Shown: one piece after another, positions 1-64,000 of the stretch | Numbering within the stretch: the stretch's first letter is position 1 | Layout of the letters: every line of letters starts with the position of its first letter | Assembly (NCBI RefSeq): GCF_040956055.1 | Contig: NC_090911.1 | Coordinates: 1,460,830 to 1,524,829 of the forward strand | Source of the DNA: Brachionichthys hirsutus | Taxonomy: Eukaryota | DNA length: 64,000 bases | Reading direction: 5' to 3' | Notes under the pieces: generated by a model | The model's input: the letters and a program-made list of their open reading frames with translations, nothing else | Told to the model about the DNA's origin: nothing | The model's database searches: none | Translations under genes and position numbers: made by a program

Positions 1-49
1 TCATCACAGGGCCACACACACACACACACACACACACACCCCTACGGAC

Positions 50-1520
50 TTTGATTTGATTTGATTTGAATGCTTTATTTCGAACTTGCAAATTAAAAGA
101 CAAATAGAAAACAAACAAGCCGAAAACAATGATAATAGTCAAACCAAAAATAACAAAGTCAAAACAACAATAATAATACAAACAAAACATGTCCGAAAAG
201 GAGTAGGATGAAGCATTAGCTTTTTTTGAACCTACCCCCTCTCCACTACTCAACAAGCCATTCCTCTAACATACATACATTGAATACATTTCCAAGTAAA
301 TAAAAAATTGCAATTATAAACAAACATATATTTTACATAATTATTATTATTTATTTATTTATTTTTGCTAGAAAATAATTAGAAAATGAACCCGATATAT
401 CCACAAGATAGAAAATAAATTAAACAACAAATATACTTTCAAAAAATAGAGTCAAAAAGTGTAAATAACTAATTCATAAATCACTCGTGAAAACACCTGA
501 TCATTAAAGCCCTTCTCCCTCACTGTATTTCATGAAAACCTTGTGTTTGTACCGCTTTTTAAACTGGGTCATGCTTGGACACTGCTTGAGCTCCGCACCC
601 AACCCATTCCACAACCTGACTCCACAAACAGAAACACAGAAACCTTTTAATGTTGTACGTGCCCGCTGATGTTTGAAGTAGTGCTCACCCCTCAAGTTAT
701 AACCCGCAACTCTAGTAAAGAATAATTTTTGAATATTTCCCGGAAGTCGATTGTTTATAGCTTTGTGCATGATTTGTACTGTTTGAAAATGAACCAAGTC
801 AGTGAATTTTAATAGTTTTGATTGTAAAAATAATGAATTTGTGTGTTCTGTATAACCGGCATTGTGAATTATCCTTATGGCTCTTTTTTGGAGTTTATAT
901 AGTGATTGTGTTGTACATTTGTATGTATTGCCCCAAACCTCTGCACAGTAATTTAAATATGGTAAAATAAATGAACAATAAAGAATGTGGAGTGATTTGT
1001 GATCCAGAATATGTTTTACTTTGCTCAGAACTGAAATGCTTCTTGACAGTTTGCTTTGTACATGTTTTATATGCAACTTCCAGTTTATTTTATCATCAAT
1101 AATTACCCCAAGAAATTTATTTTGATACACTCTTTCAATATTGACCCCATCTACTTGTACCTGAACCTGTTTTTTTTTATTACAATTACTGAATAACATG
1201 AATTTAGTTTTACTTAAGTTTATTGATAATTTGTTTCTGTCAAACCACATTTTAAGTTTTCCCATTTCAGTAGAAATCCTCCCCACTAATTCCTGTAAGT
1301 CCTCTCCAGAACAAAAAATATTCGTGTCATCTGCAAATAATACTAATTTTACGTTTTCTGAGACTTTGCAAATATCATTTATGTAGATTATAAACAGTTT
1401 TGGACCTAACACTGACCCCTGTGGGACACCACAAGCAATGTCCAAGCATGACGATGAATATTCACCCAACTTCACAAATTGTTTTCTGTTGCTTAGATAA
1501 CTTTTCACCCAGTGCAATAC
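50..1520 (-). mobile_element. 5'-truncated non-LTR (LINE) retrotransposon: reverse transcriptase and C-terminal ORF2 fragment (ORF 504-1517), followed by an A/T-rich 3' tail and (TCAAA)n/(CA)n microsatellites
   Basis: The 337 aa minus-strand ORF contains RT motifs (GVPQGSVLGPKLFIIYINDI, FADDTNIF) and the C-terminal region typical of fish L2/CR1-like LINEs. The ORF is truncated at its 5' end. Simple repeats lie 3' of the stop codon. Confidence 0.8.
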
Positions 1521-1559
1521 AATTTAGTGTAACTAATTCACCTAAGTTCCATGTTTTTT

Positions 1560-1700
1560 GGTGGTGGGAGGAAACCGGAGAACCCATAGAGAACCCACTC
1601 AAACGCAGGGAGAACATGCAAACTCCTCACCCCCCCCCACCGTTGGATTTGAACCTGTGACCTTCTTGCTGTGAGGCAACAGCGCAACCCACTGCACCAC
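1560..1700 (-). mobile_element. tRNA-derived SINE (teleost family), minus orientation
   Basis: The segment is the reverse complement of the tRNA-like head plus conserved body (gcacggtggtgcagtgggtt...ggttcaaatcc...gagtttgcatgttctccc). The same family recurs at 54900-55012 and 58572-58880. Confidence 0.75.
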
Positions 1701-4287
1701 CGTGCTGCTGCTCACACTAAAAGTGGCAGAAATAATCGTATGAATCATAGAAACCTTTGATGGCCTCCTCTCTCCCTCTCGAAACCCGGTCGATCAGGAG
1801 GTGAAGTCGGACACGCTGCATCAGAAACTCATTGCAATCGTCGGACACCAGGCGAAATGCCTGTGTTTTGCACATCCAACGATCCCTTTGGATCACGTTC
1901 GCACTTCCTTACCTGCAGAGTGAGAGGCGGTCGGGCTTGTGAAGTAACTGGCTGGTCCGAAGCCTCCACAGCTGGCTGGTTGAGCCTTCGCTTCCCTTTG
2001 CTCACATCCTTGGACAAGCACAGAAGAAACAATCAGCATCAGCAACAGCAGTTTGCATCAAGCTGAAGTGGCGGCGCCGAAGCCATCGCTACCTGGCTGG
2101 CTGTAGGCTTCGTGGTAGTCCTGCGTTGTGTCTAAGGATGAGCTCGCCGGGCTGAATAAGCTGTTCCTGTTGGCAGGTAGGAAACGTATCAAGGCCCCAC
2201 TCAGACCCCCCCCCGAAAGCCCCCCGATAACCTTAGAAAGAACTCTCTTGTTCCTTCATTCATCCGTCTTCATCGCCCGATGGCAGTTGCTTTAATACCA
2301 CCTCGTCCGTTTCTAACTGTCTTCCAGCTGGCTTGAACACGACTCCTGCTGAACAGTTTAAGGTTTCTGTCTCATAGAAATGACTTCAGCTTCTCATAAC
2401 GCCGCCGCAGGTCGTCCGCGCTCCATCTCAGAGCCAAGAACACTGATGGCAGCAGAAGATCACGCTATTTTAAAATAAATCAAACAAATTCCATTTGAAA
2501 TATGAAAGTATGACTAACCGAGGCTGGAGCTATCCAGTCGTCTCATTTGCTGAGGGAATACGCATCATGTTTTTACACCCACTGAAATTGCTTGGCTAAT
2601 GGACGCCAAGCAAATCTTCGCCTTAGTATTGTGTAACAGCGAAACAGCCCGGCAGCAGCTGTGTGGTCATACACAAACAACTTGGACAGATAGGACAGCT
2701 TATTTTAGGGGACGTGGGGCAGCAGGGGCTGTTATACGCCGCCTTTGTCTAAAGCTGTATCCATTGCTCCGCTGCAAGAATGTGCTGAGACAAACACTCT
2801 GACTCAACGTGGAAACGAATGAGTCAGAGGAGCCAACTCGAGTAGAAGGAAGAAAGGCGGCCAAATATCTCTCCAAGGAGACATCAAGCTGAACCCCCCC
2901 CCAGTATGCTATTTGAATCCAGCCCCTCCTCCTTCGCAGAGCTCGCCCTCGAGTGCTCCAGGACGATGCACCGGAGTATGCTGTTCCCCGGGGACCCCCA
3001 AATGGCCTTGGATTCTGCTGGACCGGTTTTAGTCAGGCCTTGTCAGAGATCTGAAGGCTGCTGGACCGAGTGCCGTCTATGTTTGTATCTGACAAGCAAT
3101 AAAAAGGAAATGGAATAGATTGTTTTTTGGGGGGACTTATCATTTATCATCCTCAGGTCTCTTTATGAGCCATTTCCCATGTCAAATGCTATTACATGAA
3201 ATATAACGGCCTCTGCTTTCAGCGGAGAGACACAGTAAAAGCCAGAATTAATCACGAGGACTTTTGACTCCTGAACTGATAGAAGTTACAGATGGCTGTT
3301 GCTTTTCAAGATAATAAAGGCAGAGGAATGAAAGGGGGCTTTGCTGTAGCATGACTGTTGAAGCGAAAACGCTGCGATGACTTCAAGCCCCAGGAATTCA
3401 ACACTTTCGCAAATTCCCCTCAGTGGCCCCAAAACCATCAGAGCTGACCTTAACCATAAACACAGCGCCACAACTTTCACTCTTGCAACAACATAACTGA
3501 GATGTCTGAGTGGGGGGGGGTGCTATTTCGATCCATTGCCTCGTCCGCCCCAAACATCCGAGGTGCGCAAGCTTATCGGAGAGCCCGTTCTGGATAGAGC
3601 AGACTTCAGGAAACTGCTTCTCTGATCATCCGCTAAAGCAAACCCCATCCATACCCCCCCCCCCCTCTGTCTACCTTCCGCCAGCTGCCCTCCTTGTGGA
3701 TGGAATGAGAACAATCCTGCTAGCATTGGAGCTTTTTAATAGCAGCACGTTGACAGGATTAGAGTGGTAAATATGATGCAAGCACTACAAACAAAGCTAG
3801 AGCCAACTTACTCAAGATACAGTCAATCTGAAATATGTGGGCGTGTTAGTCATTAAACTTTAAACCGGTTCCGATGCTGCTCAAAGCTTCTGCAGAGCGT
3901 ATAATAGTTGTTGTGTGGCAGACATTCTGGTTAGAGAGCTTGAGTCGCACATCGCTGACGTCTTAGCATTGAGACTCTCAAATGTTAAATAGCTAAAAGA
4001 CATCGAAATGGCTCATCTTAACCAGAGGTTGCATGGCTGGCGATGAGATCAGAGCTTTAGCAGGCCGCTCAGCCGCATCGGAGTAATGCTAATGGAGGAG
4101 CTAGATGGCAGCATGGGGGGGGGGGGGGGATTTGGCTGCACACCTTGAGGAGGGTGTGGTATGCTGCGTTCAGGTATCAAATGAAAGGCTACCTTTGCTT
4201 TACGATGTTCCGGGGACTACCTGCTCATTAGGAGCAGTCACCATTCACACACCAGTGCAAAAGCTGCTGGGAGCAATTTGGGGTACA

Positions 4288-4395
4288 GTATCTCACCCAT
4301 GGATGCTTCAACATGTGGGCTGCAGGGCTGGGGATCGAACCAGCGACCATCGGACAAGCAGACCACTCTGCCACTGAGCCGCAGCCGCCCCTGTC
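4288..4395 (-). mobile_element. SINE fragment with tRNA-like head (ggctcagtggcagagtgg...ggttcgatcccc)
   Basis: The reverse complement shows D-arm- and T-arm-like boxes typical of a tRNA-derived SINE head. The cloverleaf is incomplete, so this is not a bona fide tRNA gene. Confidence 0.5.
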
Positions 4396-5329
4396 CTGTT
4401 ATTTTTCTTAAATGTTGTGAGGTTGGGCCTTTTTTGGGGTTAATTGTGATGAAACCTGGTCTAAAGGTTGTGTACTTTAAAAAAACTACATTAAAAAAAA
4501 CTACACTACAGATTTCTGTCAGACGTGGTGGAAGGATGGGAATCCTGTCGGGGGGAAAAAAACACATTTCATTTTGATGCACAAAAGATCTAGAAATAGG
4601 TTTTTGTTTTCTTAAAACACTGGAAAATGTGCGCCTTTAGAAACTATACTCAATATATATAAGTACAAAGATAGTCGGTGAACCCTGCCACAATGGACAT
4701 CAACTGGCAAAACAAACATAATTCAATGAAGATGTGTATATTTGAAGGCCATTTCTGTGGCTAAAGTCTTAATGTGCTCTGCCTTCAATCGTTAGAACCA
4801 GAAAGCTGGCGGGTTTTAATGAAACATGGCTTTTGGATTGGGCAAAAAGCTTTTTGTCTTTCGGTTAAACTTCTTGATTAAGTTTCAGACCATAGCAGAG
4901 GAGCGTTCGCACGCCTAAAGTTGGAACAAGCGACATTTTGGAAGGGATCGTCTCGCCTTGGCAGATTTATGTGCTCTACTGAGAACCCCCCTAAGTTAAA
5001 AAAGAGGATTTGCTCGATGAATTTTAATTGGTTGGTTTTGTACCAAAACATGATTTGATCAAGTCCAGAATCCAGATCTTATCATGCAGCAAGAGACAGA
5101 CGTTCTGTATCTGAATGAAGTTGGGTGTTTCTACTACTTATTATCGAATCATGTACTTTCAAAGATATTCATCAGGACATTTTATTATGTTTCAAGCGTT
5201 GAATCTTTTCAAGGCCCATCTGAAGTTTAGCAACAACATAAAACACTTTCACATTAGCCTGCTTGTATTGTTATTAACCCCGTAACAACCCTCCTCTAGG
5301 GTATCCCTGATTCTCTCACAGCTTTTAAA

Positions 5330-5530
5330 GTCAGTTAAACTAGAAAAGCACTCAGAGAGCGCAGACCTCCACCAAGCAGCTCGTTTCCCTCCTAACTGGA
5401 TCTACACCGTCCACATGGTGATCTGGATCTACATCAAAAGGTTCTAGATTGTTCTTGGTATCTTTATACACCAACCATGAAAAGCAAAATTGAATCAGAG
5501 CTAAATTGTGTTTTCAATGTTAAAATTTAA
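5330..5530 (-). repeat. copy of a dispersed ~170-200 bp interspersed repeat (other copies at 45966-46130 and 50040-50210)
   Basis: This copy is a near-identical reverse complement of 45966-46130 and 50040-50210 (ccaagaacaatctagaacc...ctggtgctgatccagatcacc...gagctgcttgggggaggtctg). Confidence 0.7.
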
Positions 5531-6428
5531 TATTCTTTCCTGACCTGATTCTGGATCTGAACCGGATGAAATTCAGTGATGACATAGAGACCCCCACCCT
5601 ACATGACAGTGTCAAATTCCATAAACATCGGTCAATAACCAACCGAGATATTGAGGAACACATTTTGAAGCTGGATTCAATAACAATGCAGGGAAGAAGA
5701 TGAAGAGAAATGTGTTTATTTCTCAAAAGGTGTTTCCATGTTTTTTGTATTTATTTTTCATCACAGGCCATTTGGGACAATTAATGAAGACTAAGCTGTA
5801 TTTCACATCGTCTTTTGCTGGACCGGATTAAAACATGTTTGAAGCTGTTCAAGGACATGAAACGCACTGAATGTCAAGCCGTGTTCCTTTTCCCGGCTGT
5901 TTGCTACACTGAATATAAAAACCCATTAAAAACGATTTCGTGTGAAACTATGTGAGCAGATTTGTTATAATTCGTTAGACCACTGACGTGTTATTTTAGG
6001 CCGTATTAATCCTTTTTTATTTGGCAAGCCAATGAAAGAGTCGAGTCTACAAACTATTGCTCTGGAGGCCGTCAGCTTTTTCTCTGTCGTCTCTAGGCCA
6101 GACAAAATTTGTCTCCGTTTACCCGCGTAAAATCTGGCAACTAAAACACCCAACCGCAAAGTCAGAACTCTTTCTCTGATCTATTCAAGAATGCAGAAGC
6201 TCACATCCCTCTCCCTGTTTATGTTCGTTTCAGCTACGATATGCTTCATGAGCGGCGAAGCAAAGCGACTGTGAAATATTTAAATTTGTGCCCAAACATA
6301 ATGGAGGTTGAAACATGACCTCTGAGCCTGATAGGGTCTATGGCTAAGTGAATGCCATGATTCTCAAGAAGTGGAATGAAAGCAGTGGCAAACATCTGTA
6401 TTTAAACGGGCAGTTCTTAATTGTGACT

Positions 6429-6652
6429 TCACAACGAATGCTGCCGTGCCACAGATCTGAGGACTCGTTCTCCTGTTAAAGATGCGTAAACAACGGCCTT
6501 CAGGAACACCCACCCATCCGTGGTGCCGCCGGGGCTGCTGCCGTCAAAGTTCCCCTCTAAGCCGTGATACCTGGAGCCGGTGTCTGCCGGAGGAAGGAAC
6601 TCGGAGCGTCCCATGCTGTGGACGACGCTGCTGCTGCTCGAGTACATACCTG
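6429..6652 (-). CDS. candidate 3' (C-terminal) coding exon of the GLIS gene; boundaries unresolved
   Basis: The minus-strand ORF (YSSSSSVVHSMGRSEFLPPADTGSRYHGLEGNFDGSS...) is preceded by a good acceptor (ttgtttgtctttcag). It lies downstream of zinc-finger-5 exon 8702-8815 in the direction of transcription. There is no recognisable domain, so this is a weak call. Confidence 0.3.
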
Positions 6653-8701
6653 AAAGACAAACAAGCCACGCTTTGAGCGTCTCTGCAGTCTGATTTGACT
6701 GATTATATCAGGGTAACTGCATACTTACATACTTGTATGCATACTTAACAGTCAGAACGTGGCATTTAACTTTAACGTTTGCCCATTTCTGATAAGTAGA
6801 AGGTCCTCTGGGGACATTTGCAAAGCGAAACACGGACATGCTTGTTTCACTCTGAATAAACACAGCTGGCCGTTTCAGGCTCTCCCCCTCAACGTCTTTG
6901 GGGATGGCTGCAAGTGGATTGAAGTAACAGACATGGACACTCTTCCCACTCTTTTGCCAGCGGAGTCTCCATGTACAGGACAACTTCTTGATCCCAGTTC
7001 AGCCATTGAAATGGAAAGAAAAAAGAGATTGGCTGGAAAACCATTCTGGAGAAGTTGAGGGATGAATGGGGAATGTGCCAACTAGCCCGAGGTTGGTGCC
7101 CAGAAACTGGACAAGGTAAACACTGGCATGATGAGCTATCAACGGACGAATGGGAGACGGGGGGGGGGCGAATGAGGCCATGGGAGAAAATGACAGAAAC
7201 GGCTTAATAACCCAGGCGCCCCAGCATTTATGCTTTAATGTTCGTTATTTTGCTTCCAGAGAGGTTTTGGATGCGACGTTTCCACTGCTTGTGCTACCAT
7301 TTTGTCTGTGCACACCTGTGAAGTCGTCCAAGCCTGGCAAAGGTGAGCTGTTTCCACAGTGGGATGAGGCGGAGCCGTGGAGATGCTGCCTTGCAAGACA
7401 ATCGCTCAAGATGTCAGACTCCATCATTGTGTGCCCTTGAACCTGTCAGAAAGGCAAAATGCAGAATGGCCTTATGGACAATTCGTCATAGAATGATTGC
7501 AGTGAAGCGGCAGTTTGTGTCACAGTTGGGCAAAGCAATTCCCATAGAGCTCAACTGTGGGCTTGAGTTTTTATTACAAACAGTAGATCAATTAGAAACA
7601 CAGTTTTCCACAGGCAGGTTTCTGCTTTTCATTTTTCAGCGAAGTGTCTGGTTCCTGTTTTTATCCCACAATCTAGCTGTTCAAGATTCAAGATCTAGAA
7701 ATCTTACTGGCCAATTTTATCCTAAAACATTATAACACAGTTATAATTTACTTTTTAATATTCTGTGTCAGCAGACCATCCCGGAGGACTTTCTAATTGT
7801 ACATCCAGGAACCACACAAGACATTTAGTGGTTTACCTAAAGCGGTTTTTCCTTTTTTCATTTACAGACACCAACAATTGCAGAACAGCATCTTAAAGAA
7901 ATGTAAATCTGCTCGGGGGATTGTGAACTTTCCTTATTTCCAAGTCCCGTTTAGCCCCTCGGGGCTTTCTGCTATTGAAGTGTTAGTCATGTCACAACTT
8001 CTAAACACACGTGGTTCTGTTTAAAACAAACAAGGCATGAGAATACACTCAAAGCCCTCATGTCACTCACAGGCCATAGAAAACAAACAAGGTCCAGATA
8101 ACACAGAACAATAGGCTCCCTATTCTAACATCCAGCCAGCGTGGCGACGTTTTCTGCTGTATTCCATCTGCAGAATACAAAATATTCCAGCTCTGCTTTT
8201 GCCCTTCTTCTGGTTGTCCTTCCTCCCTTCCTCTCAGTAGGGTCTCATCAACCCTTCAACAAGGAGCTCCACAGAACCCAGACCTCGCACTAAACTAGAC
8301 AGCCTTAAATAAATCCCGGTAGAAGGATGGACCAGAAAAGAGCTGGATTAACGGATTGATTCAAGGCAGTGTTATCAGTTCCTGGGATGTTGCCAGACTG
8401 CATCAATTTCCACCAAAACTTGTGCAGGGCGTGGAATGGGTTAAAATCCCACCCGGCTTATCTGACATTGTTTGGTTTTGGCAGCGGTAAATCAGCCCAA
8501 TGTTGAATATTATAATTGAGATGAATTGAAAAGTAAATACTGTTGAATAATACATGAATATAGATAATCATCTTTCTCCACCCAGCAGCTGGGTTTAAGG
8601 AATAAGATAATACAAATGTCATAAAACACTGAAACGTTTAATATATTGCCAATAAAAGCTCTCAAATCAACATGAAAAGTTTAAAAAGTTGCTTTTGTCA
8701 C

Positions 8702-8815
8702 CTTGGCTTCCCTCTCCTGGACGACTTTAGTGGCGTGGGCTTTGACATGCTTTCGCAGAGAGCTGGGGTCGGTGTATCGCTTGGTGCATCCAGGGATCTG
8801 ACATGCGTACGGCTT
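8702..8815 (-). CDS. glis1: GLIS zinc-finger exon (ZF5): [38 protein letters not shown]
   Basis: The acceptor is ctttgcactcccag|AAGCCG and the donor is AAG|gtgac. Phase is 0 at both ends (38 codons). The sequence matches the fifth C2H2 finger of the GLIS1/GLIS3 family. Confidence 0.88.
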
Positions 8816-11800
8816 CTGGGAGTGCAAAGATGACAGACAAAAGAAAACTATGAAGGAATACAGAAAGAGATATTATAGTAATGCGTAATTAGAAGTGGGT
8901 TTAATCATTTCCCAGAATTAAAACATCTGTGCACCAACACCGCTATATGAGACCCGCTGTCTAACCTTCAGATGCTACGTAAGCAAACGGACAAGAAGAA
9001 AAACATCCCACCAAACCCCGAAATGCAGCAACGCATCCATTGTGTTTACTTTATTATTTGAGAATGTTTATTTTCAATGCAAATGAAACCACACATTATC
9101 ATAACTTCAGTGTTTTTGCACTGTCAACCAATAACTGGCTGATTTTTTTATGATATTTTAGGTTCATGATCAACAAAATGAATTTCAATATACTCAATAC
9201 TCATACTCCATATTTCCTATGAGGACTTGCACATGTTCAGGACAAAATACATTATTGTCACACAGGACACGATCTCAGACTCAAAACTAGCAGGGGTCTA
9301 GAAGTCCAGAGTCTTAATCACTTGGAATAAAATGCTCTCAGTGTGTGACTCGGTGTGGCAGTTTAGCTAACAGAGAGAGGGCGGACATGAAGATTATGTC
9401 AACAGTTTGCGTAGGATGCCCCTTTACCTTTAGTCTGCAGGCTTATGGAGAGAAAGAGAGAGAGAAGAGTTAGGAGGAAATAAAGCCGCTGTGCAGACGC
9501 CTCCTATTCAGCCATGACTCATCTCATTCATAACGTGAACAGAACCGACCTGCAAGCATCGAAAGGGAAGAGCGTTCATTCCAGCATCAGCATAAATTAG
9601 TGCAAGGAACCCGATTCTAATCTGGTCAAATCAGGCTGCTGTCAATTCAAATGATAGAAAGTTTAAGGCGCATAAGTGATGTGTATATATATATAAAAAA
9701 AATCTATTGCTTATTTATTTTCTTTTTTAATATTATAGTTTACCATTTCCATTCATGCACTATGCGCATACTGTCAATTTGGTATTGCTGTGTCTTGTTG
9801 AGTGCAGCTCTGTGCCTCTGGGATTAATAAAGTGTTCTGATTCTCATTGCTGCCTTTTAGGCAGCACTGTCACCTATATTTGAGTCAATGAGCCCATTTA
9901 CATGAAACAAATTCATTCCACGTCTTTCTTGATCCACTATTACGAGTGATAAACCACAAGGAAGGAATTAGGATTTCATGAAAAGCACATTTACCGTTGG
10001 TTGATCCTTGAAAGTTTACGGACCAGAGATCACGTGCATAATCAATAAGAGCAATGAGGGAGTTCAGAGCATAGTCTTCTATCTAAATGATAAAGGACAA
10101 ATTCATGCACAAATTAAGAACTGAAAATGTTTGACCTGAGCTTTATAAAAACAGTAGAGGTGAAACTCCTGGCTGTGTTCTACTATTCATTCCTTCTGTC
10201 CTCATTGTGTTTTCTTTATCCAATACTGGTTGTCTAATGTAATTTATGTAAAGTAAAAAAATACATGTAAACTCCACACAGAAAAGCCCCCCCCCCACCC
10301 CACCCCACTGCACGACTTCACTTGTACTTGTACTCGAGTACTTCTTTCCGGTCATACAGAAAAGAGGTAAAATAAAATAAAAGTTTATGTCGAGGCACTT
10401 TTTAGGAGATTTACTTTGGGGGGGAAAACTTTTATGACTGGCTGTTATTTATAATTCGAGTAACACAATTAAAGCTGTTTTTTTTATTATTATATAAGTT
10501 ATAGTGTTAAACTATTTTCAGTTAGTATTTACATTCAGACAGTCCTCCATCGGGCCTCACTTCTGGCGCCAGATGCAGCTAATTTTTTATTTTAGCCAAA
10601 CTTCTATTAGCAAGCATGAAACCACAAAAATGGGAAATGATGTTCTCCTCTTGTTATAATAACACTGGACTGCAAACTGCAGCGCCGTCTCACGCGTGGA
10701 ACAGGAGCGCCGCCTCCCTGGATTACTGCTAAGTCCTCATAGCGTGTCAGCAGGAGCAAAAATAACTGTGGTATACCGAATAAATCCACAACAGGTATGT
10801 ACTTTCACAGTCCTGAAGACTCCCCAATTCAGAATAAGGAGGAGGAAAGAGGGAGCAGATGCTTTTTAAATCAATGTAATTTTATGTGCATTAAGTTCAC
10901 CATAGAGTGCATCGTCCTGATTACTCCACCAATGTTATAGATCATGAAAAGGTTTGATGTACCACATGGAATCTGTAAAGTTGTTGGCTTTGGGGATACA
11001 GTAATTGATTTTGTACCACACATTCTAAATGACGTCAATGCAGACATGAATAATGATGGGGAAACTCTTCAGAGCCCTGCGTACCGCAGTCCGATAATAT
11101 TGTTGGATACACAGTTTTTACATGCCTCAGAATCAACGGGAACAGAGATACCGTCTTCGTCTTGCTCGTCACCTCAACCACCGAGGGTTCGGTGCCCAAT
11201 GCAAGCGGTGGCTAATATACTGTAGGCTCGTACCCATTCATCCTGTTCGTATTGGACATTTATAGAGCCCGTTCTAATGCCCTTCCTCTGCCCGCGACAG
11301 ACCGATGAAGTCACAGTTGGTTGATGTCTTTTGACCATGAAAAAACTAAAAAATGGAATTCCATACTGAAAAAAAAGATGTTAGGATAATTTAAGCCTGT
11401 CGGCTCACAGCAAGTCTTGTGTTCAAATCCACCGGAGGTCCTGGGACGACTGCAATCAATAAATGTGACTAAAGGACAGCGAACCGGCAGCTTGTCGGGT
11501 GTCCCCCGTCTCGCATCTGCATCCCTCAATATCACCAGAATGAGGAACAAAGAACGGATAAAGCAAAGACGAACATGAGTCTGAATACATCACAGTCACC
11601 AATGGGCCCATGTATTCTGCTTGCTCACAATGAAGAGGAATAAAACTTTGTTTCTGACGCCTGCCGATGCTGATGCCAGCAGTCGCTGTTGGTGAGAGGC
11701 ACAAACTGTTCTGGTCAGCATGTCTTCTACCATTTATTCTTGGTAGGGCTCCTGAAATCATACGAAACAAACCCAGAGTCTCGCAATGGCTAAGGAGACG

Positions 11801-12127
11801 CCAGAGAATTCTGCTGAAACCAATTATGGCATACAGACGCAAGATAAATTTAAGCAGGAGAATATTCTTCTTTTTACACACAATGTGTACTGCTGTAAAA
11901 TTCCCTGTATTTTAGTTATCCTTATTATCCAAGAGTCTCTTTATTTATAGTACACTCCAAAAAAGGAAACTTTATTGTGGAATTTGTGGCAGGACTCTCA
12001 TTAACCTCAAGTTTATGATGAAACCGCTGATCTAACATTAAAGAGAGAAAACATTTGAAAGTCTCACTCGGCTTTCCTCCCTTTTTTTTTTAAACTTTAT
12101 TAGTTTCTTTGTGCTTGATTCTAACAA

Positions 12128-12152
12128 TCACACACACACACACACACACTAC
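12128..12152. repeat. (CA)n microsatellite in GLIS intron
   Basis: The sequence is cacacacacacacacacaca. Confidence 0.9.
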
Positions 12153-12712
12153 ATGGCTTTGGCTTTGCAGGATGCACATTAGATCGCTCTGCATCATTGT
12201 CCTCTGTGGCTCTAATGCTCATAGGTCGTACAGATTTGTGGCTTTTAAGCTTGTCGTAAGGTAACAACGCTTCGCTCCGACTCAGCTGACCCAGGTTTGA
12301 GTCTCACCTTTGCCATTTAGTTAGTTCATTTTTGCTATTTTACAGATTGAATAGTTTTCTGCATGTTTTATTTTTTGTCTTGCAGACTTTTGGGAGGCTC
12401 TTAAGGTTACAGACGTTATGTGTTTTTGTGGTGTTCAAACTTGACACCAAGGTTTGGTCTTTTTAGTCTACGATACTCTGACTGCATTTGAATTTTTTAT
12501 GTCTTTTTTGTCCTGAAAGTGTCCCACAGGCTTATTCTGGTAAGAGACCAGCAAAATGATGAAGGCTACAGGTAGCTGGGATTCTATTTTGTGATCTCTA
12601 GTAAAAGATGATGCTGACTGCCTGGTTTTATGGTATGTTCAAAACATATCTCCAAGTTGCTCCTTTTTAAAATGTCACGTGCAACTGTTGAGCAAGATGG
12701 TTCCGTACTGAC

Positions 12713-12874
12713 CGTGTCCAGATGCGTGCGCTGGTGTTTAGCCCGGTCGCTGGAGTTGCTGAAGGCCTTGAGGCACCCAGAATGCTGGCAGACGTACGGC
12801 TTCTCTCCTGTGTGGCTCCTCAGGTGGATCTTCAGGTTCTCCAGACGTGAGAAGGCCTTGGTGCAGCCCTCGAA
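12713..12874 (-). CDS. glis1: GLIS zinc-finger exon (ZF3-ZF4): [54 protein letters not shown]
   Basis: The acceptor is tttgccag|TTCGAG and the donor is GACACG|gtcagt. The exon is 54 codons, phase 0. It joins in frame to the upstream exon (…GEKPNKCI|FEGC…) and to the downstream exon (…HLDT|KPYAC…). Confidence 0.9.
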
Positions 12875-15789
12875 CTGGCAAAGAAGACGGAAACAAGGCC
12901 GCAAGGGCTTTTTTGAAATGCTCCTCTTAGAGAGGATGTTTGACTGTACTTGTACTCTAACATTCTATCTAATAAATATATTAATCATCATCAAAGAGAA
13001 ACATTGTGACTACAATGTGACACAACCGCCACAGCAGATAATTTCAATAGGCCGCAGAATCTGGACTAAAGTGAACGGACCCACGCCAGGCACAAAGTAA
13101 AAACCTGTTTCAGCAGGCTACGTTCACAGTCAATCACAAATATTTTAGAAACTGTTTTCATGTCAAAGGGGAAATGTAAATATTGTTCTAAGTCTGATTT
13201 GAGCTTCCTGTAGAATTATTGAGCGTTAGGAAACAGACAATCGTGAGCTAAATCAATGGTTTGAGGAATAAACCGAAAAAGTCCACCAATAGCTGACATG
13301 AAGATGAAGTGTCCTCTAATGACAAACAAATATAAATCATTGCACTTATTATATGGTAGGTTTAAATAAAATTAGCTAATCGAGTGCCAGCCATTTTCAG
13401 CTCAGCTGTATGCTGAGTAACACAGTTTTCGCGCATTTTTCCCGATTTCCAAGCCCCACAGAATATTCTTTACTATGACTACGCACACACTGAATCTGCC
13501 AAACGAAAGATCAAAGTCTCTTCTTTCATCAGGAAATAAAACTGTTCCTACCATTTCCATTTTCCTTTCCGCAGTTATTGGCTGTTGAAGAAAATCAGAT
13601 TTCAATGTCAGGGTTGGCAGTGAATGTTTGGGTTATTAAAAAAATGTCTTTAGATGTGAACGGCACTCAAAGAGTTAATGCTGCATATTGTAGAGTTATT
13701 AAAAGTGACATCCGGGCTTGTTTTCTGAAAAGGATGTTTTCTAAATCTTCAAATGAGATCATAATCTGATTCTTCCACTCGTGGTGTACTAGAGGGAAAT
13801 ATGGAAACAGTTGTGCCTCCCATTATTCACTGCAGGGGTTTTATTGGTTGCACTAATGAGTCCGCAAATGTCAGTCACCTCATTTAATCTGTACACAAAA
13901 GCACACTACATCATGGTCATTGATTAATCCAAGATTTTGACTCACCTAAAAAAACAAAGAACTAAAAGCAGCACACGAAGCATAATCAATCCCACATCCG
14001 CAGTAATTAGCGCACAGAGAACAGATTAAGGACGTTCACAGTCACGAATAAACGAGGAGAACATGTGGCGGATCAGGGAGTTTAAAGTTGTGAACTGCGA
14101 TGTGAGGACAAACATTAGTTTGGGCTGTTTGACAGGAGGAAAGACAGAATGTTGGTTCAGTTTTGTTTGTAAATGCTACTATAGTTAACAATACTGCAAA
14201 CAATATATATATAAAGCTAATTCTGAATGCAGCTCCGCCCTGACAAACAGGTATCGGAAGCACTGGCGGGATCAAGCCGGAATGGGTGCCATACATAGGG
14301 CGCCACAACCGAGCTCGATCACAGGCTCGGTTCTCGGTCAACACAGCTGGGCTGATGGGTCGGGATGGGGGGGGGCGAGACAGTGGGATCCAGAGGAATG
14401 AGATCCATCAGGCTTGGCTGGGGGAGAGCTCGTCTGCAATAGGAGAGCACTCGGATATCTCCACGCTCACAATGTGCCCGCTTGAACCTTACATTTGTAT
14501 CGCCGTCTGAAAATATATTTAACAAATTGCATTTATCCTCAGGATTCATTTCCAGGAGTTCTTTCATGGCAGATTGTCCCACTCTCCCATCCAATTTCAT
14601 GGTTATCAATCAAGCAGTTTATGTAGTATCAACTTAAATTGAATAAAAACTCATATATATATTTTTATGGTAAAAAAAGAAAAAGAAAACTCCGGACTCC
14701 GTCCCAATACCTGCATTCCCTTCGAAATGTAATGGGTTGTTCTTTTCTTATGCTCAACCCTCCCACCAACAGACGAGCAAAACCAACACTGGTGAAAGCA
14801 TTACTTCATTGATCGAGGTGATAACATGCTCTTAAAATTCATATAACAATAGCAGTCTGACCGAGAGAGTCCATGAAGGGGAGAATAAACTAAAAAAAAT
14901 ATGAAGGAAAGTAAACTTAGACAGCTTATTGTAGTCACTAATGGAAAAATAGAATATCACCAGACTTAGCATTTTAATAAGCATCCAATTGATTTCAGAA
15001 TTAGGTCATGCTTTGTGAACCTTGTTGCAGCCTGAATCTGCCTGATTTATGACTCCACACAGCAAGCTGGTCAATCCGCCCGAACTCACGCCGTTCATGG
15101 GAAAGATTCATTTTCCATTGCTGCTTTGGAATGACTTAATGCACACGTTCCAGCCTTAAAGCTTGGACCTGCTGTTGATTTAATGTTCTGAATACAGACA
15201 AGCCTCCACAGTCATATATTTACAGGCGGGCAGCAGATTAGGTCATTTTAATGAATTAATTCACTTAAGTATGAAGCAAGTCCCTGAGTTCAGATTTCTC
15301 AAATAAACACCGTTTATTTAGAGACAGGTCTCGGGTAATTATGGAGGGGAATTACTCACACTGTTCAAGCAGACACAGGTGATGATCATGTGCTGGGGTT
15401 CAAAGGTCATTGTTGTGAAGGTCAATGAAGGAGTCTGTGTTTCTATAGGCTGAACACGGCCTGAATTCGACTTTAATGAATGTGTACAACTACACAAGTT
15501 CACTTTCTGGAGTGTGCATGAACACTAGTTAAAGGATTTTCATTGAAATTGCCCTTTACTAATCAATGCATCATTATTGAATCATTAGTTATGAAAATGG
15601 GTGCAGGTTTGCCTGTCTTTGTGTATGTGTTTAATTGTTTAAAAAGGATACCCGTTAGTTGCTACCCAAGTAACAAATAGTTACGAGATCATCACTGTCT
15701 AACACACCTTGGGTCAGTGGCCGCTCAGACATTCTGTCAGCAGGTTAGAAATCAATTCAAAACGAGACGTCCCAGTTTTAAGGAAAACT

Positions 15790-16765
15790 GCAGAATGTGG
15801 GTTCTGCAGAACAGCCTCACACTAATGACCTCCAGAATGTGGGTTCTGCAGAACAGCCTCACAGTAATGACCTCCAGAATGTGGGTTCTGCAGAACAGCC
15901 TCACAGTAATGACCTCCAGAATGTGGGTTCTGCAGAACAGCCTCACAGTAACGACCTCCAGAATGTGGGTTCTGCAGAACAGCCTCACACTAATGACCTC
16001 CAGAATGTGGGTTCTGCAGAACAGCCTCACAGTAATGACCTCCAGAATGTGGGTTCTGCAGAACAGCCTCACAGTAACGACCTCCAGAATGTGGGTTCTG
16101 CAGAACAGCCTCACAGTAATGACCTCCAGAATGTGGGTTCTGCAGAACAGCCTCACAGTAATGACCTCCAGAATGTGGGTTCTGCAGAACAGCCTCACAC
16201 TAATGACCTCCAGAATGTGGGTTCTGCAGAACAGCCTCACACTAATGACCTCCAGAATGTGGGTGCTGCAGAACAGCCTCACACTAATGACCTCCAGAAT
16301 GTGGGTTCTGCAGAACAGCCTCACACTTCTCTGCCGGTGCAGCAATGTCTGCTGCTCCATGCTCAGAAGTGACGTCAGAGCTCAGTGCCTCGACGTCAAA
16401 AACAGACAACTCCTCCTTCATCCTCTGGAAAACGTGCGTCGCTCGAAAAAGAAAACATCTCCCCCAGCCTCGCCATTTCTTCTTCTGTTTGCACTCCAGC
16501 TACAAAGAATCGCGTCTCCTTTTCACTCTGGCGTGCTGAGATGACGCTCAAACTACCTGTGGCGGCGGACGTCGATTAGCTGCGTAAAAACGCACGCGAC
16601 TCTCCTCGTTAGCTGCGGCATCCGGTCACCGGTCACTCACTGGCTCACGTTGAAAAGTAGCACAGCATGAATTTTATTTTCAATTCAGGTTGGATTTTGT
16701 TTTTGTGCGCTGCGGAGATTTTCGCATCAACAGTGCACAATTACGCACGTGCGCAGCTTAGAGGG
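15790..16765 (+). repeat. left arm of a large inverted repeat: a 42 bp tandem array (15790-16335, about 13 units of GAATGTGGGTTCTGCAGAACAGCCTCACAGTAATGACCTCCA) plus about 430 bp of unique inner flank
   Basis: The 42 bp periodicity is visible directly. The inner flank 16335-16765 is the reverse complement of 24850-25370. Confidence 0.9.
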
Positions 16766-17214
16766 AACGTTGGTGGCAAGAATTCTCTAAACAGCTTAAA
16801 GCTGGACTCTGAAACACTGGAGAACAAGAGAAAGAGAAAGAGAAAGTTTGATTTTAAAAAGTAATTACACCCCATCACCCCCACCCACCCACAACCCCAC
16901 CCCACTCAATGCATTCCACTTAACACCACGCCACTGAAACGCATGATAGTGCACATTGGACCCTTTTATGATTGTGATTCTTGGTGAGTGAAATGAATGC
17001 ACATTTTACAAGGTATGCTTTTTGTTTTTGTAAATAAAACATCATGGGATTTTTTTGTTCTGTTGGCTGACCTTTTTTGCGACAAGCATCCAAAAAGCGA
17101 TGAGTTACAAATAAAAAATAGTACATTGTTTGTTTGTTTTTCTTCTTTTAAAATGATCAGTTTAAAAATCAGTTTACCGTAATGAACCAGCCAAAAGCAA
17201 AGAAAAGGACTTAC

Positions 17215-18110
17215 GATGCATTTGTTGGGTTTTTCCCCAGAATGGACCCTCATGTGGATGAGCAGCTTGTAGCGCGCGTTGAAGGGTTTGTGGTGTCGCA
17301 CACAGCCGGCCCAGAAGCACGAAAACTCTTCCCCTTTGCGCTGATCGATGTGCACCTTCTCAATGTGCCTCACCAGCGCCTCCTGACTGCTGTAAGTGGC
17401 ACTGCAGTCAATCCAATGACATGGCTGGTCCTGCTGGTCCACTGCAAGGTCCTGTCTTGTGGGTCCATTAAGCTTCTGTAATGTATCTGCGGTACTGTCC
17501 TGACCGTCGTGGCTGTGAGGCAGTAGGCCCACCTGGAACAGTGCCTCCTGCTGGCTGTTCCCTTCATACGGTTCCCTCTTACATGCGGAAAAATCCTCTG
17601 CAGGCTCTTGTTTGATGGAATGATACTTGTCCTTTATTGTTTGTTGATAACTGTTGTTGCCCCCAGGTGCATTAGAAATAGGCAAAGATAAAGATGAGGA
17701 GGAGGAGGAGGAAGAGGAAAGAGAGGATATCGGAGAGCCAAACGGATGAGCTGGAGGGCAACTGCTGAGCATACAGGACAAAGAGAGGCAGGGCTGGGGG
17801 TAACAACTGAACCTCGGGTTGTTGTTTTTAGGATCTGTACACACGGTTGTGGCAAAGTCCTCCACAGCTGCTTCTGTGTGGGGTCCGGCTGTCTTACAGC
17901 TGAGCAGAGAGGTTAGGTCCCGTCCCAGCGACGACAGGGACAGGGAAGTCCATGGCGCACAGCAACCACCCAAACCGCCTGACTGCGTCGACGACTGAGA
18001 AAAACCCTCCGAGGAAAGTGGGGCCTGAAGGTCCTCGGCATCCACAAACAAACTTCCAAAACCTGGAAGAGTCAGCTGAACATCTGGAGGGCCGAGGTCA
18101 GGGGGCCACA
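17215..18110 (-). CDS. glis1: GLIS large 5' coding exon: N-terminal region plus zinc fingers 1-2
   Basis: The exon encodes CHWIDCSATYSSQEALVRHIEKVHIDQRKGEEFSCFWAGCVRHHKPFNARYKLLIHMRVHSGEKPNKCI, closed by the donor TGCATC|gtaagt. The upstream IKQEPAEDFS motif, the CVRxxKPF residues and the FEGC in the next exon favour GLIS1 over GLIS3. That paralogue assignment rests on memory of the family alignment. The candidate ATG at 18108-18110 is assumed; an upstream exon cannot be excluded. Confidence 0.8.
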
Positions 18111-21097
18111 TCTTGGCCCCCAACGATTTCCACTAAGATCTCTGATGATTCTCTTCAAGCAGCTTTAGGAATCCATTGGAGGCAAAGCCACCGATAGGCT
18201 CTTTCAATTCTTAAATCTTCTTAGATTGCTGCCGTCGTCTCATCTCATCCAGAGTCTTCTGTCATTTGTTCCGAACTGCTGCTGGGTCAGTCGTCTGCAT
18301 GCACTGTGGGAGACAGAAGCCAAACCCACATGAGTCATCTTAAAGGACAAAAACCACAAACACAAAGCCCTTTGTGAGCCAACAGCGGTCGAAGTACCCA
18401 GAGAGGGTTACAGGGTAACTAATTATTTTAGTCCAAAAAGTTCTCAATTAGATGTAGAAGCTTTGCGTGTAAACTCCTGCCAGGCCCTATTGAGGATCAC
18501 GAGATGAATAATGAAAGAAAAAGGAAAGAGGAATCACCAAAATCTATATCCAAATTACCTATAATTCCCACAATGCAACTCAATCAACGATACACTGCCT
18601 GGAATTTGTTGGTTACGCTAGTAGCAGCTAATGGGCTCAGATACGCTGTCACTCTGCTAAAATTATTTAACCACAATTAAAATCCAACCAACAACGACTC
18701 AAGTGACATCACATGTGGTAATTGATTCATCTTCTGCTCCCAGTGTTGCAAACAAAGATAGTAAAGAACTAAATTAAACTTTGTTTGCACAGTACGCATG
18801 CGTATACTTGATGTGTAAAATCGTAATTCAGATCAATTGAATCAAAATCAAAGCAATATAGAAAGTACATAGTCCCACATATGTGCCATGTAGCTTTTAT
18901 GCACCGATTTCAGCTGCGCTCATGCAGGCCTTGATCTACTGCACTGCTGTGAATCAGTGGCTCGGCTGGCGTCACAACGTGCCATGGCGTTGAAAGAGCC
19001 GAAACATGAAACCAAAAATGAGTCATATTCTGTTATTTCATCATTTAGTTCAGTCATTAAGCAGCAGAGAGGGTCCCAAATGGAATGAAATAGCATGTCC
19101 GAGCGCCTCGTCCGCAGGCTCCAATCAAACACATGGAAGTGTGACGCTCTGTATATTTAGTCTCCTTTGAGGCGCTGTAGGAGTCAGGGCTGATTCATGA
19201 CTGCGGGCATTAAGGCCACCCTTGCAGCAAATAGCAGCCGTTGTGTGGCCGCCGATTGCCTGGAACCTGGTCCAGATGCTTGTTAACAGAAGAGTAATGG
19301 ACCACATCGGACTGTTAGCTAATGACGCCGCATAGAGGCTGGAAAAGAGGGGATCACCCTGAGGTTCCACCTCCCTGTCACATGCGCAGTAGTTCTACGG
19401 TGATACGGCACTTCAGCGTTTATTGGAGTTGATTTCCCTGTCTTCTGCCATTTAAGAGATATTGATGACCTAATTCACAACAGGATCCCTGTCAGGCGTT
19501 AATAGCCATCGACAGATTCAAAGGGATTTCATGCAGATGGTTCTTTCACGAGCCAGCTGAGAGGATGAGTAAGTTCTCCTCTGCGGTTTATATTAGCCGA
19601 TGATGGAGTTACTAAGTGTGGGTCCTTGCCCCACAGTTTCCTGGTACAGTCGGGTTTACAGCTTTATAATTATTCCTGTAAAGGGCAGGAGTTGCCACCG
19701 TGGAGTCACATAGGAGAGCAGTCATGGGAGGCGTGGCTGGTTCTTAATTAGAGTTGGACAGGATTAATGATACGTGCACAGCAGAAGTCATCAATCAAGG
19801 CGTTTGAAATATAATTGTTACCCAGTACAAAGGTAACAACCGTTACATTTAAGATTCAAATGTAAAATGAGAAGGAGAAAAAACCTCAAAGGATATTACT
19901 GATACGTCATCTTTATTAGTCATTAAAGTCCAGCATCAACTGAGAAACAACGAGGGTGCAGACGGGGGGTTTCTTGCCCCTGAATGTTCAGGAGCCATTT
20001 CTTGGCCCAGATCCAGAAAGAAGAATCCTAAATTAAAACCAAGAAAAGCGTCTCGCATAACCACAACCGAGCATGCAAACAATAAAACAGCAGGCACGTC
20101 TCATGCGGTGGCTTTTAAAGCCCCACATGTTAAGCTGAGCTAAACACAGCTGTGGCATTTCATGACAAACAAACAAGAACTCATTTCACAATAAGCCCTT
20201 TTTTGCAAATGGTTCGGGGCTTTTACGTTCCACTGAAACATGCTGAAGCCCTTCTTTAGATTGTTTAGTCAAAAAAAATGAAAGGAAGCTTAGAAACATT
20301 TATGAGGCATGAGGGTTTTTTTATGTTGTTTTAAATTAAAGGTTGTTATTTTTTTATATACTGCGCAAACATAATCGATAAGACTTTTTTTTAAAGATCT
20401 TTAATTGTCGGTGGTGGTATAGCATATTCAGTACAGAACCATATGGAATTAGCATCATGTATATCCAAGTACATTTGAGAACACTGCCTTTATTTCATTT
20501 CTGTGTAAATCATATCAGATTCTATGACTTAGCGAAGGATAATAAGAGCTGCAGATCTTAGTTCTTGGATTGGATCAGAATACTTTTGTGCAAAGAAGTA
20601 CCCATATGTGTAGTATATTTTAATGGAATATGTTTGTAGGAGAACAAAATGTCTTAAAGGTGGTTGGCTGACCACTTTCCCACATGTCTCAGGTGTTGTT
20701 GTGAAAGACGTGAGAGACCAATAAGGCTATAAAGGAGAATTCTGAGCGGAGGTGGAAAGTTTTCACTTTGATTTGCACCTCGGGGTCCCCATTTTCAAAA
20801 GCAGCAACCAGCATTTAATTGTGAACAAAAAGCACCTCAAAGTTGTACAAAGAACGGAGAAGACAAACAGGTCAGCCGCCTCACCAAACCAGGGATGTGG
20901 CTCCGATGAGTGACAGCAGACTGGCTAACATCCTCCTGTTACAGGTGTGAGCACAGCAACAATAAGGACCCGCCTGCTCTGCCTGCAGACTCCTGATAGA
21001 CATAACCCATGAGATACAGGGTTAACCCTCACCCTTCCTCCCACCTCCAAAAACATGCAAATGATCTGAATTGGTTACACTAAGTTGTCCATACGTG

Positions 21098-21245
21098 TGA
21101 GTATGTGTGTGTGTGTGTGTGTTTGTGTGTGTGTGAATGATTGTGTGGCCCTGGCAGCTTGTCCAGGGTGTCCCCCGCCTTTCGCCCATTGACTGCTGAG
21201 ATCGGCACCGGGTCGCGGGCCAAGCTCGAGCCTGACAAAGCGGTC
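21098..21245. repeat. (TG)n microsatellite plus SINE-tail fragment (tgtgtggccctggcagcttgtccagggtgtcccccgcc...)
   Basis: It is similar to the 3' tail of the SINE at 58780-58870 and to 33155-33260. Confidence 0.6.
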
Positions 21246-24200
21246 AAAAATAAATGAATGAAATATTCTGTTAAATGTAATTAAAGGCTGAAGCTTTCTA
21301 AACAATAGTCGGTGTTTGGTTGCATTTCCCCCCCGGAGGAAAAGCAAATTATAGTCTTAATTTTGCTGTTTTTGTTGCATCAATAGGTGTAGCCTAAATG
21401 AAAGACATATTGGCTATTTAAATATTGGCATATCTAAATTTTAAAAGCCAAACCTCCAGATACAAATCCTGCCAATGGTGTGAGCTCACGTATAAATTTT
21501 GAGCCAAACGTAAATCCAGGTGACAAAACCACAGCTGGCTGCAAGAGCTGCTTGAAAAAGACGAGAGGAATGCAAACCACCGCCAGACCCCAACAGGAGG
21601 AGGCGATCGCTCCTCCATCCCTGGTATACCAACGCTCCCGCTGGAAGAGGAGATGCAGAGGACGAAGGCCGTTTGAATGTGCTCCAAAGAATTCTATCCA
21701 CACATGAAAAATAAAAACACTCAGTTAGATGCACCCTCTTGATAACTGTGAGCCACATGAAACGCGCACTGTTTCTGTGGAATGTCCTCACTTAATGTGA
21801 TGGATGTGATCATTCGTATCCATAACACTGCAGGCTTCTTTGTTGTTGCCAGAAAAGATTATTTGGCTCCTTGCACATTTTTAAAGGCAGTTTGGGTCAG
21901 AGGAAACTCAGTGGGAAACTGCGAATAACCGAGTCTCATGTTGCACAGCATAACGACGCGTTATTGGATCAGGAATCGGGCATATCATCTCAGAAAGCGG
22001 TCCGCATTGCTGCTAACTTTAGACACTCCCATAGCTCCCTCCTACAGTACTTCCAATAAATCATCGAGAAATGTCAAATTTACTATATCGCCAAACTAAC
22101 TGCAGCTTTTGTTTCTCATTGTATATTTTTACAGGTCGGATCATTTTTCTTCATTTATCCATCAATTTTCTTGTAGATGAGACAATCTAATTGTCGTAAG
22201 ATGAAACAATTGTCTCATCGACAGCTGCTTTTCCACTTTACGGGTCACGGGAGTTGCTATCCCAGCTTGCCATGAGCAAGAGGTGGGGTACACCCCGGAC
22301 GCATCGCCAGCACATCATAGTTCATTTATATTATTTATAGTTAATATAATAATTCATGTTGCTAATTAGGCTGAAATAAAAACAAACAGTCTTAAACTGC
22401 GATATACTGCCACAGTGAAATGCTTCATATACATACATTTAATCATCAGAAATAATAATAATCCAACCATTGTTGGATTTATCTCAGACAAACAAATGCC
22501 GGCGATGACAGAACCCCCACCTCGGGGGTAATAAAAACATCTCAGCGCCACCACGGCTACATTAACAACCCAGCTGGGCTGTCAGCATCACTATCGGAGT
22601 TTGAGATGTCATCATTCTGCCTTACATTTGCTTTCTTCAACCTAAGTTGCATTTCCTTTACACATAAAGCGTGTTTACGGTGTGGATGCCTTCCTCTTCT
22701 TCCATCAGTGCTCACCTATCCCTCCATCCTCCTCTCCTGGCAAAGCATTTACAAGCAGGTGTGGATCTGTGAGAAACTGTGAGAGCACAGATGGCAGGAA
22801 ATTCCAGTGAAATGACAGTAGCTCAGACTAAACCACAAGACAGCCTCAGCAGAGCCGGAGAGCAGGCCCAGCAGGCCCAGCAGCAGCGCCGATGGACTCC
22901 ACTGAGAGGAGCCGGCTCTCCAGCGCCTTGAAATAGGATCAGCTTCTTAGGGCGTCTGCTAAAACTCTTCTATGATGGAGCGAGACTGGTTTGGTGGGCA
23001 CAGACTGGCTCCAATGTGTCGTTCCAAACAGAGTTTTGGGTGCTATTTGCTCTCAGAAACGTAGTGAAAATAGATACAGCCCATGTCTGGTTAAACATGA
23101 GGAATGCTGCCAAAATTATCACGCAGGTCAATATCAGGCAACACTTTCCAGGTTCTCGCCCAGCAGCTCAAATGGGAAACTGAGAAATAGTGCAATGAAA
23201 CAACACAAATATCGAACTGGAGAGGGCCCTTTAAAAGCCTGGAATTAAACAGTTGAAGAAAGTTTCAAGCAAACATCAATTTTATGGCAAAAGCAGCAGC
23301 CAATAAAGAACACTCTTACAGTTTGGTCTCGCGACTAGCGCTGATGGCGAGGTCTTCCGGTAAATCTTGAGCCAATCATGTCAACGAAAATGATTCCAAT
23401 CAATCAAACCATCAAAACAGAAAGAAGAGAGGAGTGAGACGAATCAACCAGAGGTAAAGCAAGTGTAAAGGTCAAACACTGTCCCCCGTCGCACCTTTAC
23501 ACAGGAGTGAGTCTGATTTCATTTGATAGAAATGTCCTGCCCCTGTGTAAATTTACATCACAAAACACAGGATGAGATGAGCAGCTCTGATGAAGCACGT
23601 TCCTCAAAGCTTGGTGTCTTTCCATCGTTGTCTCTGGGGACACTAAAGAGATCTTTAAAAACTGTGACTGAAATTTAATAAACTGTCAAATACTGAACAG
23701 AACCTGTTTTTCCACTCACTACAAGAGCTACAGACACACGTGTTTGCTTGTAGAGGTAATTTATTAGTGACAAAGAGACAATGGCTGAATTAAAGGTGGG
23801 GGGGGGGGGGAATGTGAGACTGCATTTGAAGCCCAGATTGTTTGGCAGATAAAAATAGCTTTCTGGCCGAAGGGGAGTGGAAGTTTTGGAGTCGTGTTGC
23901 GAAGGCATTTGGGAATGAAACCAGATAAGGAAAATGGCTTATTAAAAGGGATAAAAAATGAATTTATACTGTAAACATACACTTATAACCAAGGTTGTAA
24001 CTATTACTTCCGGAATAACCATTACTGAAAATGTATATTTTATTCATTGCAAACATTTCTCCCTCCATTTGCAGCGGGGCTTCTGAATCCTTACAAACAC
24101 CTTCTTTTGTGTGTGATAACATTTCCAAACGTAAACCTGCTTTGCTCCGGAAGCGGATGAATCGAGGACAGCCGAGTGAAACCAGGGCTTCGATCTTCCT

Positions 24201-24849
24201 TACAGATCCTTTTCATTTCCCTGCCTCTATGTTGTTGTTTTTTTTTGTGACCCTTCTAAGAAACAACTCCCTTCATGTTGTCTATGGACCAACACCAACT
24301 ACTGTAAAAACAGTGGACTTTGTTGCTCCTGGCTCTGTTAGACATTAATAGGACATAATACTTTTCTCCTGTTGCCGATTATATTCACCAATATACAGTA
24401 TATGCTGGAATGTTTTTTCATTGTCAATGCTTTGATTTAATCAAAGCTCATGCTGAAGAACTCACGGTAACCAAAGGTGGAAGGGTGATGTTTTTACGAA
24501 GGCCTTGTCTCATCTCCAAAAAACAACATATAAAGTAGAATTAGGCTGTGAAACTTTTAAAGCCATGTAGGGACACATCCCTGCTGCGTTAATCTACATT
24601 ACGACCATTTTAATATTCAATGGAATGAAAATATGTTGAACGCACAGAATAAATCCTGTAGTACCTGTCTGAGTAGTTGAGTTCATTATTACTTTCATTT
24701 GCAGCTAACAAATATAACAAGTTTGTTTTTTTTCCACTCACCGAGCCAGGCAGCCAGAGACATTTAGCAGCTCGATCAGGGGTCACAAACTCAGATTACC
24801 TGGGGGGGCCACAGGAGGCAGAGTCCGGGTGAGGTCGGGCAGCATCAGG

Positions 24850-26435
24850 TATTCCACCGAACCACGTTCCCTCTAAGCTGCGTGCGTGCGCAATTGCGCA
24901 CTGCTGATGCGGTCTTCGCGCAGCGAAAACCTCCGCTGCGCGCAAAAACAAAATCCAACCTGAATTGAAAATAAAAGAAAAAAGTTAAAATTCATGCTGT
25001 GCTACTTTTCAATGTGAGCCAGTGAGTGACCGGTGACCGGCTGCCGCAGCTAACGAGGAGAGACGCGTGCGTTTTTACGCAGCTAATCGACGTCCGCCGC
25101 CACAGGTGTTTGAGCGAACAACGCGGCGTGGCCGATGTGGAGGGAAGACGCTTAATAATAAAGACAAGGCGAACGGGCGGTGACGTCATCTCAGCACGCC
25201 AGAGTGAAAAGGAGACGCGATTCTTTGTAGCTGGAGCGCAAACAGAAGAAACGGAGAGACTGGGGGAGATGCTTTCCAGAGGATGAAGGAGGAGTTGTCT
25301 GTTTTTGACGTCGAGGCACTGAGCTCTGACGTCACTTCTGAGTATGGAGCAGCAGACATTGCTGCACCGGCAGATAAGTGTGAGGCTGTTCTGCAGAACC
25401 CACATTCTGGAGGTCATTACTGTGAGGCTGTTCTGCAGAACCCACATTCTGGAGGTCATTACTGTGAGGCTGTTCTGCAGAACCCACATTCTGGAGGTCA
25501 TTAGTGTGAGGCTGTTCTGCAGAACCCACATTCTGGAGGTCATTACTGTGAGGCTGTTCTGCAGAACCCACATTCTGGAGGTCATTAGTGTGAGGCTGTT
25601 CTGCAGAACCCACATTCTGGAGGTCATTACTGTGAGGCTGTTCTGCAGAACCCACATTCTGGAGGTCATTACTGTGAGGCTGTTCTGCAGAACCCACATT
25701 CTGGAGGTCATTACTGTGAGGCTGTTCTGCAGAACCCACATTCTGGAGGTCATTACTGTGAGGCTGTTCTGCAGAACCCACATTCTGGAGGTCATTAAAG
25801 TGTGAGGCTGTTCTGCAGAACCCACATTCTGGAGGTCATTACTGTGAGGCTGTTCTGTAGAACCCACATTCTGGAGGTCATTAAAGTGTGAGGCTGTTCT
25901 GCAGAACCCACATTCTGGAGGTCATTAAAGTGAGGCTGTTCTGCAGAACCCACATTCTGGAGGTCATTACTGTGAGGCTGTTCTGCAGAACCCACATTCT
26001 GGAGGTCATTACTGTGAGGCTGTTCTGCAGAACCCACATTCTGGAGGTCATTACTGTGAGGCTGTTCTGCAGAACCCACATTCTGGAGGTCATTACTGTG
26101 AGGCTGTTCTGCAGAACCCACATTCTGGAGGTCATTACTGTGAGGCTGTTCTGCAGAACCCACATTCTGGAGGTCATTAAAGTGTGAGGCTGTTCTGCAG
26201 AACCCACATTCTGGAGGTCATTACTGTGAGGCTGTTCTGTAGAACCCACATTCTGGAGGTCATTAAAGTGTGAGGCTGTTCTGCAGAACCCACATTCTGG
26301 AGGTCATTACTGTGAGGCTGTTCTGCAGAACACACATTCTGGAGGTCATTACTGTGAGGCTGTTCTGTAGAACCCACATTCTGGAGGTCATTACTGTGAG
26401 GCTGTTCTGCAGAACCCACATTCTGCTGGTCATTA
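24850..26435 (-). repeat. right arm of the inverted repeat: unique inner flank (24850-25370) plus about 25 units of the same 42 bp tandem repeat in reverse-complement orientation (25370-26435)
   Basis: The repeat is the reverse complement of the left-arm unit (ctgttctgcagaacccacattctggaggtcattactgtgagg). Some units are 45 bp variants with an aaagtg insertion. Confidence 0.9.
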
Positions 26436-27839
26436 ATAGTGAATGTGTTGAATTCAAGTCCATAATGAGGCTAGAACTTAAACGTGGGTCAATCAGCACC
26501 TTCTCAGACGTGGTTCTGCAGCACTAAAATCTAGGAGCTCAAACATCTCAGCTGTTTGTGCTGCATCTCAAGCATCCAGAGCAGAATGTGAAAGAGAACT
26601 TAGTTTAGTGAAGCGTATTAAAGTAGCACCCAGAAATGGTCTGGAAGTGTTTGGACCAGTCGATGCATAAAGTCAAAGCTGCAGGCAGACGAGGACGTCA
26701 ACCTGGACAACGTGTCCAACCGTTGGAGACGTGAGAAGTACACAGGACACATGAGGTTATATACTGTATTCTGGAGACGAGGAGTTCCACATGAATGGAT
26801 GAATGGATGAATGAATGAATTTTGTTTTCGAACATGTATAAAAATATGTAAGTATTTGTACATACAAAAGAAAGAAATACTAATAAAAAACAAAAGACAT
26901 AACAAAACGCAGAACATTGTTCAAAAAATGAGTAGGAAGAAGTGGAATACTTATTTAAAAAAATGTCTACCCTATTATTCAGTTTATAGCAAAATATTCA
27001 ACATAAATACTTGCATTAATAAACCAAAAAATACTATTATATATAAATCACCCATCATCCACAGTTAACACCTTTCCTCTTCTGTATACTTGTTTAGAAA
27101 AACAAATGTTGTACCTCCTTTGCTTGTTAATTTTATGTTTTATTTGTTGATTTATCTCTTGTTTTTATGTTTTTTTTATACTCTTGTGCACTTTGAGGTT
27201 TGCTTTCAAATATAAAGTGCGTTCAACATAAAATGTATTATTATGACGTTGCTCACATTTGTCCGAGGGTCTGCTCAGGGAGTTTGTGTGTTTGCTCAGA
27301 CACACGAAAAATTAGAGGGAACACACCAAACATTGTTTGTTAAAATCAGACCATTTCAACTGATGGAAAAACACAATAAAATCTGTATGATCCCGAATCC
27401 AACACGGGTAATATTGATTTCATCCAACTCTAAAGTCAAACATACTTTTTTCAAACACAGCAATAAGAAGTGATGGCTATGAGATGTTGTGAAATGTTTC
27501 TCTGCTTGCGCAAGATAAAAGGAATCTTCCACACACAAGTAGGTAAGTGGCTTTGAGAACACTTTAAATTCTAACCTCTTTTCAGCATTTTTTACAATCG
27601 AAAACTCAAAAGACATTCTTAAGATAGCATTAATTGAATAAAAAAATAAATATAAAATTCACGGGCCTCAATCACATAAAATTTCGTTCTGCGGGCCACA
27701 AATTATCATCCAAAGGGCCGCAAGTGGCCCGCGGGCCATGAGTTTGGGGCCCCTGAGCATTAAAAACTAGGGCAGCGCTAAAAGGAGAGTGAAAATTATG
27801 GCGTGTCCAGGTCTCTAATGGAAACATGACTCAAAGCCA

Positions 27840-28170
27840 ATGTCAGAGTTTTCTGTCTGTTTGTCTGTCCGAGCGCATAAGTCAAAAACTAGTAACCCAA
27901 TCGACTTGAAAATTTTACACAAGCAAGGTTCTGTCCGTGGCTCGGTCCTCCCCGAGAATGGCGTTGATCCGGATCTGGATCCAGATTCTAGAATTATTTT
28001 TACATCTGGAATTGTACCTGTGCTGTAAACTGCCACTTTAAGAGGGAGGGACACGAATGGCATGATGGGAAAAAGAGTCCAGAAGGAGTCTTGTAGTACG
28101 TTCCGGAGCAGCAAGCTAGAGCAGGTTTGGCCCCTCTGATCCGGAAGCCCTGTTTACTGTCTCACAAGTT
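27840..28170 (+). repeat. copy 1 of a two-copy dispersed repeat of about 330 bp
   Basis: Positions 27850-27960 match 29205-29320 (…cgcataa[gc]tcaaaaactagtaacccaatcgacttgaaa.ttttacacaagcaaggttctgtccgtggctc…). Positions 28100-28170 match 29385-29455. Confidence 0.75.
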
Positions 28171-29149
28171 CAAATAGTCTTTTGGAGGCGGGGTCTGCAA
28201 TCTCTGATTGTCGTTTTCTAGTTTCTATTATATTATAACCCCCAGAAATAATCTGACATTTAGAATCATCCTGTAAAAATCCTCTGCGTATTAACTGGAT
28301 ATACTCTTGCAAAAAAAAGGTTACAAACATATTATCCACCTGTGTCACCCCTGAGTGTGCAAAAAAGCCCCCCTCTGGCTTGGAATAATATATCCAAACA
28401 GGATTGCACAGGATTGTTACCCTCGCCGAAGCCTCGAGTGAATATGTCATGAGGTTTTGGCAGAACCCCCCCCCCCCAAAAAAACATGGAGTTTATTTTA
28501 AGTTGTGAATTTAAAGCCGTCTGCTCTGAGCTAATCCGAAAGAAAAACGAAACAAGACTACCGGTATATACAAATATAGATCATGTGATGATGTGCAATG
28601 GCTTGTTTAACTGTGGTATTAAGTTTCAAGATATATCTCATTATTTCTCTTTTGTTGCTTGTTTGAATGTCTTGAGTTATTACCACATCAAACTGTGGGA
28701 GACTGTCATTGTTTGAGGGGATTTATATTTTAAACTAATTCAGCACAAATCCAGTCCTGTTATTTCCTTTGGTTCAGGGTTGTTGTTGTTGTTGTTTTTA
28801 TCTCTACAAGAATATGTGCGTCACAACAGAAAACCCAAACTTTTTTTTTGCAATCATCTGATGATGTGAATTTATATAAGACAACGCTGTCTGATATGTG
28901 TGTCACAAAAGCTGCATTTTATGGTCTCAGTTATCGAATTTGGTTTGTAAAAAAAATACATAAAAACACACAAAAAGAGCAGTTAATAAAGAAATAAATC
29001 TTTGTTTCTTTCACGGTCGATCCATAATTTCCCGTTTATCTTTGTCTCCATAATAATAAAATGTGAAAGCCACCCTCTGCTCAGCTCTCCTTGCTTTTTG
29101 TGTCTTCCGGAACAACTCCCCTCGGAGGCAGCTCAGATTTTCTCTTGTT

Positions 29150-29460
29150 ACCCTCGCCGAAGGGGAGGCGAGGGTATTGCAATTGGGTCCGTTTGTCTGT
29201 CTGTTTGTTTGTCTGTCTGTTTGTCTGTCCGCGCGCATAACTCAAAAACTAGTAACCCAATCGACTTGAAATTTTTACACAAGCAAGGTTCTGTCCGTGG
29301 CTCTGTCCTCCCCGGGAATGGGGGAGGAATTCTAGTTTCATATATGTTACAGTTCAACAGTTGTAGTTGTATCTTTTCCTGTTCCGGAGCAGCAAGCTAG
29401 CGCAGGTTTGGCCCCTCTGATCCGGAAGCCCTGTTTACTGTCTCACAAGATGGAATAGTC
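29150..29460 (+). repeat. copy 2 of the same dispersed repeat
   Basis: It aligns with 27840-28170. Related fragments appear at 46960-47060 and 49050-49110. Confidence 0.75.
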
Positions 29461-32400
29461 TATTGGAGGCGAGGGTCTGCAGTCTCTGATTGTCTTTTTC
29501 TAGTTAATGTTTGTGAAAGGTATGTTTTTAGACATGCTAACACTCTGTGACTCTGCACACTTAAATGCATCAAGTCATCTTAAATCCCGAATATAAACAT
29601 GAGCAATAAAGTATGTATTTAAGATATAACTTCTACGATGCACCAGAACAGCAGTATTAAATTGTGTTCATCAAAAGTTTATTTGATGCAGAGAAAAGTG
29701 CATGAAACAGATGACTGTTAGTTACAAATCCCCAAAAAAAACACTTAATGGAAGAGGCAATACACTAAAACCTTTAAAAACAAATTAATGACAAAATCAT
29801 GTGAAATTTAGGTCAGATTACAACTTTAATTCCACATGAACATTTTTGATTTTGTGATGAAAGCAAGGTAAAAAGCCTCATTTTGAGATTATCTCTTTCA
29901 AACTAATATATCCTAAGTCTCGGAACATCCATAAAATGTCGAGCCAACCCAAAAGTCGACTTTTATCCTCTTTTTCCAAACATTTGAACTTGCAGTAATG
30001 TTTTCAGCAGATTCAACAGCTGTGTCAAAATGAACAAATGTGTTTCGATCAAAATATAAAAGACTATATGAGTTATAACCTCTATAGAAACACAGTGTTA
30101 CCATGTGAATGCTTAAGTTACATCAACAATATGAGCATCTGGTGAAATAATCGCTGATTCACTGGTAATGATGATCAACAACCTGATCGACCTTCCAAAG
30201 ACCTATTAAGATAATTCTGCATGAAAGAGCACAAGTCTTGTTTGAGATGCCCTTAAAAGTCACATTTATTGGAATAAATGCTGTAATCAGTGATCAGATG
30301 AACTGTGAGTCAACATTTTTTACAATGAGAACACCAGCTGAGACCGAGTATGAAGCACGATTCCCCAGCTCAGGCTCCATGACAGTAATGATTAAAACAA
30401 GCTCCCCATCTCCTCACAAAGCCACATTTCCACCCCCTGTGCAGCACTTTTCATTCCAGCCACATTACATAAATCAGCGGAATGCTGAAGTGGAAACGAA
30501 GAGGGGGGAAACATCACAGGAATCATGTGGCGAAGCGTTCACTAAAGCAGCATATCTATTAATTGGCTCCCTCAAATCGGTGTTGTGCAATCAACACAAA
30601 TGACGTTGTAACATTATTACTATGATTAAGTTGAGCTTTCAAGTTGTAACTTTAGCTTGAATTTTTGGTTTTAATGATGACTTGTCAGCCATTCAGAATA
30701 ACTATAATACATACTTTATGGTGCACACAACTTCATTCCGTGAGTTTATTGGATGCTAACTTAGACCTGGTGTTTTCACTGTTAACAACCACAGATTAGG
30801 ATATCACATATTTTTAACTAGAATAGCACTCACAGAGCTCAGACGTCCTCCATGCACCTCAGTTACCCTCCGTAAATAATAGTCAAACATTTATTGTAGT
30901 ATCTATGGTTTTAGATTACTTGACCATGAAAGCATACCTTTAGTGATTGAATTCAATTTGATATCTTTATTAGTTCAGTAGTTATTCACAAAAATCACTT
31001 ATTTGGTACATGCCAGTTTTCGTTTGGATCTAGCACCAAATGAGTCTGTTCGCACACTTCTGATTCCTCAGTGTTTTAGATATATTTTGGTGTTTATTTC
31101 ATGTCTATGTCTTATTTTGTTCCCTTGCAGTGATGAAAATTCCAAAGATCCATTATTTTTTTCTTGATCTGGATCATAGCACCTGGAATTATGCCAGGAG
31201 CCAGATCAATCTTTGATATCCTGTAGAGATCCTCTTGGGAATTTATCCTGTATTGTGTGTTGAAAATATTCTGTCAATGATAAAGAATCATTGAAACAAT
31301 TTCTGGAGCTGGACGGTGATCCAGATTGCCTCTAAAATCTCTCTGTCACTCTTTTCCTGTACCTGTCCTTGTCTTTGTCTTTCTACCGCTGTCTTTCTCT
31401 CTCTCTCTCCATCTCAACTCAGCCGGTCAGACAGATGGCCGCCCACCATGAGCCTAGGACCCTAGGTTCTGTCCAAGGTTTCTGCCTGATAAAAGGGAGT
31501 GTTTTCTTGCCTCCGTTACCAAAGTGTTTGCTCTTGTGTGTCAAGTTGGGTTCTGTCTTTCCCTGCTAATCCTGTAAAGTGCCTTAACTTTCTGCTATGC
31601 TCTAGCACTATAGAAATAAAACGGAATTGAAAATTGAATTGAATTAATCGCTTGTTCTGAGGCGAAAAATCCCAAAGATTTCATCAAAAACCCTCCACAA
31701 TTTTTGAGTTATGTTGCTAACAAACAACCAGATAAATAGTGACAAAAACACAACCTCCTTGGTAGAGGTAACAAAAAAAAATTCATTATAAATATGCAGT
31801 ATAATGGATGGTGAGCTTTAATTTACTGTTGACATGATCCCAACCAATGCAAACGTTTTAGGCATAAAGATTCTATACTATAGTATACTTTTTTCCAAAG
31901 AAATGTTCAAATCTCTTCAAATCTCCACTTCTTGTATTAAAATGTCGGGTTCTATAAACATGCAAATACTTCTTTCCATTTCAAAAGTTTAACAGCTGGA
32001 CACAATATGTTTTCTACATCACATCCATTGAGTTTGTTGGAGGTTTCAGGTTTCCACATCAACTTGTGCAACATTCACGATTTGCCCCCAAACGTCACGT
32101 TCCAAAAACCGTGCTTGTGTGATCAAATTAGCTTGAAGAAGAGAGCAGAGAAACTATTTCCTCTCCAGCAGATGGAGATGAAAACAGTGTCAAATCATAA
32201 ATATTGACGGGAGAGCACACAAGTTAAGCAGCAAGACATAAGACGTTTGTGGTTAGTTGGATGTTTTTGATGTTGTATCTCTTTTGCTATCACAATAGGG
32301 ACTTTTGCATAATTTCATTACAGTTTACTACACACTATTGTGATATTTGAACGGGTATTACTATAGCAATATATATATATACATATATTGTATTTTCTGT

Positions 32401-33107
32401 TGTAACCCTGTATTTCAGTACAGGCTTATAAGTTTTTATGTTTTTTTAACTCTTTACTGACTGTGTAAAGGATTCGAGGGTAAAGACTATACTAAATAAA
32501 GCCCTCTACTCCATCAGGAGGTGGACTCCTCGTGCCTCCCTCATTTGTATAAATCCCATCAAAATTTGGGCACACTCTTTGAGAGCCTGTCAAACATCTG
32601 GACCCTTCTTTACACCGATAAGACTTACATAAATACACAAAGGAGGCAAACAAGCAGAGGAACCTTTAATCTGCATATCTGATTACACAATGAAACTGCA
32701 AGTCAACGTTGTATTTCTGATTCCCGCAATGATGCACAGAGCTGTAAACAAATCCTCTGGGACAGTGCTCCAAACGAAACCAGATGGGTGCAAACAATTC
32801 ACAAAAGGACTCATTCTCCAAGAAAAATTGGGACATTGTACGGCTTTCATCCGCTAACTCAGTACAGAAAACAGCTGCTACTGGTTTGTTCTGCTTGCCA
32901 TCCACTCGCCTCTCTTACACCTGCAGGGCAGTCGTTCAGAAATAATAATGATCTTTTTTTCACAGCGCATTTAGTGACTTATGATATTATTAGTGTTATT
33001 GTTAATCAGGGTTAAATTGAACATTAGTTACCAACCCAGCCATGAATTCATGACATACCATGCTTATAACCTCGTTTACTCATTAGCAGGGTCATAAAAT
33101 AAGATTA

Positions 33108-33110
33108 CTG

Positions 33111-33141
<31 letters not shown>

Positions 33142-33350
33142 ATGAGTGATTGTCTGTCTTTGTGTGGCCCCTCGATGAGCTGGCGTCTCATCCAGAGTGT
33201 ACCCCGCCTCTCGACCATAGCTGAGATAGACTCCAGCAACACCGAGACCCACAAGGCAGATAAAGCAGCTGTAGATGAGACGACTGAGAAAAGGGATGGA
33301 TGGATGGATGGACGGACGGATGGATGGATTGATGGATGGATGGACACTCA
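33108..33350. repeat. (ACT)n microsatellite, a SINE-tail fragment and a (GGAT/GGAC)n microsatellite
   Basis: The sequence shows ctactactactac…, then tgtgtggcccctcgatgagctggcgtctcatccagagtgtaccccgcc, then ggatggatggatggacggacggatgg. Confidence 0.7.
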
Positions 33351-34379
33351 TGGGGCAAATCAGGCCAGAAATTATTTCAGCTTTCAGTGAAAAAGATATT
33401 GTGCTCACTTTGTGTGCACAATCACTTAGCATGCTGAAATCACTATGACATCAAAAGTAAAGTATTTAAGAAAACCTTTAGACTCGGGTCACTTTTCCAC
33501 CAAATTGTTTAAACATGGCCTTATTATTTACATGGCATGAGCCCACTAAATACAGGAATCAGTAATAAATAAATGTGGGACAGCATCATTTATTTATTTT
33601 TATTTCATTGTTCTGTTCTCTAAAAGCAGAATGTGTCTAATGTCTTGTCCACTCTCTAAATGTCTTTGTCGTCATAAGAGCAGTGTCGCCTCCTGGCTGA
33701 TTGTGGTAACACAACAGCCTCTGCCCCTTTCCAACATGTATGCAATAAAAATACAGAAGAATTGGAAAAATTATACAGTGTGATTTACAAATGTATTTTG
33801 ACATGAAAGAAAATGTCGAAGATTAATGTTGCAAAAATTGCTCACTGTTACCCTGTTCTTTCCTCATTATTTCACGTGAAACCTAACCCTAAACCTGACC
33901 ACATAAAGTCACTGCCAATAAAATATGAAAGTATGACGCACGCCATTGGGCTGACAGCCACTTAGGCAGTCGTCATGACATTTTAATAGGCCAGTTTGAC
34001 TGTTCAAAAGCACAAGGCAATAATAAAATAAATAAAAAACAATAAAAAAAATAAACATCGGTGTGTTTTTTTAAAGACCGATTGTCATTATAAAGGAGTT
34101 TAATGTAGTGTTGATCATTCTAATGTATAGAGTTTATAAGTGTAACGTAACTGTAAGGTGAAGCTGCCAGCATTAGTAGTAATTATTTTCGGATCAACAA
34201 AAATAAAATATAAAAACTAACAATGACATTATTTACAAGTAATTCATCTCTCCATTTGCTTGTGTGTGATAAAATACATCAAAGTAAAAGTATCTGAAAG
34301 TTAAACAAGTCGCGGTTAAAGGCAGAATTGATTTTCAAAGACAATAACATTTAAAACTGCAGGAGTCTGGAGTCTGGAG

Positions 34380-34545
34380 TGACCCCGCTCCCTCTGGCTA
34401 CTCTGCGCAACAAAACCAGCGCCCCTCCCCGCCAATGCGCCGACTCGGTGCGTTATCTCGCTGACGAGGGGAGCTAGCTTGTTGCTAAGGGGCTCGGATC
34501 GCTTGACTTAAACCAGGTCGTTTTACTCGTAAAGATCGCGGTGAG
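34380..34545 (+). promoter_or_regulatory. CpG-rich putative promoter with a possible non-coding first exon ending at donor cgcg|gtgagtatt
   Basis: The segment has a CCAAT box (cgccaatgcg), high CpG density, and a GTGAGT donor around 34541. It may be an upstream alternative 5' exon of the downstream hnRNP C-like gene. Confidence 0.35.
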
Positions 34546-36280
34546 TATTTTGGTCCGAGATATTTTTCTTTTTTCCTTCCTTTTTGTTTTGGGACATTTT
34601 CCGACGATGCTTTTTGTTTTGTTTTTTATTTTGCCAGTGGACAGAGCATAATATACGCCAGCCAGCGTCATAGCTAGCTTGGCTAATTTCGGGACGCGCA
34701 CTCCACGAAAACATAGCGGTGGTCGTGCTTTTAAAAATGCGCCTTGGATTATTTTTAGCTCCAGTTTCATACATTTTTGAGGTTCTGTGGTTTTGTTTTT
34801 TGCAGCATGTAAGACTTCGTTGATGGGACTGCTGTGTCTTTGCACGCTCTCATCCAGCTCCCAGCTAGGTTAGCGCTAGCTAAGAATATGAGTGTCTCTT
34901 GGTTTCATAGCCGTGGCCTGATCCTTATCCGTTATCGATCTCGTATTCTCCACTACAAATTCAAGACCTGTCTGCAGGTTTTCCAAGCAGATGAGCTGAG
35001 TTTACTGCATTGTATTTTTGTTCTTTTAATTTCGTGGTTGGCTAACGTCGGCCATGCTAGCCGATGCTAGCACAGGGCCTGTGTTTTACACGAAAGCCTG
35101 ATGGTGGCGCTGTCGACCTTCCATGCTGGTGTGTTGTCCATGTTTTAGGTAATTTTATATACCGGTAATCGCGATATTTTGCTTTTCTCATGCAGCCAAA
35201 GCTGTATTTAGTTTAGTTTTTTGTTGGGTATATTTCTCATGATGAATAATTGTTTTTCCTGATTTTGGAAGCTCTGGATTGCCTTCAGTTTTTTATTGTA
35301 TATTTTCACGTTATAATAATCAAGCGGGTATCAAAGAATATTGTTTTTTCAGGTGCATCTAAATCAACTTTGTCTCTAAACCCGCATAGATTCAAGACAC
35401 AATCATAAATATCCATTCCAGTCTTCATTGCTAAATGCTATTATTGCAATTGCCATAATAAAAACCCTGTCTGCATATTTTCTGACAGTATAGAAGCTCG
35501 GCTCTAGTATTATAATTATTGGATTAGCAACAGAACTTTGTAGTGAATCCCAACATGGTTATAGCCTGAAATAAATTGGACTGAGTGGCAGAACTTTATG
35601 AACCGTTTCCAAAGAAACATCAAACAAGTCATTGCAGATTGTGGTACGAGTGTCATCAATACCGCAACATAAAGTAAAGATTTAATTAAATCTCATCAGA
35701 GCATATGGTCGTTCAACTTGATCCTCTGCTGGGATCAATCCTAAATGGCTTGAACTACGAGGTTACACTGAGAGTACTGTTTATCCGACCTACACATCAC
35801 CGATACGAGACGTGCGTCTCTATGGTGCGTTCAAGTGAGCAGGATAAGCAAACCATGGAGGACCACAATGCAGAGTCTGTTCAATGGGGGGGGGGGGGCA
35901 GCTCTATTCAGAACGAGGGGCCTTTTCGGAACCGGGCGGTGTTTGAAACCTTTTTAATCTTCTTTAAAATACGGCACTCTTGGCGTTCACGCAGGAGATC
36001 ACATACGAGTCACGTCACGAACTCGCAAAAAAAAAAAACGGATTTCACAAGAAACTCCAAATTGAGCATTAAGCCCTGCAGTGTGAACTCGGCCTTAGAG
36101 TCCACCTAATGCACCTCTTTGTCCACCTTCCACGTTGTTTCACCCCCAAGTGGCTAGTATTATTAGATTAATTGTTTTAAATCTTGGAGGCGCATGCTTT
36201 TTCGTGTCGCTGTGTCTTTTCACTGACCCGTGTCCTACAGCCAGCTCAGTTTGACTGAGGTGTGTTTTCTGTCCCCACAG

Positions 36281-36366
36281 TATAAATCGTGAGGAGAGAA
36301 GGTGAAGGTCCAGACACTAGCCCACCGTGTCAGACGACACCCCAGCCAGCACACAGACGCTATGGA
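36281..36366 (+). promoter_or_regulatory. TATA box (tataaatc, 36281-36288) and non-coding exon 1 of the hnRNP C-like gene, ending at donor 36367 gtgagt
   Basis: The TATAAAT sits about 25-30 bp upstream of a plausible transcription start. A GTGAGT donor follows. The ATG lies in the next exon, which has a good acceptor (cccgatag|). Confidence 0.5.
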
Positions 36367-36498
36367 GTGAGTGAATGTTTGACCCCGTTTTCCGGGGCGA
36401 GTTCCTCTTCGTGTCGTTGCTTTAGTGCTGCTGGCGCCGTCCACTTTGGCGGAATCCCTAAATCACGGAATGACACCAGAAAAGACGAGTGAATTTGA

Positions 36499-36879
<381 letters not shown>

Positions 36880-36946
36880 TAAAGCAAGTTTTTGGCCTGT
36901 AGTTTGCCCAATCTACTTCAAGATACCAATGTCAAACTGGGCGGGG

Positions 36947-37396
36947 GGGGGTCTACACCAGTGGTTCTCAAATGGTGGGGCGCGCCCCCCCAGGGGGGCG
37001 CGGTGCGATGTCAGGGGGGGCGCCTGTGATCGCGGAGAAAATGTTTTTTTGCCTTATGAGAGTAAAGTGTAATTGCACATCCACTCCAGTAGTTGGTAGT
37101 GGCGCCCTGATTGTCAGAGTGCGCGCAGGGAGGATTAGCAGAAGAAGAGCGGTTGTAAACAATCTACGGTGGGAGAAGAAGAAAGACCAGACTTCCTCAT
37201 TTTCTGTTGCAGACTAAACAAAATGGTAATAAAGTTATTCTTTGTTGTAAGTTGATCTATATTTCTTTCTTTTTCATATTTCTTTGTATGTTAATAAGGA
37301 TAGAAGAGTGGGGGGGTTTTTTCGGGGGGGGGGGCGAAATGTTTTTTTCTTCCTAGGGGGGGCGCGACAGAAAATAATTGAGAAGCACTGGTCTAC
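36947..37396. mobile_element. MITE-like non-autonomous DNA transposon in hnRNP C-like intron 1
   Basis: The element has terminal inverted repeats: gtctacaccagtggttctcaa at 36947 and ttgagaagcactggtctacac at 37375. Its interior is non-coding with poly-G and poly-C runs. Confidence 0.6.
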
Positions 37397-37429
37397 ACAT
37401 ACCTAAAACATGAATTTCTGGTAAATGGT

Positions 37430-37690
37430 AAATGGACTGCACTTGTAAAGCGCTTTTCCCACCTTTCCGGTGTTACATGAGGCCTCACATTCACCCATCC
37501 ACACACACATTCACCCTCCAGTGGGCGGCTGCTGCCATGCAAGGTGCTGCCAGACCCACTGGGAGACATTTGGGGTTCAGTGTCTTGCCCACGGACACTT
37601 TGACATGCGGACAGTCAGAGCTGGGATTCAAACCACCGATTTACTGACCACTCTACCAACTGAGCAACAGCCAATTTCTGGTGCACTTTT
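37430..37690 (-). mobile_element. teleost SINE (ggtaaatggactgcacttgtaaagcgcttt… body with the tRNA-like end at 37600-37680)
   Basis: It has the conserved SINE body shared by many fish genomes (…caatttggggttcagtgtcttgcccaaggacac…ggattcaaaccaccga…). Confidence 0.7.
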
Positions 37691-38693
37691 AATAATAATA
37701 AAATCTTTCTAACATCATTTCTTTGCTTTTTTCTTGAGAAATATCGGTAAGTCATGATCTTGGAATCTTTTCGCATAATCCCCCACTTCCTCATGGAAAC
37801 CTGCACTGCACCAGGGATTATCTTTTTCTAAGTTGCATATTGTTGGAGTTTCTCAAATTCCAGTTGGTACAATCATGTTAAACTCACGTTCTTGAGACGA
37901 GTGCTTTTGTTCTGGGCCTCATCGCATCATGTTACGGAGGTGAAACTCAAACTTCAAGAAGAGAAAACGGTGTAAACTAAATCTCAGGGCGGCACAAAGC
38001 CATGATGAGGCTGGACCCATTATTCCATTGTACCTAAAAGAGTCACATGATAGTTTGATGCTCAGAATGCCCCTTCTAGAGGAAAGCCCTGCTGCTACAG
38101 GTTTTATTGTTGTCATTGTTGTCATTAGTTTGATATTTATTCTCCAGTATCTGCCTCGGGAACCTTTTACACCGAACTGGTTCAGCACAGTTCAGACTAC
38201 AATTTCATCTCAGCTTCCAGTCTGTATCATTAGTACCGGTACTTGTTATCTCGCAGTACCAACCTTTCTGTGAGCCTTTGTAAATGTAAGCTTTCTGGAG
38301 ATCTGGAATATTAACTTGGCTCGAGATCAGAAGCCGATGTTGGCTTTTTTCTTGTGTGGAGGTCATCTTGTCGTTTTTGTCCAAAGCTTAATAGGCATCT
38401 ACAAAATGAGAAGCACAAATTAGTCGCAGCTAGTCCGCAATGGTAAAAATCTAATCTTTAAAAAAAGATTGGGCAACTACGCCTTCTCAAAAGGTTGCTC
38501 TGGATGTTTTCAATAGTCCTGCTAACCGAGAGAACCAGAATATAACCTCCTTGGCAGAGGCGTTAGTGGAGCATGGAGGGATAGCAGGCGCGAGTAAAAC
38601 ACATTTGGGTTGTGCTCCTCGGTTTCGAACGTTTTGGACATTAAGAGTTTGGATCTGAAACCCTCTCACTGATGTGTGTGTTTTTTTTGTCAG

Positions 38694-38766
38694 ACATCAA
38701 CCTGGCTGGTGAACCCAAACCCCAACGGCCCAAAACAAGCAAGCGTTCAGCTGGAGACATGTACAG
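38694..38766 (+). CDS. hnrnpc: hnRNP C-like exon (DINLAGEPKPQRPKTSKRSAGDMY…)
   Basis: The acceptor is ttttgtcag| and the donor is tacag|gtcggt. It joins in frame to the previous exon and matches hnRNP C DINLAAEPK…. Confidence 0.85.
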
Positions 38767-38912
38767 GTCGGTCACAGCATTGTTACTCCTGCAGAGACAA
38801 AAGAGCACGACAATCTGTCCGGGCATTGAGCCAGAAAAGTCAGCGTGAAATCTTTGTCTCCCCTCCTCCATACTTGCTGTCTTGGTCCCGCCTCATTCTT
38901 CTTCCCGAGCAG

Positions 38913-38963
38913 CGGCTCCTCCTTTGATCTGGAGTGTGACTTTCAGAGAGATTATTATGACAG
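38913..38963 (+). CDS. hnrnpc: hnRNP C-like exon (SGSSFDLECDFQRDYYD)
   Basis: The acceptor is cccgagcag| and the donor is gacag|gtgagt. It matches hnRNP C SSFDLDYDFQRDYYD. Confidence 0.85.
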
Positions 38964-39156
38964 GTGAGTTTAATAATCTCATCCGGCGGCTCACCTGTCT
39001 GGCACTGTTGGCTCTATTTCTTGAACTTCTGGTTGTGAAAGAAAACAGTGTTGCGTAATTTCAGTGTATCAACAAATACTAGAGCAGCAACAAACACAGT
39101 TCAGAATCCAGGACCGAGTTTAATCTGTCCTTTCGTTATTCCGTGCTCGAAACCAG

Positions 39157-39326
39157 AATGTACTCGTACCCATCCCGGGTTCCCGCTCTCCCTCCCCCCT
39201 TGTCACGGGCTGCGATCCCACCCAAGCGCCCGCGGATCAGCCTGAGTGGAGGAAGCAGCCGGCGTAACAAAACCAACTTCTCATCTTCCTCCAAGAGCAG
39301 TCCGAGGACCTCCTCGTCCAAAACAA
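39157..39326 (+). CDS. hnrnpc: hnRNP C-like exon (RMYSYPSRVPALPPPLSRAAIPPKRPRIS…SSSKT)
   Basis: The acceptor is cgaaaccag| and the donor is aca a|gtaaat. It matches hnRNP [29 protein letters not shown]. Confidence 0.85.
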
Positions 39327-39804
39327 GTAAATGTTCTGACTGCCTGTTGGATCATCTGGAGCTTTCTGGACCCATTAGCAGAAAAGAGACGGGCATCCAG
39401 GCAGACGACTAATGCGATGGAGTCGTACGAATGTTCACGTTGGACACGATCCTTTGTTGGAGATTAAAGTCAGGCCGACATGTGCCCTGCTTGATGAAAA
39501 GTCTGTGTTGGTATTTTGGGCCTGATGGCATTTGTCTCGCCTCTCTGCATTTCTTCCACTGCGTGTGTGATAGTGAAGCCCATTGTGCTGTCTGACAGGC
39601 AGTTGAGGCGCAGCATAGATTTGCTTTTACCGTTTAAAAAAAAATAGCTGCAGTCACATAACATAAAATTAGAGCTCGTTTGACTTCTGGAGTTAAACCA
39701 TTTCAGAGTTGAACTACCTAAACTGTAAAAAAAAAAAGAAGACTTTTTTAATAGTGTACATGTTGGAGACATTGTGTCTCCACCACTTTCTCTTTTCTCT
39801 GTAG

Positions 39805-39918
39805 TGAGAGTGGACGAGTTGCAGACAGTCAAGCGGGAGTTGACCCAAATCAAAAGCAAGGTGGACGACCTGCTGGAGAGCCTGGAGCGCATGGAGAAAG
39901 ACCACAACAAGAAGTCTG
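39805..39918 (+). CDS. hnrnpc: hnRNP C-like exon, coiled-coil/CLZ region (MRVDELQTVKRELTQIKSKVDDLLESLERMEKDHNKKS)
   Basis: The acceptor is tctctgtag| and the donor is tctg|gtaggg. It matches hnRNP [31 protein letters not shown]. Confidence 0.85.
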
Positions 39919-40075
39919 GTAGGGCGGAGGGGGGGGGTGTTAAGCAGAGAGAGCCTGTCCGCTGCATGGGTTTAAACTGAAACCTCCAGCCGAGCGATCA
40001 TGTTTCACAAATATAAAGCCGAAAGCACCGGCTGGTCCGGAACAAGCAACCGAACTTCACCGTCCTGTTTGGCAG

Positions 40076-40248
40076 GAGCTAAGAGCATCAAAACGGAGCC
40101 CGGAGAAGTGACCTCCCCGCCACGCCCAAGCCACAAAAAAGATGAGGGCCTGAAGAGAGACAGAGACAGTCAGGAGTTGAACGACTCGGATGAAGACGAC
40201 GACGACGACGAGGAGCTGGAGGAGGGAGACCTGCTGGAAGAGGAAGAG
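40076..40248 (+). CDS. hnrnpc: hnRNP C-like exon, acidic region (…KSIKTEPGEVTSPP…SDEDDDDDEELEEGDLLEEEE)
   Basis: The acceptor is tgtttggcag| and the donor is gaagag|gtgaga. It matches the acidic C-terminal region of hnRNP C (EEGDLLDDDD). Confidence 0.85.
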
Positions 40249-40609
40249 GTGAGATTGAAGGTCAAGTCAGACCATCGTAGCAGTCCCTCCAGGTTCCCAG
40301 CATAAACGGGGACGATCACTGGATGGTTTTTATTATTGACGATAGAATAAAGAAATGCCCGATCTGCTCCATGAAGCCACTTCAGCTCTGAGCTCAAACG
40401 TCTACTGGAGATCTGCATCTCTGTCCATGTGACGATTACTGCACGCCTGCTGGGGGGGGGTCACACATGGTCACACATCCTTGCTTTGTTGTTTGTTGGC
40501 CGCTGCTCAAATCTGTGACCATTTTTAATCTTTAGATGAGAATCTGTCATCTTGAAACGTATCTTTTCACAGGTGCTTTTATAAACGACTCGATATCTTC
40601 CGCCTCCAG

Positions 40610-40711
40610 GTAAAGAGTCAAGAGAGGGAGGAGGAGGACGAGGAGGAGGAAGGAGAGCACGTGGAAGGCGACAACGATGGCGACAGCGTCAACGGTGAAG
40701 TGGACTCGTAG
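40610..40711 (+). CDS. hnrnpc: hnRNP C-like terminal coding exon (VKSQEREEEDEEEEGEHVEGDNDGDSVNGEVDS*)
   Basis: The acceptor is ccgcctccag| and the stop is TAG at 40709-40711. It matches the hnRNP C C-terminus …GEDDRDSANGEDDS*. AATAAA signals lie at 40932 and 40943. Confidence 0.85.
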   Translation, partial: VKSQEREEEDEEEEGEHVEGDNDGDSVNGEVDS

Positions 40712-41634
40712 ACACGGACCGCGCCCCGCCCTGCCCCCTGCAGCGAACACGCCACTTCCAAAAGGAACTGTGACTCTTGTTTTAACACTCGTAGATATAA
40801 GAGGAAAGCCAACGCACGCTGTCCGACTGTCTGACCGCGAGGAGGAACGTGAGCTCCAGAAGGTTTTACTTTAAACGTGTGTCTGTGTTGTCACTTTTTT
40901 TATACTGTTCAGTTTCAATTTAACTAAAAGGAATAAATTGCAATAAAATATTAAAATAGGGAAGCTTCTCTTTCCCTTTTTTTTAATCTCCACTGTTCAA
41001 CGTTGCTGATTGTATAAAGATGAAATGGACGATTCCCCCCCCCCCCCCCGAGGGCAGGAACCCGTTTGTTTAACGGAGAACACGCCCTCGTTCCTGCAGG
41101 TTCTCCACGGTGAAATTAGAACACTCTGGACTTTGTTCACCGGTTCTGACATCACTTAGAGCATCAAGTAGTTCTGATCAGTACACAATGAGCTGCAGTC
41201 AGATGGGTTTTCAACCTCGCAACTCGAACTCCAGTTGAATTATTTTAGTCATTTATTAGCAGAAAGTACGACAAAGTAAACCAGTACATAAAATACACAA
41301 TGTCCATGTACATCCTGAACCATCTTGGCCTGGGGGGGGTTAATGGGTCCAAGATAAAGCCATGGAAGTTCATCTTGTGGCATCGGATTCAGCTTCAGGT
41401 GCTGTTTAAACAAGTTCAAGAGCAGAAGATCAACGTTCCGTCATCCTCGTAAGAACCCGAAGAGTTCCTCTAGTTGCCAAAGAAGTGTCTGCAAATAAGA
41501 ACTTAAACCAGAGAATCAAAGTGCAAAAGGATCCAAATAAATGCATTCAAATATAACGTTTGACAATCATGCGTAAATCCAGCGCAAAGGCGTCTTCATA
41601 GCATCAGACTGGTCCGGGGGGGGGGTCGAGGCCC

Positions 41635-41687
41635 TCAGGCCCCAAGCATGGGGAACACGAAGAAGGCCCCCAGCAGGATCAGCACAG
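41635..41687 (-). CDS. DOMON-domain gene, terminal exon: hydrophobic C-terminal tail (AVLILLGAFFVFPMLGA*), a likely GPI-anchor signal or TM segment
   Basis: The acceptor is ccccgccag| and the stop is TGA at 41635-41637. The 16 aa hydrophobic C-terminus follows small residues (PGHAPG). Confidence 0.55.
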
Positions 41688-41975
41688 CTGGCGGGGGGAG
41701 AGACAAGGCCTTGATCACATGCTGGTTCTCACACGCAGGGCGCCGGCGACGCGCTCCGGGGTGCGCCCGGTCCGGTCGAACCCGTCGGTCTGGACCGGCC
41801 GGTTACTGTTAATACTCGGCGCTTTGCCAATCACGCGACGATTGCAAAAACAAATTTCATCCCTCGTTATTACGCTGATCAAACATCTCAGACGTGGACG
41901 AATAAATCCACGATCACATATGTATGTATGTGTGTACAGTGTATGTATATGTATGTGTGTGTTATTGCTGCTTAC

Positions 41976-42143
41976 CGGGGGCGTGGCCTGGCCCCGTGGA
42001 GCCTGCTGATGAGGCTGTGGTGCTGTTGACAGTGGTTGTGACATTGGGAGAAGCTGTGGTGCTGTTGACCACGGTGTTAGCGGCCGGGTCAGCAAGGTTC
42101 AGGGGGCCGGTGGTCAGCGAGGCATTGAAGGGACCGAGGGTCG
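41976..42143 (-). CDS. DOMON-domain gene, exon 5: Ser/Thr/Asn-rich stalk (…NASLTTGPLNLADPAANTVVNSTTASPNVTTTVNSTTASSAGSTGPGHAP)
   Basis: The acceptor is cccccag| and the donor is CCCG|gtaagc. The exon carries multiple N-x-S/T sequons and looks mucin-like. Confidence 0.6.
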
Positions 42144-42402
42144 CTGGGGGGGGGCAGACAGAGAGGTGGGGGATTATATCACAGATCAATGCGGCTTAAT
42201 GTCAAATAAATGCATCCAAGTTACATCTGAAAGATCACGGGTGTTGTGTGGGGCCTATCCCAAATTTGGGACACCCCGGACGTGGGCTAAAGGAATCCAT
42301 ACGCACAATGCAAATCACTTTAAGAGGAGGAATACGATTCGTCCCGCTGGACGATGGAGAGACATTAATGCTGGATGGACATCGTGTTGAGTGTCTGCTT
42401 AC

Positions 42403-42539
42403 TTCCATTCAGCGTCCCAACGCCCAGCGTGACGTTGAAGGTGGTGCCGGAGTTGCTGCCGGTGGCGTTGACGCTTGTGATATTGAAATCGCATTCGATC
42501 ATAGTTCCGTTCAACCTGTATCGAATTCCTGTGACCCTC
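42403..42539 (-). pseudogene. DOMON-domain gene, exon 4, with an apparent +1 frameshift near 42478
   Basis: The 5' half is open in phase 0 (RVTGIRYRLNGTMIECDFNI). The 3' half is protein-like only in the +1 frame (…TSVNATGSNSGTTFNVTLGVGTLNG). The +1 frame is also the one that splices in frame to exon 5. This points to either a disabling frameshift or an assembly indel. Confidence 0.5.
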
Positions 42540-42746
42540 TGAGCAAGAAATGGGAAACGTCAAACACGCGTTATTAATGCGATGCTCAAATTAAAGGACG
42601 ACAGGAACGAATCCCACGACAAGACTTCAGGACAATGTTGTCAAAAAAAGACCCGTCCCGCCAAAATAAGACAATGTCCTCCAAACGTCCATATCATGAT
42701 GGTTTTATTTTGGGCTTTTGGTGCATCCGTCGGTTTGAGACCTTAC

Positions 42747-42848
42747 CGTCTCCACTCCGGTGATCATGTTGCTGGTGGTGTTCAGCTCTGCGGTGACGAA
42801 GGCAAACGTTCCATTGTTCTGACCGCAGGCAAACAGCTTGGTGATGTC
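42747..42848 (-). CDS. DOMON-domain gene, exon 3 (DITKLFACGQNNGTFAFVTAELNTTSNMITGVET)
   Basis: The acceptor is tctccag| and the donor is GACG|gtaagg. It is 34 codons, phase 0. Confidence 0.6.
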
Positions 42849-43547
42849 CTGGAGAGGGAGAGGGAGAGGGAGGAGACGGAATGAGGCGCCCTGCTCTCGC
42901 ACAGCCTCAGACTGAGTTCAGTTTCCAGTCTTTCTGGTTCCCTTTGTGTGAATAACTTTGCAATCATTGTGCTGTGTTGTTTTTTTTTTTACTTCTACTT
43001 CCCTGCTTTCTCGTGTTTGAATTTCTTCAGTCTTCATGTCTCTCAGTTGAACAAAAAGACATGTGACTCACACCACATGGCGCTACTCCGTCAACACGTC
43101 TGAGGACAAACGGTGCTTCTAGGAAGCAGCAAAGCGACGCTGACGTCGTGTCGCGGCCATCAGTCCTGCATCTCGAGGACCGCAGTACTACTTAGAACAC
43201 ATTCGACTACTTTTACTATTACTGCTACCTCTAAGGCATTAACTACAATGAAGTACTTTTCTTACATGTCAAGTTGAATGTCTTTGCAGCAAAATAAATA
43301 ATGTTGAAAGAAAATGTAAAACAAAAAAAGCAATTTGCTTCTGAGGTCAGGCTGAACATATTTGTTTTAGAACGGGATGCAATACTTGGAAAGCGGCTGT
43401 TATTATAATTAGAAATCTTATTTTTCAACTTTGTTGGAAATGTTTTACTTTGTTAAACGGTGGCTGCTTTTTCTGTATTAAGTGAAAATACCTAGATATA
43501 TTATGTTCTTTCCCTTTTTTCTTTTTTAAGTGTAACATGTGCATTAC

Positions 43548-43748
43548 CTGAGACATTATAAGTCCTATTGCGACATATCCCCCGGACTCTCCTGAGAGTT
43601 GGACGGTGGCCTGATAACCGTTGGGAGGCATCGCCATTCCAATTACCAAAGAGGAAAACAAGCAGCTGTTTCCGGCACAAGGGATGCATCCAGCCGGGTT
43701 CTCGACACACAGTTTGGTGGTTCCACAACCATCCCGGGTGATGTTCGG
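43548..43748 (-). CDS. DOMON-domain gene, exon 2 (PNITRDGCGTTKLCVENPAGCIPCAGNSCLFSSLVIGMAMPPNGYQATVQLSGESGGYVAIGLIMSQ)
   Basis: The acceptor is gtctcccag| and the donor is CAG|gtaatg, with 67 codons. Cys spacing and the …SG.S.GYVA.G.S motif match the start of DOMON domains such as FRRS1/SDR2 (DTTGCGSSRFC…PGC…CFF.S…SGPSDGYVSFALS). Confidence 0.65.
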
Positions 43749-44197
43749 CTGGGAGACACAAACACAAAACATACTCACATACTTTCCTCTCAGTCGATTA
43801 AATACAGTTTATTCCAGGGTTTCAGAGTATTTTCCTTTTTGAAATGTCTGTGAAGATTCTCGGTCATTCAGGTTCAGAACCGAACCGGCTGGGGGTTTTG
43901 GGGGGGGGGGGGTTCTTGACCCCATTCTAGGGTAAAAAATAAAATAAAAATGCTAGAATGTCTCTACATTTTTTTGTCTTTATTAACTTGAACTGAGTTA
44001 TAAATAAAAGGAGAATCAATTCTAAATTAATTGAAGTATAAGTTAAAAGATACTAAATCAAGTCAAAAGTATTCTGAGTTTGAATTACTGCACTTTTTAT
44101 ACAGGATTTATTTCAGTTTCAAGAGTAGTTTTAGCCATTATCATTTTTGAAATGATATTTATTTACACCGACGGGATAAAAGAGAAAGAACGCCGAC

Positions 44198-44296
44198 CTG
44201 GCTCGAGTTGTCAAACGATAAATGAGACGTTCCGTGGACAGCCGGGGACACGTAGAGCATCAGAGCTGCAAGCAGCAGGAGAAATCCTCGTTCCAT
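44198..44296 (-). CDS. DOMON-domain gene, exon 1: start codon and signal peptide (MERGFLLLLAALMLYVSPAVHGTSHLSFDNSSQ)
   Basis: The ATG is at 44294-44296 on the minus strand. The hydrophobic N-terminus fits a signal peptide. The donor CAG|gtcggc is weak, so this boundary is uncertain. Confidence 0.5.
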
Positions 44297-45965
44297 TTCT
44301 GACTGGGGGGAACAGGAAATGGACCCAAAAAATAAATAACATACAGCTACTGTTAGAAATAGTCATTTATAGCTTCCAAAACAATAATAACTATGTTACG
44401 ACAATACAAGGAGGATGTAATTATGATATCGGAGGAATAGGAATGACTTTTTCTCTTTTTTCCAGCCTTTGTGACAAAGTTAACAAAGCGACTAATCACT
44501 ATTTAAACTTCTCTGTGTACTTATATATAAGGGGCTTGTCAAATATAGTTTATTTGTATTTTATAGCAAAAAACAACAACAAAGTATTTAATTTCCGCAA
44601 ATGAATCCAATTGAAATAAAAAATGACACAATTGAAATGCAATGCCGTAAGAGAATCCCGAGCAGAGACACTCACCTTGGTTTTAGGGATCGGATGATGA
44701 GCTGTGAGAATGTCCTGCGCCGGCTGTCTGCTCGTCTGTGAAGACGATCCCTGCGGGGACGATTTAAATCAGCAAGTGTCAGCAGAGGTGCTGCGAGGGC
44801 GTTACCTGATGAGGACTTACCTGACTGGATGCCAGGAAGACGTCCACATCTCACTGACTTTTCTTGTTCCGTGGGCTCTTAGGATTAGAACTGTGTTCTG
44901 GACCGACCCAGTTCAAGGGGTTCGGTAGAATCAGACTGGAAATACGGCCTCTTGGCTTTATACACACCAACAAAATGAACACACAAAATATCATTAACAC
45001 ATAAAGTAAAAAAAAAAGAAAAAGAATAAGAAAGAAATGTTGTGTCGTTACTGTCACAGATATTTATCCACCATCAAATGGAATATTATATAGAATGTTT
45101 GTAAGAGAGGCCTTCAGGTGGTTTTCATGTTATTTTCTCACACATCTGAATAAATCCGACGGCAATGCCTTTGGAAATCTTCCTTCACCAGAGTGCTTTG
45201 CATTCGATCATCTGACAGGATTATGCATCCAATATCGCAGGTTTATTCGTTGCACAATTAGAGATTAAGCTTTGTGGTATGTGTGTGAAAGCAGGAAACT
45301 TTGTCACCAGTCCTGTCTGGTGGGTTTGTCTTTGTAACAATGAAGTCCTCATCCATCCTGCTGAGTAAAGGTTATGTTGTAGTAAAAACAGAGAACTCAC
45401 AAACACCAGAGTAGACGGAGAGCGTATATGTATGTTTCAGTATAATGCGTGGACACTCAACAACGCTCAACGTTAGAAGTAACGCTCAACAGGGACCAGG
45501 ATCGGTGGTGGTGAAACTACATTCAACTCTTTTCACAGGAAGCAGAATAATTCATTTTTTAATTTAAATGTTTCATTTCTAGTCCCCCGTTGATTTTTCC
45601 TTTGCTCAAAAAAAAAAAAAGAGACTTTGGGAAAAGAGTTTCCTTTCTCAAACATTCCAAACTTCAGGGTGAAAAATGGATTATATGAGTTGTAATTAAT
45701 GTTCTGATTTGTGCACTAAATAACACTTAACTTAAATAACCAAATAATAATGTGCTGCCAACCAAACTACGTTCAGTTCTTGTGAAACTAAAGAGAGAAA
45801 CCTGCGTGAGCGTGACTCACACCTGCTGTGGGTCGACCCATATTGCAATCTATCGATCCATAAATACGATACGCTGATTCCAAAAAAAGGTAAATACATG
45901 TAAAAAAAGAAGAAAATAACAACAACAAATAAATAAAACCCAAAGAAGTTACATTGAAAATTCCA

Positions 45966-46130
45966 TTTAGTTAAAAATACACATCAATTCTGATTCCCTT
46001 TGACTTTTCATGTTGGTGTATAAAGATACCAAGAACAATCTAGAACCTTCTGGTGCTGATCCAGATCACCAGTTCGGAGGGGAATGAGCTGCTTGGGGGA
46101 GGTCTGTGCTCTCTGGGTGCTTTTGTAGTT
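45966..46130 (+). repeat. copy of the dispersed repeat (see 5330-5530 and 50040-50210)
   Basis: It shows high identity to the two other copies. Confidence 0.7.
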
Positions 46131-46439
46131 GTTGTTTTTTTTATATTGAATGAATGCTTTATGGAGTCTGGGAAAGTTGTGAATCCTTAAAAATGGGATC
46201 TCTTCACAGGTAAAGCGGATTGGTGTCCACGATGAGACAAAGTCCTTCAAGAAGGCATCAGGACGTATAAAACAGCCAGAGGGAAGGGCCTTTATTACGC
46301 CGGTTATTATACAGTAATAATGATGTCCACTTTTGCACTTTTAATATGTGAATGAATGAACGTGCCGTTTGTGAGAGCTGCTGCAACAGCATAACTTCCT
46401 GCAAAGGATCAATAAAGTATCTCTCTTCACCTGGGCCCC

Positions 46440-46800
46440 GCCCTAACCACCCAGCCCGGGGTCCTGTGTGGTCCATCCCGGGGTCCTGCGTGGTCCATCC
46501 TGGGTTCATGCGTGGTCCAGCCCGGGTTCCTGCGTGGTCCAGCCCGGGTTCCTGCGTGGTCCAGCCCGCGTTCCTGTGTGGTTCATCCTGGGTTCCTGCG
46601 TGGTCCAGCCCGGGTTCCTGTGTGGTCCATCCCGTGGTCCTGCGTGGTCCATCCCGGGGTCCTGCGTGGTCCATCCCGGGGTCCTGCGTGGTCCATCCTG
46701 GGTTCCTGTGTGGTCCATCCCGGGGTCCTGCGTGGTCCAGCCCGCGTTCCTGCGTGGTTCATCCTGGGTTCCTGCGTGGTTCATCCTGGGTTCCAGGCTG
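46440..46800. repeat. 45 bp tandem repeat, about 8 units (ggtccatcccggggtcctgcgtggtccagcccgggttcctgcgt…)
   Basis: The 45 bp periodicity is visible. It generates artefactual ORFs in all frames (PGSCVVHPGFLRGPARVPAWSS…). Confidence 0.85.
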
Positions 46801-49800
46801 ATTTCTTAGATGACGCACATGATGAGTCAGCGTACAGAAATATGTGTTTGTTCTACACTTACAGGTTTGGGGACCCAAAAAGGTTCAATTGAAGGATGGA
46901 AAATATTGATCAGCCAGACGATTTACCTATAAGGTCTGGAATGAAATCTTTATTAATCTACTGGAGTGATAGCTACCTCCGTCAGCGTTTGTTTGTTTGT
47001 CTGTTAGCAGGATTACAGAAAAACTGCTGGATGGCTCTTGTCCTAATTTAGATCCCATTAAATTTTGAGCGCAATCCGGATACCTGTCTGGATGCAACAA
47101 CAAAAAATGGAGTTTTCCCATTTATTTATTATATTTATTTATAATGGATGTTTTTTTCAAAAACCTTATTTTGTAAAAGATTCATTCATTTTCTAGGTGC
47201 AACAAAAATATCATAATCAGCAGATGTGGAAAGGTCTGCACTTAAAACGCACGTTGAATCTGACTTCTGGCGCCAGACGCGTTTCGAGAGATGATTAACC
47301 GAACCGGCTCCTGTCACACAACATTCTCGTCAATCTCCAGACATCTTACTGAGATTAACTTCAAAGTTAATCCCAACTGGGTGAACATCTTCCCCAATTC
47401 ATCAGCCTTTTGCTCAAACGTTTGGGGAAAACTGGGATGGCAAGACCGTTGTCCACCGATCAGGAGGTCTGTGGTTCGAGTCCCGTCGGATGCCAGAACG
47501 TTGTGCCATGTTTAATCGTGCACGGACAGACGGCATTCAAGCCAACGCCTTCGCCGCACTTTGTTTCCCCCAGTCGATATAAAACGTTAGCCTTTGATGC
47601 TGTCACTCGGGCTGTTGGCATCAAGCAGAACAGGTTCTACCTGCCGTGGGTTCTCTCCAAGCGATGACAGAACGAGCGACTTTTGGGGCTTTCCTCCTCC
47701 TGGAAGATTCCATCCGCACCACGTGTCTTATAACAGACGATGACAGGATGATGACAGGATGAAAGAGTCTAACAGACAGAAACCTCGAGCAGATCCGAGA
47801 GAGAGAAATAAGGAAACTTTGTATACGGTATCTGCATCTACCTCTGATGTTGGTTGTAATTCTCACTTTATCTGTTATTGTTTAAAAAATATATATAATA
47901 TTAATTTCTGTTATTTCATTTATTGATGCGTTGACATAGTAATTTCTAAACGATGAAGAGAGTCTCTGCCTGACCTGCTATTATCACCGCTGGAGATAGG
48001 GAACTACTTTAATGTGCAGGTTCAGCGTTCTGCTTTGTTTATCTGCAGCGTCTTTTATCAATATAATCATTAGTTATAGAAACGTAGTAATGAATGTCCC
48101 CTGGGTTTGTACTTAGTAAAATAATCGAGTACAGATCAATATTCCTTCATCCTTTAAAGCCGATCTATCATAACTAATGCACGTGGCCTTTCAGGATTTT
48201 GAGACTTCTTCATCACAAGTTTGATATTATTTGAAAAACTTCATGTACACGATCAGACACATATGCATTATCCATGCAAAAACTCAACAAATTAAAGCAC
48301 AAATATACAAAAGTATATCTATTTTTTTTTGGGGGGGGGGGGGGGGACACATTTGTAAGAAGGTTCCATTAAGACCCTATTTTCCAAAAATGATATAGTT
48401 TCCTGTAATTATTTCATTGTTTAGGGGCATTAAAGGGTTAATTATATTAAAGGATGATGAGCAAAAGCAAAAAAAATATGATTGAAGGTTTTAAAACAAA
48501 GGGAACGACAGTTTAATCAAATATGATCTGATTGTTTGAAAAATACAAGAATAATAAAACAGGATTGAGGTCGACCCGTCTGGAATCTGGCTTCGTCAGA
48601 CACTCGATCTTCCTGTCAGGGGAAGGCGCGGCCGTTTGGGTTGCCGCAGGATGAGCTCATCGCCGCATGCCGAGCTCTGTCACCCAACACAATGCCATCG
48701 CTGTCCGGAGTATCGAGGGAGTGTGCAATGACGCACAAGATGCCGCAAGATCAACACAGCTATTTAACTGGAACAGCCGGTTCATTTCCACAAAGTTATT
48801 TTCTAATTATCAAAACAAACAAACAAACACAATTTTATTTTGTTTAGTTTCTACAACGGCGGCCATCTTGTCCTCCTGGTATTGCTGTTCCCAGATACTT
48901 TTACGTCTCCAGCGATGCTACTTTTGTTTGTCTGTTGGATTGTACTCTTGGTTCTATAAGGTCTGCAGGGCAGATTTACACAGCGTTTTGTAGGAGAATG
49001 GCGGAAAGCGTCCCGTAGAATTGGATCTGGATTAAGATATTTTGGGCGTCGGCGTAATTTTCCGTAGAGACTTAAAAACTAGTGACCAGATTTCAATAGA
49101 TGCGTGTAATCGTTTCTCCCTCGTCGACGGAGTCGCTCTGGTTATATTTAATGAAATCAGATCATACTTCAAGAGCACGACGGGACGACAAGACGGTTCT
49201 CGGTTCAAATCCACCCGAGAAGCCACTGAAGCCACCCCCCCCCCCAATTTCAGCTTTAATGATGGGCAGGGTCCTCTATCTCATCACGGAATTTCATCCG
49301 GATCGGATGTGGATATAAAATGGGGTACACTTGCGTTTCGGCCTACTCTACATTTAATAGGTTTATTGTTTTCATTCCAAACCTTTATTTATACTCATAG
49401 GGCATTGATGTTTCCCTCATTCACAATGACGACGAGTTTACAGCAAGACAAGAAAGAAAGAGAACTAAAAACGATTACGATTTACAAATGTTTAAAAGCA
49501 GTAGCAGGTTGGATCTCGTGTGATAAGTTAAGTACCATGATTCCAATCTCGCAAGGAGGAGATATAAGGAGGACGTTTAAGTACCTCAGCGGCTCAGAGA
49601 AGGCCTCTAGATAACATCGCCGTAATCTAATCTAACTGATTAATCCTACTGATTAATGGCAGACTAGAGCGGTGTCAAATAGAAAGCCCCACCTCCTGCC
49701 GAAGCTTGGATGTGCTTTGAATGAGAGCTTCTCATCAATCCACAGCCGAAGATATTTGAGCCATCAACAGTTGATGTGTAAAAATCAGCATTTCACTAGT

Positions 49801-50039
49801 TCTGGGAACAAATGTGTGAGTGTCTTGTATTAAAGTGTGTGTGTGTGTGTGTGTGTGTGTATCCGCAATACAGGAAAGAATAGTATCATCTGCATATAAG
49901 TGAGCATGGCAACCGGTTAATATTAATATTAGAGAAAGTTCACCAAATATCACAGTCATAAAGGAACTATCATGTAAAATGTCTTCTGGATCTGATCCAG
50001 AATGAGGTCTGGAAAAAATATTAACTTTTAACATTGAAA

Positions 50040-50210
50040 ACTCCAGTTAAAAATACACATCAACCCTGATTCACTTTGACTTTTCATGATTGGTGTGTAA
50101 AGACACCAAGAACAATCTAGAACCTCCTGGTGCTGATCCAGATCACCGTGTGGACGGTGTAGATCCAGTTAGGAGGGGAACGAGCTGCTTGGGGGAGGTC
50201 TGCGCTCTCT
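50040..50210 (+). repeat. copy of the dispersed repeat
   Basis: It matches 45966-46130 and the reverse complement of 5330-5530. Confidence 0.7.
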
Positions 50211-50704
50211 GAGTGCTTTTCTATTTCGTTCTTGTGAATGTGGAAATGTTGCGTTGTTTATCGCAGGTTGGTTAACGTTCTATTTCAGAGGCTTCAAGCA
50301 TGTTTGTGTTAAAAGTTAGGAAAATAAATGGGCAGAAAAGAGAACATTTATGTGACTAATAATTTATTTGTTCAAAAATTCACCAGCACCATGAAAATAT
50401 TCCCCCACTTAAAAATGACATTGAGTAAACATGAAAGCACAACAAAGTGCACGTTGCACAGCCGTCACCTGAAACCCGGAAACGAGAGACACGAGGAAGG
50501 AAACGCCTGATTCCAGGCAACGGAACCAAACGCGGATTTTTTTTCCCACCTAATCTTCCGCTGTTTCCGTCTAGATCAGCTCAGTGAGGAAACTCAGAGG
50601 AATATTCCACTCGAGTGGAACTTCCTCAGACGAGGGGAAGTCCCGTTGGTCACCAGGGTGACGTCGGCGGCAGTCTTTCCTGGTAACCGTGGTAACCTTC
50701 CAGA

Positions 50705-52303
50705 CTAAATGTGCAGCCCGTCTTCCAGCAGCTTCCTGGACTGCCTTCGAGACCCGCGCTGGCCGTGATGATGATGATGATGATGATGATCGAGGTCGCC
50801 ATCGTTTGCCCTCATATCTCTGTCCTTCCTCTGACTCCCCCCCTCCCCCTCCCCCTCCCTCTTCCCCCTGTCTTCAGCCCCTGCTCTCTCGAACCGACTC
50901 CTCATGCTCTCGATCTTGCTCCCTCGCCTCTCGTCCTCCGGAGCTGCTCCCCTCCTGGAGTCAGATTCCTCTGGCCTGCCTCCCCCCTCCCTCCCTGAAT
51001 GCTCCTTTATCCACGACGCTTCATGTCTTTGATGTGATTCGGTTCTTCCCGTCTCTCTCTTCTCTCCTCTGCTTTTTGCCACCTCACCTCTCTCATCCCT
51101 CTCTCCCCTGTCCTCCTCAGTCCTCCTCCAGCTCTCTGTCCTGTGGCTCCCTCTGGTTTCTGGTTTGCTCTCACTTTCTCTCCTGGGGGGCTTTTCTTTG
51201 TCACTGCTGCTGCTGCCATGCCTCCACATACGGCCAGTCCCCTCCTCTTTATTCATCACTCCTTCATCGCTTCCTCTCTGGATCTTTGTCTTGCCCCTCC
51301 CCTCTTCTTGCTTTGGTCTACCTGACCCAATCTTTCCTTCCTTGTGTTCATTCCCAGTCTTATTCCACTCCCTTTCCCTTTCCTTCTCACCCGTCTTGAT
51401 TCCTGCACCACTCTCTTCTTTTGGAACGTCTTTCTTGCTCTGGATTTGTTCTTTTCCAGCTGTAGCACGATTCTCAGTTTCTTTTTTCTTTTTTCTGTCT
51501 TTGTCAGGCTGTTCTTTTGAATCCTCCTCTTTGGCTCCTTTCAATGCATCCCTTTTCTGCTCCTTATCTTCCTCTAATTTGGAATCATACTTGTTTTTGC
51601 CTTCCCCCTTCTTTTCGGATTTCTTGTCATCCCCTTTTCCCTCCTCCTTCTCCTTCTTTCCTTTAGGCTCTCTGGATTCTTTCGAGCTCTTCTCTTCATT
51701 GTCCTCCTTGTTATTTTTTAGATTCTGCTTCTCCAGCTCGTCTCTCTTCTTCTTCTCCTGCTCCTCCTCGGCCTTCTTGTCTAGTTTCTCCTCCAAGAGG
51801 TCCAGCTCCTGATCCAGCTCAGCCAGCTTCTCTGGATCAGACTCAAAATCATGGTCGACTTCCACCTCCACCTCCTTAATCTCCTCGTACTCCTCCACCT
51901 CGATGCCATCCATGGTCTTCTGCAGCTGCGTCTTCACCTTGTTCAGCTCCAGGAGGCCGTCCTGGAGTTCCTTACACACGTCCCTGATCTTGGTGGCAAA
52001 CTTGGTTTTGGCACCCTTGCGGAGATCATGGGAGTCTTTGGCAAGGAAGAAAACATCGAGGGCCAGGAAGAGGGCCGACATGACCCCCGTGGTGACGCTG
52101 ATGGCCTGGGCGGCTTTGGCGGCACCTCCTGCAACCCCTAGAATCTGGACTGTGCTGATGAGCTTATCGGTGTTGATCATCAGGGCTTTTCCAGCTCGGC
52201 CCCCCTCCTTCATCACATGCTTGAGGTTGTGGTTCAGGGCCTTTTTGGTAGCACTTTGTGAGTACTTTTCAAAGTCCCACTCGTCTAGGGTGTTCATGCC
52301 CGC
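50705..52303 (-). CDS. ApoL-like gene, large 3' exon: conserved ApoL C-terminal region plus a roughly 400 aa E/K/R/G-rich low-complexity extension ending in His8
   Basis: The acceptor is tcttgcag|GCGGGCATGAAC. It encodes …GVMSALFLALDVFFLAKDSHDLRKGAKTKFATKIRDVCKELQDGLLELNKV…, matching the teleost ApoL motif VFLLMDVVSLVKDSKHLHEGAKSE…ELE.KLEEL. The frame then stays open for about 1.2 kb (EEK…DLDHHHHHHHHGQRG…*). Confidence 0.7.
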   Translation of the reverse strand, partial: AGMNTLDEWDFEKYSQSATKKALNHNLKHVMKEGGRAGKALMINTDKLISTVQILGVAGGAAKAAQAISVTTGVMSALFLALDVFFLAKDSHDLRKGAKTKFATKIRDVCKELQDGLLELNKVKTQLQKTMDGIEVEEYEEIKEVEVEVDHDFESDPEKLAELDQELDLLEEKLDKKAEEEQEKKKRDELEKQNLKNNKEDNEEKSSKESREPKGKKEKEEGKGDDKKSEKKGEGKNKYDSKLEEDKEQKRDALKGAKEEDSKEQPDKDRKKKKETENRATAGKEQIQSKKDVPKEESGAGIKTGEKEREREWNKTGNEHKEGKIGSGRPKQEEGRGKTKIQRGSDEGVMNKEEGTGRMWRHGSSSSDKEKPPRRESESKPETRGSHRTESWRRTEEDRGERDERGEVAKSRGEKRETGRTESHQRHEASWIKEHSGREGGGRPEESDSRRGAAPEDERRGSKIESMRSRFERAGAEDRGKREGEGEGGSQRKDRDMRANDGDLDHHHHHHHHGQRGSRRQSRKLLEDGLHI

Positions 52304-52834
52304 CTGCAAGACGCAACGAGAAAACAAATGTAGACAATGATTGAATACTTTAGCGAGAAAACGGCAACTTATTGAAATGTTTATTCCACGAGTGGAGTAG
52401 GTGCCGAGTTTGGTGTGTTTATATAGATTTTTAGGAGGGGTAGAGGTGGATGCTGGGGGGTGCACAAAGAGAAGGCCAAAAAAAGCACAAGCATTGACAG
52501 GCAGAGAAAGGGATGTGAAGTTGGGTGGATTATTCGTCTTATCTGGATACAAATTCATCGCTTTTCACGAGAGACGCTTTAGTCGGTGACATTTCCAAAA
52601 CGTTATGTATTAAATAAAATAGCATATATGAAAACTTGGAGTTTGGACTCATGAGCCATTTTCTAGAATTTCATAAAATAATAATAATAATTTCTTCACA
52701 GATAAAATGCTAATTTGTATTTGCTATTTTAACTCATATCTAGTTCTGAGCTTGTAAAAACAGCTCCACTTGACCTGTAACACGATTTACGCCCCGTGAG
52801 AACGCCCGTGTGGCGTTCGCCGACATGTCCTCAC

Positions 52835-53287
52835 CTGTACGAACTCCATACACTCTCTGATGACTTTGATTTCATCCTGGTAGCCCTGGATCATCTTCTC
52901 CAGCTTCTTCCGGTCCATGTTGGAGTGGACCGTGTCTGTGATATTGGCCGTCGCTGAGGTGATGCTGCCCGCCGTGGCCACACCGATCCCCACCGCCGTC
53001 ACAATAATGGACGCACCAAAGGTGAACGGAGCCAGGATGAGCCCGGTGATTGTTGCCACGCTGCCGGCGACGCTGGCCACCCCTCCACCCACAGCAGCTG
53101 ACACCGTTTTCTTGTGGAACTGATCCGAAGCGTCAGCCAGAGCGAGAAGCTCCAGGATGCGATGCTGTAGGGACGCCCCCCGCTGGTTGAAAAGGCGCAC
53201 AAACAGCCGGGCTGCCATGTAGACTCGGTCGGCAGCCTGCTCCATGGCCCTGCAGAGACACGGGGAAAGGACATCGTGTGTTCCAGA
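52835..53287 (-). CDS. ApoL-like gene exon with putative transmembrane/membrane-insertion region (…AMEQAADRVYMAARLFVRLFNQRGASLQHRILELLALADASDQFHKKTVSAAVGGGVASVAGSVATITGLILAPFTFGASIIVTAVGIGVATAGSITSATANITDTVHSNMDRKKLEKMIQGYQDEIKVIRECMEFVQ)
   Basis: The Gly/Ala/Val/Thr-rich hydrophobic helices match the apolipoprotein L family membrane-insertion domain. The donor is GTACAG|gtgagg. The acceptor choice (gaacag|TCT at 53288-53290, giving 151 codons) is inferred. Confidence 0.7.
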
Positions 53288-53806
53288 CTGTTCAAGTTCA
53301 AAGAAATCGTGTCCAAAGTGAATATTGCAAATAAAGATGGCTGGATCAACCAATGAGATAAGCAGCCTCCATAAGTGGAGTAACAAGCCTGTACAAATCC
53401 TGTCAGGGTGACAGCAGAGCTGAGAAAAGAAGCTACCCTCACATTTCCCCTTCATCTTCACTGAAGTTGGATGCCTCGTTCCATTCCGTCCAACCTGGAA
53501 GTCGACATCATAAAACGTTTATGTGGAGGGGAGAGAGGAGACCAATAGACAGAGTGATGGGTTATTGTTTTATTCAACTATGAAGGAGCATTTATGGAAT
53601 CTTTTAAAGGAAAAAAGCACAACAACAACAACAACAACTCGTCTGGTTAAGACAATCAGACAAACCTTTGACTGTATTCCACCACTGCATCAGCTCATCA
53701 GCTTCCTGTAAATGGAAACTCGTCAATAAAAGGCACAGTGAAAAACAGCGTTCGCGTCTGACCCGTCGCCTGATCTAACAAAAATTAAAATGGGTAAAAA
53801 GCTCAC

Positions 53807-53887
53807 CTCCTCGGGGGCCGCAGGGTCGTGTTCCGTTGGGTACGCTGCCATCTCAACGGGTTGGACCACCAGCTCCTCTGAGCTCTC
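53807..53887 (-). CDS. ApoL-like gene exon (ESSEELVVQPVEMAAYPTEHDPAAPEE)
   Basis: The acceptor is tttttcag| and the donor is GAG|gtgagc. It is 27 codons, phase 0. Confidence 0.55.
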
Positions 53888-54137
53888 CTGAAAAACGAAC
53901 GCAGGAGCAACGCTGACAGAAAGTCACTTTCTTTGTGCATCCACTGACGCAGACACCCACAATGTACGATGAACGAAAGCTAACGGCTAACTAGGAAGCA
54001 GCATCTAAATGACCCTGCATGAGAAATGCACCAATTTATTCATGAGATTAGATTTGGTATTGATGAAGTGGATCCATCATTCAAACCCGGGCGGCGTCTT
54101 GATGAGACAAGCTGTTTAATAACATCATAATGCTAAC

Positions 54138-54203
54138 CTGTGCTGGTTTCAGATCCCGCATCTCAACAGCCTCCTCCTCAATAGCAGACATCCTGTCTGG
54201 ACC
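54138..54203 (-). CDS. ApoL-like gene, 5' coding exon containing an in-frame ATG (GPDR-MSAIEEEAVEMRDLKPAQ)
   Basis: The minus-strand ATG is at 54189-54191. The donor is CAG|gttagc. The exon also has an upstream acceptor (cctccacag|), so it could instead be an internal exon. Confidence 0.5.
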
Positions 54204-54514
54204 CTGTGGAGGGGAAGAAACAAAACGTAAGAAAGCGGTAAACGTGTGGAGCCAAACTCAATGCAAGAGACGCTGAATCACACTTTGTGGCGATAGAACA
54301 TGCACGTTGAGACTTTAACAAGCTGATTGGGTTCTTTAATCATTTGAAAAAGCATCGTAGTAAAAAAAGCAGCTTCATCTCATCACCGTTTTCTTTGACC
54401 TGAGATAAGTGAGCAGAGCGCCTTGGTTTCCCTGTGCCCCTGAACGCATCTCATTTTAATCAAAGACGTTGGTGCTCTATTGTGATTTGTGTTATTTATT
54501 TATTAATAAATAGA

Positions 54515-54900
54515 GAACCCACGCAGACACGGGGAGAACCCGGAGAGAACCCACGCAGACACGGGGAGAACCCGGAGAGAACTCACGCAGACACAGGGAG
54601 AACCCGGAGAGAACCCACGCAGACACGGGGAGAACCCAGAGAGAACCCACGCAGACACGGGGAGAACCCGGAGAGAATCCACACAGACAAGGGGAGAACC
54701 CGGAGAGAACCCACGCAGACACGGGGAGAACCCGGAGAGAACCCACGCAGACACGGGGAGAACCCGGAGAGAATCCACACAGACAAGGGGAGAACCCGGA
54801 GAGAACCCACGCAGACACGGGGAGAACCCAGAGAGAACCCACGCAGAGAACCCGGAGACAACCCACGCAGACGCGGGGAGAACCCGGAGAGAACCCACGC
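54515..54900. repeat. 32 bp tandem repeat, about 12 units (cacgcagacacggggagaacccggagagaacc)
   Basis: The 32 bp periodicity is visible. The unit is homologous to the internal segment (ccggagaaccc…agagaaccca…cgcag) of the adjacent SINE. Confidence 0.85.
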
Positions 54901-55012
54901 AGACACAGAGAGAACATGTAAACTCCTCACAGAAAGGCCACAAGCCGGATTCAAACCTGCGACCTTTTCGCTGTGAGGCAGCAGCGCTAACCACTGCGTC
55001 ACCGTGCAATGT
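54900..55012 (-). mobile_element. SINE 3' part / tRNA-like head (same family as 1560-1700), contiguous with the tandem array
   Basis: The sequence is agagaacatgtaaactcctcacagaaaggccacaagccggattcaaacctgcgacc…gctgtgaggcagcagcgctaaccactgcgtcaccgtgc. Confidence 0.75.
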
Positions 55013-55247
55013 TCACGGTAATCATTTTAATACAATATAAAAAAAGGGTAAATACTGAGCGTGTCGATGTCTGTAAATATTTTAAGCGGTCCAAATGAGT
55101 CGGTGAAGCTCAGTGACAGATCAGTACGCACCAAAGCTACGTCAAACTTGGGTGTTTGGGTTTTCTTGACTCGGAAAGACACAACCTAAAAAAGGAAAAA
55201 CAAGAAAGGAGGAGTTAGGAAGGATCCACGACAAGGTAGGAGGAGGA

Positions 55248-55364
55248 TTAAACTATTTTAACATCGTGACATATGCCATGCGCCCAATTTACTCGGGTTT
55301 TCTTCTTGATGGTTCTTTTGCGTCTCAGGCCGCCTCCTTCTGGGTTCTCCGTGTCCTTACTGTC
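55248..55364 (-). CDS. modular gene last exon (DSKDTENPEGGGLRRKRTIKKKTR-VNWAHGICHDVKIV*), containing an internal candidate donor CGA|gtaaat at 55293
   Basis: The acceptor is ggatgcag|GACAGT and there is an in-frame stop at 55248-55250. If the gtaaat donor at 55292 is used instead, the frame continues into ApoL-like exon 54138-54203. Confidence 0.45.
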   Translation of the reverse strand, partial: DSKDTENPEGGGLRRKRTIKKKTRVNWAHGICHDVKIV

Positions 55365-58300
55365 CTGCATCCGCAGACAGAGAGCAACAGAACGGAGGGA
55401 TAGTTCAGCAGCCAGTAGTTCGGTAGTTTATTACGTAACGAATCACGCGGCGCTCTTGTTTTCTGAAAAGCATCTTTCTGGGACCACAGAGATAAAAACG
55501 TAACGATAACAAACTAAAGGCCAACGGAAGTCAAACAGTCTACAAACTTGACCTGGTGTCAGGAACGAACATCTCGCTTCATCTCGCTTCAATCTCTTTC
55601 CTTTTCACACTGAACATTGGGGGAAAATTAGTTTCCCGTTTATTTTGATGGTTTGACTTTTGCTAACTTAAATTCTACTACTTGTGTGAGAATAAATTGC
55701 GATTTCTGGTGCACAATCCTAATTATTTTATTAATGAATAACAATTTAAATGTATATCTAATTATTTATTTGTCAGGATCACAATAAAATGTGTGCGATG
55801 TTTCCATACACGTCAGAGTTCTATCTGTGCTGCTCTTTCTAACTAATAACAATCAATAGATCGTCACGTCCATACCTGATGATCAATTGTTTTGGGCGTC
55901 CTCCTGAAAATTCCACCAAATCCTCCTTTTTTCTCCTGCTAGAAAAAGATCACACACGAAGCATAACTTAAAGGGCCCCCAGACAAAGCGAGACTGCAGA
56001 AGTCCTCACCTTGCTGCCGCTTCCTGCTTCACAAAGATTCTCAGCGCTGGCTGACAGTTCTCCTGCGCCGCCCTTTGAGTTCAGAAAATGAAAATCATCA
56101 ACTATGAAGCCGGTGGTGAAGCTGAAACACGCAACAGAGCTCGACACTCGTTGAAAAGTAGAAAGAAAATATATTCAAAATCTATTTTTAGATGCTCTTT
56201 GCTCGACTTTTTTTATAGTACTCCCAGATGTTTGGAGTGTAATCCATGATTTCGGCCGTCAGCATCAGCGTTGTGAGAAGTGTTACCCTCTCAAAGGTGT
56301 CAAACACGAACACGCCGGACCGCTTCAAGTATGTCTCACCTGTGCCGTCTCCACGAGGCTGTCCCAGCTGGAGGACAGGTCCATCGTGTCCTGGAGCGGA
56401 TCCTGGAGAACGAGACACAATGTTTGGTTGGATCTGCTCAAAGTTCAAATGAGCCTTGAACTGCGGCTAACCATGCCGCAAACAAAACAAAGCAAATTGA
56501 GTCAATGCGGTCACCGTGGTAACGGCTGAACGCTCAGCCAGTTTAGGCTTTTTGAAGATCCCCGCCAACCCCCCCTTCTTCTCCTGAAACAGACGAAAGT
56601 CTAATGAGTTAATAGTCACTCAAAAGCAGGACAAAGAAAAGCTGGCTCAGATTCACCAGGTGTTTGTGTGCCAGCCTCCTCTGTATCATATCATCATCAT
56701 CATCATCAATCGTATCTATCGGCAGAGTAACGGTGGAACTCATTGATTTTATTTTCATTGATTTTATTTTATTTTTTTATTGTTCTCGTTGTCTTCTTGA
56801 GTATAAACTTTTAACTTTAAATGACAGGACTCTGATCCACCGTTGGAATCTTTACGCCACACTACCCCCCCCCCCACTTAAGAAAGCACAACATTCAAAA
56901 CGCAGCCTCAGCGTGTTCAGCCGCTTTCAGAAACGCTGCTACGTGTGAGCACGCTTTCGTTACACATTACCTTGGGGTTTCCTGACAGGCTGTCCACGCT
57001 CCCCGTCAGCTCCTTCCAGTCATCGTTGTCCTGAAGAAGAAGAAAAACAAACGACAGGAAATGACATGCGCAGCAGCAGGTGATGATGATGATGAATATA
57101 TTTATTAGATAGAATGCTAGGGGCCCAGCGCGACTGGCCACACACACCTACCCCGGCCTCCAGTGCAGGCGTTTTAGCTGTTTTCTTGATCAGCCCACTG
57201 AACAGCCCACCTTTCTCCTGATGAGCAGACATCCACACGGCTTCATTCAATAATATCCACTCCACTCATGCTGAGTGTAAAGAGAACATGGAACAAAGAC
57301 TATTGTCCCCCTAGTGGTGCCTTTAACGGCAGGTAACCGTGGTAATGCACACAGCGACGACTCTGACCTCATCCAATATGTTTTCGATGCTGGCTGATCT
57401 TTTGAAGATGCCGGTCAGACCTCCTTTCTTCTCCTAAACATGACAGAGTTCTGTTATCAGGGGGCAGAAACTGCAGTGACATTCCCAAGTCCTGCATGAA
57501 CCGGATTTGGCTCGCTCATTAGGAACAGGGACACGCAATATTCGGATCCAGCAGGTCCGGATTACAGTATAATCTGAAGCTTCAGCACATTATAGATACT
57601 CATGGATCCATCCATCAGTCGCTCTCATTCCTGTTGTGGTGGGGGGGGGGTAACTAAGTACCGTACATGTAATGTATTGTTTATGTCACACTTATTCACA
57701 CCCTCATTAGTTTTGATTTAAAATAAAAAGGAATAAGAATTACCAAAACTCAACGTGTAACTTTTTGAAGAGAAATCATTTTGTTTTCCTTTTAAAATTG
57801 CTAAAAAGAAATACATAAAAATAACCGTATGGTTAAAATATAACCTACTTGGACTGAAAATGTTCGATGAGTGAGTTTCATGTCTGCCCTTTGCTTTTTA
57901 TTCTTTTATTTATTTGTATTGTATTTATTTGTAAATGCAGCGCTAAACAGCAACAACAACCACGAAAAGCACAAAAAGTCGTTCCTACAGAAGCGAAGGA
58001 AAATCGAGATCAAGTGATATGAAAGCACCTTCGACGCGGCGGCGTTGGACAGATTCTCACAGCTACGAGAGAGATTGTCACTGGGCATCTCCTGCTTCTG
58101 AATTCAAACAGGGGGGGGGGGGACAAATATTTATTCCATCCAAAACAAGAAGCTATTCAAACTAATCACATAAATCAATGAAATGCAGGACCTGGTCCGC
58201 TGCAGCGTCCTCTGCCGGCTTCTGCGGCTTCTTAAACAGGTTGCTGAAAATGCTTTTCTCCTGAAAGATCAATCGTTGTCACTGAGCAACAATAAAGAAA

Positions 58301-61300
58301 TGTCTGTGTTTGTGTCGTTTGCTGCTCACCTTAGTGCTGCTATTCTCAGACAGGTCGTCAACGCTGCCCGCCGGCTCTTTCTGAGCCTCTTTGTCCTGAA
58401 AATGAATGAATGAATGAATGAATGAATGTTGCAGGACAACCCCAGATCCGGCGTTCCTGCCTAATGTCGCCCTAACCCCAACAGTCCACCACGTGATCGT
58501 TCTTGCACCCACTTTGTGCCGCAGCGTCCGAGTCACCAATCAGCTTTGGTAAACAGTAAACAACATCCAGCATGGTGGCACAGTGGTTAGCGCTGTTGCC
58601 TCACAGCAAGGTCACAGGTTCAAATGCAACTTGGGGCCTTTTTGTGAGGAGTTTGCATGTTCTCCCCGTGTGTGCGTGGGTTCTCTCCGGGTTCTCCGGC
58701 TTCCTGCCACTTCCAAAAACTTGCAACGTAGGTGAATTGTTCATGCTAAATTGTCTGTAGGGGTGCGAGTGCCTGCCTATGTGTGGCCCTAATGTGAACT
58801 GGCGATATGTCCGGGGTGTACCCCAACTCTCACCCGTAGATTGCTGGGATAGGCTCCAGAACTTAAAAGCAAACAGATGCGTTCTTGTACCTCTCCAGGA
58901 TGAGCAGCTTCATCAGGTTTGGGAGCCTTCTTGAATAATCCACTAAATATTCCTCCTTTCTCCTTAACATACACGTTCAGACAATGAATACTTGTTCTTA
59001 GGGTTATGTCATTATTCAGATTCCTTTTCTAAAGCATGTAGAATACAGAACAACGCAAAACAATCCTCACTTTGGTGTCCAGAGCTTCGTTGCTGCCTGA
59101 GAGCTCACTGCCTTGCTTCTCCTGGGAGAGAATTAAAGCACAGGAAGCCGAGGAGGCGACAGAACCGTCACATTTCATGAATTACTGCGAGGAGCAGCTG
59201 AGCTCAACCATCACTTTTCTAAACTTGTCACAGCTTGACTTAGAATCAGTCTAGGAAGTTCTGTGAAAGCACAATGATTGGCTGAGTGTGACGTCGAGAA
59301 CAACAGAAATGTTGATCGAGATGAATGCAAGAAATAAAACACTTTTTTTAATCTGTCCATAATTCTTAAAGATGTTTTTAACTGTAATTCTAAACTAGCA
59401 AAGGCCTGAAAACAGAAGAATATTAATTCAACTGTTCAATGACATGCAAAAATCTGACCTTGGCGTTGGCAGCTTGGGGAAGATCGTCACTGCTGGCTGA
59501 CGGATCCTTCCGTGCCGAGACGTTCTCCTGAAACAGGAATTAAATTAAATCCAGATTAAACGTCCAGAACGTTTACGTTTACGTTTAAGTGTTTCAATCC
59601 GAGTGCATCGTGTTTTTTGTCATGCCTTTTTTTCTACATAGCGGAGGCTGCTTTGCTCAAACACGGATTCAGTCACGCTAAGCTGTGTGAGAAACCCTTC
59701 GGAGCATCGTGAGAGGTTTTCATCTGTTCAGTGGTGTTTTATATTTATGGTGTAATTTGGATTCCTTTAATTACACAGATCGTTAAAGCCTGCTGAATGA
59801 CAGACACGCAGCTAGTATGTTAGAGTGAGCCCTGTCAGTCCGTGCATCCGTGCGTCCGTGCGTCTGTGTGAAGAGGCCGGGCCTTTGTACCTCTCCAGAT
59901 GTTTTTGGGGTCTTCCTGAGGAGTCCACTGAACAAGCTGCCTTTCTCCTAGAGGGCAGAGAACAAATTCAAGAAAGTTGATGACTTATTTTCTTGACACT
60001 CTTCTCTTTCTTTCGGCTGAGGGGTCGCCACAGCAACCCAACGTTCTCCACTTCACCCTGTCCTTTGCATCGTCCTCCCCAACACCAGCCACTCTCATGT
60101 CCTCCCTCACTACGTCCATGTCTCTTCTCCTGGGTCGTCCTCTAGCCCTGTCCTTTGCATCGTCCTCCCCAACACCAGCCACTCTCATGTCCTCCCTCAC
60201 TACGTCCATGTCTCTTCTCCTGGGTCGTCCTCTAGTCCTGTCCTTTGCATCGTCCTCCCCAACACCAGCCACTCTCATGTCCTCCCTCACTACGTCCATG
60301 TCTCTTCTCCTGGGTCGTCCTCTAGCCCTGTCCTTTGCATCGTCCTCCCCAACACCAGCCACTCTCATGTCCTCCCTCACTACGTCCATGTCTCTTCTCC
60401 TGGGTCGTCCTCTAGCCCTGTTCGCTGGCTGTTCCTTCCTCAGCATCCTTCTACCGATACGGTTTTTCCTCGCACTGGTTTATCGGGCCGTTAGCGACGA
60501 GTCTGACCTTGCGGACTGACCTTGTTCTCCGACAGGCTGTCGGTGCTGGAAGACAGCTCAGTCTGTAACGACGCGGCGCCCTTCACACAACAAAAGGGTT
60601 ACTCATGTCAGAATGAGAGATGGGAACAATATTCCAGGCAGTTTGTAAATACATGCTTTACCTCCTCCAGTCTGGGGTCCTCTGACAGTTTGGGGGATTT
60701 CTTAAACATGCCACTGAAAAGGCCTCCTTTCTCCTGATGATTGAAGAAAAACCACACCGTAAAAAATGACTTGTCCGTTTTAGCTGCTGTTTGCATTTGG
60801 GTAAAACTGCCTCGGTGATTTGACAGGCAGCCTGTGCTCGGAGAGGAAGGGGAATCGTCCCCTTCGTCGTAAGATTCGTGTTAGACTAAATAGCTGCAAC
60901 AAAATAATGTGCGTCAGTGACCAAATAGGCTTTCATAGATAAAACAGGAAGTAGAAGCATCGCATTACAGATGGAAGATGGGTCGTTATAAAATGAATTA
61001 CAGGTCGGTCGCCGGGACGAATCATTTCGGAGCCTTACCTTGGTGGGGGCGTTCTCAGAGAGCGTCTCGGCACCGTCTGGTGGGTCTGTCGGCAGCAGCT
61101 GAACACCATGAAACAAAGATTAACAAACACAAAATAAAACTACAGAAATCCAGCCGTTTGATCTTCCTGCTGCTCACATGGACGCCACCTTCTTTATTCC
61201 CTTTCTCTTCACAGCTCAAGAACACGGAAGTCCGTGCATTTCCACTAACAATCAGTGCGTATAAATGTGGGTCACACATTTTCACCTTGCCAGCCGCTTC

Positions 61301-63629
61301 CTCTCTTGGTATCTTGGGAGACTTTCGGATTATCCCACCAAAGAATCCTCCTTTCTCCTAGCAACATGCGATTAAATTACACTCTCAGTCCAGTAACGGC
61401 TCAGCGAATCCAGTCAGATCACAGATCTCTGAGCTCACCTTTGAGTTTTCAGACAGATTATCATTACTGCCTGATAGGTTTTCACGTACAGACTGTTGGT
61501 CCTGAAGGGCAGATGAACTGGTTCAGTTGGGTAATCTACTGGATTAAAGTAATCCCACTGAAAGACTTTTCGTCACCTTGTCAGTCGGAGCTGCTTCCAC
61601 TGGCTTCGGAGACTTCCTGAACATCCCACCAAATATTCCACCTTTTTCCTGAAGCAGAAGTGCATGATTGATCACGCAGGATCACTGAGGAGGATCTAGT
61701 CTGTACGTAAACGTTACCTCTGCTCCAACACAAGGCAGAATGAAGACGCCGCTCACCTTACCGCTGCCGTTTTCAGACAGACTCTCACTGCTGGCAGACA
61801 ATTCAGCGTTAACGGTCGGATTCTCCTGAAGCACCAACAAGAAAGAAGGGATCGTTCACATGCCATGAATGCCATCAGCACTTCTGTGAGATGAGGCACG
61901 AAGCCATCTTTGAAACAGACCTGTGCAGATGCCTCATCTATTGACTTATTGGAATGTTTCTGCTCACGAGAGAATAAGCCTCTCATTTCCTGTAAATAAA
62001 AAGGCCGGGGTAATATATTAAAACATATATTTGTGATCATATTAACTCAGTAAATGCCAGTGACGTTGAAAGACGTCAATCTAAATCCAAATCTAAGGAC
62101 AAAAGACGTCAACTGGGATTGAAACTGAATTCTGACTCTCTTCGACAGCCAATGCAAAACGATAGGAACACACATTGTTTTTCCTGATGAAAGAAGAAGC
62201 TTTAATCTTTCATTTGGTCTTTGCATAGTCTAGTACCTAATATTCTGTGGGTCTCGAAAAATAGGGCAAAATTAGCTGAAAAAGGCTGGCACTGAATGAG
62301 TTAAATGAGAAAGAGCATCACATGCTAAAGATGCTGCACAAAACCACAAAATGACCTACTTGGGACTTTTCAGAACTTTTCTCTTCAGCGTCTTCTGCCT
62401 CTTCAGGATCGCTGTTTGCTCTGACCTGGAAATGGAGCGTAACAGAATGAGTTGGGGCAGGAAGGCACCAAATGTGGCACATTCAGCATCTGAACATAAG
62501 CAGAAGCACTGAAGTTACCGATTTGTCTTTGGGAGTCCTCCGGAAAATCCCAGCAATTAGATCTCCTATGTCCTGAGTAAAACAAAAAGGGGGTGAGAAC
62601 AGAAGCCCTGATGTTTAATGATAAGCTCACTTTAAAGGCAGTTCCTAAACTTCTCAATTTGATTCGATAGTCAACAGAAAATCTCTCGTCTTGCAGAAAA
62701 ATACCGTTTTCCGTTTCTGTCTGCAGAAATCTAATTTTGAAACGGACACATCTACGTTGTCGTTCCTTTTTCTCTGGCTTCGTCAGAACGGACGTTTGAA
62801 CAGAATAAAGGCCTTTAAAGTTTATTTTCTGTCTCTCTTACCTGTTTAGGTTCTGCATACTTTTCCTGCTTGTTCTTCTCTCTGGATTGTTCTCTTTCTG
62901 TGCCTGGTTTCTCCGTGCTGGCCTCGGGACTCGGTTCTCCTTTAGCCTTAGACAAAATCAGCACAGATTGGTTTCAGACAAAGAATTTAAGTCGTAAATG
63001 CTTCAGACAACTTTGCTGAGAACTGAGAACGGTCACAAATGGTGGGATATTTGGTAAAATATGAAAGTGCAGGTTTTAAAAGCTGACAGTGAGATAATCT
63101 CATGTGTCCCTGGGGGGTATTTTCTGTCTGAGAAATGAGTAGAAATGAAGGAAATGATGAAAAGACATTAAAATATCAGGGGGAAGAAACAAAAATCAAC
63201 TGGGTAGTTTAGCTGTGCTTCTTAATTACATTTCCTGTTAGTTGCTGAGAGATGAAAAGGTTCTAAAGCTGCTTCCCCAGCACATGAGAAGTGAACCGAC
63301 TTTCAAGTTGAACAGCTTTTTAACTGCGCTTTGGACAAATCCCACTCCCGGAACGAGCCCAAGCTCACATTCTGACCAGACTCAGCCCTCGTTGTGTGTA
63401 CGCGACAACGCTTCGTGGAACGATGTGAAAGTGGCGCACCAGATAGGAAGTGTCACGGACAGACCCCCATTCCTATATCTCACTTTGAATGCAGTGGTGT
63501 TATGAATCCTAGCATCAAATCCCACGTGTACAAAAAACAAAGACACACACAGACACACACCGGTTTGCTGCCTGGAGCCTGTTTGGTCAGGACAACATCA
63601 GATGTTTCTTCTTTATCACCGTCATCCAT
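55248..63629 (-). CDS. novel modular gene (span) of at least 25 tiny phase-0 exons (54-105 nt) alternating between cationic EKGG[LI]FSG[LM]FKK.PK… modules and acidic …LS.S.DSLSEN..K modules. The first coding exon is 63561-63629 (MDDGDKEETSDVVLTKQAPGSKP). The last exon starts at the 55364 acceptor.
   Basis: A regular series of minus-strand exons each has AG acceptors (…cag|GAGAAAGG…) and strong GT donors (…|gtgagc, gtaaag, gtaggt). The verified exons are listed as separate features. The family is unidentified. Confidence 0.6.
55876..55938 (-). CDS. modular gene exon, cationic module (QEKKGGFGGIFRRTPKTIDHQ)
   Basis: The acceptor is ttttctag|CAGGAGAAAAAAGG and the donor is CATCAG|gtatgg. It is 21 codons. 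Confidence 0.6.
57152..57217 (-). CDS. modular gene exon, cationic module (EKGGLFSGLIKKTAKTPALEAG)
   Basis: The acceptor is ctcatcag|GAGAAAGGTGG and the donor is GCCGGG|gtaggt. It is 22 codons. Confidence 0.65.
58572..58880 (+). mobile_element. full-length tRNA-derived SINE (about 310 bp) in an intron of the modular gene
   Basis: The element runs from a ggtggcacagtggttagcgctgttgcctcacagcaaggtcacaggttcaaatgc… tRNA-like head, through a gagtttgcatgttctccccgtgtgtgcgtgggtt… body, to a …ggataggctccagaac tail. It is the same family as the minus-strand copies at 1560-1700 and 54900-55012. Confidence 0.85.
58891..58962 (-). CDS. modular gene exon, cationic module (EKGGIFSGLFKKAPKPDEAAHPGE)
   Basis: The acceptor is tgttaag|GAGAAAGGAGG and the donor is GGAGAG|gtacaa. 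It is 24 codons. Confidence 0.65.
60050..60420. repeat. 90 bp tandem repeat, 4 units, derived from an interspersed-repeat segment (gtcctttgcatcgtcctccccaacaccagccactctcatgtcctccctcactacgtccatgtctcttctcctgggtcgtcctctagccctg)
   Basis: The 90 bp period is exact and begins after ttcggctgaggggtcgccacagc, a common teleost repeat motif. It is intronic. Confidence 0.8.
60662..60733 (-). CDS. modular gene exon, cationic module (EKGGLFSGMFKKSPKLSEDPRLEE)
   Basis: The acceptor is atcatcag|GAGAAAGGAGG and the donor is GAGGAG|gtaaag. It is 24 codons. It is followed at about 60512-60571 by an acidic-module exon (GAASLQTELSSSTDSLSENK). Confidence 0.65.
61285..61356 (-). CDS. modular gene exon, cationic module (EKGGFFGGIIRKSPKIPREEAAGK)
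   Basis: The acceptor is ttgctag|GAGAAAGGAGG and the donor is GGCAAG|gtgaaa. It is 24 codons, phase 0. Confidence 0.6.
62519..62572 (-). CDS. modular gene exon (DIGDLIAGIFRRTPKDKS), a degenerate cationic module
   Basis: The acceptor is tactcag|GACATAGG and the donor is AAATCG|gtaact. It is 18 codons. Confidence 0.55.
62842..62946 (-). CDS. modular gene exon 2 (AKGEPSPEASTEKPGTEREQSREKNKQEKYAEPKQ)
   Basis: The acceptor is tctaag|GCTAAAGG and the donor is AAACAG|gtaaga. It is 35 codons, phase 0. Confidence 0.55.
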
Positions 63630-64000
63630 CACATAACTCTAAGAGGGGGGAGAGAGAAGACCTGCAGCTGAACAGCTGCCCAAAACAGAATCCAACAAAT
63701 GTTGTAGAATTTGAATAAAGCGGGAAGATTACAAGGATCTTTTTTCCACTTCCTCTGAAATAGGTAGATCAAGCATCTGTTCGAAAATGTTCCTTAAAAA
63801 GTCAACACATTTCCTGAGGCCTCTGTTGACGGATCAAGCATGGGGCAAGCTAGCAGACAAGCAGGACTGTTACTGGTCTGTCCTCTACTGGGAGCCACTC
63901 GAGTTTGAATATTTCACATGAACACAAACGTAACTGTCTAAATCGACACAAACGTTACAGGTATGACCGCGAGTTCCCTCTTCTGCCTCCAGTAAGAACA

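Follow-up and report, generated by a model that had tools for sequence, protein, structure and literature searches.

Two inverted copies of a minisatellite-bearing non-coding repeat bracket the 5′ end of glis1a in Brachionichthys hirsutus

Introduction

In FB-type elements, a unique flanking domain lies outermost, tandem repeats follow inside it, and an inner and a middle domain come next; insertion leaves target-site duplications (TSDs) of 8-10 bp (PMC4079207). Tandem arrays are also common inside Helitron and Helentron elements, MITEs, and foldback elements, according to reviews (PMC12628747). In inverted repeats, lengthening the spacer from 12 to 100 bp lowers cruciform-dependent instability ~300-fold (PMC10164571).

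Here we analyse a stretch of 64,000 nucleotides from Brachionichthys hirsutus, referred to as the window, in which a first-pass annotation had described a foldback-like inverted repeat around a GLIS zinc-finger exon. We find that two diverged copies of one 1–1.6 kb non-coding repeat, in opposite orientation, bracket the 5′ end of the fish glis1a gene. The inverted pair is real, and the question is how it arose.

Results

Geometry of the inverted pair

Repeat detection in the window returned inverted matches of up to 530 nt at 98% identity, and self-BLAST paired 15791-16550 with 25917-25181, 16545-16725 with 25116-24923, and 16723-16774 with 24911-24861, all inverted. This self-comparison shows that the inverted homology runs on past the arrays and through the non-tandem tails. 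The first-pass description of two inverted arms ~8.1 kb apart, each with an array outside and unique sequence inside, thus holds, with coordinates accurate to within ~10 bp: arm L spans 15788-16774 (987 bp), arm R lies inverted at 24861-26442, and the spacer between them is 8,086 bp (Table 1). The other 54 kb of the window contain no third copy of the arm. On the outer side, beyond the arrays, the two arms have no sequence in common and the arrays abut unrelated host DNA.

Identity is 94-98% over the inverted arms and 94% between the tails, which have a K2P of 0.059 and five indels. In all, the arms differ by 24 substitutions and five indels (122 bp), and their arrays are distinct both in length and in variants.

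Table 1. Coordinates of the arms and of the enclosed glis1a features within the window.
Feature	Position	Strand	Evidence
Arm L 42-bp minisatellite, 12 full units plus a junction unit (12.7)	15788..16325	+	TRF and unit listing
Arm L non-tandem CpG-rich tail, 449 bp	16326..16774	+	Alignment A1, divergence and CpG counts
First coding exon of glis1a	17215..18303	-	ORF list, Pfam, homologues, sequence
Conserved non-coding blocks upstream of coding exon	19088..20242	.	BLAST anchor maps
Putative conserved non-coding exon (5′UTR) of glis1a	22716..23056	-	Alignment A2 and sequence
Arm R non-tandem CpG-rich tail, 518 bp	24861..25378	-	Alignment, divergence and CpG counts
Subterminal secondary-structure motifs, arm R	24886..24942	-	Repeat search and DNA fold
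Arm R 42-bp minisatellite, 25 units	25379..26442	-	TRF, unit listing, variant counts

The tails share a sharp, structured terminus

The homology between the arms stops sharply at the same base, ...CAGCTTAGAGGGAACGT (short form ...AGAGGGAACGT), and in both arms this terminus faces the exon. The base that follows is T in arm L but G in arm R (ACGT/TGG versus ACGT/GGT, the slash marking the boundary). The window contains just two exact occurrences of the 18-nt terminus, GCAGCTTAGAGGGAACGT, where 0.05 would be expected. Close to it, arm R carries a perfect 16-nt palindrome, GTGCGCAATTGCGCAC, at 24886-24901, which is 25 nt from the boundary at 24861, or 22 nt if counted from 24864, where the exact shared 18-mer ends; its arm L counterpart is decayed. 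A hairpin with a 9-bp stem, CGCGCAGCG-N8-CGCTGCGCG, lies at 24917-24942, 56-81 nt from the terminus, and a 9-mer, TTAGCTGCG/CGCAGCTAA, recurs in arm R, with a near-copy at the very terminus. When folded as DNA, the terminal 146 nt of arm R are more stable than expected (z = -2.64; 1 of 200 shuffles was equally stable), and the decayed counterpart in arm L gives z = -0.65.

The tails have decayed to different extents. Arm L has lost more CpGs and has suffered deletions of 68, 14 and 14 bp; the tail of arm R is more intact and contains two TGACGTCA sites; and each arm has its own microhomology-flanked deletions. Both tails remain CpG-rich, with observed/expected ratios of 1.04 in the arm L tail and 0.98 across 24651-25400, an interval that contains the arm R tail and carries the CpG-rich sequence ~200 bp beyond its terminus, compared with 0.63 for the whole window. 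Despite a K2P of 0.059, 27 of 33 CpG positions are still common to both tails, and CpG decay in each is ~2x background. This high retention fits young insertions whose differences are partly older than the insertions themselves.

Homology searches with the arm ORFs identified no protein relatives of the tails, an Rfam search of the arms returned no family, and Pfam gave nothing meaningful, its ACT_6 match being below the cut-off and repeat-driven. Several familiar origins were considered and rejected: a SINE or tRNA origin, given the lack of an Rfam match and of an A-rich tail; LTR-like direct repeats, given that the arms are inverted; and piggyBac, for which a GGG terminus is present but TTAA is not.

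The arrays are still turning over

TRF places the arm L array at 15791-16325 (12.7 copies, 97% matches) and the arm R array at 25379-26435 (25.0 copies, 95% matches), the latter with an additional 382-bp period. The 42-bp unit of arm L is CAGAATGTGGGTTCTGCAGAACAGCCTCACAGTAATGACCTC, which contains the palindrome GTTCTGCAGAAC; the array it forms is nearly CpG-free (2 observed, 34 expected). In arm R, nine units make up a 382-bp higher-order repeat, present in 2.8 copies and built with 44-bp CACTTTAATG units and TCTACAG variants, and the outermost unit of the array is degenerate. The unequal copy number that the first-pass annotation had put at about 13 versus 25 is therefore 12.7 versus 25 units. 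Its suggestion of ongoing array dynamics is also upheld: each array has private unit variants, arm R has duplicated a nine-unit (382-bp) block, and private variants are far fewer than the divergence of the tails would predict. The length of the arrays continues to change through unequal exchange and block duplication.

The arms enclose ancestral glis1a sequence

The ORF between the arms (16966..18123, minus strand) is a GLIS zinc-finger exon (Pfam PF23561, E 1.6e-18) whose best named homologues are ‘GLIS family zinc finger 1a’, confirming that the arms enclose a GLIS 5′ coding exon together with ~6.75 kb of upstream sequence. The glis1a coding sequence starts with the ATG at 18111-18109, the splice donor directly follows 17215, and a putative splice acceptor, ...ttctgtctcccacag, is predicted from the sequence at about 18304. 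This exon lies in the loop, 441 bp from the terminus of arm L, so arm L sits in the intron just downstream of the first coding exon. Further upstream, the segment that we take as a putative non-coding 5′UTR exon ends in a donor, GGGATAG/GTGAGC, that is invariant in three species and directly after which conservation collapses; CCAAT- and ETS-like motifs are found just upstream of it, at ~23.30-23.40 kb. Arm R sits ~1.8 kb upstream of this exon. Elsewhere in the window, there is a CpG-rich cluster at 35.7-42.9 kb in which an upstream start could lie.

Both the loop and the left flank run colinearly, and in matching orientation, with the glis1a locus in six to seven other fishes (Pleuronectes, Lates, Lampris and several Logan fishes, whose contigs behind the long ‘proteins’ are genomic and not spliced transcripts). 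Exons and blocks within the loop keep their order and orientation relative to exons 3 onward, which lie outside the arm. Upstream of the coding exon, the conserved non-coding blocks recur in Pleuronectes, Lates, Lampris and the Logan fishes, which identifies the loop as ancestral host DNA.

Arm sequence is absent from all of these orthologous loci, which total ~117 kb and include six that span the position of arm L in the intron. From the end of the exon to the next anchor, the distance is 608 bp in one Logan contig (L005), 909 bp in Pleuronectes, 2,120 bp in Lates, and ~1,920-1,950 bp here; because the Lates interval is so long, interval length is a weak argument for insertion of arm L. The closest relatives are 70-79% identical in the exon, and since the intron around the arm L junction is not alignable at base resolution, no empty site is seen at that level. 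The ortholog sequences (Pleuronectes, Lates, Lampris and Logan contigs) reach window position 22.9-23.1 kb at most and stop short of arm R, because the ortholog upstream regions are ~2x as long.

Discussion

Origin of the arms

We favour, with moderate confidence, the interpretation that the arms are two separate truncated copies of a young, non-coding, lineage-specific, array-bearing putative dispersed element with a hairpin-rich terminus. Such an element would consist of a 42-bp internal minisatellite, followed by a CpG-rich, hairpin-rich terminal region of 450-520 bp and then the end; the side beyond the array would be missing in both copies, and their opposite orientation with facing termini would be a chance arrangement. 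The data establish two copies that share a sharp terminus and have decayed independently, around loop DNA that is ancestral and unrearranged. We infer that the element is or was mobile. The last ~80 nt before the shared end hold the 16-nt palindrome, the 9-bp-stem hairpin and the recurring 9-mer, and an end so rich in palindromes and hairpins is typical of transposons, comparable to the 3′ palindromes of Helitrons and Helentrons (PMC4067079). There is also a precedent within the window: at 54512-55007 lies a copy of a demonstrably dispersed element that has the same layout of array and unique tail, with an array amplified from the element’s internal 32 bp and with the far side missing.

Counting against a dispersed element is the number of known copies, which is two, both at the glis1a locus. 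Unless the family is abundant or prone to local hops, it would be a coincidence for two of its members to lie 8 kb apart in a 64-kb stretch that has no others. Neither arm has a TSD, a second terminus or a terminal inverted repeat: the 18-nt end occurs once per arm and is not found on the array side at up to 3 mismatches. The 42-bp unit and a conserved tail segment had 0 exact-pattern matches in metagenome, prokaryote-genome and viral contigs; the arm ORFs and a three-frame array chimera used as protein queries had no matches; a search of 1.84 billion representatives returned only unrelated periodic proteins; and arm sequence strings were not found in the literature. As the searched collections do not include this fish’s genome as DNA, these results say nothing about copy number there.

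The main rival is local, and we consider it a serious but distinctly less probable account: template switching or synthesis-dependent repair would have copied one ancestral array-plus-flank a single time, inverted, into a break ~8 kb distant. The original might be the CpG-island-like sequence of arm R, upstream of the glis1a promoter, with copying that began inside the array and stopped at an arbitrary point now resembling a terminus. This would explain why there are exactly two copies in 64 kb, both local, and none in the 117 kb of ortholog loci, why there are no TSDs and nothing common beyond the array on the outer side, and why no relatives of the arm sequence turned up in the collections searched. 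It also fits the asymmetry between the arms, as the more intact arm R, with more CpGs and with CpG-richness continuing past the terminus, and the more decayed arm L are what would be expected of an unmethylated original and a methylated intronic copy. However, an arbitrary end is not expected to fall at a cluster of palindromes, hairpins and repeated 9-mers, and CpG decay of only ~2x background is hard to square with an intronic copy that has diverged by ~6% in situ within a methylated vertebrate genome. Moreover, 1-kb inverted duplications at a distance of 8 kb are far rarer than dispersed repeats, and the ortholog sequence, ending short of arm R, lends no support to that arm being ancestral.

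It is improbable that the pair is a lineage-specific regulatory or structural device acting on glis1a. In one form of this idea, both arms would be co-transcribed from a far-upstream start and would pair in the pre-mRNA (about 1 kb at 94-98% identity), giving back-splicing, as in Sry-like circularization, or dsRNA editing of the 5′ exons; in another, the CRE-bearing tails would be convergent promoters over the first coding exon, or parts of an invertible promoter–exon cassette. Flanking inverted repeats do promote exon circularization, two exons with canonical splice sites lie between the arms, the CpG-island-like tails with TGACGTCA sites are both aimed at the exon, and the CpG-rich cluster farther upstream offers a possible start. 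Against this, the non-coding exon and the promoter-like motifs at ~23.0-23.4 kb put the likely start downstream of arm R, which would leave that arm outside the transcript. In addition, none of the other fishes examined has the arms, which means that such a role, if any, is not a conserved one. Under the dispersed-element interpretation, the inverted pair as such probably has no function.

The foldback reading, in which a single 10.6-kb mobile unit with the arms as its terminal inverted repeats captured the 5′ segment of glis1a and moved it, is effectively refuted. Long inverted arms with tandem subrepeats give the locus a superficial likeness to FB, Tetris and Galileo, but the domain order is reversed relative to FB-type elements (PMC4079207), with the arrays outermost and the unique, sharp terminus inward, and the loop carries glis1a’s own exons and conserved blocks, colinear in six to seven fishes that lack the arms. 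The outer junctions of the 10.6-kb unit have no direct repeat of at least 4 bp (±8 nt), and under three models there is no TSD of at least 5 bp for the whole unit or for either arm alone, a length that random junction pairs reach in 22% of cases. Two further proposals of the first-pass annotation likewise fail: a mobilised host segment does not agree with a loop and left flank that are colinear and co-oriented with orthologous loci, and a fragile cruciform-forming site is implausible with tails that are 6% diverged and a spacer of 8.1 kb. Lastly, although inverted duplications are a known class of assembly artefact, nothing specific points here to a hairpin misjoined or collapsed in assembly, or to a chimeric fold-back read, an origin made very unlikely by the differences between the arms listed above, their separation by 8.1 kb rather than direct abutment, the zero N runs in the window, and the colinearity with orthologs of the DNA between the arms and to the left.

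Implications

If the arms are copies of a dispersed element, this is an ordinary case of a young array-bearing repeat family that landed twice near a gene; it would be useful mainly for repeat annotation of Brachionichthys hirsutus and as a small, clean illustration of how minisatellites turn over within copies of an element. The consequence to be foreseen is a low-level risk that the inverted copies recombine; this would flip the promoter–exon module and inactivate glis1a. If instead a locus-specific inverted duplication brackets the glis1a promoter and first exons, it would be a ready substrate for such an inactivating inversion, and if both arms were transcribed they would be a strong natural driver of exon circularization.

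Comparison with known systems

With FB, Tetris and Galileo the arms have in common their length (~1-1.6 kb here), inverted arrangement, combination of a unique and a variable tandem domain, lack of coding capacity and unequal copy numbers. Those elements have an element-specific middle domain, whereas the middle here is syntenic host gene sequence. Inverted Alu pairs, the inverted repeats of mouse Sry, and substrates of NAHR similarly place inverted homologous segments kilobases apart around exons, an arrangement that in principle permits RNA pairing or recombinational inversion. At this locus no polymorphic inversion was seen, the enclosed segment having its ancestral orientation, and cruciform-type fragility is strongly suppressed at 8.1 kb (PMC10164571). 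MITEs with tandem repeats, such as Xstir and miDNA4 of Xenopus and the pearl-like elements of bivalves, are also short and non-autonomous, with an internal satellite-like unit that expands and contracts and with arrays bordered by element-derived unique sequence (PMC12628747); they differ, as do TIR transposons generally, in having terminal inverted repeats and TSDs, neither of which was found for either arm.

What the arms appear to resemble most closely is a non-autonomous rolling-circle element of the Helitron/Helentron type, or the solo long terminal region of a DNA transposon. A canonical Helitron has 5′ TC and 3′ CTRR ends and inserts between A and T; the arms lack both a CTRR at their boundary and a 5′ end. 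Canonical Helitrons also have a palindrome of 16-20 nt ~11 bp from the 3′ end, compared with 16 nt at about 22-25 nt from the end in arm R, and they leave no TSD, which agrees with the arms but is equally expected of truncated copies or duplications. The TT insertion and boundary T-runs of Helentrons are not seen at the arm junctions (ACGT/TGG and ACGT/GGT), and there is no consistent A-T or T-T target, no subTIR partner in either copy and no known Rep/helicase partner for the arms. The Helentron-associated HINE/DINE-1 elements carry 12-15 bp subterminal inverted repeats near both ends; here there is a hairpin at 56-81 nt and no 5′ end with which it could pair. HINE/DINE-1 elements also contain internal tandem repeats and, at 8-35 bp from their 3′ terminus, a palindrome (PMC4067079); both features are present here. 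Like Helentrons, HINEs/DINE-1 and Helitrons, the arms are non-coding and place a tandem block beside a conserved terminal region, with a further hairpin upstream of the palindrome, and arrays of variable length and orientation beside element ends are described for Helentrons and Helitrons as well (PMC4067079, PMC12628747).

The inverted arm pair and the 5′ end of glis1a

The inverted pair described in the first-pass annotation is real and correctly placed: inverted matches of up to 530 nt at 98% identity were found, and self-BLAST of the window, a check proposed there, extended the inverted homology past the tandem arrays into non-tandem sequence. Each copy (arm L and arm R) comprises a 42-bp minisatellite array and a non-tandem, CpG-rich tail, and a spacer of 8,086 bp separates the two. 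In pairwise alignment (A1), the homology of both arms ends at the identical base, after ...CAGCTTAGAGGGAACGT; the 18-mer at this shared terminus has exactly two occurrences in the window, where 0.05 would be expected. No further arm copies or fragments were found in the 64-kb window, profile search included, and the window contains no runs of N.

Features of the window
Feature	Position	Description	Source
Reverse-transcriptase fragment	504-1517 (minus strand)	PF00078, E 1.7e-15; window start, inside glis1a gene body	
Arm L array	15791-16325	42-bp unit, 12.7 copies	Tandem Repeats Finder
Arm L, refined	15788-16774	array 15788-16325, tail 16326-16774 (449 bp)	
GLIS ORF	16966-18123 (minus strand)	GLIS-type zinc fingers (PF23561, E 1.6e-18)	
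Upstream conserved blocks	19.1-20.2 kb; 22.7-23.1 kb		BLAST anchor maps
Putative exon 1 block	~22716-23056 (minus strand)	conserved in Pleuronectes and Lates	
CCAAT- and ETS-like motifs	23300-23400	just upstream of preceding block	
Arm R, refined	24861-26442	tail 24861-25378 (518 bp), array 25379-26442	
Arm R array	25379-26435	42-bp unit, 25.0 copies, extra 382-bp period	Tandem Repeats Finder
Direct repeat pair	27848-28223; 29207-29505	two blocks, 94-95% identical, ~1.3 kb apart, just past arm R	
CpG-rich segments	35701-42900	o/e 0.74-0.90, at most 1.5 kb each; between glis1a and ApoL-like gene	
Dispersed-repeat copy	45951-46133	related copies 5337-5573, 49978-50230	
22-bp array	46451-46794	15.6 copies, ~320 bp from preceding repeat; may be another repeat-associated minisatellite	
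Apolipoprotein L ORFs	50705-52558; 52787-53461 (minus strand)	PF05461, E 3e-08 and 4e-23; neighbouring gene on the upstream side of glis1a	
32-bp array	54512-55007	12.9 copies; other copies of its element 58568-58754 (minus strand), 1519-1707	
90-bp array	60056-60421	4.1 copies at 99% identity, very young; frames open on both strands	

Among named proteins, the GLIS ORF comes closest to percomorph fish entries titled 'GLIS family zinc finger 1a' (top identity 75–76%). By comparison with orthologs, its start codon lies at 18111–18109 and a splice donor directly follows 17215. A good splice acceptor (ttctgtctcccacag/) lies ~190 nt 5′ of the ATG, and thus the coding exon is probably preceded by another exon. 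The conserved block upstream ends in a donor, GGGATAG/GTGAGC, that does not vary between this fish, Pleuronectes and Lates; past it, conservation collapses. Judged by these signals, the block is probably a non-coding exon 1 of glis1a, accompanied by its promoter. The intron that follows the coding exon contains arm L, 441 bp from that exon, and arm R is placed ~1.8 kb upstream of the block. If exon 1 is read in this way, the arms would flank the first coding exon of glis1a together with the non-coding exon and its promoter. The CpG-rich cluster further upstream could be an alternative promoter or another unannotated feature.

Comparison with other glis1a loci

We mapped BLAST anchors against the glis1a loci of Pleuronectes platessa (L002), a Logan fish (L003), Lampris (L004), three Logan fishes (L005–L007) and Lates japonicus (L008), and against L001. 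All are colinear and co-oriented with the window through the downstream exons (window 1.9–12.9 kb), the intron, the coding exon and the upstream blocks. The interior has thus kept its place and orientation with respect to its left flank, which leaves the earlier suggestion of a mobilised host segment unsupported. As the first-pass annotation had advised, we also looked for the arms in these loci: no arm sequence was found in the 117 kb compared, nhmmer included, on contigs that all stop short of arm R's position. Exon and anchor are 608 bp apart in L005, 909 bp in Pleuronectes and ~1,920–1,950 bp in the window, a surplus close to the 987 bp of arm L; in Lates the interval is 2,120 bp.

Two further differences were seen. 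Lates carries a second, partial first coding exon (L008 13234–13872, 76% identical to window 17208–17861) ~2.3 kb further downstream than the complete exon (9693–10894); either the exon has been duplicated locally in tandem or the Lates genome has an assembly issue here. A block, GATGATCAAACGGTTTCC...CAGGTTTCCCTTACTCATGCAT, in the orthologous intron 3′ of the coding exon of Pleuronectes (L002, ~11.0–11.3 kb) and two Logan fishes (L001, L003) was not found in the window; either its loss is lineage-specific or the block is a repeat of those species.

Array turnover and tail decay

The 42-bp unit carries a 12-bp palindrome, GTTCTGCAGAAC, and essentially no CpG. The consensus unit and its two commonest variants (CAGT, CACT) are common to both arrays. 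Variants private to arm L are AACGACC and GGGTGCTG; those private to arm R are TCTACAG, a 44-bp CACTTTAATG unit and two singletons, and a 9-unit (382-bp) block present in 2.8 copies makes up most of arm R's surplus length. Because these 2 and 4 private types fall far below the ~15 and ~30 independent substitutions that static arrays would have gained since the divergence of the tails, and because units differ as much within arms (1.0–1.4 edits) as between them (1.27), the ongoing array dynamics proposed earlier are supported.

The tails are ~51–53% GC, with a CpG observed/expected ratio of ~1.0 versus 0.63 in the window, and are the highest-CpG spots near the glis1a exon. They are 94.3% identical (K2P 0.059; 17 transitions, 7 transversions), with 27 CpG positions common to both and 6 not. 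Five indel events span 122 columns, read from the alignment as deletions of 68, 14 and 14 bp in arm L and of 23 and 3 bp in arm R, each flanked by a short direct repeat at its junctions. Arm R, the less decayed copy, bears a perfect 16-nt palindrome (GTGCGCAATTGCGCAC) ~22–25 nt from its end, a 9-bp-stem hairpin 56–81 nt from it, two copies of the 9-mer TTAGCTGCG with an inverted near-copy at the extreme terminus, as well as two TGACGTCA sites. Of 200 shuffles of its last 146 nt, 199 fold less well than the real sequence; in arm L, CpG decay and a deletion have removed this structure. Near the termini, CACGTGCG (16748–16751) stands opposite CACGCACG (24883–24886; A1 columns 566–567), a 4-nt GTGC/GCAC reverse-complement flip within a palindromic context that is suggestive of hairpin-mediated template switching. 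Neither arm has recognisable coding content.

Origin of the arm pair

We lean towards a dispersed element, young, lineage-specific and non-coding, of which each arm is a partial copy: the terminus common to both is sharp and bears palindromes as well as repeated motifs, each copy has decayed independently of the other, the arms are absent from all orthologs compared, and the window holds a precedent. Such an element would run from an internal minisatellite through a hairpin-rich, CpG-rich terminal region to the end. CpG decay in the tails, ~2x the background rate, is limited and suggests recent insertion, with divergence partly inherited from source copies. The precedent is the 32-bp array, amplified from ~32 internal bp of a dispersed SINE/LINE-tail-like element (core ...GAGAACATGCAAACTCCTCACA..., also in Lampris L004 at 11204–11362 and 23267–23382); like the glis1a arms, it consists of an array and a unique tail, with the other side missing.

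A single local inverted, templated duplication of the array and its flank is the main rival. It would account for the two-copy count, the missing target-site duplications (TSDs), the lack of common sequence outside the arrays and the stronger decay of arm L, and the CpG-rich sequence that extends ~200 bp past arm R's 'terminus' would suit an ancestral CpG island. It is a live alternative but less likely than the most probable explanation, which is an ordinary one: an unclassified repeat with arrays, present here in two copies. That the pair has a role at glis1a, at the transcript level or through recombination, is highly improbable. Rare recombination between the arms may occur and would flip the promoter–exon module of glis1a.

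The foldback transposon first proposed fares worse. Foldback elements have a unique flanking domain outermost, internal tandem repeats and bounding TSDs of 8–10 bp (Tetris, PMC4079207), whereas here the arrays lie outermost against unrelated host DNA and the sharp termini face each other. No direct repeat of at least 5 bp, as random junction pairs give in 22% of cases, was found within ±8 nt of the junctions of the 10.6-kb unit, arm L alone or arm R alone. The reversed domain order, the missing TSD and the colinear interior all argue against this assignment. A fragile cruciform site, also suggested, is not credible across 8.1 kb: lengthening the spacer from 12 to 100 bp cuts cruciform-dependent fragility ~300-fold, and for repeats that lie far apart, appreciable interaction is confined to long single-stranded DNA (PMC10164571). 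It is very unlikely that the pair is a fold-back artefact of assembly, as its two members carry distinct substitutions, indels and array variants, are of unequal length and enclose 8 kb of syntenic DNA in a window without gaps.

Among known systems, membership of the Helentron/Helitron group is not established for our candidate dispersed element: the arms have neither a CTRR end nor a T-run, their target dinucleotides do not agree, and both copies lack the opposite end. Non-autonomous elements of this type are nevertheless the nearest structural match, which the arms resemble in their internal tandem repeats, the palindrome ~22–25 nt from the terminus and the lack of a TSD (PMC4067079, PMC12628747).

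Follow-up and report, generated by a model that had tools for sequence, protein, structure and literature searches.

The DNA analysed here, referred to as the window, is a 64-kb stretch of the Brachionichthys hirsutus (handfish) genome, in which an open reading frame occupies positions 50705..52558 on the minus strand. According to the open reading frame, the splice acceptor and a 100% match to an NCBI protein, the interval 50705..52303 (minus strand) is the last coding exon of apold1a of the spotted handfish. This exon has 533 codons, with a TAG stop at 50705-50707. The splice acceptor cttgcag, followed by the exon sequence GCGGGC, sets the exon start at 52303, which was the end coordinate of the interval in the initial annotation. 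The exon matches residues 595-1126 of the 1126-aa handfish protein P0001 at 100%, and the whole protein is already present in NCBI, with 100% identity over 100% of the query. The NCBI name of this entry, 'myb-like protein X [Brachionichthys hirsutus]', reflects a low-complexity match. The name apold1a is carried by the next-best matches from several species (Cynoglossus, Pelmatolapia, Stigmatopora, Chanos and cyprinids), and in the Cottoperca gobio genome the last exon begins at the same residue as in handfish. The closest relatives and the common gene structure place the handfish gene, on sequence grounds, in the teleost apold1a orthogroup.

The preceding exon (52835..53249, minus strand) encodes the N-terminal part of the ApoL domain (residues 457-594; Pfam ApoL, E 4e-23), carries the hydrophobic helical hairpin, and is followed by the donor GTGAGG at 52834. 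About 20 further small exons at 53442..61696 (minus strand), located by tblastn of P0001 on the window, reach about 61.7 kb and encode an N-terminal extension of about 456-457 aa. Read by eye, this extension contains 7 copies of a KEKGGLFSGxFKKxPK-like motif and a basic RRKRTIKKKTRVVSFRVKK block, and its AF2 pLDDT is below 50. On the other side of the gene, a hexamer scan displayed a candidate poly(A) signal, AATAAA, at 50363..50368 (minus strand), 337 nt past the stop codon. The 76-nt block around it (50356-50430) shares 80% identity with the DNA downstream of the Cottoperca orthologue, and the hexamer may be used as the poly(A) site. The surrounding 11 kb is one gene. As neighbours of this gene, the window contains one C2H2 zinc-finger gene and one RRM gene, and tblastn revealed no ApoL paralogue in the window besides handfish apold1a. 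The interval had at first been described as an ApoL protein; this holds for it as a last exon, but the whole protein has 1126 aa and includes the N-terminal extension.

The initial proposal of an ApoL-like protein is confirmed by Pfam PF05461 (ApoL), which matches residues 462-715 with 117.3 bits against a cut-off of 25.9 and extends over profile positions 43-297 of 298. The match is split across two exons. Its C-terminal part in the last exon (residues 595-722; 51920..52303, minus strand; Pfam ApoL match) contains the second hydrophobic segment and then an amphipathic C-terminal helix ending ...KFATKIRDVCKELQDGLLELNKVKTQLQ. Hydrophobic 19-mers were found at residues 511-555 and 658-682, both in invariant G/A/S/T/V/I-rich columns, and the hydrophobic helical hairpin of the ApoL family is predicted to be present. 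AF2 places helices at residues 605-649, 655-681 and 695-725 of the C-terminal part. The last of these is the amphipathic leucine-zipper-like C-terminal helix, in which L707, L712, L714 and L721 are invariant. The dN/dS of the ApoL domain is 0.05, and its identity is 86-92% with teleost apold1a orthologues and 73-82% with cyprinid apold1a or apold1b. In a PDB sequence search, the hairpin region weakly matched two bacterial alpha-pore-forming toxin components (E 0.006), a match that was not used as evidence.

The reading frame does not end with the ApoL C-terminal helix: a further 404 codons, counted from KTMDG up to the stop, are open, compared with the approximately 400 codons noted initially. 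This tail ends DLDHHHHHHHHGQRGSRRQSRKLLEDGLHI before the stop codon, and all the peptides quoted at the outset are present. The richness in E, K, R, G and D described then is also seen in its composition (E 19.5%, K 14.6%, G 10.6%, R 10.6%, D 7.7% and S 7.7%); the fraction of charged residues is 0.525 and the net charge per residue is -0.02. All tail features given below are on the minus strand, and the tail can be divided into four parts: an acidic segment, an amphipathic helix, a near-neutral polyampholyte of ~330 residues that is predicted to be disordered, and a near-invariant C-terminus. The acidic alternating segment KTMDGIEVEEYEEIKEVEVEVDHDFESD (residues 723-750; 51836..51919), defined by alignment, is highly conserved in teleost apold1a, and an acidic block is also found in apold1b; AF2 displays a low-confidence beta strand at 728-736 within it. 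The conserved amphipathic helix PEKLAELDQELDLLEEKLDKKAEEEQEKKKRDELEKQ... (residues 751-797; 51695..51835) is predicted by AF2 with pLDDT 84-91. It is present in cyprinid apold1a and partly in apold1b, and is absent from gar and paddlefish.

The disordered portion has two halves of different composition. The K/E-rich half (residues 798-922; 51320..51694), delimited by composition, AF2 and alignment, contains K 8-13 and R 1-3 per 40-aa block and includes the conserved island ETENRATAGKEQIQSKKD (51428-51481). The R/E/G/S-rich half (residues 923-1126; 50708..51319), delimited by composition and alignment, contains R 5-9 and K 2-4 per 40-aa block; the alignment revealed two conserved islands there, RTESWRRTEEDRGERDERGEVAKSR (51068-51142) and ERRGSKIESMRSRFERAGAED (50870-50932). 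For residues 800-1126, AF2 gives pLDDT below 50 and no secondary structure. The mean pLDDT of the whole model is 45, and its confident parts are helices only. Five [RK][RK]x[ST] sites occur in handfish, and RRGS/RRxS-type sites recur across the orthologue alignment. Neither the tail nor the N-terminal extension has a Pfam match at E up to 10. A homology search with the last 168 aa against a 5.8-billion-protein set gave no match and missed the handfish protein itself; its handling of low complexity renders this negative uninformative. In the PDB search, residues 712-826 weakly resembled the Nop58 KKE tail in composition (E 0.07), a match that was likewise left unused as evidence.

The last part is the C-terminal motif QRGSRRQSRKLLEDGLHI-COOH (50708..50761; consensus RxGSRxxSxxLxDGLxI from the alignment). 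Across 17 aligned orthologues its D, G, L and terminal I never vary, and the same end is found in many more. Its DNA is almost identical to that of Logan contig L001 and to that of L002. Hydrophobic residues occupy positions 0 and -2: the end is L-H-I-COOH in handfish, L-x-I is invariant in the 17 orthologues, a salmonid-like sequence ends F-Y-I, and Albula ends L-S-I. As a pattern only, this C-terminus fits a class II PDZ ligand (hydrophobic-x-hydrophobic-COOH).

A His8 tract, (CAT)7CAC, was located at 50765-50788 (minus strand) by TRF and by direct reading of the DNA; the TRF array spans 50766-50790, with period 3, 8.3 copies and 100% matches. At this site the orthologues have EHGQ or HEHGH, so that H-x-H or EHGQ stands against the handfish His8, and no His run longer than 4 was found in the sampled orthologues. 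It is the only tract unique to handfish among them. Slippage has expanded (CAT)n specifically in handfish, at a conserved ancestral H-x-H site; the tract is a simple example of recent coding microsatellite expansion and is probably neutral. Besides (CAT)8, TRF detected only a few purine-rich arrays of very short length and no other tandem-repeat structure in the tail; an origin of the tail as a recent simple-repeat expansion was rejected on this basis.

The tail region is 75% purine, which lowers the stop-codon frequency and also yields long antisense ORFs. A non-coding purine-rich 3' UTR could thus have remained open by chance and been carried automatically into the NCBI model, whose name derives from a low-complexity match. 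Opposite-strand ORFs had been pointed out initially, and ORFs of 236 and 215 aa do lie opposite the tail on the plus strand. They have no Pfam match and are not kept open in orthologues, and they were rejected as genes. The caution that open length is weak evidence is justified by these ORFs, but chance does not account for the open sense frame: of 5000 shuffles that preserved composition, not one was free of stops (mean 18 stops), and the other two sense frames contain 9 and 27 stops. In the DNA of four species, sense frame 0 alone is uninterrupted throughout, while all other frames are broken by stops, the antisense ones differently in each species. The dN/dS values are below 1: 0.27-0.39 for the tail, with dS near saturation (0.8-1.2, and undefined in one window), 0.36-0.38 for the R/E/G/S-rich half, and 0.09-0.17 for residues 723-771 (the acidic segment and the start of the conserved helix), all subject to the bias that protein-guided codon alignment of low-complexity sequence can introduce. 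Similarity of the tail to orthologous tails exceeds that of shuffled-tail controls, from z = 26 (Cottoperca) down to 3.5 (a salmonid-like transcript, Aplochiton). Moreover, the C-terminal motif adjoins the stop codon in dozens of species. The shuffles, the four-species frame, dN/dS and the C-terminal motif effectively refute the untranslated reading. The tail is genuine coding sequence under relaxed purifying selection and not a by-product of purine bias.

A translated tail could still belong to a minor handfish isoform, with the main mRNA ending just past the helix by internal polyadenylation or alternative splicing, in parallel with the short-tailed cyprinid apold1a and apold1b. An AATAAA hexamer does lie within the coding sequence at 51248-51253, and some percomorph database models (P0015, P0047 and P0049) stop 50-130 aa past the helix. 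However, no GT donor is found where these short models end, and they may be fragments. Logan contigs L001 (3056 nt) and L003 (4743 nt), assembled transcripts of two species other than handfish, have an uninterrupted ORF through the ApoL exons and the entire tail into the 3' UTR. Purifying selection and the conserved far C-terminus also require regular translation of the full tail, and a minor-isoform status is accordingly considered improbable. An earlier splice or polyadenylation site had been named in advance as evidence that would speak against the tail; in the orthologues of these two species none is seen, as the spliced transcripts span the tail completely.

Comparison with orthologues had also been suggested at the outset, and true orthologues do continue past the helix with a long tail. 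In acanthomorph apold1a orthologues, the tails are roughly 350-550 aa and have common sequence islands and the near-invariant end ...RxGSRxxSxxLxDGLxI-COOH. In teleost orthologues such as Cottoperca gobio LOC115022310 (P0003), Cynoglossus semilaevis apold1a (P0002) and Anarhichas minor LOC142956895 (P0007), the acidic block, the helix, the K/E-rich and then R/E-rich tail, the islands and the ...LLEDGLxI end are all shared with handfish. Differences from handfish include the ...DWRAE island, in which the second conserved Trp of the orthologues is replaced in handfish (RDERGE). The N-terminal length of teleost apold1a also differs between species and isoforms. Cyprinid apold1a (zebrafish, formerly si:rp71-1g18.13; P0082) and teleost apold1b (P0101-P0120) share an acidic block and at least the helix start after ApoL, but lack the R-rich half and the DGLxI end. 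Cyprinid apold1a has 50-80 aa after the ApoL helix, and apold1b about 40 aa, ending ...SDPKKLAQLEE. Non-teleost homologues are likewise short past the helix, and the tail is missing in gar (412 aa), paddlefish (390 aa), bichir (293-321 aa) and amphibians (279-286 aa). The nearest non-teleost matches are named 'apolipoprotein L3-like' or 'L6-like', and the gar protein is labelled apold1b.

It can be seen that the acidic block and the helix occur across teleosts, and that the long extension characterises euteleost apold1a, particularly that of acanthomorphs, and is missing from non-teleost homologues. The description of the tail as exceptionally long is valid in relation to tetrapod and non-teleost ApoL (about 280-420 aa), but not in relation to acanthomorph apold1a. 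The observation of the tail was correct but ordinary: the exon is annotated, and the tail is conserved in many other teleosts.

Human APOLD1 has about 279 aa, and mammalian APOLD1 has been linked to endothelial junctions, Weibel-Palade bodies and a bleeding disorder. Fish apold1 genes take their name from mammalian APOLD1, and the link to mammalian APOLD1/VERGE is given by Ensembl and NCBI names only; no mammalian sequences were among the named matches in the non-teleost searches. Mammalian APOLD1, or VERGE, an endothelial early-response protein, contains transmembrane domains and a coiled coil and plays a role at junctions, the cytoskeleton and Weibel-Palade bodies (PMC9973481, PMC11726835). 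It resembles the handfish protein in having an ApoL-type hairpin region and then a coiled-coil helix (PMC9973481, PMC11726835), but lacks both the long tail and the N-terminal repeats. Human APOL1-6 share PF05461, the hydrophobic hairpin and the C-terminal leucine-zipper-like helix (PMC11726835), but end at or shortly after that helix. Additionally, the N-terminal four-helix bundle and signal peptide of APOL1 (PMC11726835) are not seen in the handfish protein. The Nop56/Nop58 KKE/D tails and the neurofilament M/H side-arms are also K/E-rich low-complexity polyampholytes, by analogy only, and some orthologues are auto-named 'neurofilament medium polypeptide' and similar. Those tails have no homology to the handfish tail; they are nucleolar or cytoskeletal and are not joined to a membrane-hairpin domain.

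The explanation we hold with high confidence is that 50705-52303 is the terminal coding exon of apold1a, encoding an ApoL membrane-hairpin protein with a translated tail and a presumed cytosolic scaffold role. Hydrophobic segments of ApoL proteins have been described as membrane hairpins, and therefore both termini should face the cytosol. With cytosolic termini, the tail would most likely be a flexible cytosolic scaffold or tether. In such a scaffold, the helix at 751-797 could mediate coiled-coil association, the conserved islands together with the basophilic-kinase-type RRxS sites could be regulated docking motifs, and the class II PDZ-ligand-like L-x-I-COOH end could recruit a partner. The scaffold, phospho-regulation and PDZ-ligand aspects are suggested by resemblance to known motifs. 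By analogy, a scaffold would fit the role reported for mammalian APOLD1 at endothelial junctions, the cytoskeleton and Weibel-Palade bodies. Much of the tail length may be dispensable, since most of it evolves fast and cyprinids manage with 50-80 aa.

A possible but rather doubtful alternative is that the translated tail is a generic charged entropic bristle without sequence-specific partners, in which length and charge matter and motifs do not. A disordered polyampholyte on the cytosolic face of the hairpin would then exert steric pressure or affect spacing or curvature, and ApoL proteins have been discussed as membrane-remodelling factors (PMC11726835). Most of the sequence is poorly conserved, yet its composition persists, as does the order of a K-rich before an R-rich stretch; tail length varies widely among orthologues, disorder is predicted, and relaxed constraint typically gives dN/dS values such as the 0.3-0.4 found. 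However, several islands and the last ~18 residues are conserved residue by residue across acanthomorphs, which a pure bristle would not need, and the similarity among orthologous tails is far above that of composition-matched shuffles.

A broader form of the scaffold interpretation is put forward only tentatively. In euteleosts, a small ApoL hairpin protein might have been rebuilt as a ~1100-aa scaffold by the addition of two cytosolic modules, an N-terminal array of KGGLFSGIFKKxPK basic-aromatic repeats and the C-terminal tail (helix, K/E spacer, R/E/S segment with RRxS sites and invariant DGLxI-COOH end). The tail would then act as a regulated docking module that connects membranes bearing ApoL to junctional or cytoskeletal partners. 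If this is true, short-tailed zebrafish and long-tailed acanthomorphs would represent a natural experiment.

A literature search on fish apold1a found no papers, those on APOLD1 and zebrafish being incidental, and no description of a lineage-specific disordered tail of teleost apold1a was found in the literature searched. The long open frame belongs to a genuine coding exon that is both annotated and conserved, and its biological value is modest. These findings indicate that the tail of teleost apold1a is disordered and lineage-specific, has a few motifs conserved at the level of residues, and ends in an invariant C-terminus. The function of APOLD1 is poorly understood even in mammals, and the fish-specific modules could point to its interaction partners.

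The apold1a gene of the handfish is one minus-strand gene, extending from approximately 50.4 to 61.7 kb when the 1126-aa protein is mapped on the window. An ApoL-like protein with a long charged tail was placed at 50705-52303 in the initial annotation, and this interval coincides exactly with the last coding exon including the stop codon, because the splice acceptor cttgcag/GCGGGC (minus strand) fixes the exon start at 52303, within an ORF scanned at 50705..52558 (-). The exon before it closes with ...GAGTTCGTACAG/gtgagg at 52835 (minus strand). The ApoL domain is divided between two exons (Pfam, E 4e-23 and 3e-8), which follow an array of about 20 small exons encoding a 456-aa N-terminal extension; the second of the two also bears the whole tail. 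The full protein scored 117 bits against Pfam ApoL (cut-off 25.9), in agreement with the family first proposed. No second ApoL gene was found by homology search of the 64-kb window. A candidate poly(A) signal AATAAA at 50363-50368 (-), 337 nt past the stop codon, is a plausible but unproven site, considered because it lies inside a 76-nt block 80% identical to DNA downstream of the Cottoperca gene. A second AATAAA at 51248-51253, inside the coding sequence, gives on its own no sign of use. Neighbours in the window are a C2H2 zinc-finger exon (16966-18123, -; zf-C2H2_15, E 2e-18), an RRM-domain exon (36526-36882, +; RRM_1, E 9e-14) and a retroelement reverse-transcriptase fragment (504-1517, -; RVT_1, E 2e-15).

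The spliced product matched the 1126-aa NCBI handfish protein, named 'myb-like protein X [Brachionichthys hirsutus]', with 100% identity over 100% of the query. The next matches were teleost proteins of 650-1150 aa, several called 'apolipoprotein L domain containing 1a' (apold1a) by Ensembl and NCBI, and others bearing labels that stem from low complexity, among them neurofilament medium polypeptide, myosin-1 and eIF3A-like. In its tested features, the handfish protein conforms to the ApoL family and the teleost apold1a orthogroup. It is tied to mammalian APOLD1 by name, whereas the nearest non-teleost relatives are named 'ApoL3/6-like'. Since NCBI lists this exact protein and annotation of its orthologues is widespread, the sequence feature is already known; the observation was correct, and the feature itself is ordinary, annotated and typical of its lineage. 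No paper mentioning apold1a was found in the literature searched.

The tail is both coding and conserved. The frame stays open for 404 codons past ...NKVKTQLQ, close to the 400 originally estimated, and ends DLDHHHHHHHHGQRGSRRQSRKLLEDGLHI; all peptide strings quoted at that time were found. Its composition is E 19.5%, K 14.6%, G 10.6%, R 10.6%, D 7.7% and S 7.7%. Purines make up 75% of the tail, which makes stop codons rarer and accounts for the long antisense ORFs (236 and 215 aa) that had been attributed to strand bias. Despite this bias the tail is open beyond chance: frame 0 was stop-free in 0 of 5000 composition-preserving shuffles (mean 18 stops), and the two remaining sense frames contain 9 and 27 stops. 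Sense frame 0 is the only one open throughout in the 4 species with DNA compared, the five others being interrupted at differing positions. As genes, the antisense ORFs were rejected; they have no Pfam match and their frames are broken differently in each species. NG86 dN/dS between the handfish and two orthologues was 0.05 in the ApoL part of the last exon, 0.09-0.17 in the acidic-plus-helix part and 0.27-0.39 in the remainder of the tail; with a high dS (0.8-1.2) and a protein-guided alignment, tail values are only approximate, yet clearly below 1. An earlier transcript end had been named as a refutation, and two assembled spliced mRNAs from other species span the whole tail. In L001 (SRR28473478, 3056 nt) an uninterrupted ORF at 19-2025 leads from ...VAAYPTEG through the ApoL-domain exon junctions and the full tail to ...ALLEDGLNI and its stop, followed by a 1031-nt 3' UTR, and in L003 (SRR10006208, 4743 nt) the ORF is complete at 1118 aa, 448 of them in the tail. 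The last exon in the Cottoperca gobio genome begins at the same residue as in handfish (AGM...).

The tail had been called exceptionally long, which holds against tail-less non-teleost homologues but not within acanthomorphs, whose apold1a tails among the matches are roughly 350-550 aa. Nearly all of these finish ...R-x-G-S-R-x-x-S-x-x-L-x-D-G-L-x-I. Alignment of 17 tails displayed conserved islands between variable, indel-rich spacers, the usual pattern of disordered regions. The islands are an acidic block plus helix (MDGIEVEEYEE...ESDPKKLAELEQELDLLEEKLDKK), ...ETENRITAGKEK.ESK.D, RRHSSRSDK, RTESWRRTEEERGVKDWRAEMAKSR, RKESHRSHE, EKRGSRVESARRKFERAGGEE and the C-terminus, with its D, G, L and last I invariant. 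When the handfish region after LDKK was aligned locally to orthologue tails, z against composition-matched shuffles was 26 for Cottoperca, 19 for Anarhichas and Cynoglossus, 10 for Channa, about 6.5 for Merluccius, Xiphophorus and Stigmatopora, and 3.5 for a salmonid-like transcript and Aplochiton. Judged from these alignments the similarity is positional and goes beyond composition, since scores exceed those of the shuffles. The last ~45 coding nt (50708-50752, -; GCTGCTGGAAGACGGnCT...ATTTAG) are near-identical as DNA in handfish, L001 and Cottoperca, extending to synonymous positions beyond the need of amino-acid constraint; in so short a stretch, this may be chance.

Distribution was surveyed with the ApoL domain as query, in a search that was exhaustive and profile-free, and by name look-ups. 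Homologues of gar (342-412 aa), paddlefish and sturgeon (341-417 aa), bichir (293-321 aa) and amphibians (279-286 aa) terminate no further than about 20 residues from the ApoL helix. Both teleost paralogues possess the acidic block and at least part of the following helix, which points to a probable origin of this module in the teleost stem; the last residues of apold1b are ...SDPKKLAQLEE. Orthologues stopping at the conserved helix would have counted against the tail; cyprinid apold1a extends just 50-80 aa beyond the ApoL helix. Osteoglossomorphs carry unrelated extensions of about 120-140 aa. A long tail with recognisable islands is found in salmonid-like, galaxiid (Aplochiton), gadiform and percomorph apold1a. 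Albula has a long E/K/G/R-rich tail ending ...EPLSI, which is only possibly homologous to the acanthomorph tail.

The reported His8 tract was recovered as (CAT)7CAC at 50765-50788 (-; TRF period 3, 100% matches). At the corresponding position orthologues read ...EHGQ... or ...HEHGH..., and in the other orthologues examined His runs reach 4 at most. Because the repeat is pure and restricted to handfish, these data indicate a recent slippage expansion, which is probably neutral. Other tandem repeats were seen in the window. The same 42-bp unit forms two arrays in opposite orientation about 9 kb apart (15791-16325 and 25379-26435; 12.7 and 25 copies, 95-97% identity), with long spurious ORFs in several frames. 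Spurious ORFs also occur in two apold1a intron repeats, 54512-54915 (32-bp unit, 12.9 copies) and 60056-60421 (90-bp unit, 4.1 copies, 99% identical). Downstream of the gene lies a 22-bp repeat (46451-46794; 15.6 copies, 88% identity).

AlphaFold2, run on a 40-sequence alignment, gave low overall confidence (mean pLDDT 45), as expected of a largely disordered protein. The ApoL core was helical with moderate confidence, residues 751-797 formed one confident helix (pLDDT 84-91), residues 800-1126 were below 50 without secondary structure, and the N-terminal 420 residues were also of low confidence. The modelled tail is shown as mostly disordered, with one helix. It is a strong polyampholyte (fraction of charged residues 0.525, net charge per residue -0.02), switching sharply at about residue 922, from 8-13 K per 40 residues before it to 5-9 R per 40 after it. 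Five [RK][RK]x[ST] sites occur in the handfish tail, and RRGS/RRxS-type sites recur across the orthologue alignment. The N-terminal extension (53442-61696, -; residues 1-456) has no Pfam match and contains a basic-aromatic motif in about 7 copies (KEKGGLFSGMFKKSPK, KEKGSLFSGLLRKTPK, KEKSIFSNLFKKPQK, EKKGGLTGIFKRSAS, EEKGGLFSGLIKKTAK, EKKGGLAGIFKKPKL, EKKGGFGGIFRRTPK), which appear to be distributed over separate exons, since the exons are small, and may be membrane-binding or phospho-regulated. The conserved basic strand TRVVSFRVKK in this region (residues 358-366, ~55132-55185, -) was paired in the model with the alternating acidic strand EVEEYEEIKEVEVEV that comes right after the ApoL helix (residues 728-736, ~51878-51904, -), at a pLDDT of only ~50; the pairing could be a charge zipper within the molecule, joining its two cytosolic flanks, or an artefact of the model. 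Residues 451-568 (exon 52835-53249, -), which comprise a helix and the hydrophobic hairpin, weakly matched two bacterial alpha-pore-forming toxin components among PDB sequences (E 0.006), Nhe lytic component L1 of Bacillus (6tao) and MakE of Vibrio (6w08); this may be a compositional likeness of hydrophobic hairpins.

Hydrophobic 19-mers are confined to residues 511-555 and 658-682, matching the hairpin regions described for ApoL/APOLD1 proteins (PMC11726835; PMC9973481). In such a hairpin protein both termini would lie on one side, taken to be the cytosol, and the tail would be a cytosolic extension. Most likely, it would act as a flexible scaffold or tether, with the 751-797 helix providing coiled-coil association and the islands and RRxS sites serving as regulated docking sites. 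In pattern, its L-x-I-COOH end resembles a putative class II PDZ ligand. The main rival is an entropic bristle, in which motif-independent steric bulk stands beside a membrane-remodelling hairpin. This may apply to the spacers; as the whole story it is disfavoured by residue-level conservation of the C-terminus and islands. A scaffold or tether would agree with reports that connect mammalian APOLD1 with junctions, the cytoskeleton and Weibel-Palade bodies (PMC9973481).

Follow-up and report, generated by a model that had tools for sequence, protein, structure and literature searches.

A modular exon array and an ApoL-like gene are very probably two halves of one teleost apold1a orthologue

Introduction

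Two apparent genes follow each other on the minus strand of the window (the whole stretch of DNA analysed, 64,000 nucleotides): an array of short modular exons and, downstream of it, an apolipoprotein L (ApoL)-like gene. Do they belong to one transcription unit, and how would the array be spliced to the ApoL part? A sequence-only reading of this DNA had suggested a fusion or readthrough with an architecture unusual for an innate-immunity family, and had kept two separate genes as the alternative. All features were found on the minus strand, and the interval in question is the middle of one protein-coding gene. The two halves very probably make up a single orthologue of apold1a (apolipoprotein L domain containing 1a; si:rp71-1g18.13 is a name of the same gene model).

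Results

A single open frame across the window

Once a 54-nt micro-exon is included, the 34 exons found between 63638 and 50705 form a single uninterrupted frame of 1,372 codons (Table 1). Every modular exon is phase 0/0 with AG/GT borders, as listed with translations in the exon table. Within this frame, about 12 basic/Phe modules in alternation with acidic Ser-rich ones lead into a polybasic linker, the ApoL domain and a long, highly charged tail. The window does not reach the 5' end of the gene.

Table 1. Features of the candidate apold1a gene and of the repeats in its longer linker intron
Feature	Position	Strand	Remarks
Array of 26 phase-0/0 coding exons, 51-105 nt each	55876..63638	-	exon table, charge and module typing
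Polybasic exon DSKDTENPEGGGLRRKRTIKKKTR	55293..55364	-	last modular exon; donor CGA|gtaaat at 55293/55292
107-nt intron	55186..55292	-	holds the read-through ORF extension and TAA at 55250-55248
Micro-exon VVSFRVKKTQTPKFDVAL, 54 nt, phase 0	55132..55185	-	acceptor ttttttag|GTTGTG, donor TTG|gtgcgt
928-nt intron	54204..55131	-	more than half is a SINE-like dispersed repeat and its tandem expansion
SINE-like dispersed element	about 55030-54880		other copies at 58694-58570 and 1580-1705
32-bp x 12.9 tandem array	54512-54915		derived from the SINE-like element
Exon GPDRMSAIEEEAVEMRDLKPAQ, 66 nt, phase 0	54138..54203	-	acceptor ccctccacag|, 10.0 bits; starts GGTCCAGACAGGATG
Five coding exons: 53887-53807, 53705-53666, 53494-53443, 53249-52835, 52303-50705	50705..53887	-
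Stop TAG	50707-50705	-

In the array, basic/aromatic modules (consensus EKGGxFxGxFKKxPK) mostly alternate with acidic Ser-rich ones (consensus SxSxDSLSEN..K), and their succession is colinear with proteins of Cottoperca (P0121) and Poeciliopsis (P0128). The exon at 63638 matches the Cottoperca orthologue at residue ~142; the initial ~140 codons (MEACMMKPEVKKKPKPPKP...) would therefore be found past window position 64000. In Poeciliopsis, the true N-terminus MEACMMKPE is followed by exon-by-exon orthologues of the window modules and then by the VVSFR, MPPIEES and QESTVEV exons. Pfam gave no match for the modular half, nor for the modular-only orthologues P0121 and P0128; a sub-threshold Tk-SP_N-pro match in the modular half (E=0.003) was discarded as noise.

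The last five exons cover the conserved VEMAAYPTE/WWNTVKGW segment and the ApoL domain, with its two predicted hydrophobic helical hairpins, as well as a coiled-coil stretch and a tail of ~380 aa that is rich in Glu, Lys, Arg and Gly and carries a His8 run. The domain matched Pfam PF05461 (E=1.2e-33, 117.3 bits against a gathering cut-off of 25.9, profile positions 43-297 of 298) and its exons are 84-94% identical to those of orthologues. Hairpins of the hydrophobic, G/A/V/I-rich type were sought in the sequence, and the putative membrane hairpins are AAVGGGVASVAGSVATITGLILAPFTFGASIIVTAVGIGVATAGSITSA and ILGVAGGAAKAAQAISVTTGVMSALFLALDVFFLA. An AlphaFold2 model of the linker and ApoL domain, built on a 46-sequence alignment, reached a mean pLDDT of 53 and a pTM of 0.44; it is helical around the hairpins, with the hairpins themselves below pLDDT 50. 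The linker (residues 1-87 of the modelled segment) also fell below pLDDT 50, a value consistent with disorder without proving it. A weak sequence similarity (E=0.006) linked the domain to the alpha-pore-forming toxin components NheC (6tao) and MakE (6w08); according to a review, APOLD1-type proteins are unlikely to form pores (PMC11726835).

Modules and ApoL domain belong to one protein in other teleosts

Dozens of teleost proteins annotated as apold1a or si:rp71-1g18.13, all of which carry PF05461, covered 96-100% of a query spanning the junction. These were the best matches, with 74-90% identity over the aligned part; the apold1b and 'apol1' groups scored lower (about 62-66% and about 35% identity, respectively, to the first sequence of alignment A1). 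Teleost apold1a models from NCBI, Ensembl and UniProt present the parts in the order found in the window: basic/Phe and acidic Ser modules, a GGGLRR[KR]RTIKKK.R exon, a VVSFR[VI]KKT micro-exon, a M/LxxIEExVEM exon, VEMAAYPTE, the ApoL domain, a coiled coil and a charged tail. Annotated orthologues thus read ...modules...GGGLRRRRTIKKKRRVVSFRIKKTLP...MPxIEExVEM...VEMAAYPTE...ApoL. Nothing essential differs, apart from the window copy having more modules (~12 basic) than most annotated models. The polybasic, VVSFR and M/LxxIEE exons, all phase 0, recur with the same boundaries at the Lampris (L003) and Stigmatopora (L004) loci. When the 10-kb flanks of these two loci, which are short, were compared with the window by tblastx, only repeats and paralogous ApoL exons matched.

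The teleost paralogues apold1b (si:cabz01007802.1) and 'apolipoprotein L, 1' have the same architecture, in which hydrophobic/basic repeats alternate with Ser-rich acidic motifs and are followed by a [T]F[RQ]IRRILP linker and ApoL; the module sequence of apold1b differs (QNPGMFxGMMQKVNPFKS). Judged from these alignments, three groups of teleost paralogues conserve modules plus ApoL as their standard layout, which removes the case for a fusion or readthrough product; with dozens of apold1a, apold1b and 'apolipoprotein L, 1' proteins laid out alike, the architecture is not unusual either. The gene and its layout are already known in the sense that they are annotated in this form in many teleosts; in the paper library searched, no paper mentions apold1a or apold1b.

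That the modules lie on the same mRNA as the ApoL domain follows from the annotated models and a transcript contig of other species. The cyprinid transcript contig L002 from Logan (3,094 nt, no introns) has an in-frame stop upstream of the ATG of a 679-aa ORF that holds the N-terminal extension (modules and linker), VVSFRVKRTLP and ApoL. Other Logan proteins of the same type lie on contigs too short for introns (P0045, 669 aa on 2,531 nt; P0119, 699 aa on 2,541 nt). Contig L001 (P0015) was rejected as independent evidence of an ApoL start, as a Nextera adapter directly abuts MAAYPTE and the contig is 5'-truncated. Combined, the query coverage and the cyprinid contig uphold the proposal that the modules are the N-terminal extension of an ApoL-domain protein encoded by one gene, and the comparison with annotated teleost ApoL gene models, suggested as a check on it, returned the same architecture with both parts in one protein.

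A conserved micro-exon lies between the two halves

The sequence-only reading had joined the last modular exon directly to the exon at 54203. Several elements of this proposal are borne out: the donor CGA|gtaaat ends the modular exon 55364-55293, the downstream exon has a good acceptor and contains an ATG at 54191-54189, and the join KKKTR|GPDRMSAIEEE is in frame, both exons being phase 0. Frame compatibility alone is a weak cue. With all modular exon lengths divisible by three, it would arise by chance in about 1 case in 3. As had also been noted, reading on past the donor yields a stop-containing in-frame extension, VNWAHGICHDVKIV followed by TAA, which is here placed within the 107-nt intron. 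The donor scored 0.4 bits against a mean of 7.1 with a weight matrix (PWM) made from this gene's own sites; it is nonetheless the orthologous exon end, since other species read RRRRTIKKKRR|VVSFR. The polybasic exon is orthologous to ...GGGLRRRRTIKKKRR in Cynoglossus, Lampris and Stigmatopora.

The gap 54204-55247 had been described as containing only a SINE and its derived tandem array. Both repeats are real, but a conserved coding micro-exon lies there as well. It was picked up by tblastn with four orthologues (P0001, P0006, P0014 and P0004), and its acceptor (tttttag|GTT, 13.7 bits by PWM) is the best in the interval and exceeds the gene mean of 9.4. An orthologous micro-exon occupies the same place at the Lampris (57 nt) and Stigmatopora (51 nt) loci. 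Its motif, [ST]F[RQ][VI][KR][KR]xLP, occurs in 72 of the 78 homologous gene models with an N-terminal extension, including apold1b paralogues; as the motif is kept between apold1a and apold1b, selection appears to act on its coding use. The donor TTG|gtgcgt is non-optimal and falls outside the ten best donors in the interval, as ranked by the small gene-specific PWM. A 45-nt form using the donor GAC|gtagct at 55141 is in frame and was set aside as less likely to be the main form, with a poor donor and 15 codons against 17-19 in orthologues. A homologue search with a 163-aa junction-only query gave no match at E<=0.001 (240 candidates, none scored).

By comparison with orthologues, the main mRNA form would be 55293 | 55185-55132 | 54203. 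The polybasic exon (RRKRTIKKKTR) would be spliced to the micro-exon (VVSFRVKKT...) and this to the GPDRMSAIEEE exon, and the two stretches between them would be ordinary introns, the second inflated by the SINE and the tandem array. At the Lampris and Stigmatopora loci, the orthologue of this second intron measures 185 and 121 nt, respectively. Rfam gave no match within 53500-56000 at E<=1; the SINE is therefore not a curated RNA family.

Could the direct splice from 55293 to 54203 be the main form, with the micro-exon left unused? The resulting ORF is open over 1,354 codons and the acceptor at 54203 is good (10.0 bits). One model, P0131 from Muraenolepis, connects ...KRRKTITRRKR straight to SSDMLPLLEEE..., and the motif is also missing from models P0019, P0021, P0037, P0047, P0065 and P0091. 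Against this, the direct join would skip an exon whose motif is present in the great majority of homologue models and common to both paralogues, whose amino acids are 8-9/9 identical in distant percomorphs, and whose acceptor outscores the one at 54203. We consider it very unlikely that the direct join is the main form; at most it would be an exon-skipping isoform. Such minor in-frame isoforms, including this one, may arise by cassette skipping because all N-terminal exons are phase 0/0.

The ApoL part is not a separate gene in the most plausible model

In the second alternative, a modular-only gene would end by read-through at the TAA at 55250-55248, or earlier, and be polyadenylated, and an ApoL gene would have its promoter within 54204-55131 and start at ATG 54191. 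This ATG has an A at -3, and some public annotations split the locus in just this manner (P0122 and P0016 in Syngnathoides, P0121 in Cottoperca, and the ApoL-only models P0011, P0012, P0013 and P0020). The closest AATAAA/ATTAAA is the ATTAAA at 55031, which lies past the micro-exon. A conserved coding exon thus stands between the supposed stop and the supposed promoter, and the TAA itself falls within the 107-nt intron. The 'promoter' interval is reduced to 121-185 nt in two orthologues and consists here mostly of SINE and array. Nor is the start Met conserved: orthologous exons begin 4 codons ahead of M/L (AREKMPLIEE, SSDKLPVLEE), and the residue is L in Lampris, I in Garra and V in Chanos. 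With the cyprinid cDNA contig uniting both parts and the split models cutting across complete module exons, we regard two transcription units as extremely unlikely.

The preferred one-gene model allows that alternative promoters or poly(A) sites may be used at the locus, since several public annotations split it.

Discussion

The innate-immunity framing of the sequence-only reading fits mammalian APOL1-6, and annotators group the present gene with APOLD1, an endothelial membrane protein. Human APOL1-6 belong to the same Pfam family, PF05461, and an alternating-module N-terminus is not described for them; the APOL1-6 cluster is found in mammals, for the most part specifically in primates and rodents, and is tied to innate immunity (PMC8557400). 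APOLD1-type proteins are said to lack the features of the pH-gated APOL1 pore (PMC11726835). Mammalian APOLD1 (VERGE) is of the same domain family and, by the name that annotators gave the fish genes, their putative orthologue. This membrane protein has a flexible helical hairpin rich in Gly, Ala, Val and Ile; the human protein acts at endothelial junctions and Weibel-Palade bodies (PMC9973481), and a published survey traced APOLD1 to amniotes only. Teleost APOLD1-type proteins have a long, conserved, exon-modular and probably disordered N-terminus that is believed to be absent from the short mammalian protein. Mammalian APOLD1 measures about 250-280 aa and, to our knowledge, lacks both a modular N-terminal array and a long charged tail. 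The difference is of mild interest for APOL/APOLD1 membrane biology and is not a discovery of this study.

No signal-peptide-like hydrophobic segment was found at the N-terminus of the orthologues, so the long, presumably disordered array is probably cytosolic. For the same reason, a luminal protease site seems unlikely, and with it a furin-type cleavage site at the RRKR motif. The array would present short Gly/Phe/Lys motifs alternating with acidic Ser clusters that look phosphorylatable, and it would end in RRKRTIKKKTRVVSFRVKK, a polybasic segment that resembles the MARCKS effector and matches the PKC consensus R-x-x-S-hydrophobic-R. The effector sequence of MARCKS is KKKKKRFSFKKSFKLSGFSFKK; both are polybasic, with Phe and with a Ser in a PKC-type context, and the likeness is offered as a functional analogy only. 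From these motifs we tentatively suggest, as a possibility that we rate below even, that the cytosolic array acts as a multivalent, charge-regulated tether to membrane or cytoskeleton for the ApoL hairpin domain, which might insert into membranes as proposed for mammalian APOLD1. A broader version strikes us as doubtful: the ~25-exon array and the conserved linker RRKRTIKKKTR-VVSFRVKK would together be an undescribed, phosphorylation-switched multivalent tether controlling insertion or clustering of the ApoL hairpins, the phase-0 cassettes would tune module number by alternative splicing, and the locus would also release modular-only and ApoL-only products through alternative poly(A) sites or promoters, as in some annotations.

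For annotation, the two apparent genes in the window should be merged into one apold1a model of at least 34 exons, including the 54-nt micro-exon and incomplete at its 5' end. Elsewhere the same locus appears publicly under the misnomers 'nucleolar protein dao-5-like', 'myosin-1' and 'forkhead-associated domain-containing protein 1'. The modular-only models are those named 'nucleolar protein dao-5-like' (P0121 in Cottoperca, P0122), and the starts of ApoL models fall near or after the micro-exon (P0011, P0012, P0013, P0016 and P0020); P0122 lies with P0016, the 'myosin-1' model, on one Syngnathoides contig. Many annotated apold1a models that start at an internal Met within a module are probably 5'-truncated or split, and on sequence comparison the division of the locus looks artefactual. 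Exon-by-exon comparison shows a route by which split or misnamed models can be repaired. In Stigmatopora nigra, the ATG annotated for apold1a falls within a basic-module exon that is itself complete (ttcaag|GAAAAAAGTATTTTCAGCGGGAATG, encoding EKSIFSGM), and intact unannotated module exons are present between the two gene models.

An apolipoprotein-L gene with a modular N-terminal half

The candidate exons all lie on the minus strand, and their best protein matches are teleost, with the highest identities (up to 90%) in percomorph fishes. The upstream exons encode two sorts of short module in alternation, one basic/aromatic and the other acidic and Ser-rich; a Pfam search with this N-terminal half gave no match. 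The product of the five last exons comprises an ApoL domain (Pfam PF05461, 117 bits, E=1.2e-33 in a profile search), a coiled-coil stretch and a long Glu/Lys/Arg/Gly-rich tail. Together with a micro-exon located between the two halves, the 34 exons form a single uninterrupted frame of 1,372 codons ending at a TAG (50707-50705).

Dozens of annotated proteins covered 96-100% of a 515-aa query that bridges the two halves; all carry PF05461, have their parts in the order seen in the window gene and go in their sources by the name apold1a, 'apolipoprotein L domain containing 1a' or si:rp71-1g18.13. When the modular part alone was used as query, 30 proteins were retrieved, 17 of them with PF05461. 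In a Poeciliopsis homologue (P0128), the true N-terminus (MEACMMKPEVKKKPKPPKP...) is followed by one-to-one orthologues of the window's modules and then by the VVSFR, MPPIEES and QESTVEV exons. Transcript-level support for the architecture is provided, in a cyprinid, by a Logan contig (L002) from a sequencing run: its 3,094 nt are without introns, contain an in-frame stop 5' of the ATG and a 3' UTR, and encode a 679-aa protein with an N-terminal extension, VVSFRVKRTLP and the ApoL domain.

These comparisons point to the two halves being a single gene, the orthologue of teleost apold1a. The sequence-only reading had thus rightly merged the modular repeats with the ApoL protein as its N-terminal extension; what it saw as a possible fusion or readthrough is the standard architecture of a previously annotated teleost gene, and the impression of an 'unusual architecture for an innate-immunity family' comes from viewing the family through mammalian APOL1-6, not from a true anomaly. 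Public gene models therefore already describe the gene, and its layout recurs in the paralogues apold1b and 'apolipoprotein L, 1'. No mention of apold1a or apold1b was found in the literature searched, and a published family survey traced APOLD1 to amniotes only (PMC8557400).

Coding and repeat features of the locus
Feature	Position	Strand	Description
Modular coding exons (n=27)	63638 to 55293	minus	AG/GT borders, length multiple of three, phase 0 in 27/27
Basic/aromatic module			consensus EKGGxFxGxFKKxPK; ~12 copies; net charge 0 to +4
Acidic Ser-rich module			consensus SxSxDSLSEN..K; net charge 0 to -5
Last modular (polybasic) exon	55364-55293	minus	encodes DSKDTENPEGGGLRRKRTIKKKTR; 3' border CGA/gtaaat
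First downstream exon	54203-54138	minus	preceded by ccctccacag/; encodes GPDRMSAIEEEAVEMRDLKPAQ; ATG 54191-54189
Five later ApoL exons	53887-53807, 53705-53666, 53494-53443, 53249-52835, 52303-50705	minus
SINE-like dispersed repeat, three copies	54880-55030, 58570-58694, 1580-1705		78-85% alike; tRNA-like head ggtgacgcagtggttagcgctgctgcctcacag...
Tandem array in apold1a intron	54512-54915		32-bp piece of SINE 3' part, about 13 units
90-bp tandem repeat	60056-60421		intron between exons 60521 and 59947; 4.1 units, 99% identity; minus strand reads GRPRRRDMDVVREDMRVAGVGEDDAKDR...

Exon 63638 matches the Cottoperca protein at residue ~142; the gene therefore extends beyond the window end, the first ~140 codons being absent from the window. 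Between the equivalents of 63638-63561 and 62946-62842, the Cottoperca, Syngnathoides and Polymixia orthologues carry a short additional segment (…GSKP-VGLKGVMKGLQIKSSP-KASREPSP…). No counterpart was found in the window intron 62947-63560, where it may have been lost, have diverged or just have been missed.

A conserved micro-exon between the two halves

Splice sites were scored with a position weight matrix made from 32 donors and 33 acceptors of the gene itself. Donor 55293 scored 0.4 bits (gene mean 7.1, SD 3.1) and acceptor 54203 scored 10.0 bits (gene mean 9.4). The top acceptor of the whole interval, at 55185 (tcttgtttttccttttttag/GTT, 13.7 bits), opens an ORF encoding VVSFRVKKTQTPKFDVAL. 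Using orthologues from Cynoglossus, Lampris, Poecilia and Nematolebias, tblastn placed the segment VVSFR[VI]K[KQ]T at 55185-55159, in an HSP coming right after that of the polybasic exon. Equivalent micro-exons occupy the same place in the loci of Lampris incognitus (L003; VVSFRVKQTLPRVPKLSAQ, 57 nt) and Stigmatopora nigra (L004; VVSFRIKTTLPKMPKLN, 51 nt), and are followed there by a 63-nt exon starting four codons ahead of the M/L in M/LPxxEE; the GPDR-MSAIEEE exon of the window likewise starts four codons before its Met. Judged by its donor and by the lengths of the orthologous exons, the window micro-exon most likely spans 55185-55132 (54 nt, phase 0, donor TTG/gtgcgt); a 45-nt form ending at 55141 (GAC/gtagct), likewise in frame, is less likely. 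The 120 best homologues include 78 models that extend N-terminally of the VEMAAYP anchor by 60 residues or more; the motif [ST]F[RQ][VI][KR][KR]xLP is present in 72 of them. The motif is kept even in apold1b paralogues, as TFRIRRILP, and the micro-exon is therefore under coding constraint.

A direct join of the polybasic exon from 55293 to 54203 had been proposed, across a gap said to hold only a SINE and its array. The coordinates, the donor, the acceptor and the frame compatibility were all correct, and the join gives an open frame of 1,354 codons. A join of exactly the same kind is present in a Muraenolepis protein (P0131, KRRKTITRRKR/SSDMLPLLEEE), and about five or six further models are without the micro-exon motif. 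The gap, however, also contains the conserved exon opened by acceptor 55185, and the direct join is plausible for a minor cassette-skipping isoform, not for the main form. Splice motifs and frame match are weak evidence for the join, the latter because all modular exons are phase 0/0, so that every possible join preserves the frame; phases would match by chance in about 1 case in 3.

Split annotations of the locus

Some public annotations divide the locus into two, as in the alternative model of a modular-only unit followed by an independent ApoL gene translated from ATG 54191. Two models that cover only the modules, P0121 and P0122, bear the name 'nucleolar protein dao-5-like', the start Met of P0016 ('myosin-1'), P0012 and P0013 is within or just past the micro-exon, and P0011 starts in sequence that serves the following intron as its polypyrimidine tract. 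In Stigmatopora, however, a complete basic-module exon that has an acceptor of its own (ttcaag/GAAAAAAGTATTTTCAGCGGGAATG, EKSIFSG-M) encloses the annotated apold1a ATG, and several intact module exons are left unannotated between the two gene models; the splits therefore look like annotation artefacts. The Met of ATG 54191 also speaks against a separate ApoL gene, as it is replaced by L in Lampris, by I in Garra and by V in Chanos. Past donor 55293 the open frame continues for 14 codons to a TAA (55250-55248), but this supposed modular stop falls in a 107-nt intron flanked by two conserved coding exons. The supposed promoter interval is only 121-185 nt in the Lampris and Stigmatopora loci, and reaches 928 nt in the window only because the SINE-like repeat and its 32-bp x 12.9 tandem expansion lie in it. 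Alternative promoters or poly(A) sites may be used to a minor extent; an ATTAAA is present at 55031.

Misnamed or split public models of the orthologous locus are frequent (L004 4832-10001; Syngnathoides, Lampris), one being named 'forkhead-associated domain-containing protein 1'. A second ApoL-domain gene (L004 1-2101; 528 aa, running off the locus) lies ~8 kb upstream of Stigmatopora apold1a; in tblastx, its exons match the window ApoL exons as paralogues.

Repeats in the introns

The SINE-like element is also present in the Lampris locus (tblastx match), and an Rfam search with it gave no match. Read on the minus strand, the 90-bp unit resembles the ORF of a fish non-LTR retrotransposon at its C-terminal tail, and is therefore probably a retroelement fragment, recently amplified in tandem. 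At 58401-58428, an (AATG)7 microsatellite (cattcattcatt... on the minus strand) makes up the pyrimidine-rich tract immediately 5' of the acceptor of exon 58395.

Possible function of the protein

Annotators group the ApoL part of the fish gene with mammalian APOLD1, an endothelial membrane protein at cell junctions and Weibel-Palade bodies (PMC9973481). According to a recent review, the Gly/Ala/Val/Ile-rich helical hairpin of APOLD1 inserts into membranes, may be fusogenic and probably does not form pores (PMC11726835). No signal-peptide-like hydrophobic segment was found in the N-terminus of orthologues, so the array is probably cytosolic. In an AlphaFold2 model of poor overall quality, pLDDT is below 50 at the end of the N-terminal half, which is consistent with disorder. 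Our best guess, a doubtful one, is that the array might act as a multivalent, charge-regulated tether. Its short Gly/Phe/Lys motifs could rest on acidic membranes, its acidic Ser clusters appear phosphorylatable, and the linker RRKRTIKKKTR-VVSFRVKK, polybasic, conserved and similar to the MARCKS effector domain, would fit a PKC-type site.

The tail comprises ~380 aa from the last exon (50705-51800), with a His8 run near its C-terminus (about 50765-50790); the GC and AT skew is strong in the 50001-52000 bin because the coding strand of the tail is purine-rich. Against PDB sequences, the ApoL domain (52835-53249 and 51900-52303) gave weak matches (E=0.006, query residues 20-113) to the alpha-pore-forming toxin components NheC (6tao) and MakE (6w08), which may hint at a distant relation between ApoL and ClyA-type toxins.

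Follow-up and report, generated by a model that had tools for sequence, protein, structure and literature searches.

The window, a 64,000-nucleotide stretch of the genome of the spotted handfish (Brachionichthys hirsutus), carries on its minus strand a regular series of mini-exons, which code for the N-terminal region of a single large gene product; the gene continues, still on the minus strand, with the ApoL-domain exons at 53249-50705 (Table 1). The part of this gene that lies in the window comprises 34 AG/GT-bounded exons and 1372 codons in a single open frame with a stop at its end, splicing continuing from the mini-exon series via 55185, 54203, 53887, 53705 and 53494 into the ApoL exons. 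It is taken as a single gene because one open frame crosses all 34 exons to the stop, the protein has a Pfam ApoL match, a same-species RefSeq protein spans both parts and the orthologues P0018, P0006 and P0122 have the same architecture. The 5′ end of the gene lies beyond position 64000, off the window, and orthologues have some 130-150 additional N-terminal residues that are encoded outside it.

An earlier note on this DNA had described at least 25 symmetric mini-exons of 54-105 nt, and 27 phase-0 exons bounded by AG/GT were rebuilt between 63638 and 55293, with every peptide that the note quoted recovered in its place. Their lengths are 51-105 nt, each divisible by 3, such that the upper bound given earlier was right but the lower was not (51 nt in exon 15, 59121-59071). 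With three further exons (55185-55132, 54203-54138 and 53887-53807) the series amounts to 30 consecutive symmetric phase-0/0 exons. Repeats are plentiful at this locus, and introns 12 and 28 contain minisatellites.

Table 1. Exons of the handfish ApoL gene within the window, in order of transcription.
Exon	Position	Strand	Type and product	Basis or remark
1	63561..63638	-	SYVMDDGDKEETSDVVLTKQAPGSKP; contains the ATG proposed earlier as start	AG acceptor at 63638; aligns to internal SYLIPDKEDNTDNVPAKKAPGSKP of P0003
2	62842..62946	-	Charged linker AKGEPSPEAS...YAEPKQ, 105 nt	Phase 0/0, AG/GT; matches ASREPSPD...KNKPKQ of P0003 by eye
3	62519..62572	-	A-like, DIGDLIAGIFRRTPKDKS	81% DNA identity to Cottoperca L001 15660-15717
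4	62360..62425	-	Acidic, VRANSDPEEAEDAEEKSSEKSQ	Rebuilt chain
5	61921..61989	-	Degenerate A, EMRGLFSREQKHSNKSIDEASAQ	Rebuilt chain, Cottoperca comparison
6	61757..61825	-	B, ENPTVNAELSASSESLSENGSGK	Rebuilt chain, Cottoperca comparison, module profile
7	61577..61648	-	A, EKGGIFGGMFRKSPKPVEAAPTDK; internal Met is the RefSeq model start	Rebuilt chain, module profile, RefSeq
8	61439..61501	-	B, DQQSVRENLSGSNDNLSENSK; not in RefSeq model	Cottoperca: same length and AG/GT boundaries
9	61286..61357	-	A, EKGGFFGGIIRKSPKIPREEAAGK; not in RefSeq model	Rebuilt chain, Cottoperca, module profile
10	61039..61098	-	Degenerate B, LLPTDPPDGAETLSENAPTK	Junctions confirmed by RefSeq identity
11	60662..60733	-	A, EKGGLFSGMFKKSPKLSEDPRLEE	Cottoperca, module profile, RefSeq
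12	60521..60580	-	B, GAASLQTELSSSTDSLSENK	Cottoperca, RefSeq
13	59891..59947	-	A, EKGSLFSGLLRKTPKTSGE	Cottoperca, RefSeq
14	59459..59527	-	B, ENVSARKDPSASSDDLPQAANAK	Cottoperca, RefSeq
15	59071..59121	-	Short B, EKQGSELSGSNEALDTK, 51 nt	Rebuilt chain, RefSeq
16	58891..58962	-	A, EKGGIFSGLFKKAPKPDEAAHPGE; not in RefSeq model	Module profile; Cottoperca blastn matches A-type exons, none clearly orthologous
17	58330..58395	-	B, DKEAQKEPAGSVDDLSENSSTK	Cottoperca, RefSeq
18	58192..58260	-	A, EKSIFSNLFKKPQKPAEDAAADQ	Cottoperca, RefSeq
19	58029..58097	-	B, KQEMPSDNLSRSCENLSNAAASK; not in RefSeq model	Rebuilt chain, Cottoperca
20	57368..57433	-	A variant, EKKGGLTGIFKRSASIENILDE	Cottoperca, RefSeq
21	57152..57217	-	A, EKGGLFSGLIKKTAKTPALEAG	Cottoperca, RefSeq
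22	56971..57030	-	B, DNDDWKELTGSVDSLSGNPK	Cottoperca, RefSeq
23	56515..56583	-	A variant, EKKGGLAGIFKKPKLAERSAVTT	Cottoperca, RefSeq
24	56340..56402	-	B, DPLQDTMDLSSSWDSLVETAQ	Cottoperca, RefSeq
25	56010..56072	-	B, GGAGELSASAENLCEAGSGSK	Rebuilt chain, RefSeq
26	55876..55935	-	Last A, EKKGGFGGIFRRTPKTIDHQ	92% DNA identity to Cottoperca; RefSeq acceptor 3 nt upstream (extra Q)
27	55293..55364	-	Basic linker, DSKDTENPEGGGLRRKRTIKKKTR	Orthologue alignment, RefSeq
28	55132..55185	-	VVSFRVKKTQTPKFDVAL; outside the span of the earlier note	Orthologue alignment, RefSeq
29	54138..54203	-	GPDRMSAIEEEAVEMRDLKPAQ	Cottoperca, RefSeq
30	53807..53887	-	ESSEELVVQPVEMAAYPTEHDPAAPEE; final one of the 30 symmetric exons	Orthologue alignment, RefSeq
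31	53666..53705	-	EADELMQWWNTVK-; phase 0 in, phase 1 out	Orthologue alignment, RefSeq
32	53443..53494	-	-WTEWNEASNFSEDEGE-	Orthologue alignment, RefSeq
33	52835..53249	-	First part of ApoL domain, hydrophobic hairpin aa 751-801	94% protein identity to P0018; Pfam ApoL; hydropathy
34	50705..52303	-	Remainder of ApoL domain, acidic stretch, tail, stop codon	Pfam, hydropathy, RefSeq

Residues 708-961 align with positions 43-297 of the 298 in the Pfam ApoL profile (PF05461) at E = 2.8e-33 and 116.1 bits, where the curated cut-off is 25.9, and hydrophobic segments (Kyte-Doolittle ≥1.5) were found at residues 751-801 and 904-929 with none in residues 1-640, such that both the profile score and the hydrophobic hairpin segments place the protein in the ApoL family. 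The second hydrophobic segment is encoded in exon 34 upstream of a K/E/R-rich tail of about 400 residues that includes a His8 run, while exons 27 and 28 together encode the sole RVxF-pattern match, RVVSF.

The handfish RefSeq protein XP_068604901.1, named ‘myb-like protein X’, is identical to the window model at 1125 of 1125 aligned residues, covering the array of modules, the linker, the ApoL domain and the tail. Its name is a compositional artefact; the names of many orthologues are likewise misleading (‘titin homolog’, ‘dao-5-like’, ‘piccolo’). The RefSeq model has its start within exon 7 and lacks ten exons (1-6, 8, 9, 16 and 19), most of which match Cottoperca exons collinearly; these ten are predicted from conservation, mostly this collinearity, and from splice-site logic only. 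The identity to XP_068604901.1, the collinear Cottoperca exons and a closer relationship to apold1a-type than to apol1-type members place the gene in one teleost orthogroup, and we regard it as this species' orthologue of a teleost gene whose annotated label is either ‘apold1a’ or ‘si:rp71-1g18.13’ (probability about 0.93 for identity and gene structure taken jointly). An ApoL gene with mini-exons is thus already known from RefSeq models for the handfish and well over a hundred other teleost entries, and the earlier description of an unrecognised gene does not stand.

It is very improbable that the series forms a stand-alone gene running from an ATG at 63629-63627 to near 55248, apart from the adjoining ApoL-like gene, as the earlier note had proposed. 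In favour of that reading, the ATG keeps the frame, some annotations divide the locus in two (in Cottoperca into P0003 and P0018, 278 bp apart) and the entries P0001, P0003 and P0009 have the array without an ApoL domain. However, the ATG lies inside an exon with an AG acceptor 9 nt upstream at 63638 and aligns with internal residues of orthologues, and this exon is a cassette in Solea and Pholidichthys isoforms. The frame enters the ApoL exons with no stop before 50705, so that 63629-55248 does not hold a start and stop of its own and the array is the 5′ part of the presumed neighbour. In keeping with this the same-species RefSeq protein covers both parts, full-length orthologues of 1460-1700 aa contain the array and the ApoL domain, and a trout transcript (contig L004, 99.9% identical to Oncorhynchus mykiss isoform X1) has 8 di-modules in one message with the ApoL domain and tail. 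In the paralogue contig L002 the array is likewise joined to the ApoL domain.

A 47-aa di-module is repeated in tandem about 12 times across exons 3-26, each exon encoding one module. The A module has the form EKGG-phi-F-S/G-G-phi-F-K-K-x-P-K and the B module (D/E)-L-S-x-S-x-D-S/N-L-S-E-N-x-x-x-K, with a variable spacer of about 10 residues between them. The two module types described earlier were confirmed on the rebuilt chain, their alternation holding as a rule but not strictly, since A and B neighbours of the same type and degenerate copies occur (A b a B A B A B A B A B B A B A B A A B A B B A for exons 3-26, lower case denoting degenerate copies). When the window was translated in six frames, a profile of the 47-aa unit matched 13 times at domain E ≤1e-3, each time on the minus strand and within 62560-55885; each of 20 shuffled windows gave 0 matches, so the module pattern is not a product of chance. 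Across 780 units conservation reached 84% at G8, 82% at K15, 87% at S36 and 81% at L40, while spacer positions were conserved at 33% or less. Summed net charge was +10 for the clear A exons and -19 for the clear B exons. Sites of the form S-x-x-D/E were not concentrated in B, with 6 in eight clear B exons, 2 in clear A exons and 9 in unclassified exons.

AlphaFold2 applied to the di-module unit (68 rows) returned no secondary structure, including no helix in the A core, with a pLDDT of 64.5 and a pTM of 0.13, and hydropathy over residues 1-640 reached a maximum of only 0.28. On these predictions the array is a disordered repeat in which motifs that are basic and greasy alternate with acidic ones rich in serine. 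Pfam searches found no family other than ApoL at E ≤10, in agreement with the earlier view that the repeat has no assigned protein family. As a coherent conserved unit for which neither a Pfam family nor a paper was found, the A/B repeat could be defined as a new repeat family.

Di-module hits numbered 116 among 1.84 billion representative proteins, the true members found all being teleost, and the longer matching proteins classify with two teleost ApoL paralogues. Orthologues have in common the array, an RVVSFRVK linker, a WW.TV.GW..WNE motif, the ApoL domain and the charged tail. The apol1-type paralogue (e.g., P0014 and P0074) has the same 47-aa A/B array at its N-terminus and an ApoL domain at its C-terminus, but the ApoL regions are only about 41% identical to that of the handfish gene, the middle region is its own with NPF and VPPRP motifs, and the long K/E/R tail is missing. 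In Cottoperca an ApoL gene, probably this paralogue, is the tandem neighbour directly upstream on the same strand. Comparison of the handfish and Cottoperca loci gave 49 segments, 46 of which overlap handfish exons and are collinear save for cross-hits between repeat copies, while the introns do not align. For 11 exon pairs of equal length with the same AG/GT boundaries in the two species dN/dS was 0.41 at a dS of 0.56, which is moderate constraint only.

Copies within the array are 74-84% similar to one another, and the array would have arisen by old tandem duplications of a two-exon unit. The chance that the modules instead derive by exonisation from a transposable element or another kind of dispersed repeat is negligible, despite the repeat-rich setting with its minisatellites, as the profile has no further match on either strand of the 64 kb, similarity between copies stops within 11 nt of the exon edges, the family is confined to teleost ApoL genes and orthologous exons are collinear between species. 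Since every intron of the array is in phase 0, the gain, loss or skipping of units leaves the frame intact. Skipping of this kind, anticipated in the earlier note, is seen in annotated isoforms: the RefSeq handfish model skips exons 8 and 9, 16 and 19, isoforms in O. mykiss, O. clarkii and Oreochromis differ by single B modules, and those of Syngnathus typhle differ by one A module. The 30 consecutive phase-0/0 exons have the symmetry of a combinatorially spliced array, but the extensive combinatorial splicing suggested earlier is not shown by the annotated isoforms, which are few per species and in the pairs compared differ by one or a few cassettes.

The array may tentatively be viewed as a disordered and multivalent arm, patterned in charge, of an ApoL protein that sits anchored in a membrane. 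The ApoL hydrophobic hairpins would anchor the protein in the membrane with the array presumably cytosolic, a placement assumed from reading orthologue N-termini. The A cores, with two aromatic/aliphatic pairs and Lys-Lys bracketed by Gly and Pro, would make many weak basic-hydrophobic contacts with acidic membranes or a partner, while the acidic, Ser-rich B cores with their S-x-x-D/E sites would supply phosphorylatable counter-charges. The two kinds of core together would yield a tether or scaffold of multivalent, tunable electrostatic character, with the number of units and the skipping of exons fixing its length. Against this reading, no helix is predicted for the A core, S-x-x-D/E sites are not concentrated in B exons, dN/dS shows only moderate constraint, and cypriniform orthologues retain only 1-3 degenerate units, so that the ApoL core can do its work without the array. 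By extension the di-module might, though this is doubtful, be an undescribed teleost-specific functional repeat, acting as a multivalent arm, basic-hydrophobic and acidic by turns and tunable by phosphorylation, on the ApoL membrane proteins of both tandem paralogues with a plastic copy number of 1-17 units.

It is also possible, again only tentatively, that the array serves for docking through short linear motifs, with a particular folded domain of a partner bound by each A core, each B core or both; the protein would then be a multivalent scaffold and not an arm that binds membranes. Conserved cores with variable spacers in a disordered region are typical of motif arrays, and the unit has two sharply conserved cores of this kind. 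The NPF and VPPRP motifs of the paralogue are known ligands of EH and SH3 domains, and the single RVxF-pattern match lies at the end of the array. Against this, the A and B cores match no known motif class.

A rather unlikely alternative is a polyampholyte of the Nopp140/Treacle kind, in which phospho-Ser acidic and basic blocks would drive condensates or chaperone-like binding, the A cores having no role at membranes. Charge alternates block-wise, S-x-x-D/E sites are present, the F/G-rich A cores may resemble cohesive ‘sticker’ motifs, and automatic names such as ‘nucleolar protein dao-5-like’ mirror the compositional likeness. However, the hydrophobic ApoL hairpins suggest that the protein resides in a membrane and not in the nucleolus, the A core is more than a basic block in being a specific conserved motif, and the Pfam profiles of Nopp140 and Treacle have no match in the handfish protein.

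It is improbable that the array is evolutionary filler, low-complexity sequence that grows and shrinks and has no function in itself. Cypriniform orthologues have 1-3 degenerate units where others have up to 17, and the constraint is only moderate, but the motif pair is retained in both paralogues from eels to percomorphs, exon boundaries are conserved where introns have diverged beyond alignment, and dN/dS is below 1.

As a gene discovery the locus is minor, being already in RefSeq for the handfish and other teleosts, with the handfish model incomplete (ten exons, mostly conserved in Cottoperca, and the 5′ end missing) and carrying a misleading name. The fish ApoL genes used as stand-ins for human APOL1 belong to this paralogue pair, whose products outside Cypriniformes are proteins of 1000-1700 aa with the array, a point that bears on carrying conclusions over between fish and human. 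The literature on zebrafish ‘apol1’ considered a 2.6-kb ApoL-only locus alone. If the repeat is functional, the ‘APOL’ proteins of fish, among them those related to the gene that serves as the zebrafish APOL1 model, would be far larger than the mammalian proteins for which they stand in and mechanistically unlike them.

Mammalian APOL1-6 and APOLD1 share with the handfish protein the ApoL domain (PF05461) and the hydrophobic hairpin segments but are about 280-430 aa long and are not known to have an A/B array. The MARCKS effector domain serves as a working analogy only, drawn on clusters of Phe and Lys in a stretch that lacks structure and on phosphorylatable serines that oppose them. In MARCKS this domain is a single basic-aromatic, membrane-binding stretch with an electrostatic switch, roughly 25 aa long and containing some 13 basic residues and 5 Phe, and the protein is also N-myristoylated. 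The handfish array differs in having about 12 short cores of 2-3 basic residues each with serines in a separate acidic module, and there is neither a Pfam match to the family at E ≤10 nor a single long effector domain. Nopp140 (NOLC1, dao-5) and Treacle (TCOF1) are built of alternating acidic Ser-rich and basic blocks, Treacle having one repeat per exon, and this compositional resemblance accounts for the automatic ‘dao-5-like’ names; the likeness is one of blocks, whereas the conserved cores differ and the array is joined to a membrane-type ApoL domain. Titin PEVK and nebulin have long runs of short phase-0 exons that encode one module each and can be skipped with the frame kept, an architecture like that of the handfish gene in proteins unrelated to it.

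The regular series of mini-exons on the minus strand is the 5′ part of an ApoL-domain gene and not, as the earlier note proposed, a separate gene beside an ApoL-like one. Mechanical extraction of AG...GT open segments from 64000-55000 on the minus strand recovered the series as 27 exons, all with AG/GT sites and with every length divisible by 3, and every peptide quoted from it earlier was correct. The 105-nt maximum exon size stood but the 54-nt minimum did not, exon 15 being 51 nt, giving a range of 51-105 nt. Typing of the exons by eye and with a di-module profile into basic-hydrophobic A modules and acidic, Ser-rich B modules upheld their alternation as a rule but not as a strict one: two B exons stand side by side at 14-15 and again at 24-25, and two A exons at 20-21. 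When the window was translated in six frames, the profile of the A+B di-module matched significantly at 13 places, each of them on the minus strand; 20 shuffled windows gave no match.

Searching with the conceptual 601-aa protein returned 123 matches, all the named ones teleost and most of them about 1000 aa with a C-terminal ApoL domain. The chain was extended by mapping the Cottoperca gobio protein P0018 and the Perca protein P0006 onto the window, and it continues from the RRKRTIKKKTR exon through the VVSFRVKK... exon and three or four linker exons to two large ORFs. These ORFs, previously taken as the neighbouring gene, continue the array's own open frame, with the 34 assembled exons forming a single frame of 1372 codons in which 30 consecutive phase-0/0 exons are followed by exons of phase 0/1, 1/2, 2/0 and 0. 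Pfam identified the ApoL domain at aa 708-961 of the full protein (E = 2.8e-33) and no other family in either the array alone or the full protein, with none on the repeat; Tk-SP_N-pro and p47_phox_C were weak matches below the cut-off, and PF26369, flagged for the Cottoperca protein P0003 in precomputed data, was merely a "faint" UPF0426 match that was not seen again. An exact-protein look-up of P0006 gave no match. The start codon proposed at 63629 was not borne out, an acceptor 9 nt upstream opening exon 1; the ATG is internal and the 5′ end lies outside the window, because full-length orthologues (forms of up to 1460-1703 aa) begin ~130-150 residues before the window's first exon. The C-terminal tail diverges fast, with ~56% identity to Cottoperca as against 94% for the ApoL domain.

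The gene is already in public annotation, and its novelty as a gene is therefore nil. Among 1.84 billion representative proteins, searching with a profile identified XP_068604901.1 (P0136), the "myb-like protein X" of Brachionichthys hirsutus, which matches the window model at 1125/1125 aligned residues with no mismatch, such that the junctions of exons 7, 10-15, 17, 18 and 20-34 are independently confirmed. The RefSeq model begins at a Met inside exon 7, lacking exons 1-6, and skips exactly exons 8+9, 16 and 19; the exons it omits were found in 0/338 retrieved proteins. At exon 26, where two acceptors lie in tandem 3 nt apart (tag/cag/GAG), it takes the upstream one, adding a Gln. Orthologues are labelled apold1a or si:rp71-1g18.13, bear a LOC number, or have misleading names drawn from composition. 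The earlier observation is confirmed and its interpretation partly supported, the residual interest being an undescribed repeat family together with an incomplete and mis-named RefSeq model.

Spliced transcripts covering such exons exist in fishes other than the handfish, since two transcript contigs join the modules to ApoL. L004, from a public sequencing run, carries eight di-modules, linker, ApoL domain and tail in one ORF that agrees with O. mykiss isoform X1 at 99.9% identity over an ungapped 1116 aa, with one retained intron upstream of the ORF and more A/B exons before that intron; L002 likewise joins the array to ApoL in the paralogue. Isoforms within a species show clean cassette differences with no mismatch elsewhere, involving a single B module in O. 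mykiss, O. clarkii and Oreochromis aureus, one A module in the Syngnathus typhle paralogue, and the exon-1 equivalent plus a small exon after it in Solea and Pholidichthys. These isoforms, with the exons skipped by RefSeq, support the frame-safe use of cassettes that had been predicted but not the extensive combinatorial splicing.

Conservation was assessed against the Cottoperca gobio locus L001, in which the gene is split into two abutting models, P0003 and P0018. By blastn 49 segments were aligned, 46/49 overlapping window exons; they are collinear save for cross-matches among repeat copies and span the boundary between the two models, and no intron aligned apart from two blocks in intron 1. 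The collinear conserved exons include 1, 3, 5, 6, 8, 9 and 19, with exon 16 matching other A-type exons only and exons 2 and 4 matching at the protein level only. Over 11 equal-length exon pairs with shared AG/GT boundaries dN was 0.23 and dS 0.56 (dN/dS = 0.41). In unspliced contigs of other fishes, short ORFs of the form "...FQ/EKGGIFSG...EE/V..." represent the same exon with its CAG acceptor and GT donor; the short family members were rejected as transcripts, being ORFs through single exons of unspliced genomic contigs. The intron 1 blocks are non-coding and share 86-88% identity with the orthologous intron of Cottoperca (L001 14972-15110); no other intronic sequence here is conserved, and the blocks may represent an element acting in splicing or transcription. 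A small exon, VGLKGVMKGLQIKSSPK (also given as GLKGVMKGLQ), follows exon 1 in Cottoperca (L001 13879-13929), Solea and Pholidichthys, and was sought in handfish intron 1 (63560-62947) and not found. Directly upstream in Cottoperca and on the same strand lies a further ApoL gene (L001 1-3593), probably an apol1-type paralogue that also has an A/B array, the handfish counterpart of which would fall past window position 64000.

Profiles built iteratively from 121 proteins collected 780 units, whose consensus is EKGGVFSGMFKKSPKPAEARTQSQDDLSADSELSASNDSLSENSNTK; in it a variable spacer separates two conserved cores (G4, F6, G8, F10, K11, K12, K15; and L33, S34, S36, D38, L40). The modules are not copies of a transposable element, an origin the earlier note had raised against itself, since a profile scan of the 64 kb found no copies elsewhere in the window, copy-to-copy similarity (74-84%) ends ≤11 nt from exon edges, and profile search of the 1.84 billion proteins returned just 116 family representatives, those with a looked-up source being all teleost. 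Eels and tarpon have 9-13 units, salmonids 8-12, percomorphs 10-17 and milkfish 6, and the Cypriniformes, zebrafish among them, have 1-3 degenerate ones; zebrafish and carp orthologues (P0303, P0311 and others) are just 610-720 aa, the collapse of the array being lineage-specific. The profile outliers P0155, P0161, P0183, P0185, P0189 and P0218 were rejected as homologues, sharing at most a short G-phi-F-K-K/R-x-P motif or being junk. In the nematode proteins P0155, P0183 and P0161 and the bacterial metagenome protein P0185, this motif recurs in each unit of unrelated long tandem repeats (e.g. KIVGMFKRTP, ITGLFKKSP, SFFGGWFKKDKSAKP) and may be convergent. Motif scanning of the window protein turned up a single RVxF-pattern match, a pair of W-x-x-L sites within B modules and not one NPF, too sparse a set to build on.

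Features of the window and their positions
Feature	Position	Strand	Detail
Reverse-transcriptase fragment	504-1517	(-)	Pfam
Minisatellite array	15717-16544		one frame of unit reads MWVLQNSLTVMTSR
C2H2 zinc-finger exon	16966-18123	(-)	Pfam
Minisatellite array	24992-26249		same unit as 15717-16544, opposite orientation, ~8.5 kb apart
RRM exon	36526-36882	(+)	Pfam
TAG stop	50705	(-)	
Tail, 3′ part of exon 34	51900-50705	(-)	~400 aa, K/E/R-rich; His8 run near C-terminus; strong purine skew of coding strand
Intron 28 minisatellite	54512-54915		32-bp unit, 12.9 copies, 88% match; several spurious ORFs on both strands
VVSFRVKK... exon	55185	(-)	
RRKRTIKKKTR exon	55364-55293	(-)	
Exon 26 tandem acceptors	55935-55938	(-)	
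Intron 12 repeat	60056-60421		90-bp unit, 4.1 copies, 99% identity; 153-aa minus-strand ORF (RARGRPRRRDMDVVREDMRVAGVGEDDAKD...)
A+B profile matches	62560-55885	(-)	
Intron 1 conserved blocks	63100-63068, 63025-62991		
27-exon array	63638 to 55293	(-)	

The intron 12 repeat has the appearance of a minisatellite that expanded recently and may derive from a retroelement tail.

ApoL proteins are membrane-associated, and the ApoL domain of the window protein has hydrophobic hairpins. The repeat region is hydrophilic (maximum KD 0.28) and rich in S, K, E and G, the array being patterned in charge, with clear A exons totalling +10 and clear B exons -19, and AlphaFold2 predicted no secondary structure for the repeat unit. 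The array is probably best seen as a long disordered arm that bears two short linear motifs, each ~12 times. In our preferred reading, to which we give a probability of roughly 0.3, A may make many weak basic-aromatic contacts to membrane or partner, opposed by acidic, phosphorylatable serine clusters in B; the whole would act as a multivalent electrostatic tether, longer or shorter according to the number of units and the exons skipped. It is about as probable that the array instead serves as a set of partner-docking motifs, and rather unlikely that it is a condensate-forming polyampholyte like Nopp140 or Treacle. That it is filler is improbable.

Literature searches with apold1a, si:rp71-1g18.13 and motif strings retrieved no paper, nor was one found on the repeat itself, which goes unmentioned in papers on APOL evolution and on zebrafish apol1. 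The zebrafish apol1 literature is based on a 2.6-kb ApoL-only locus, and its silence is in keeping with the variation in unit number between lineages.
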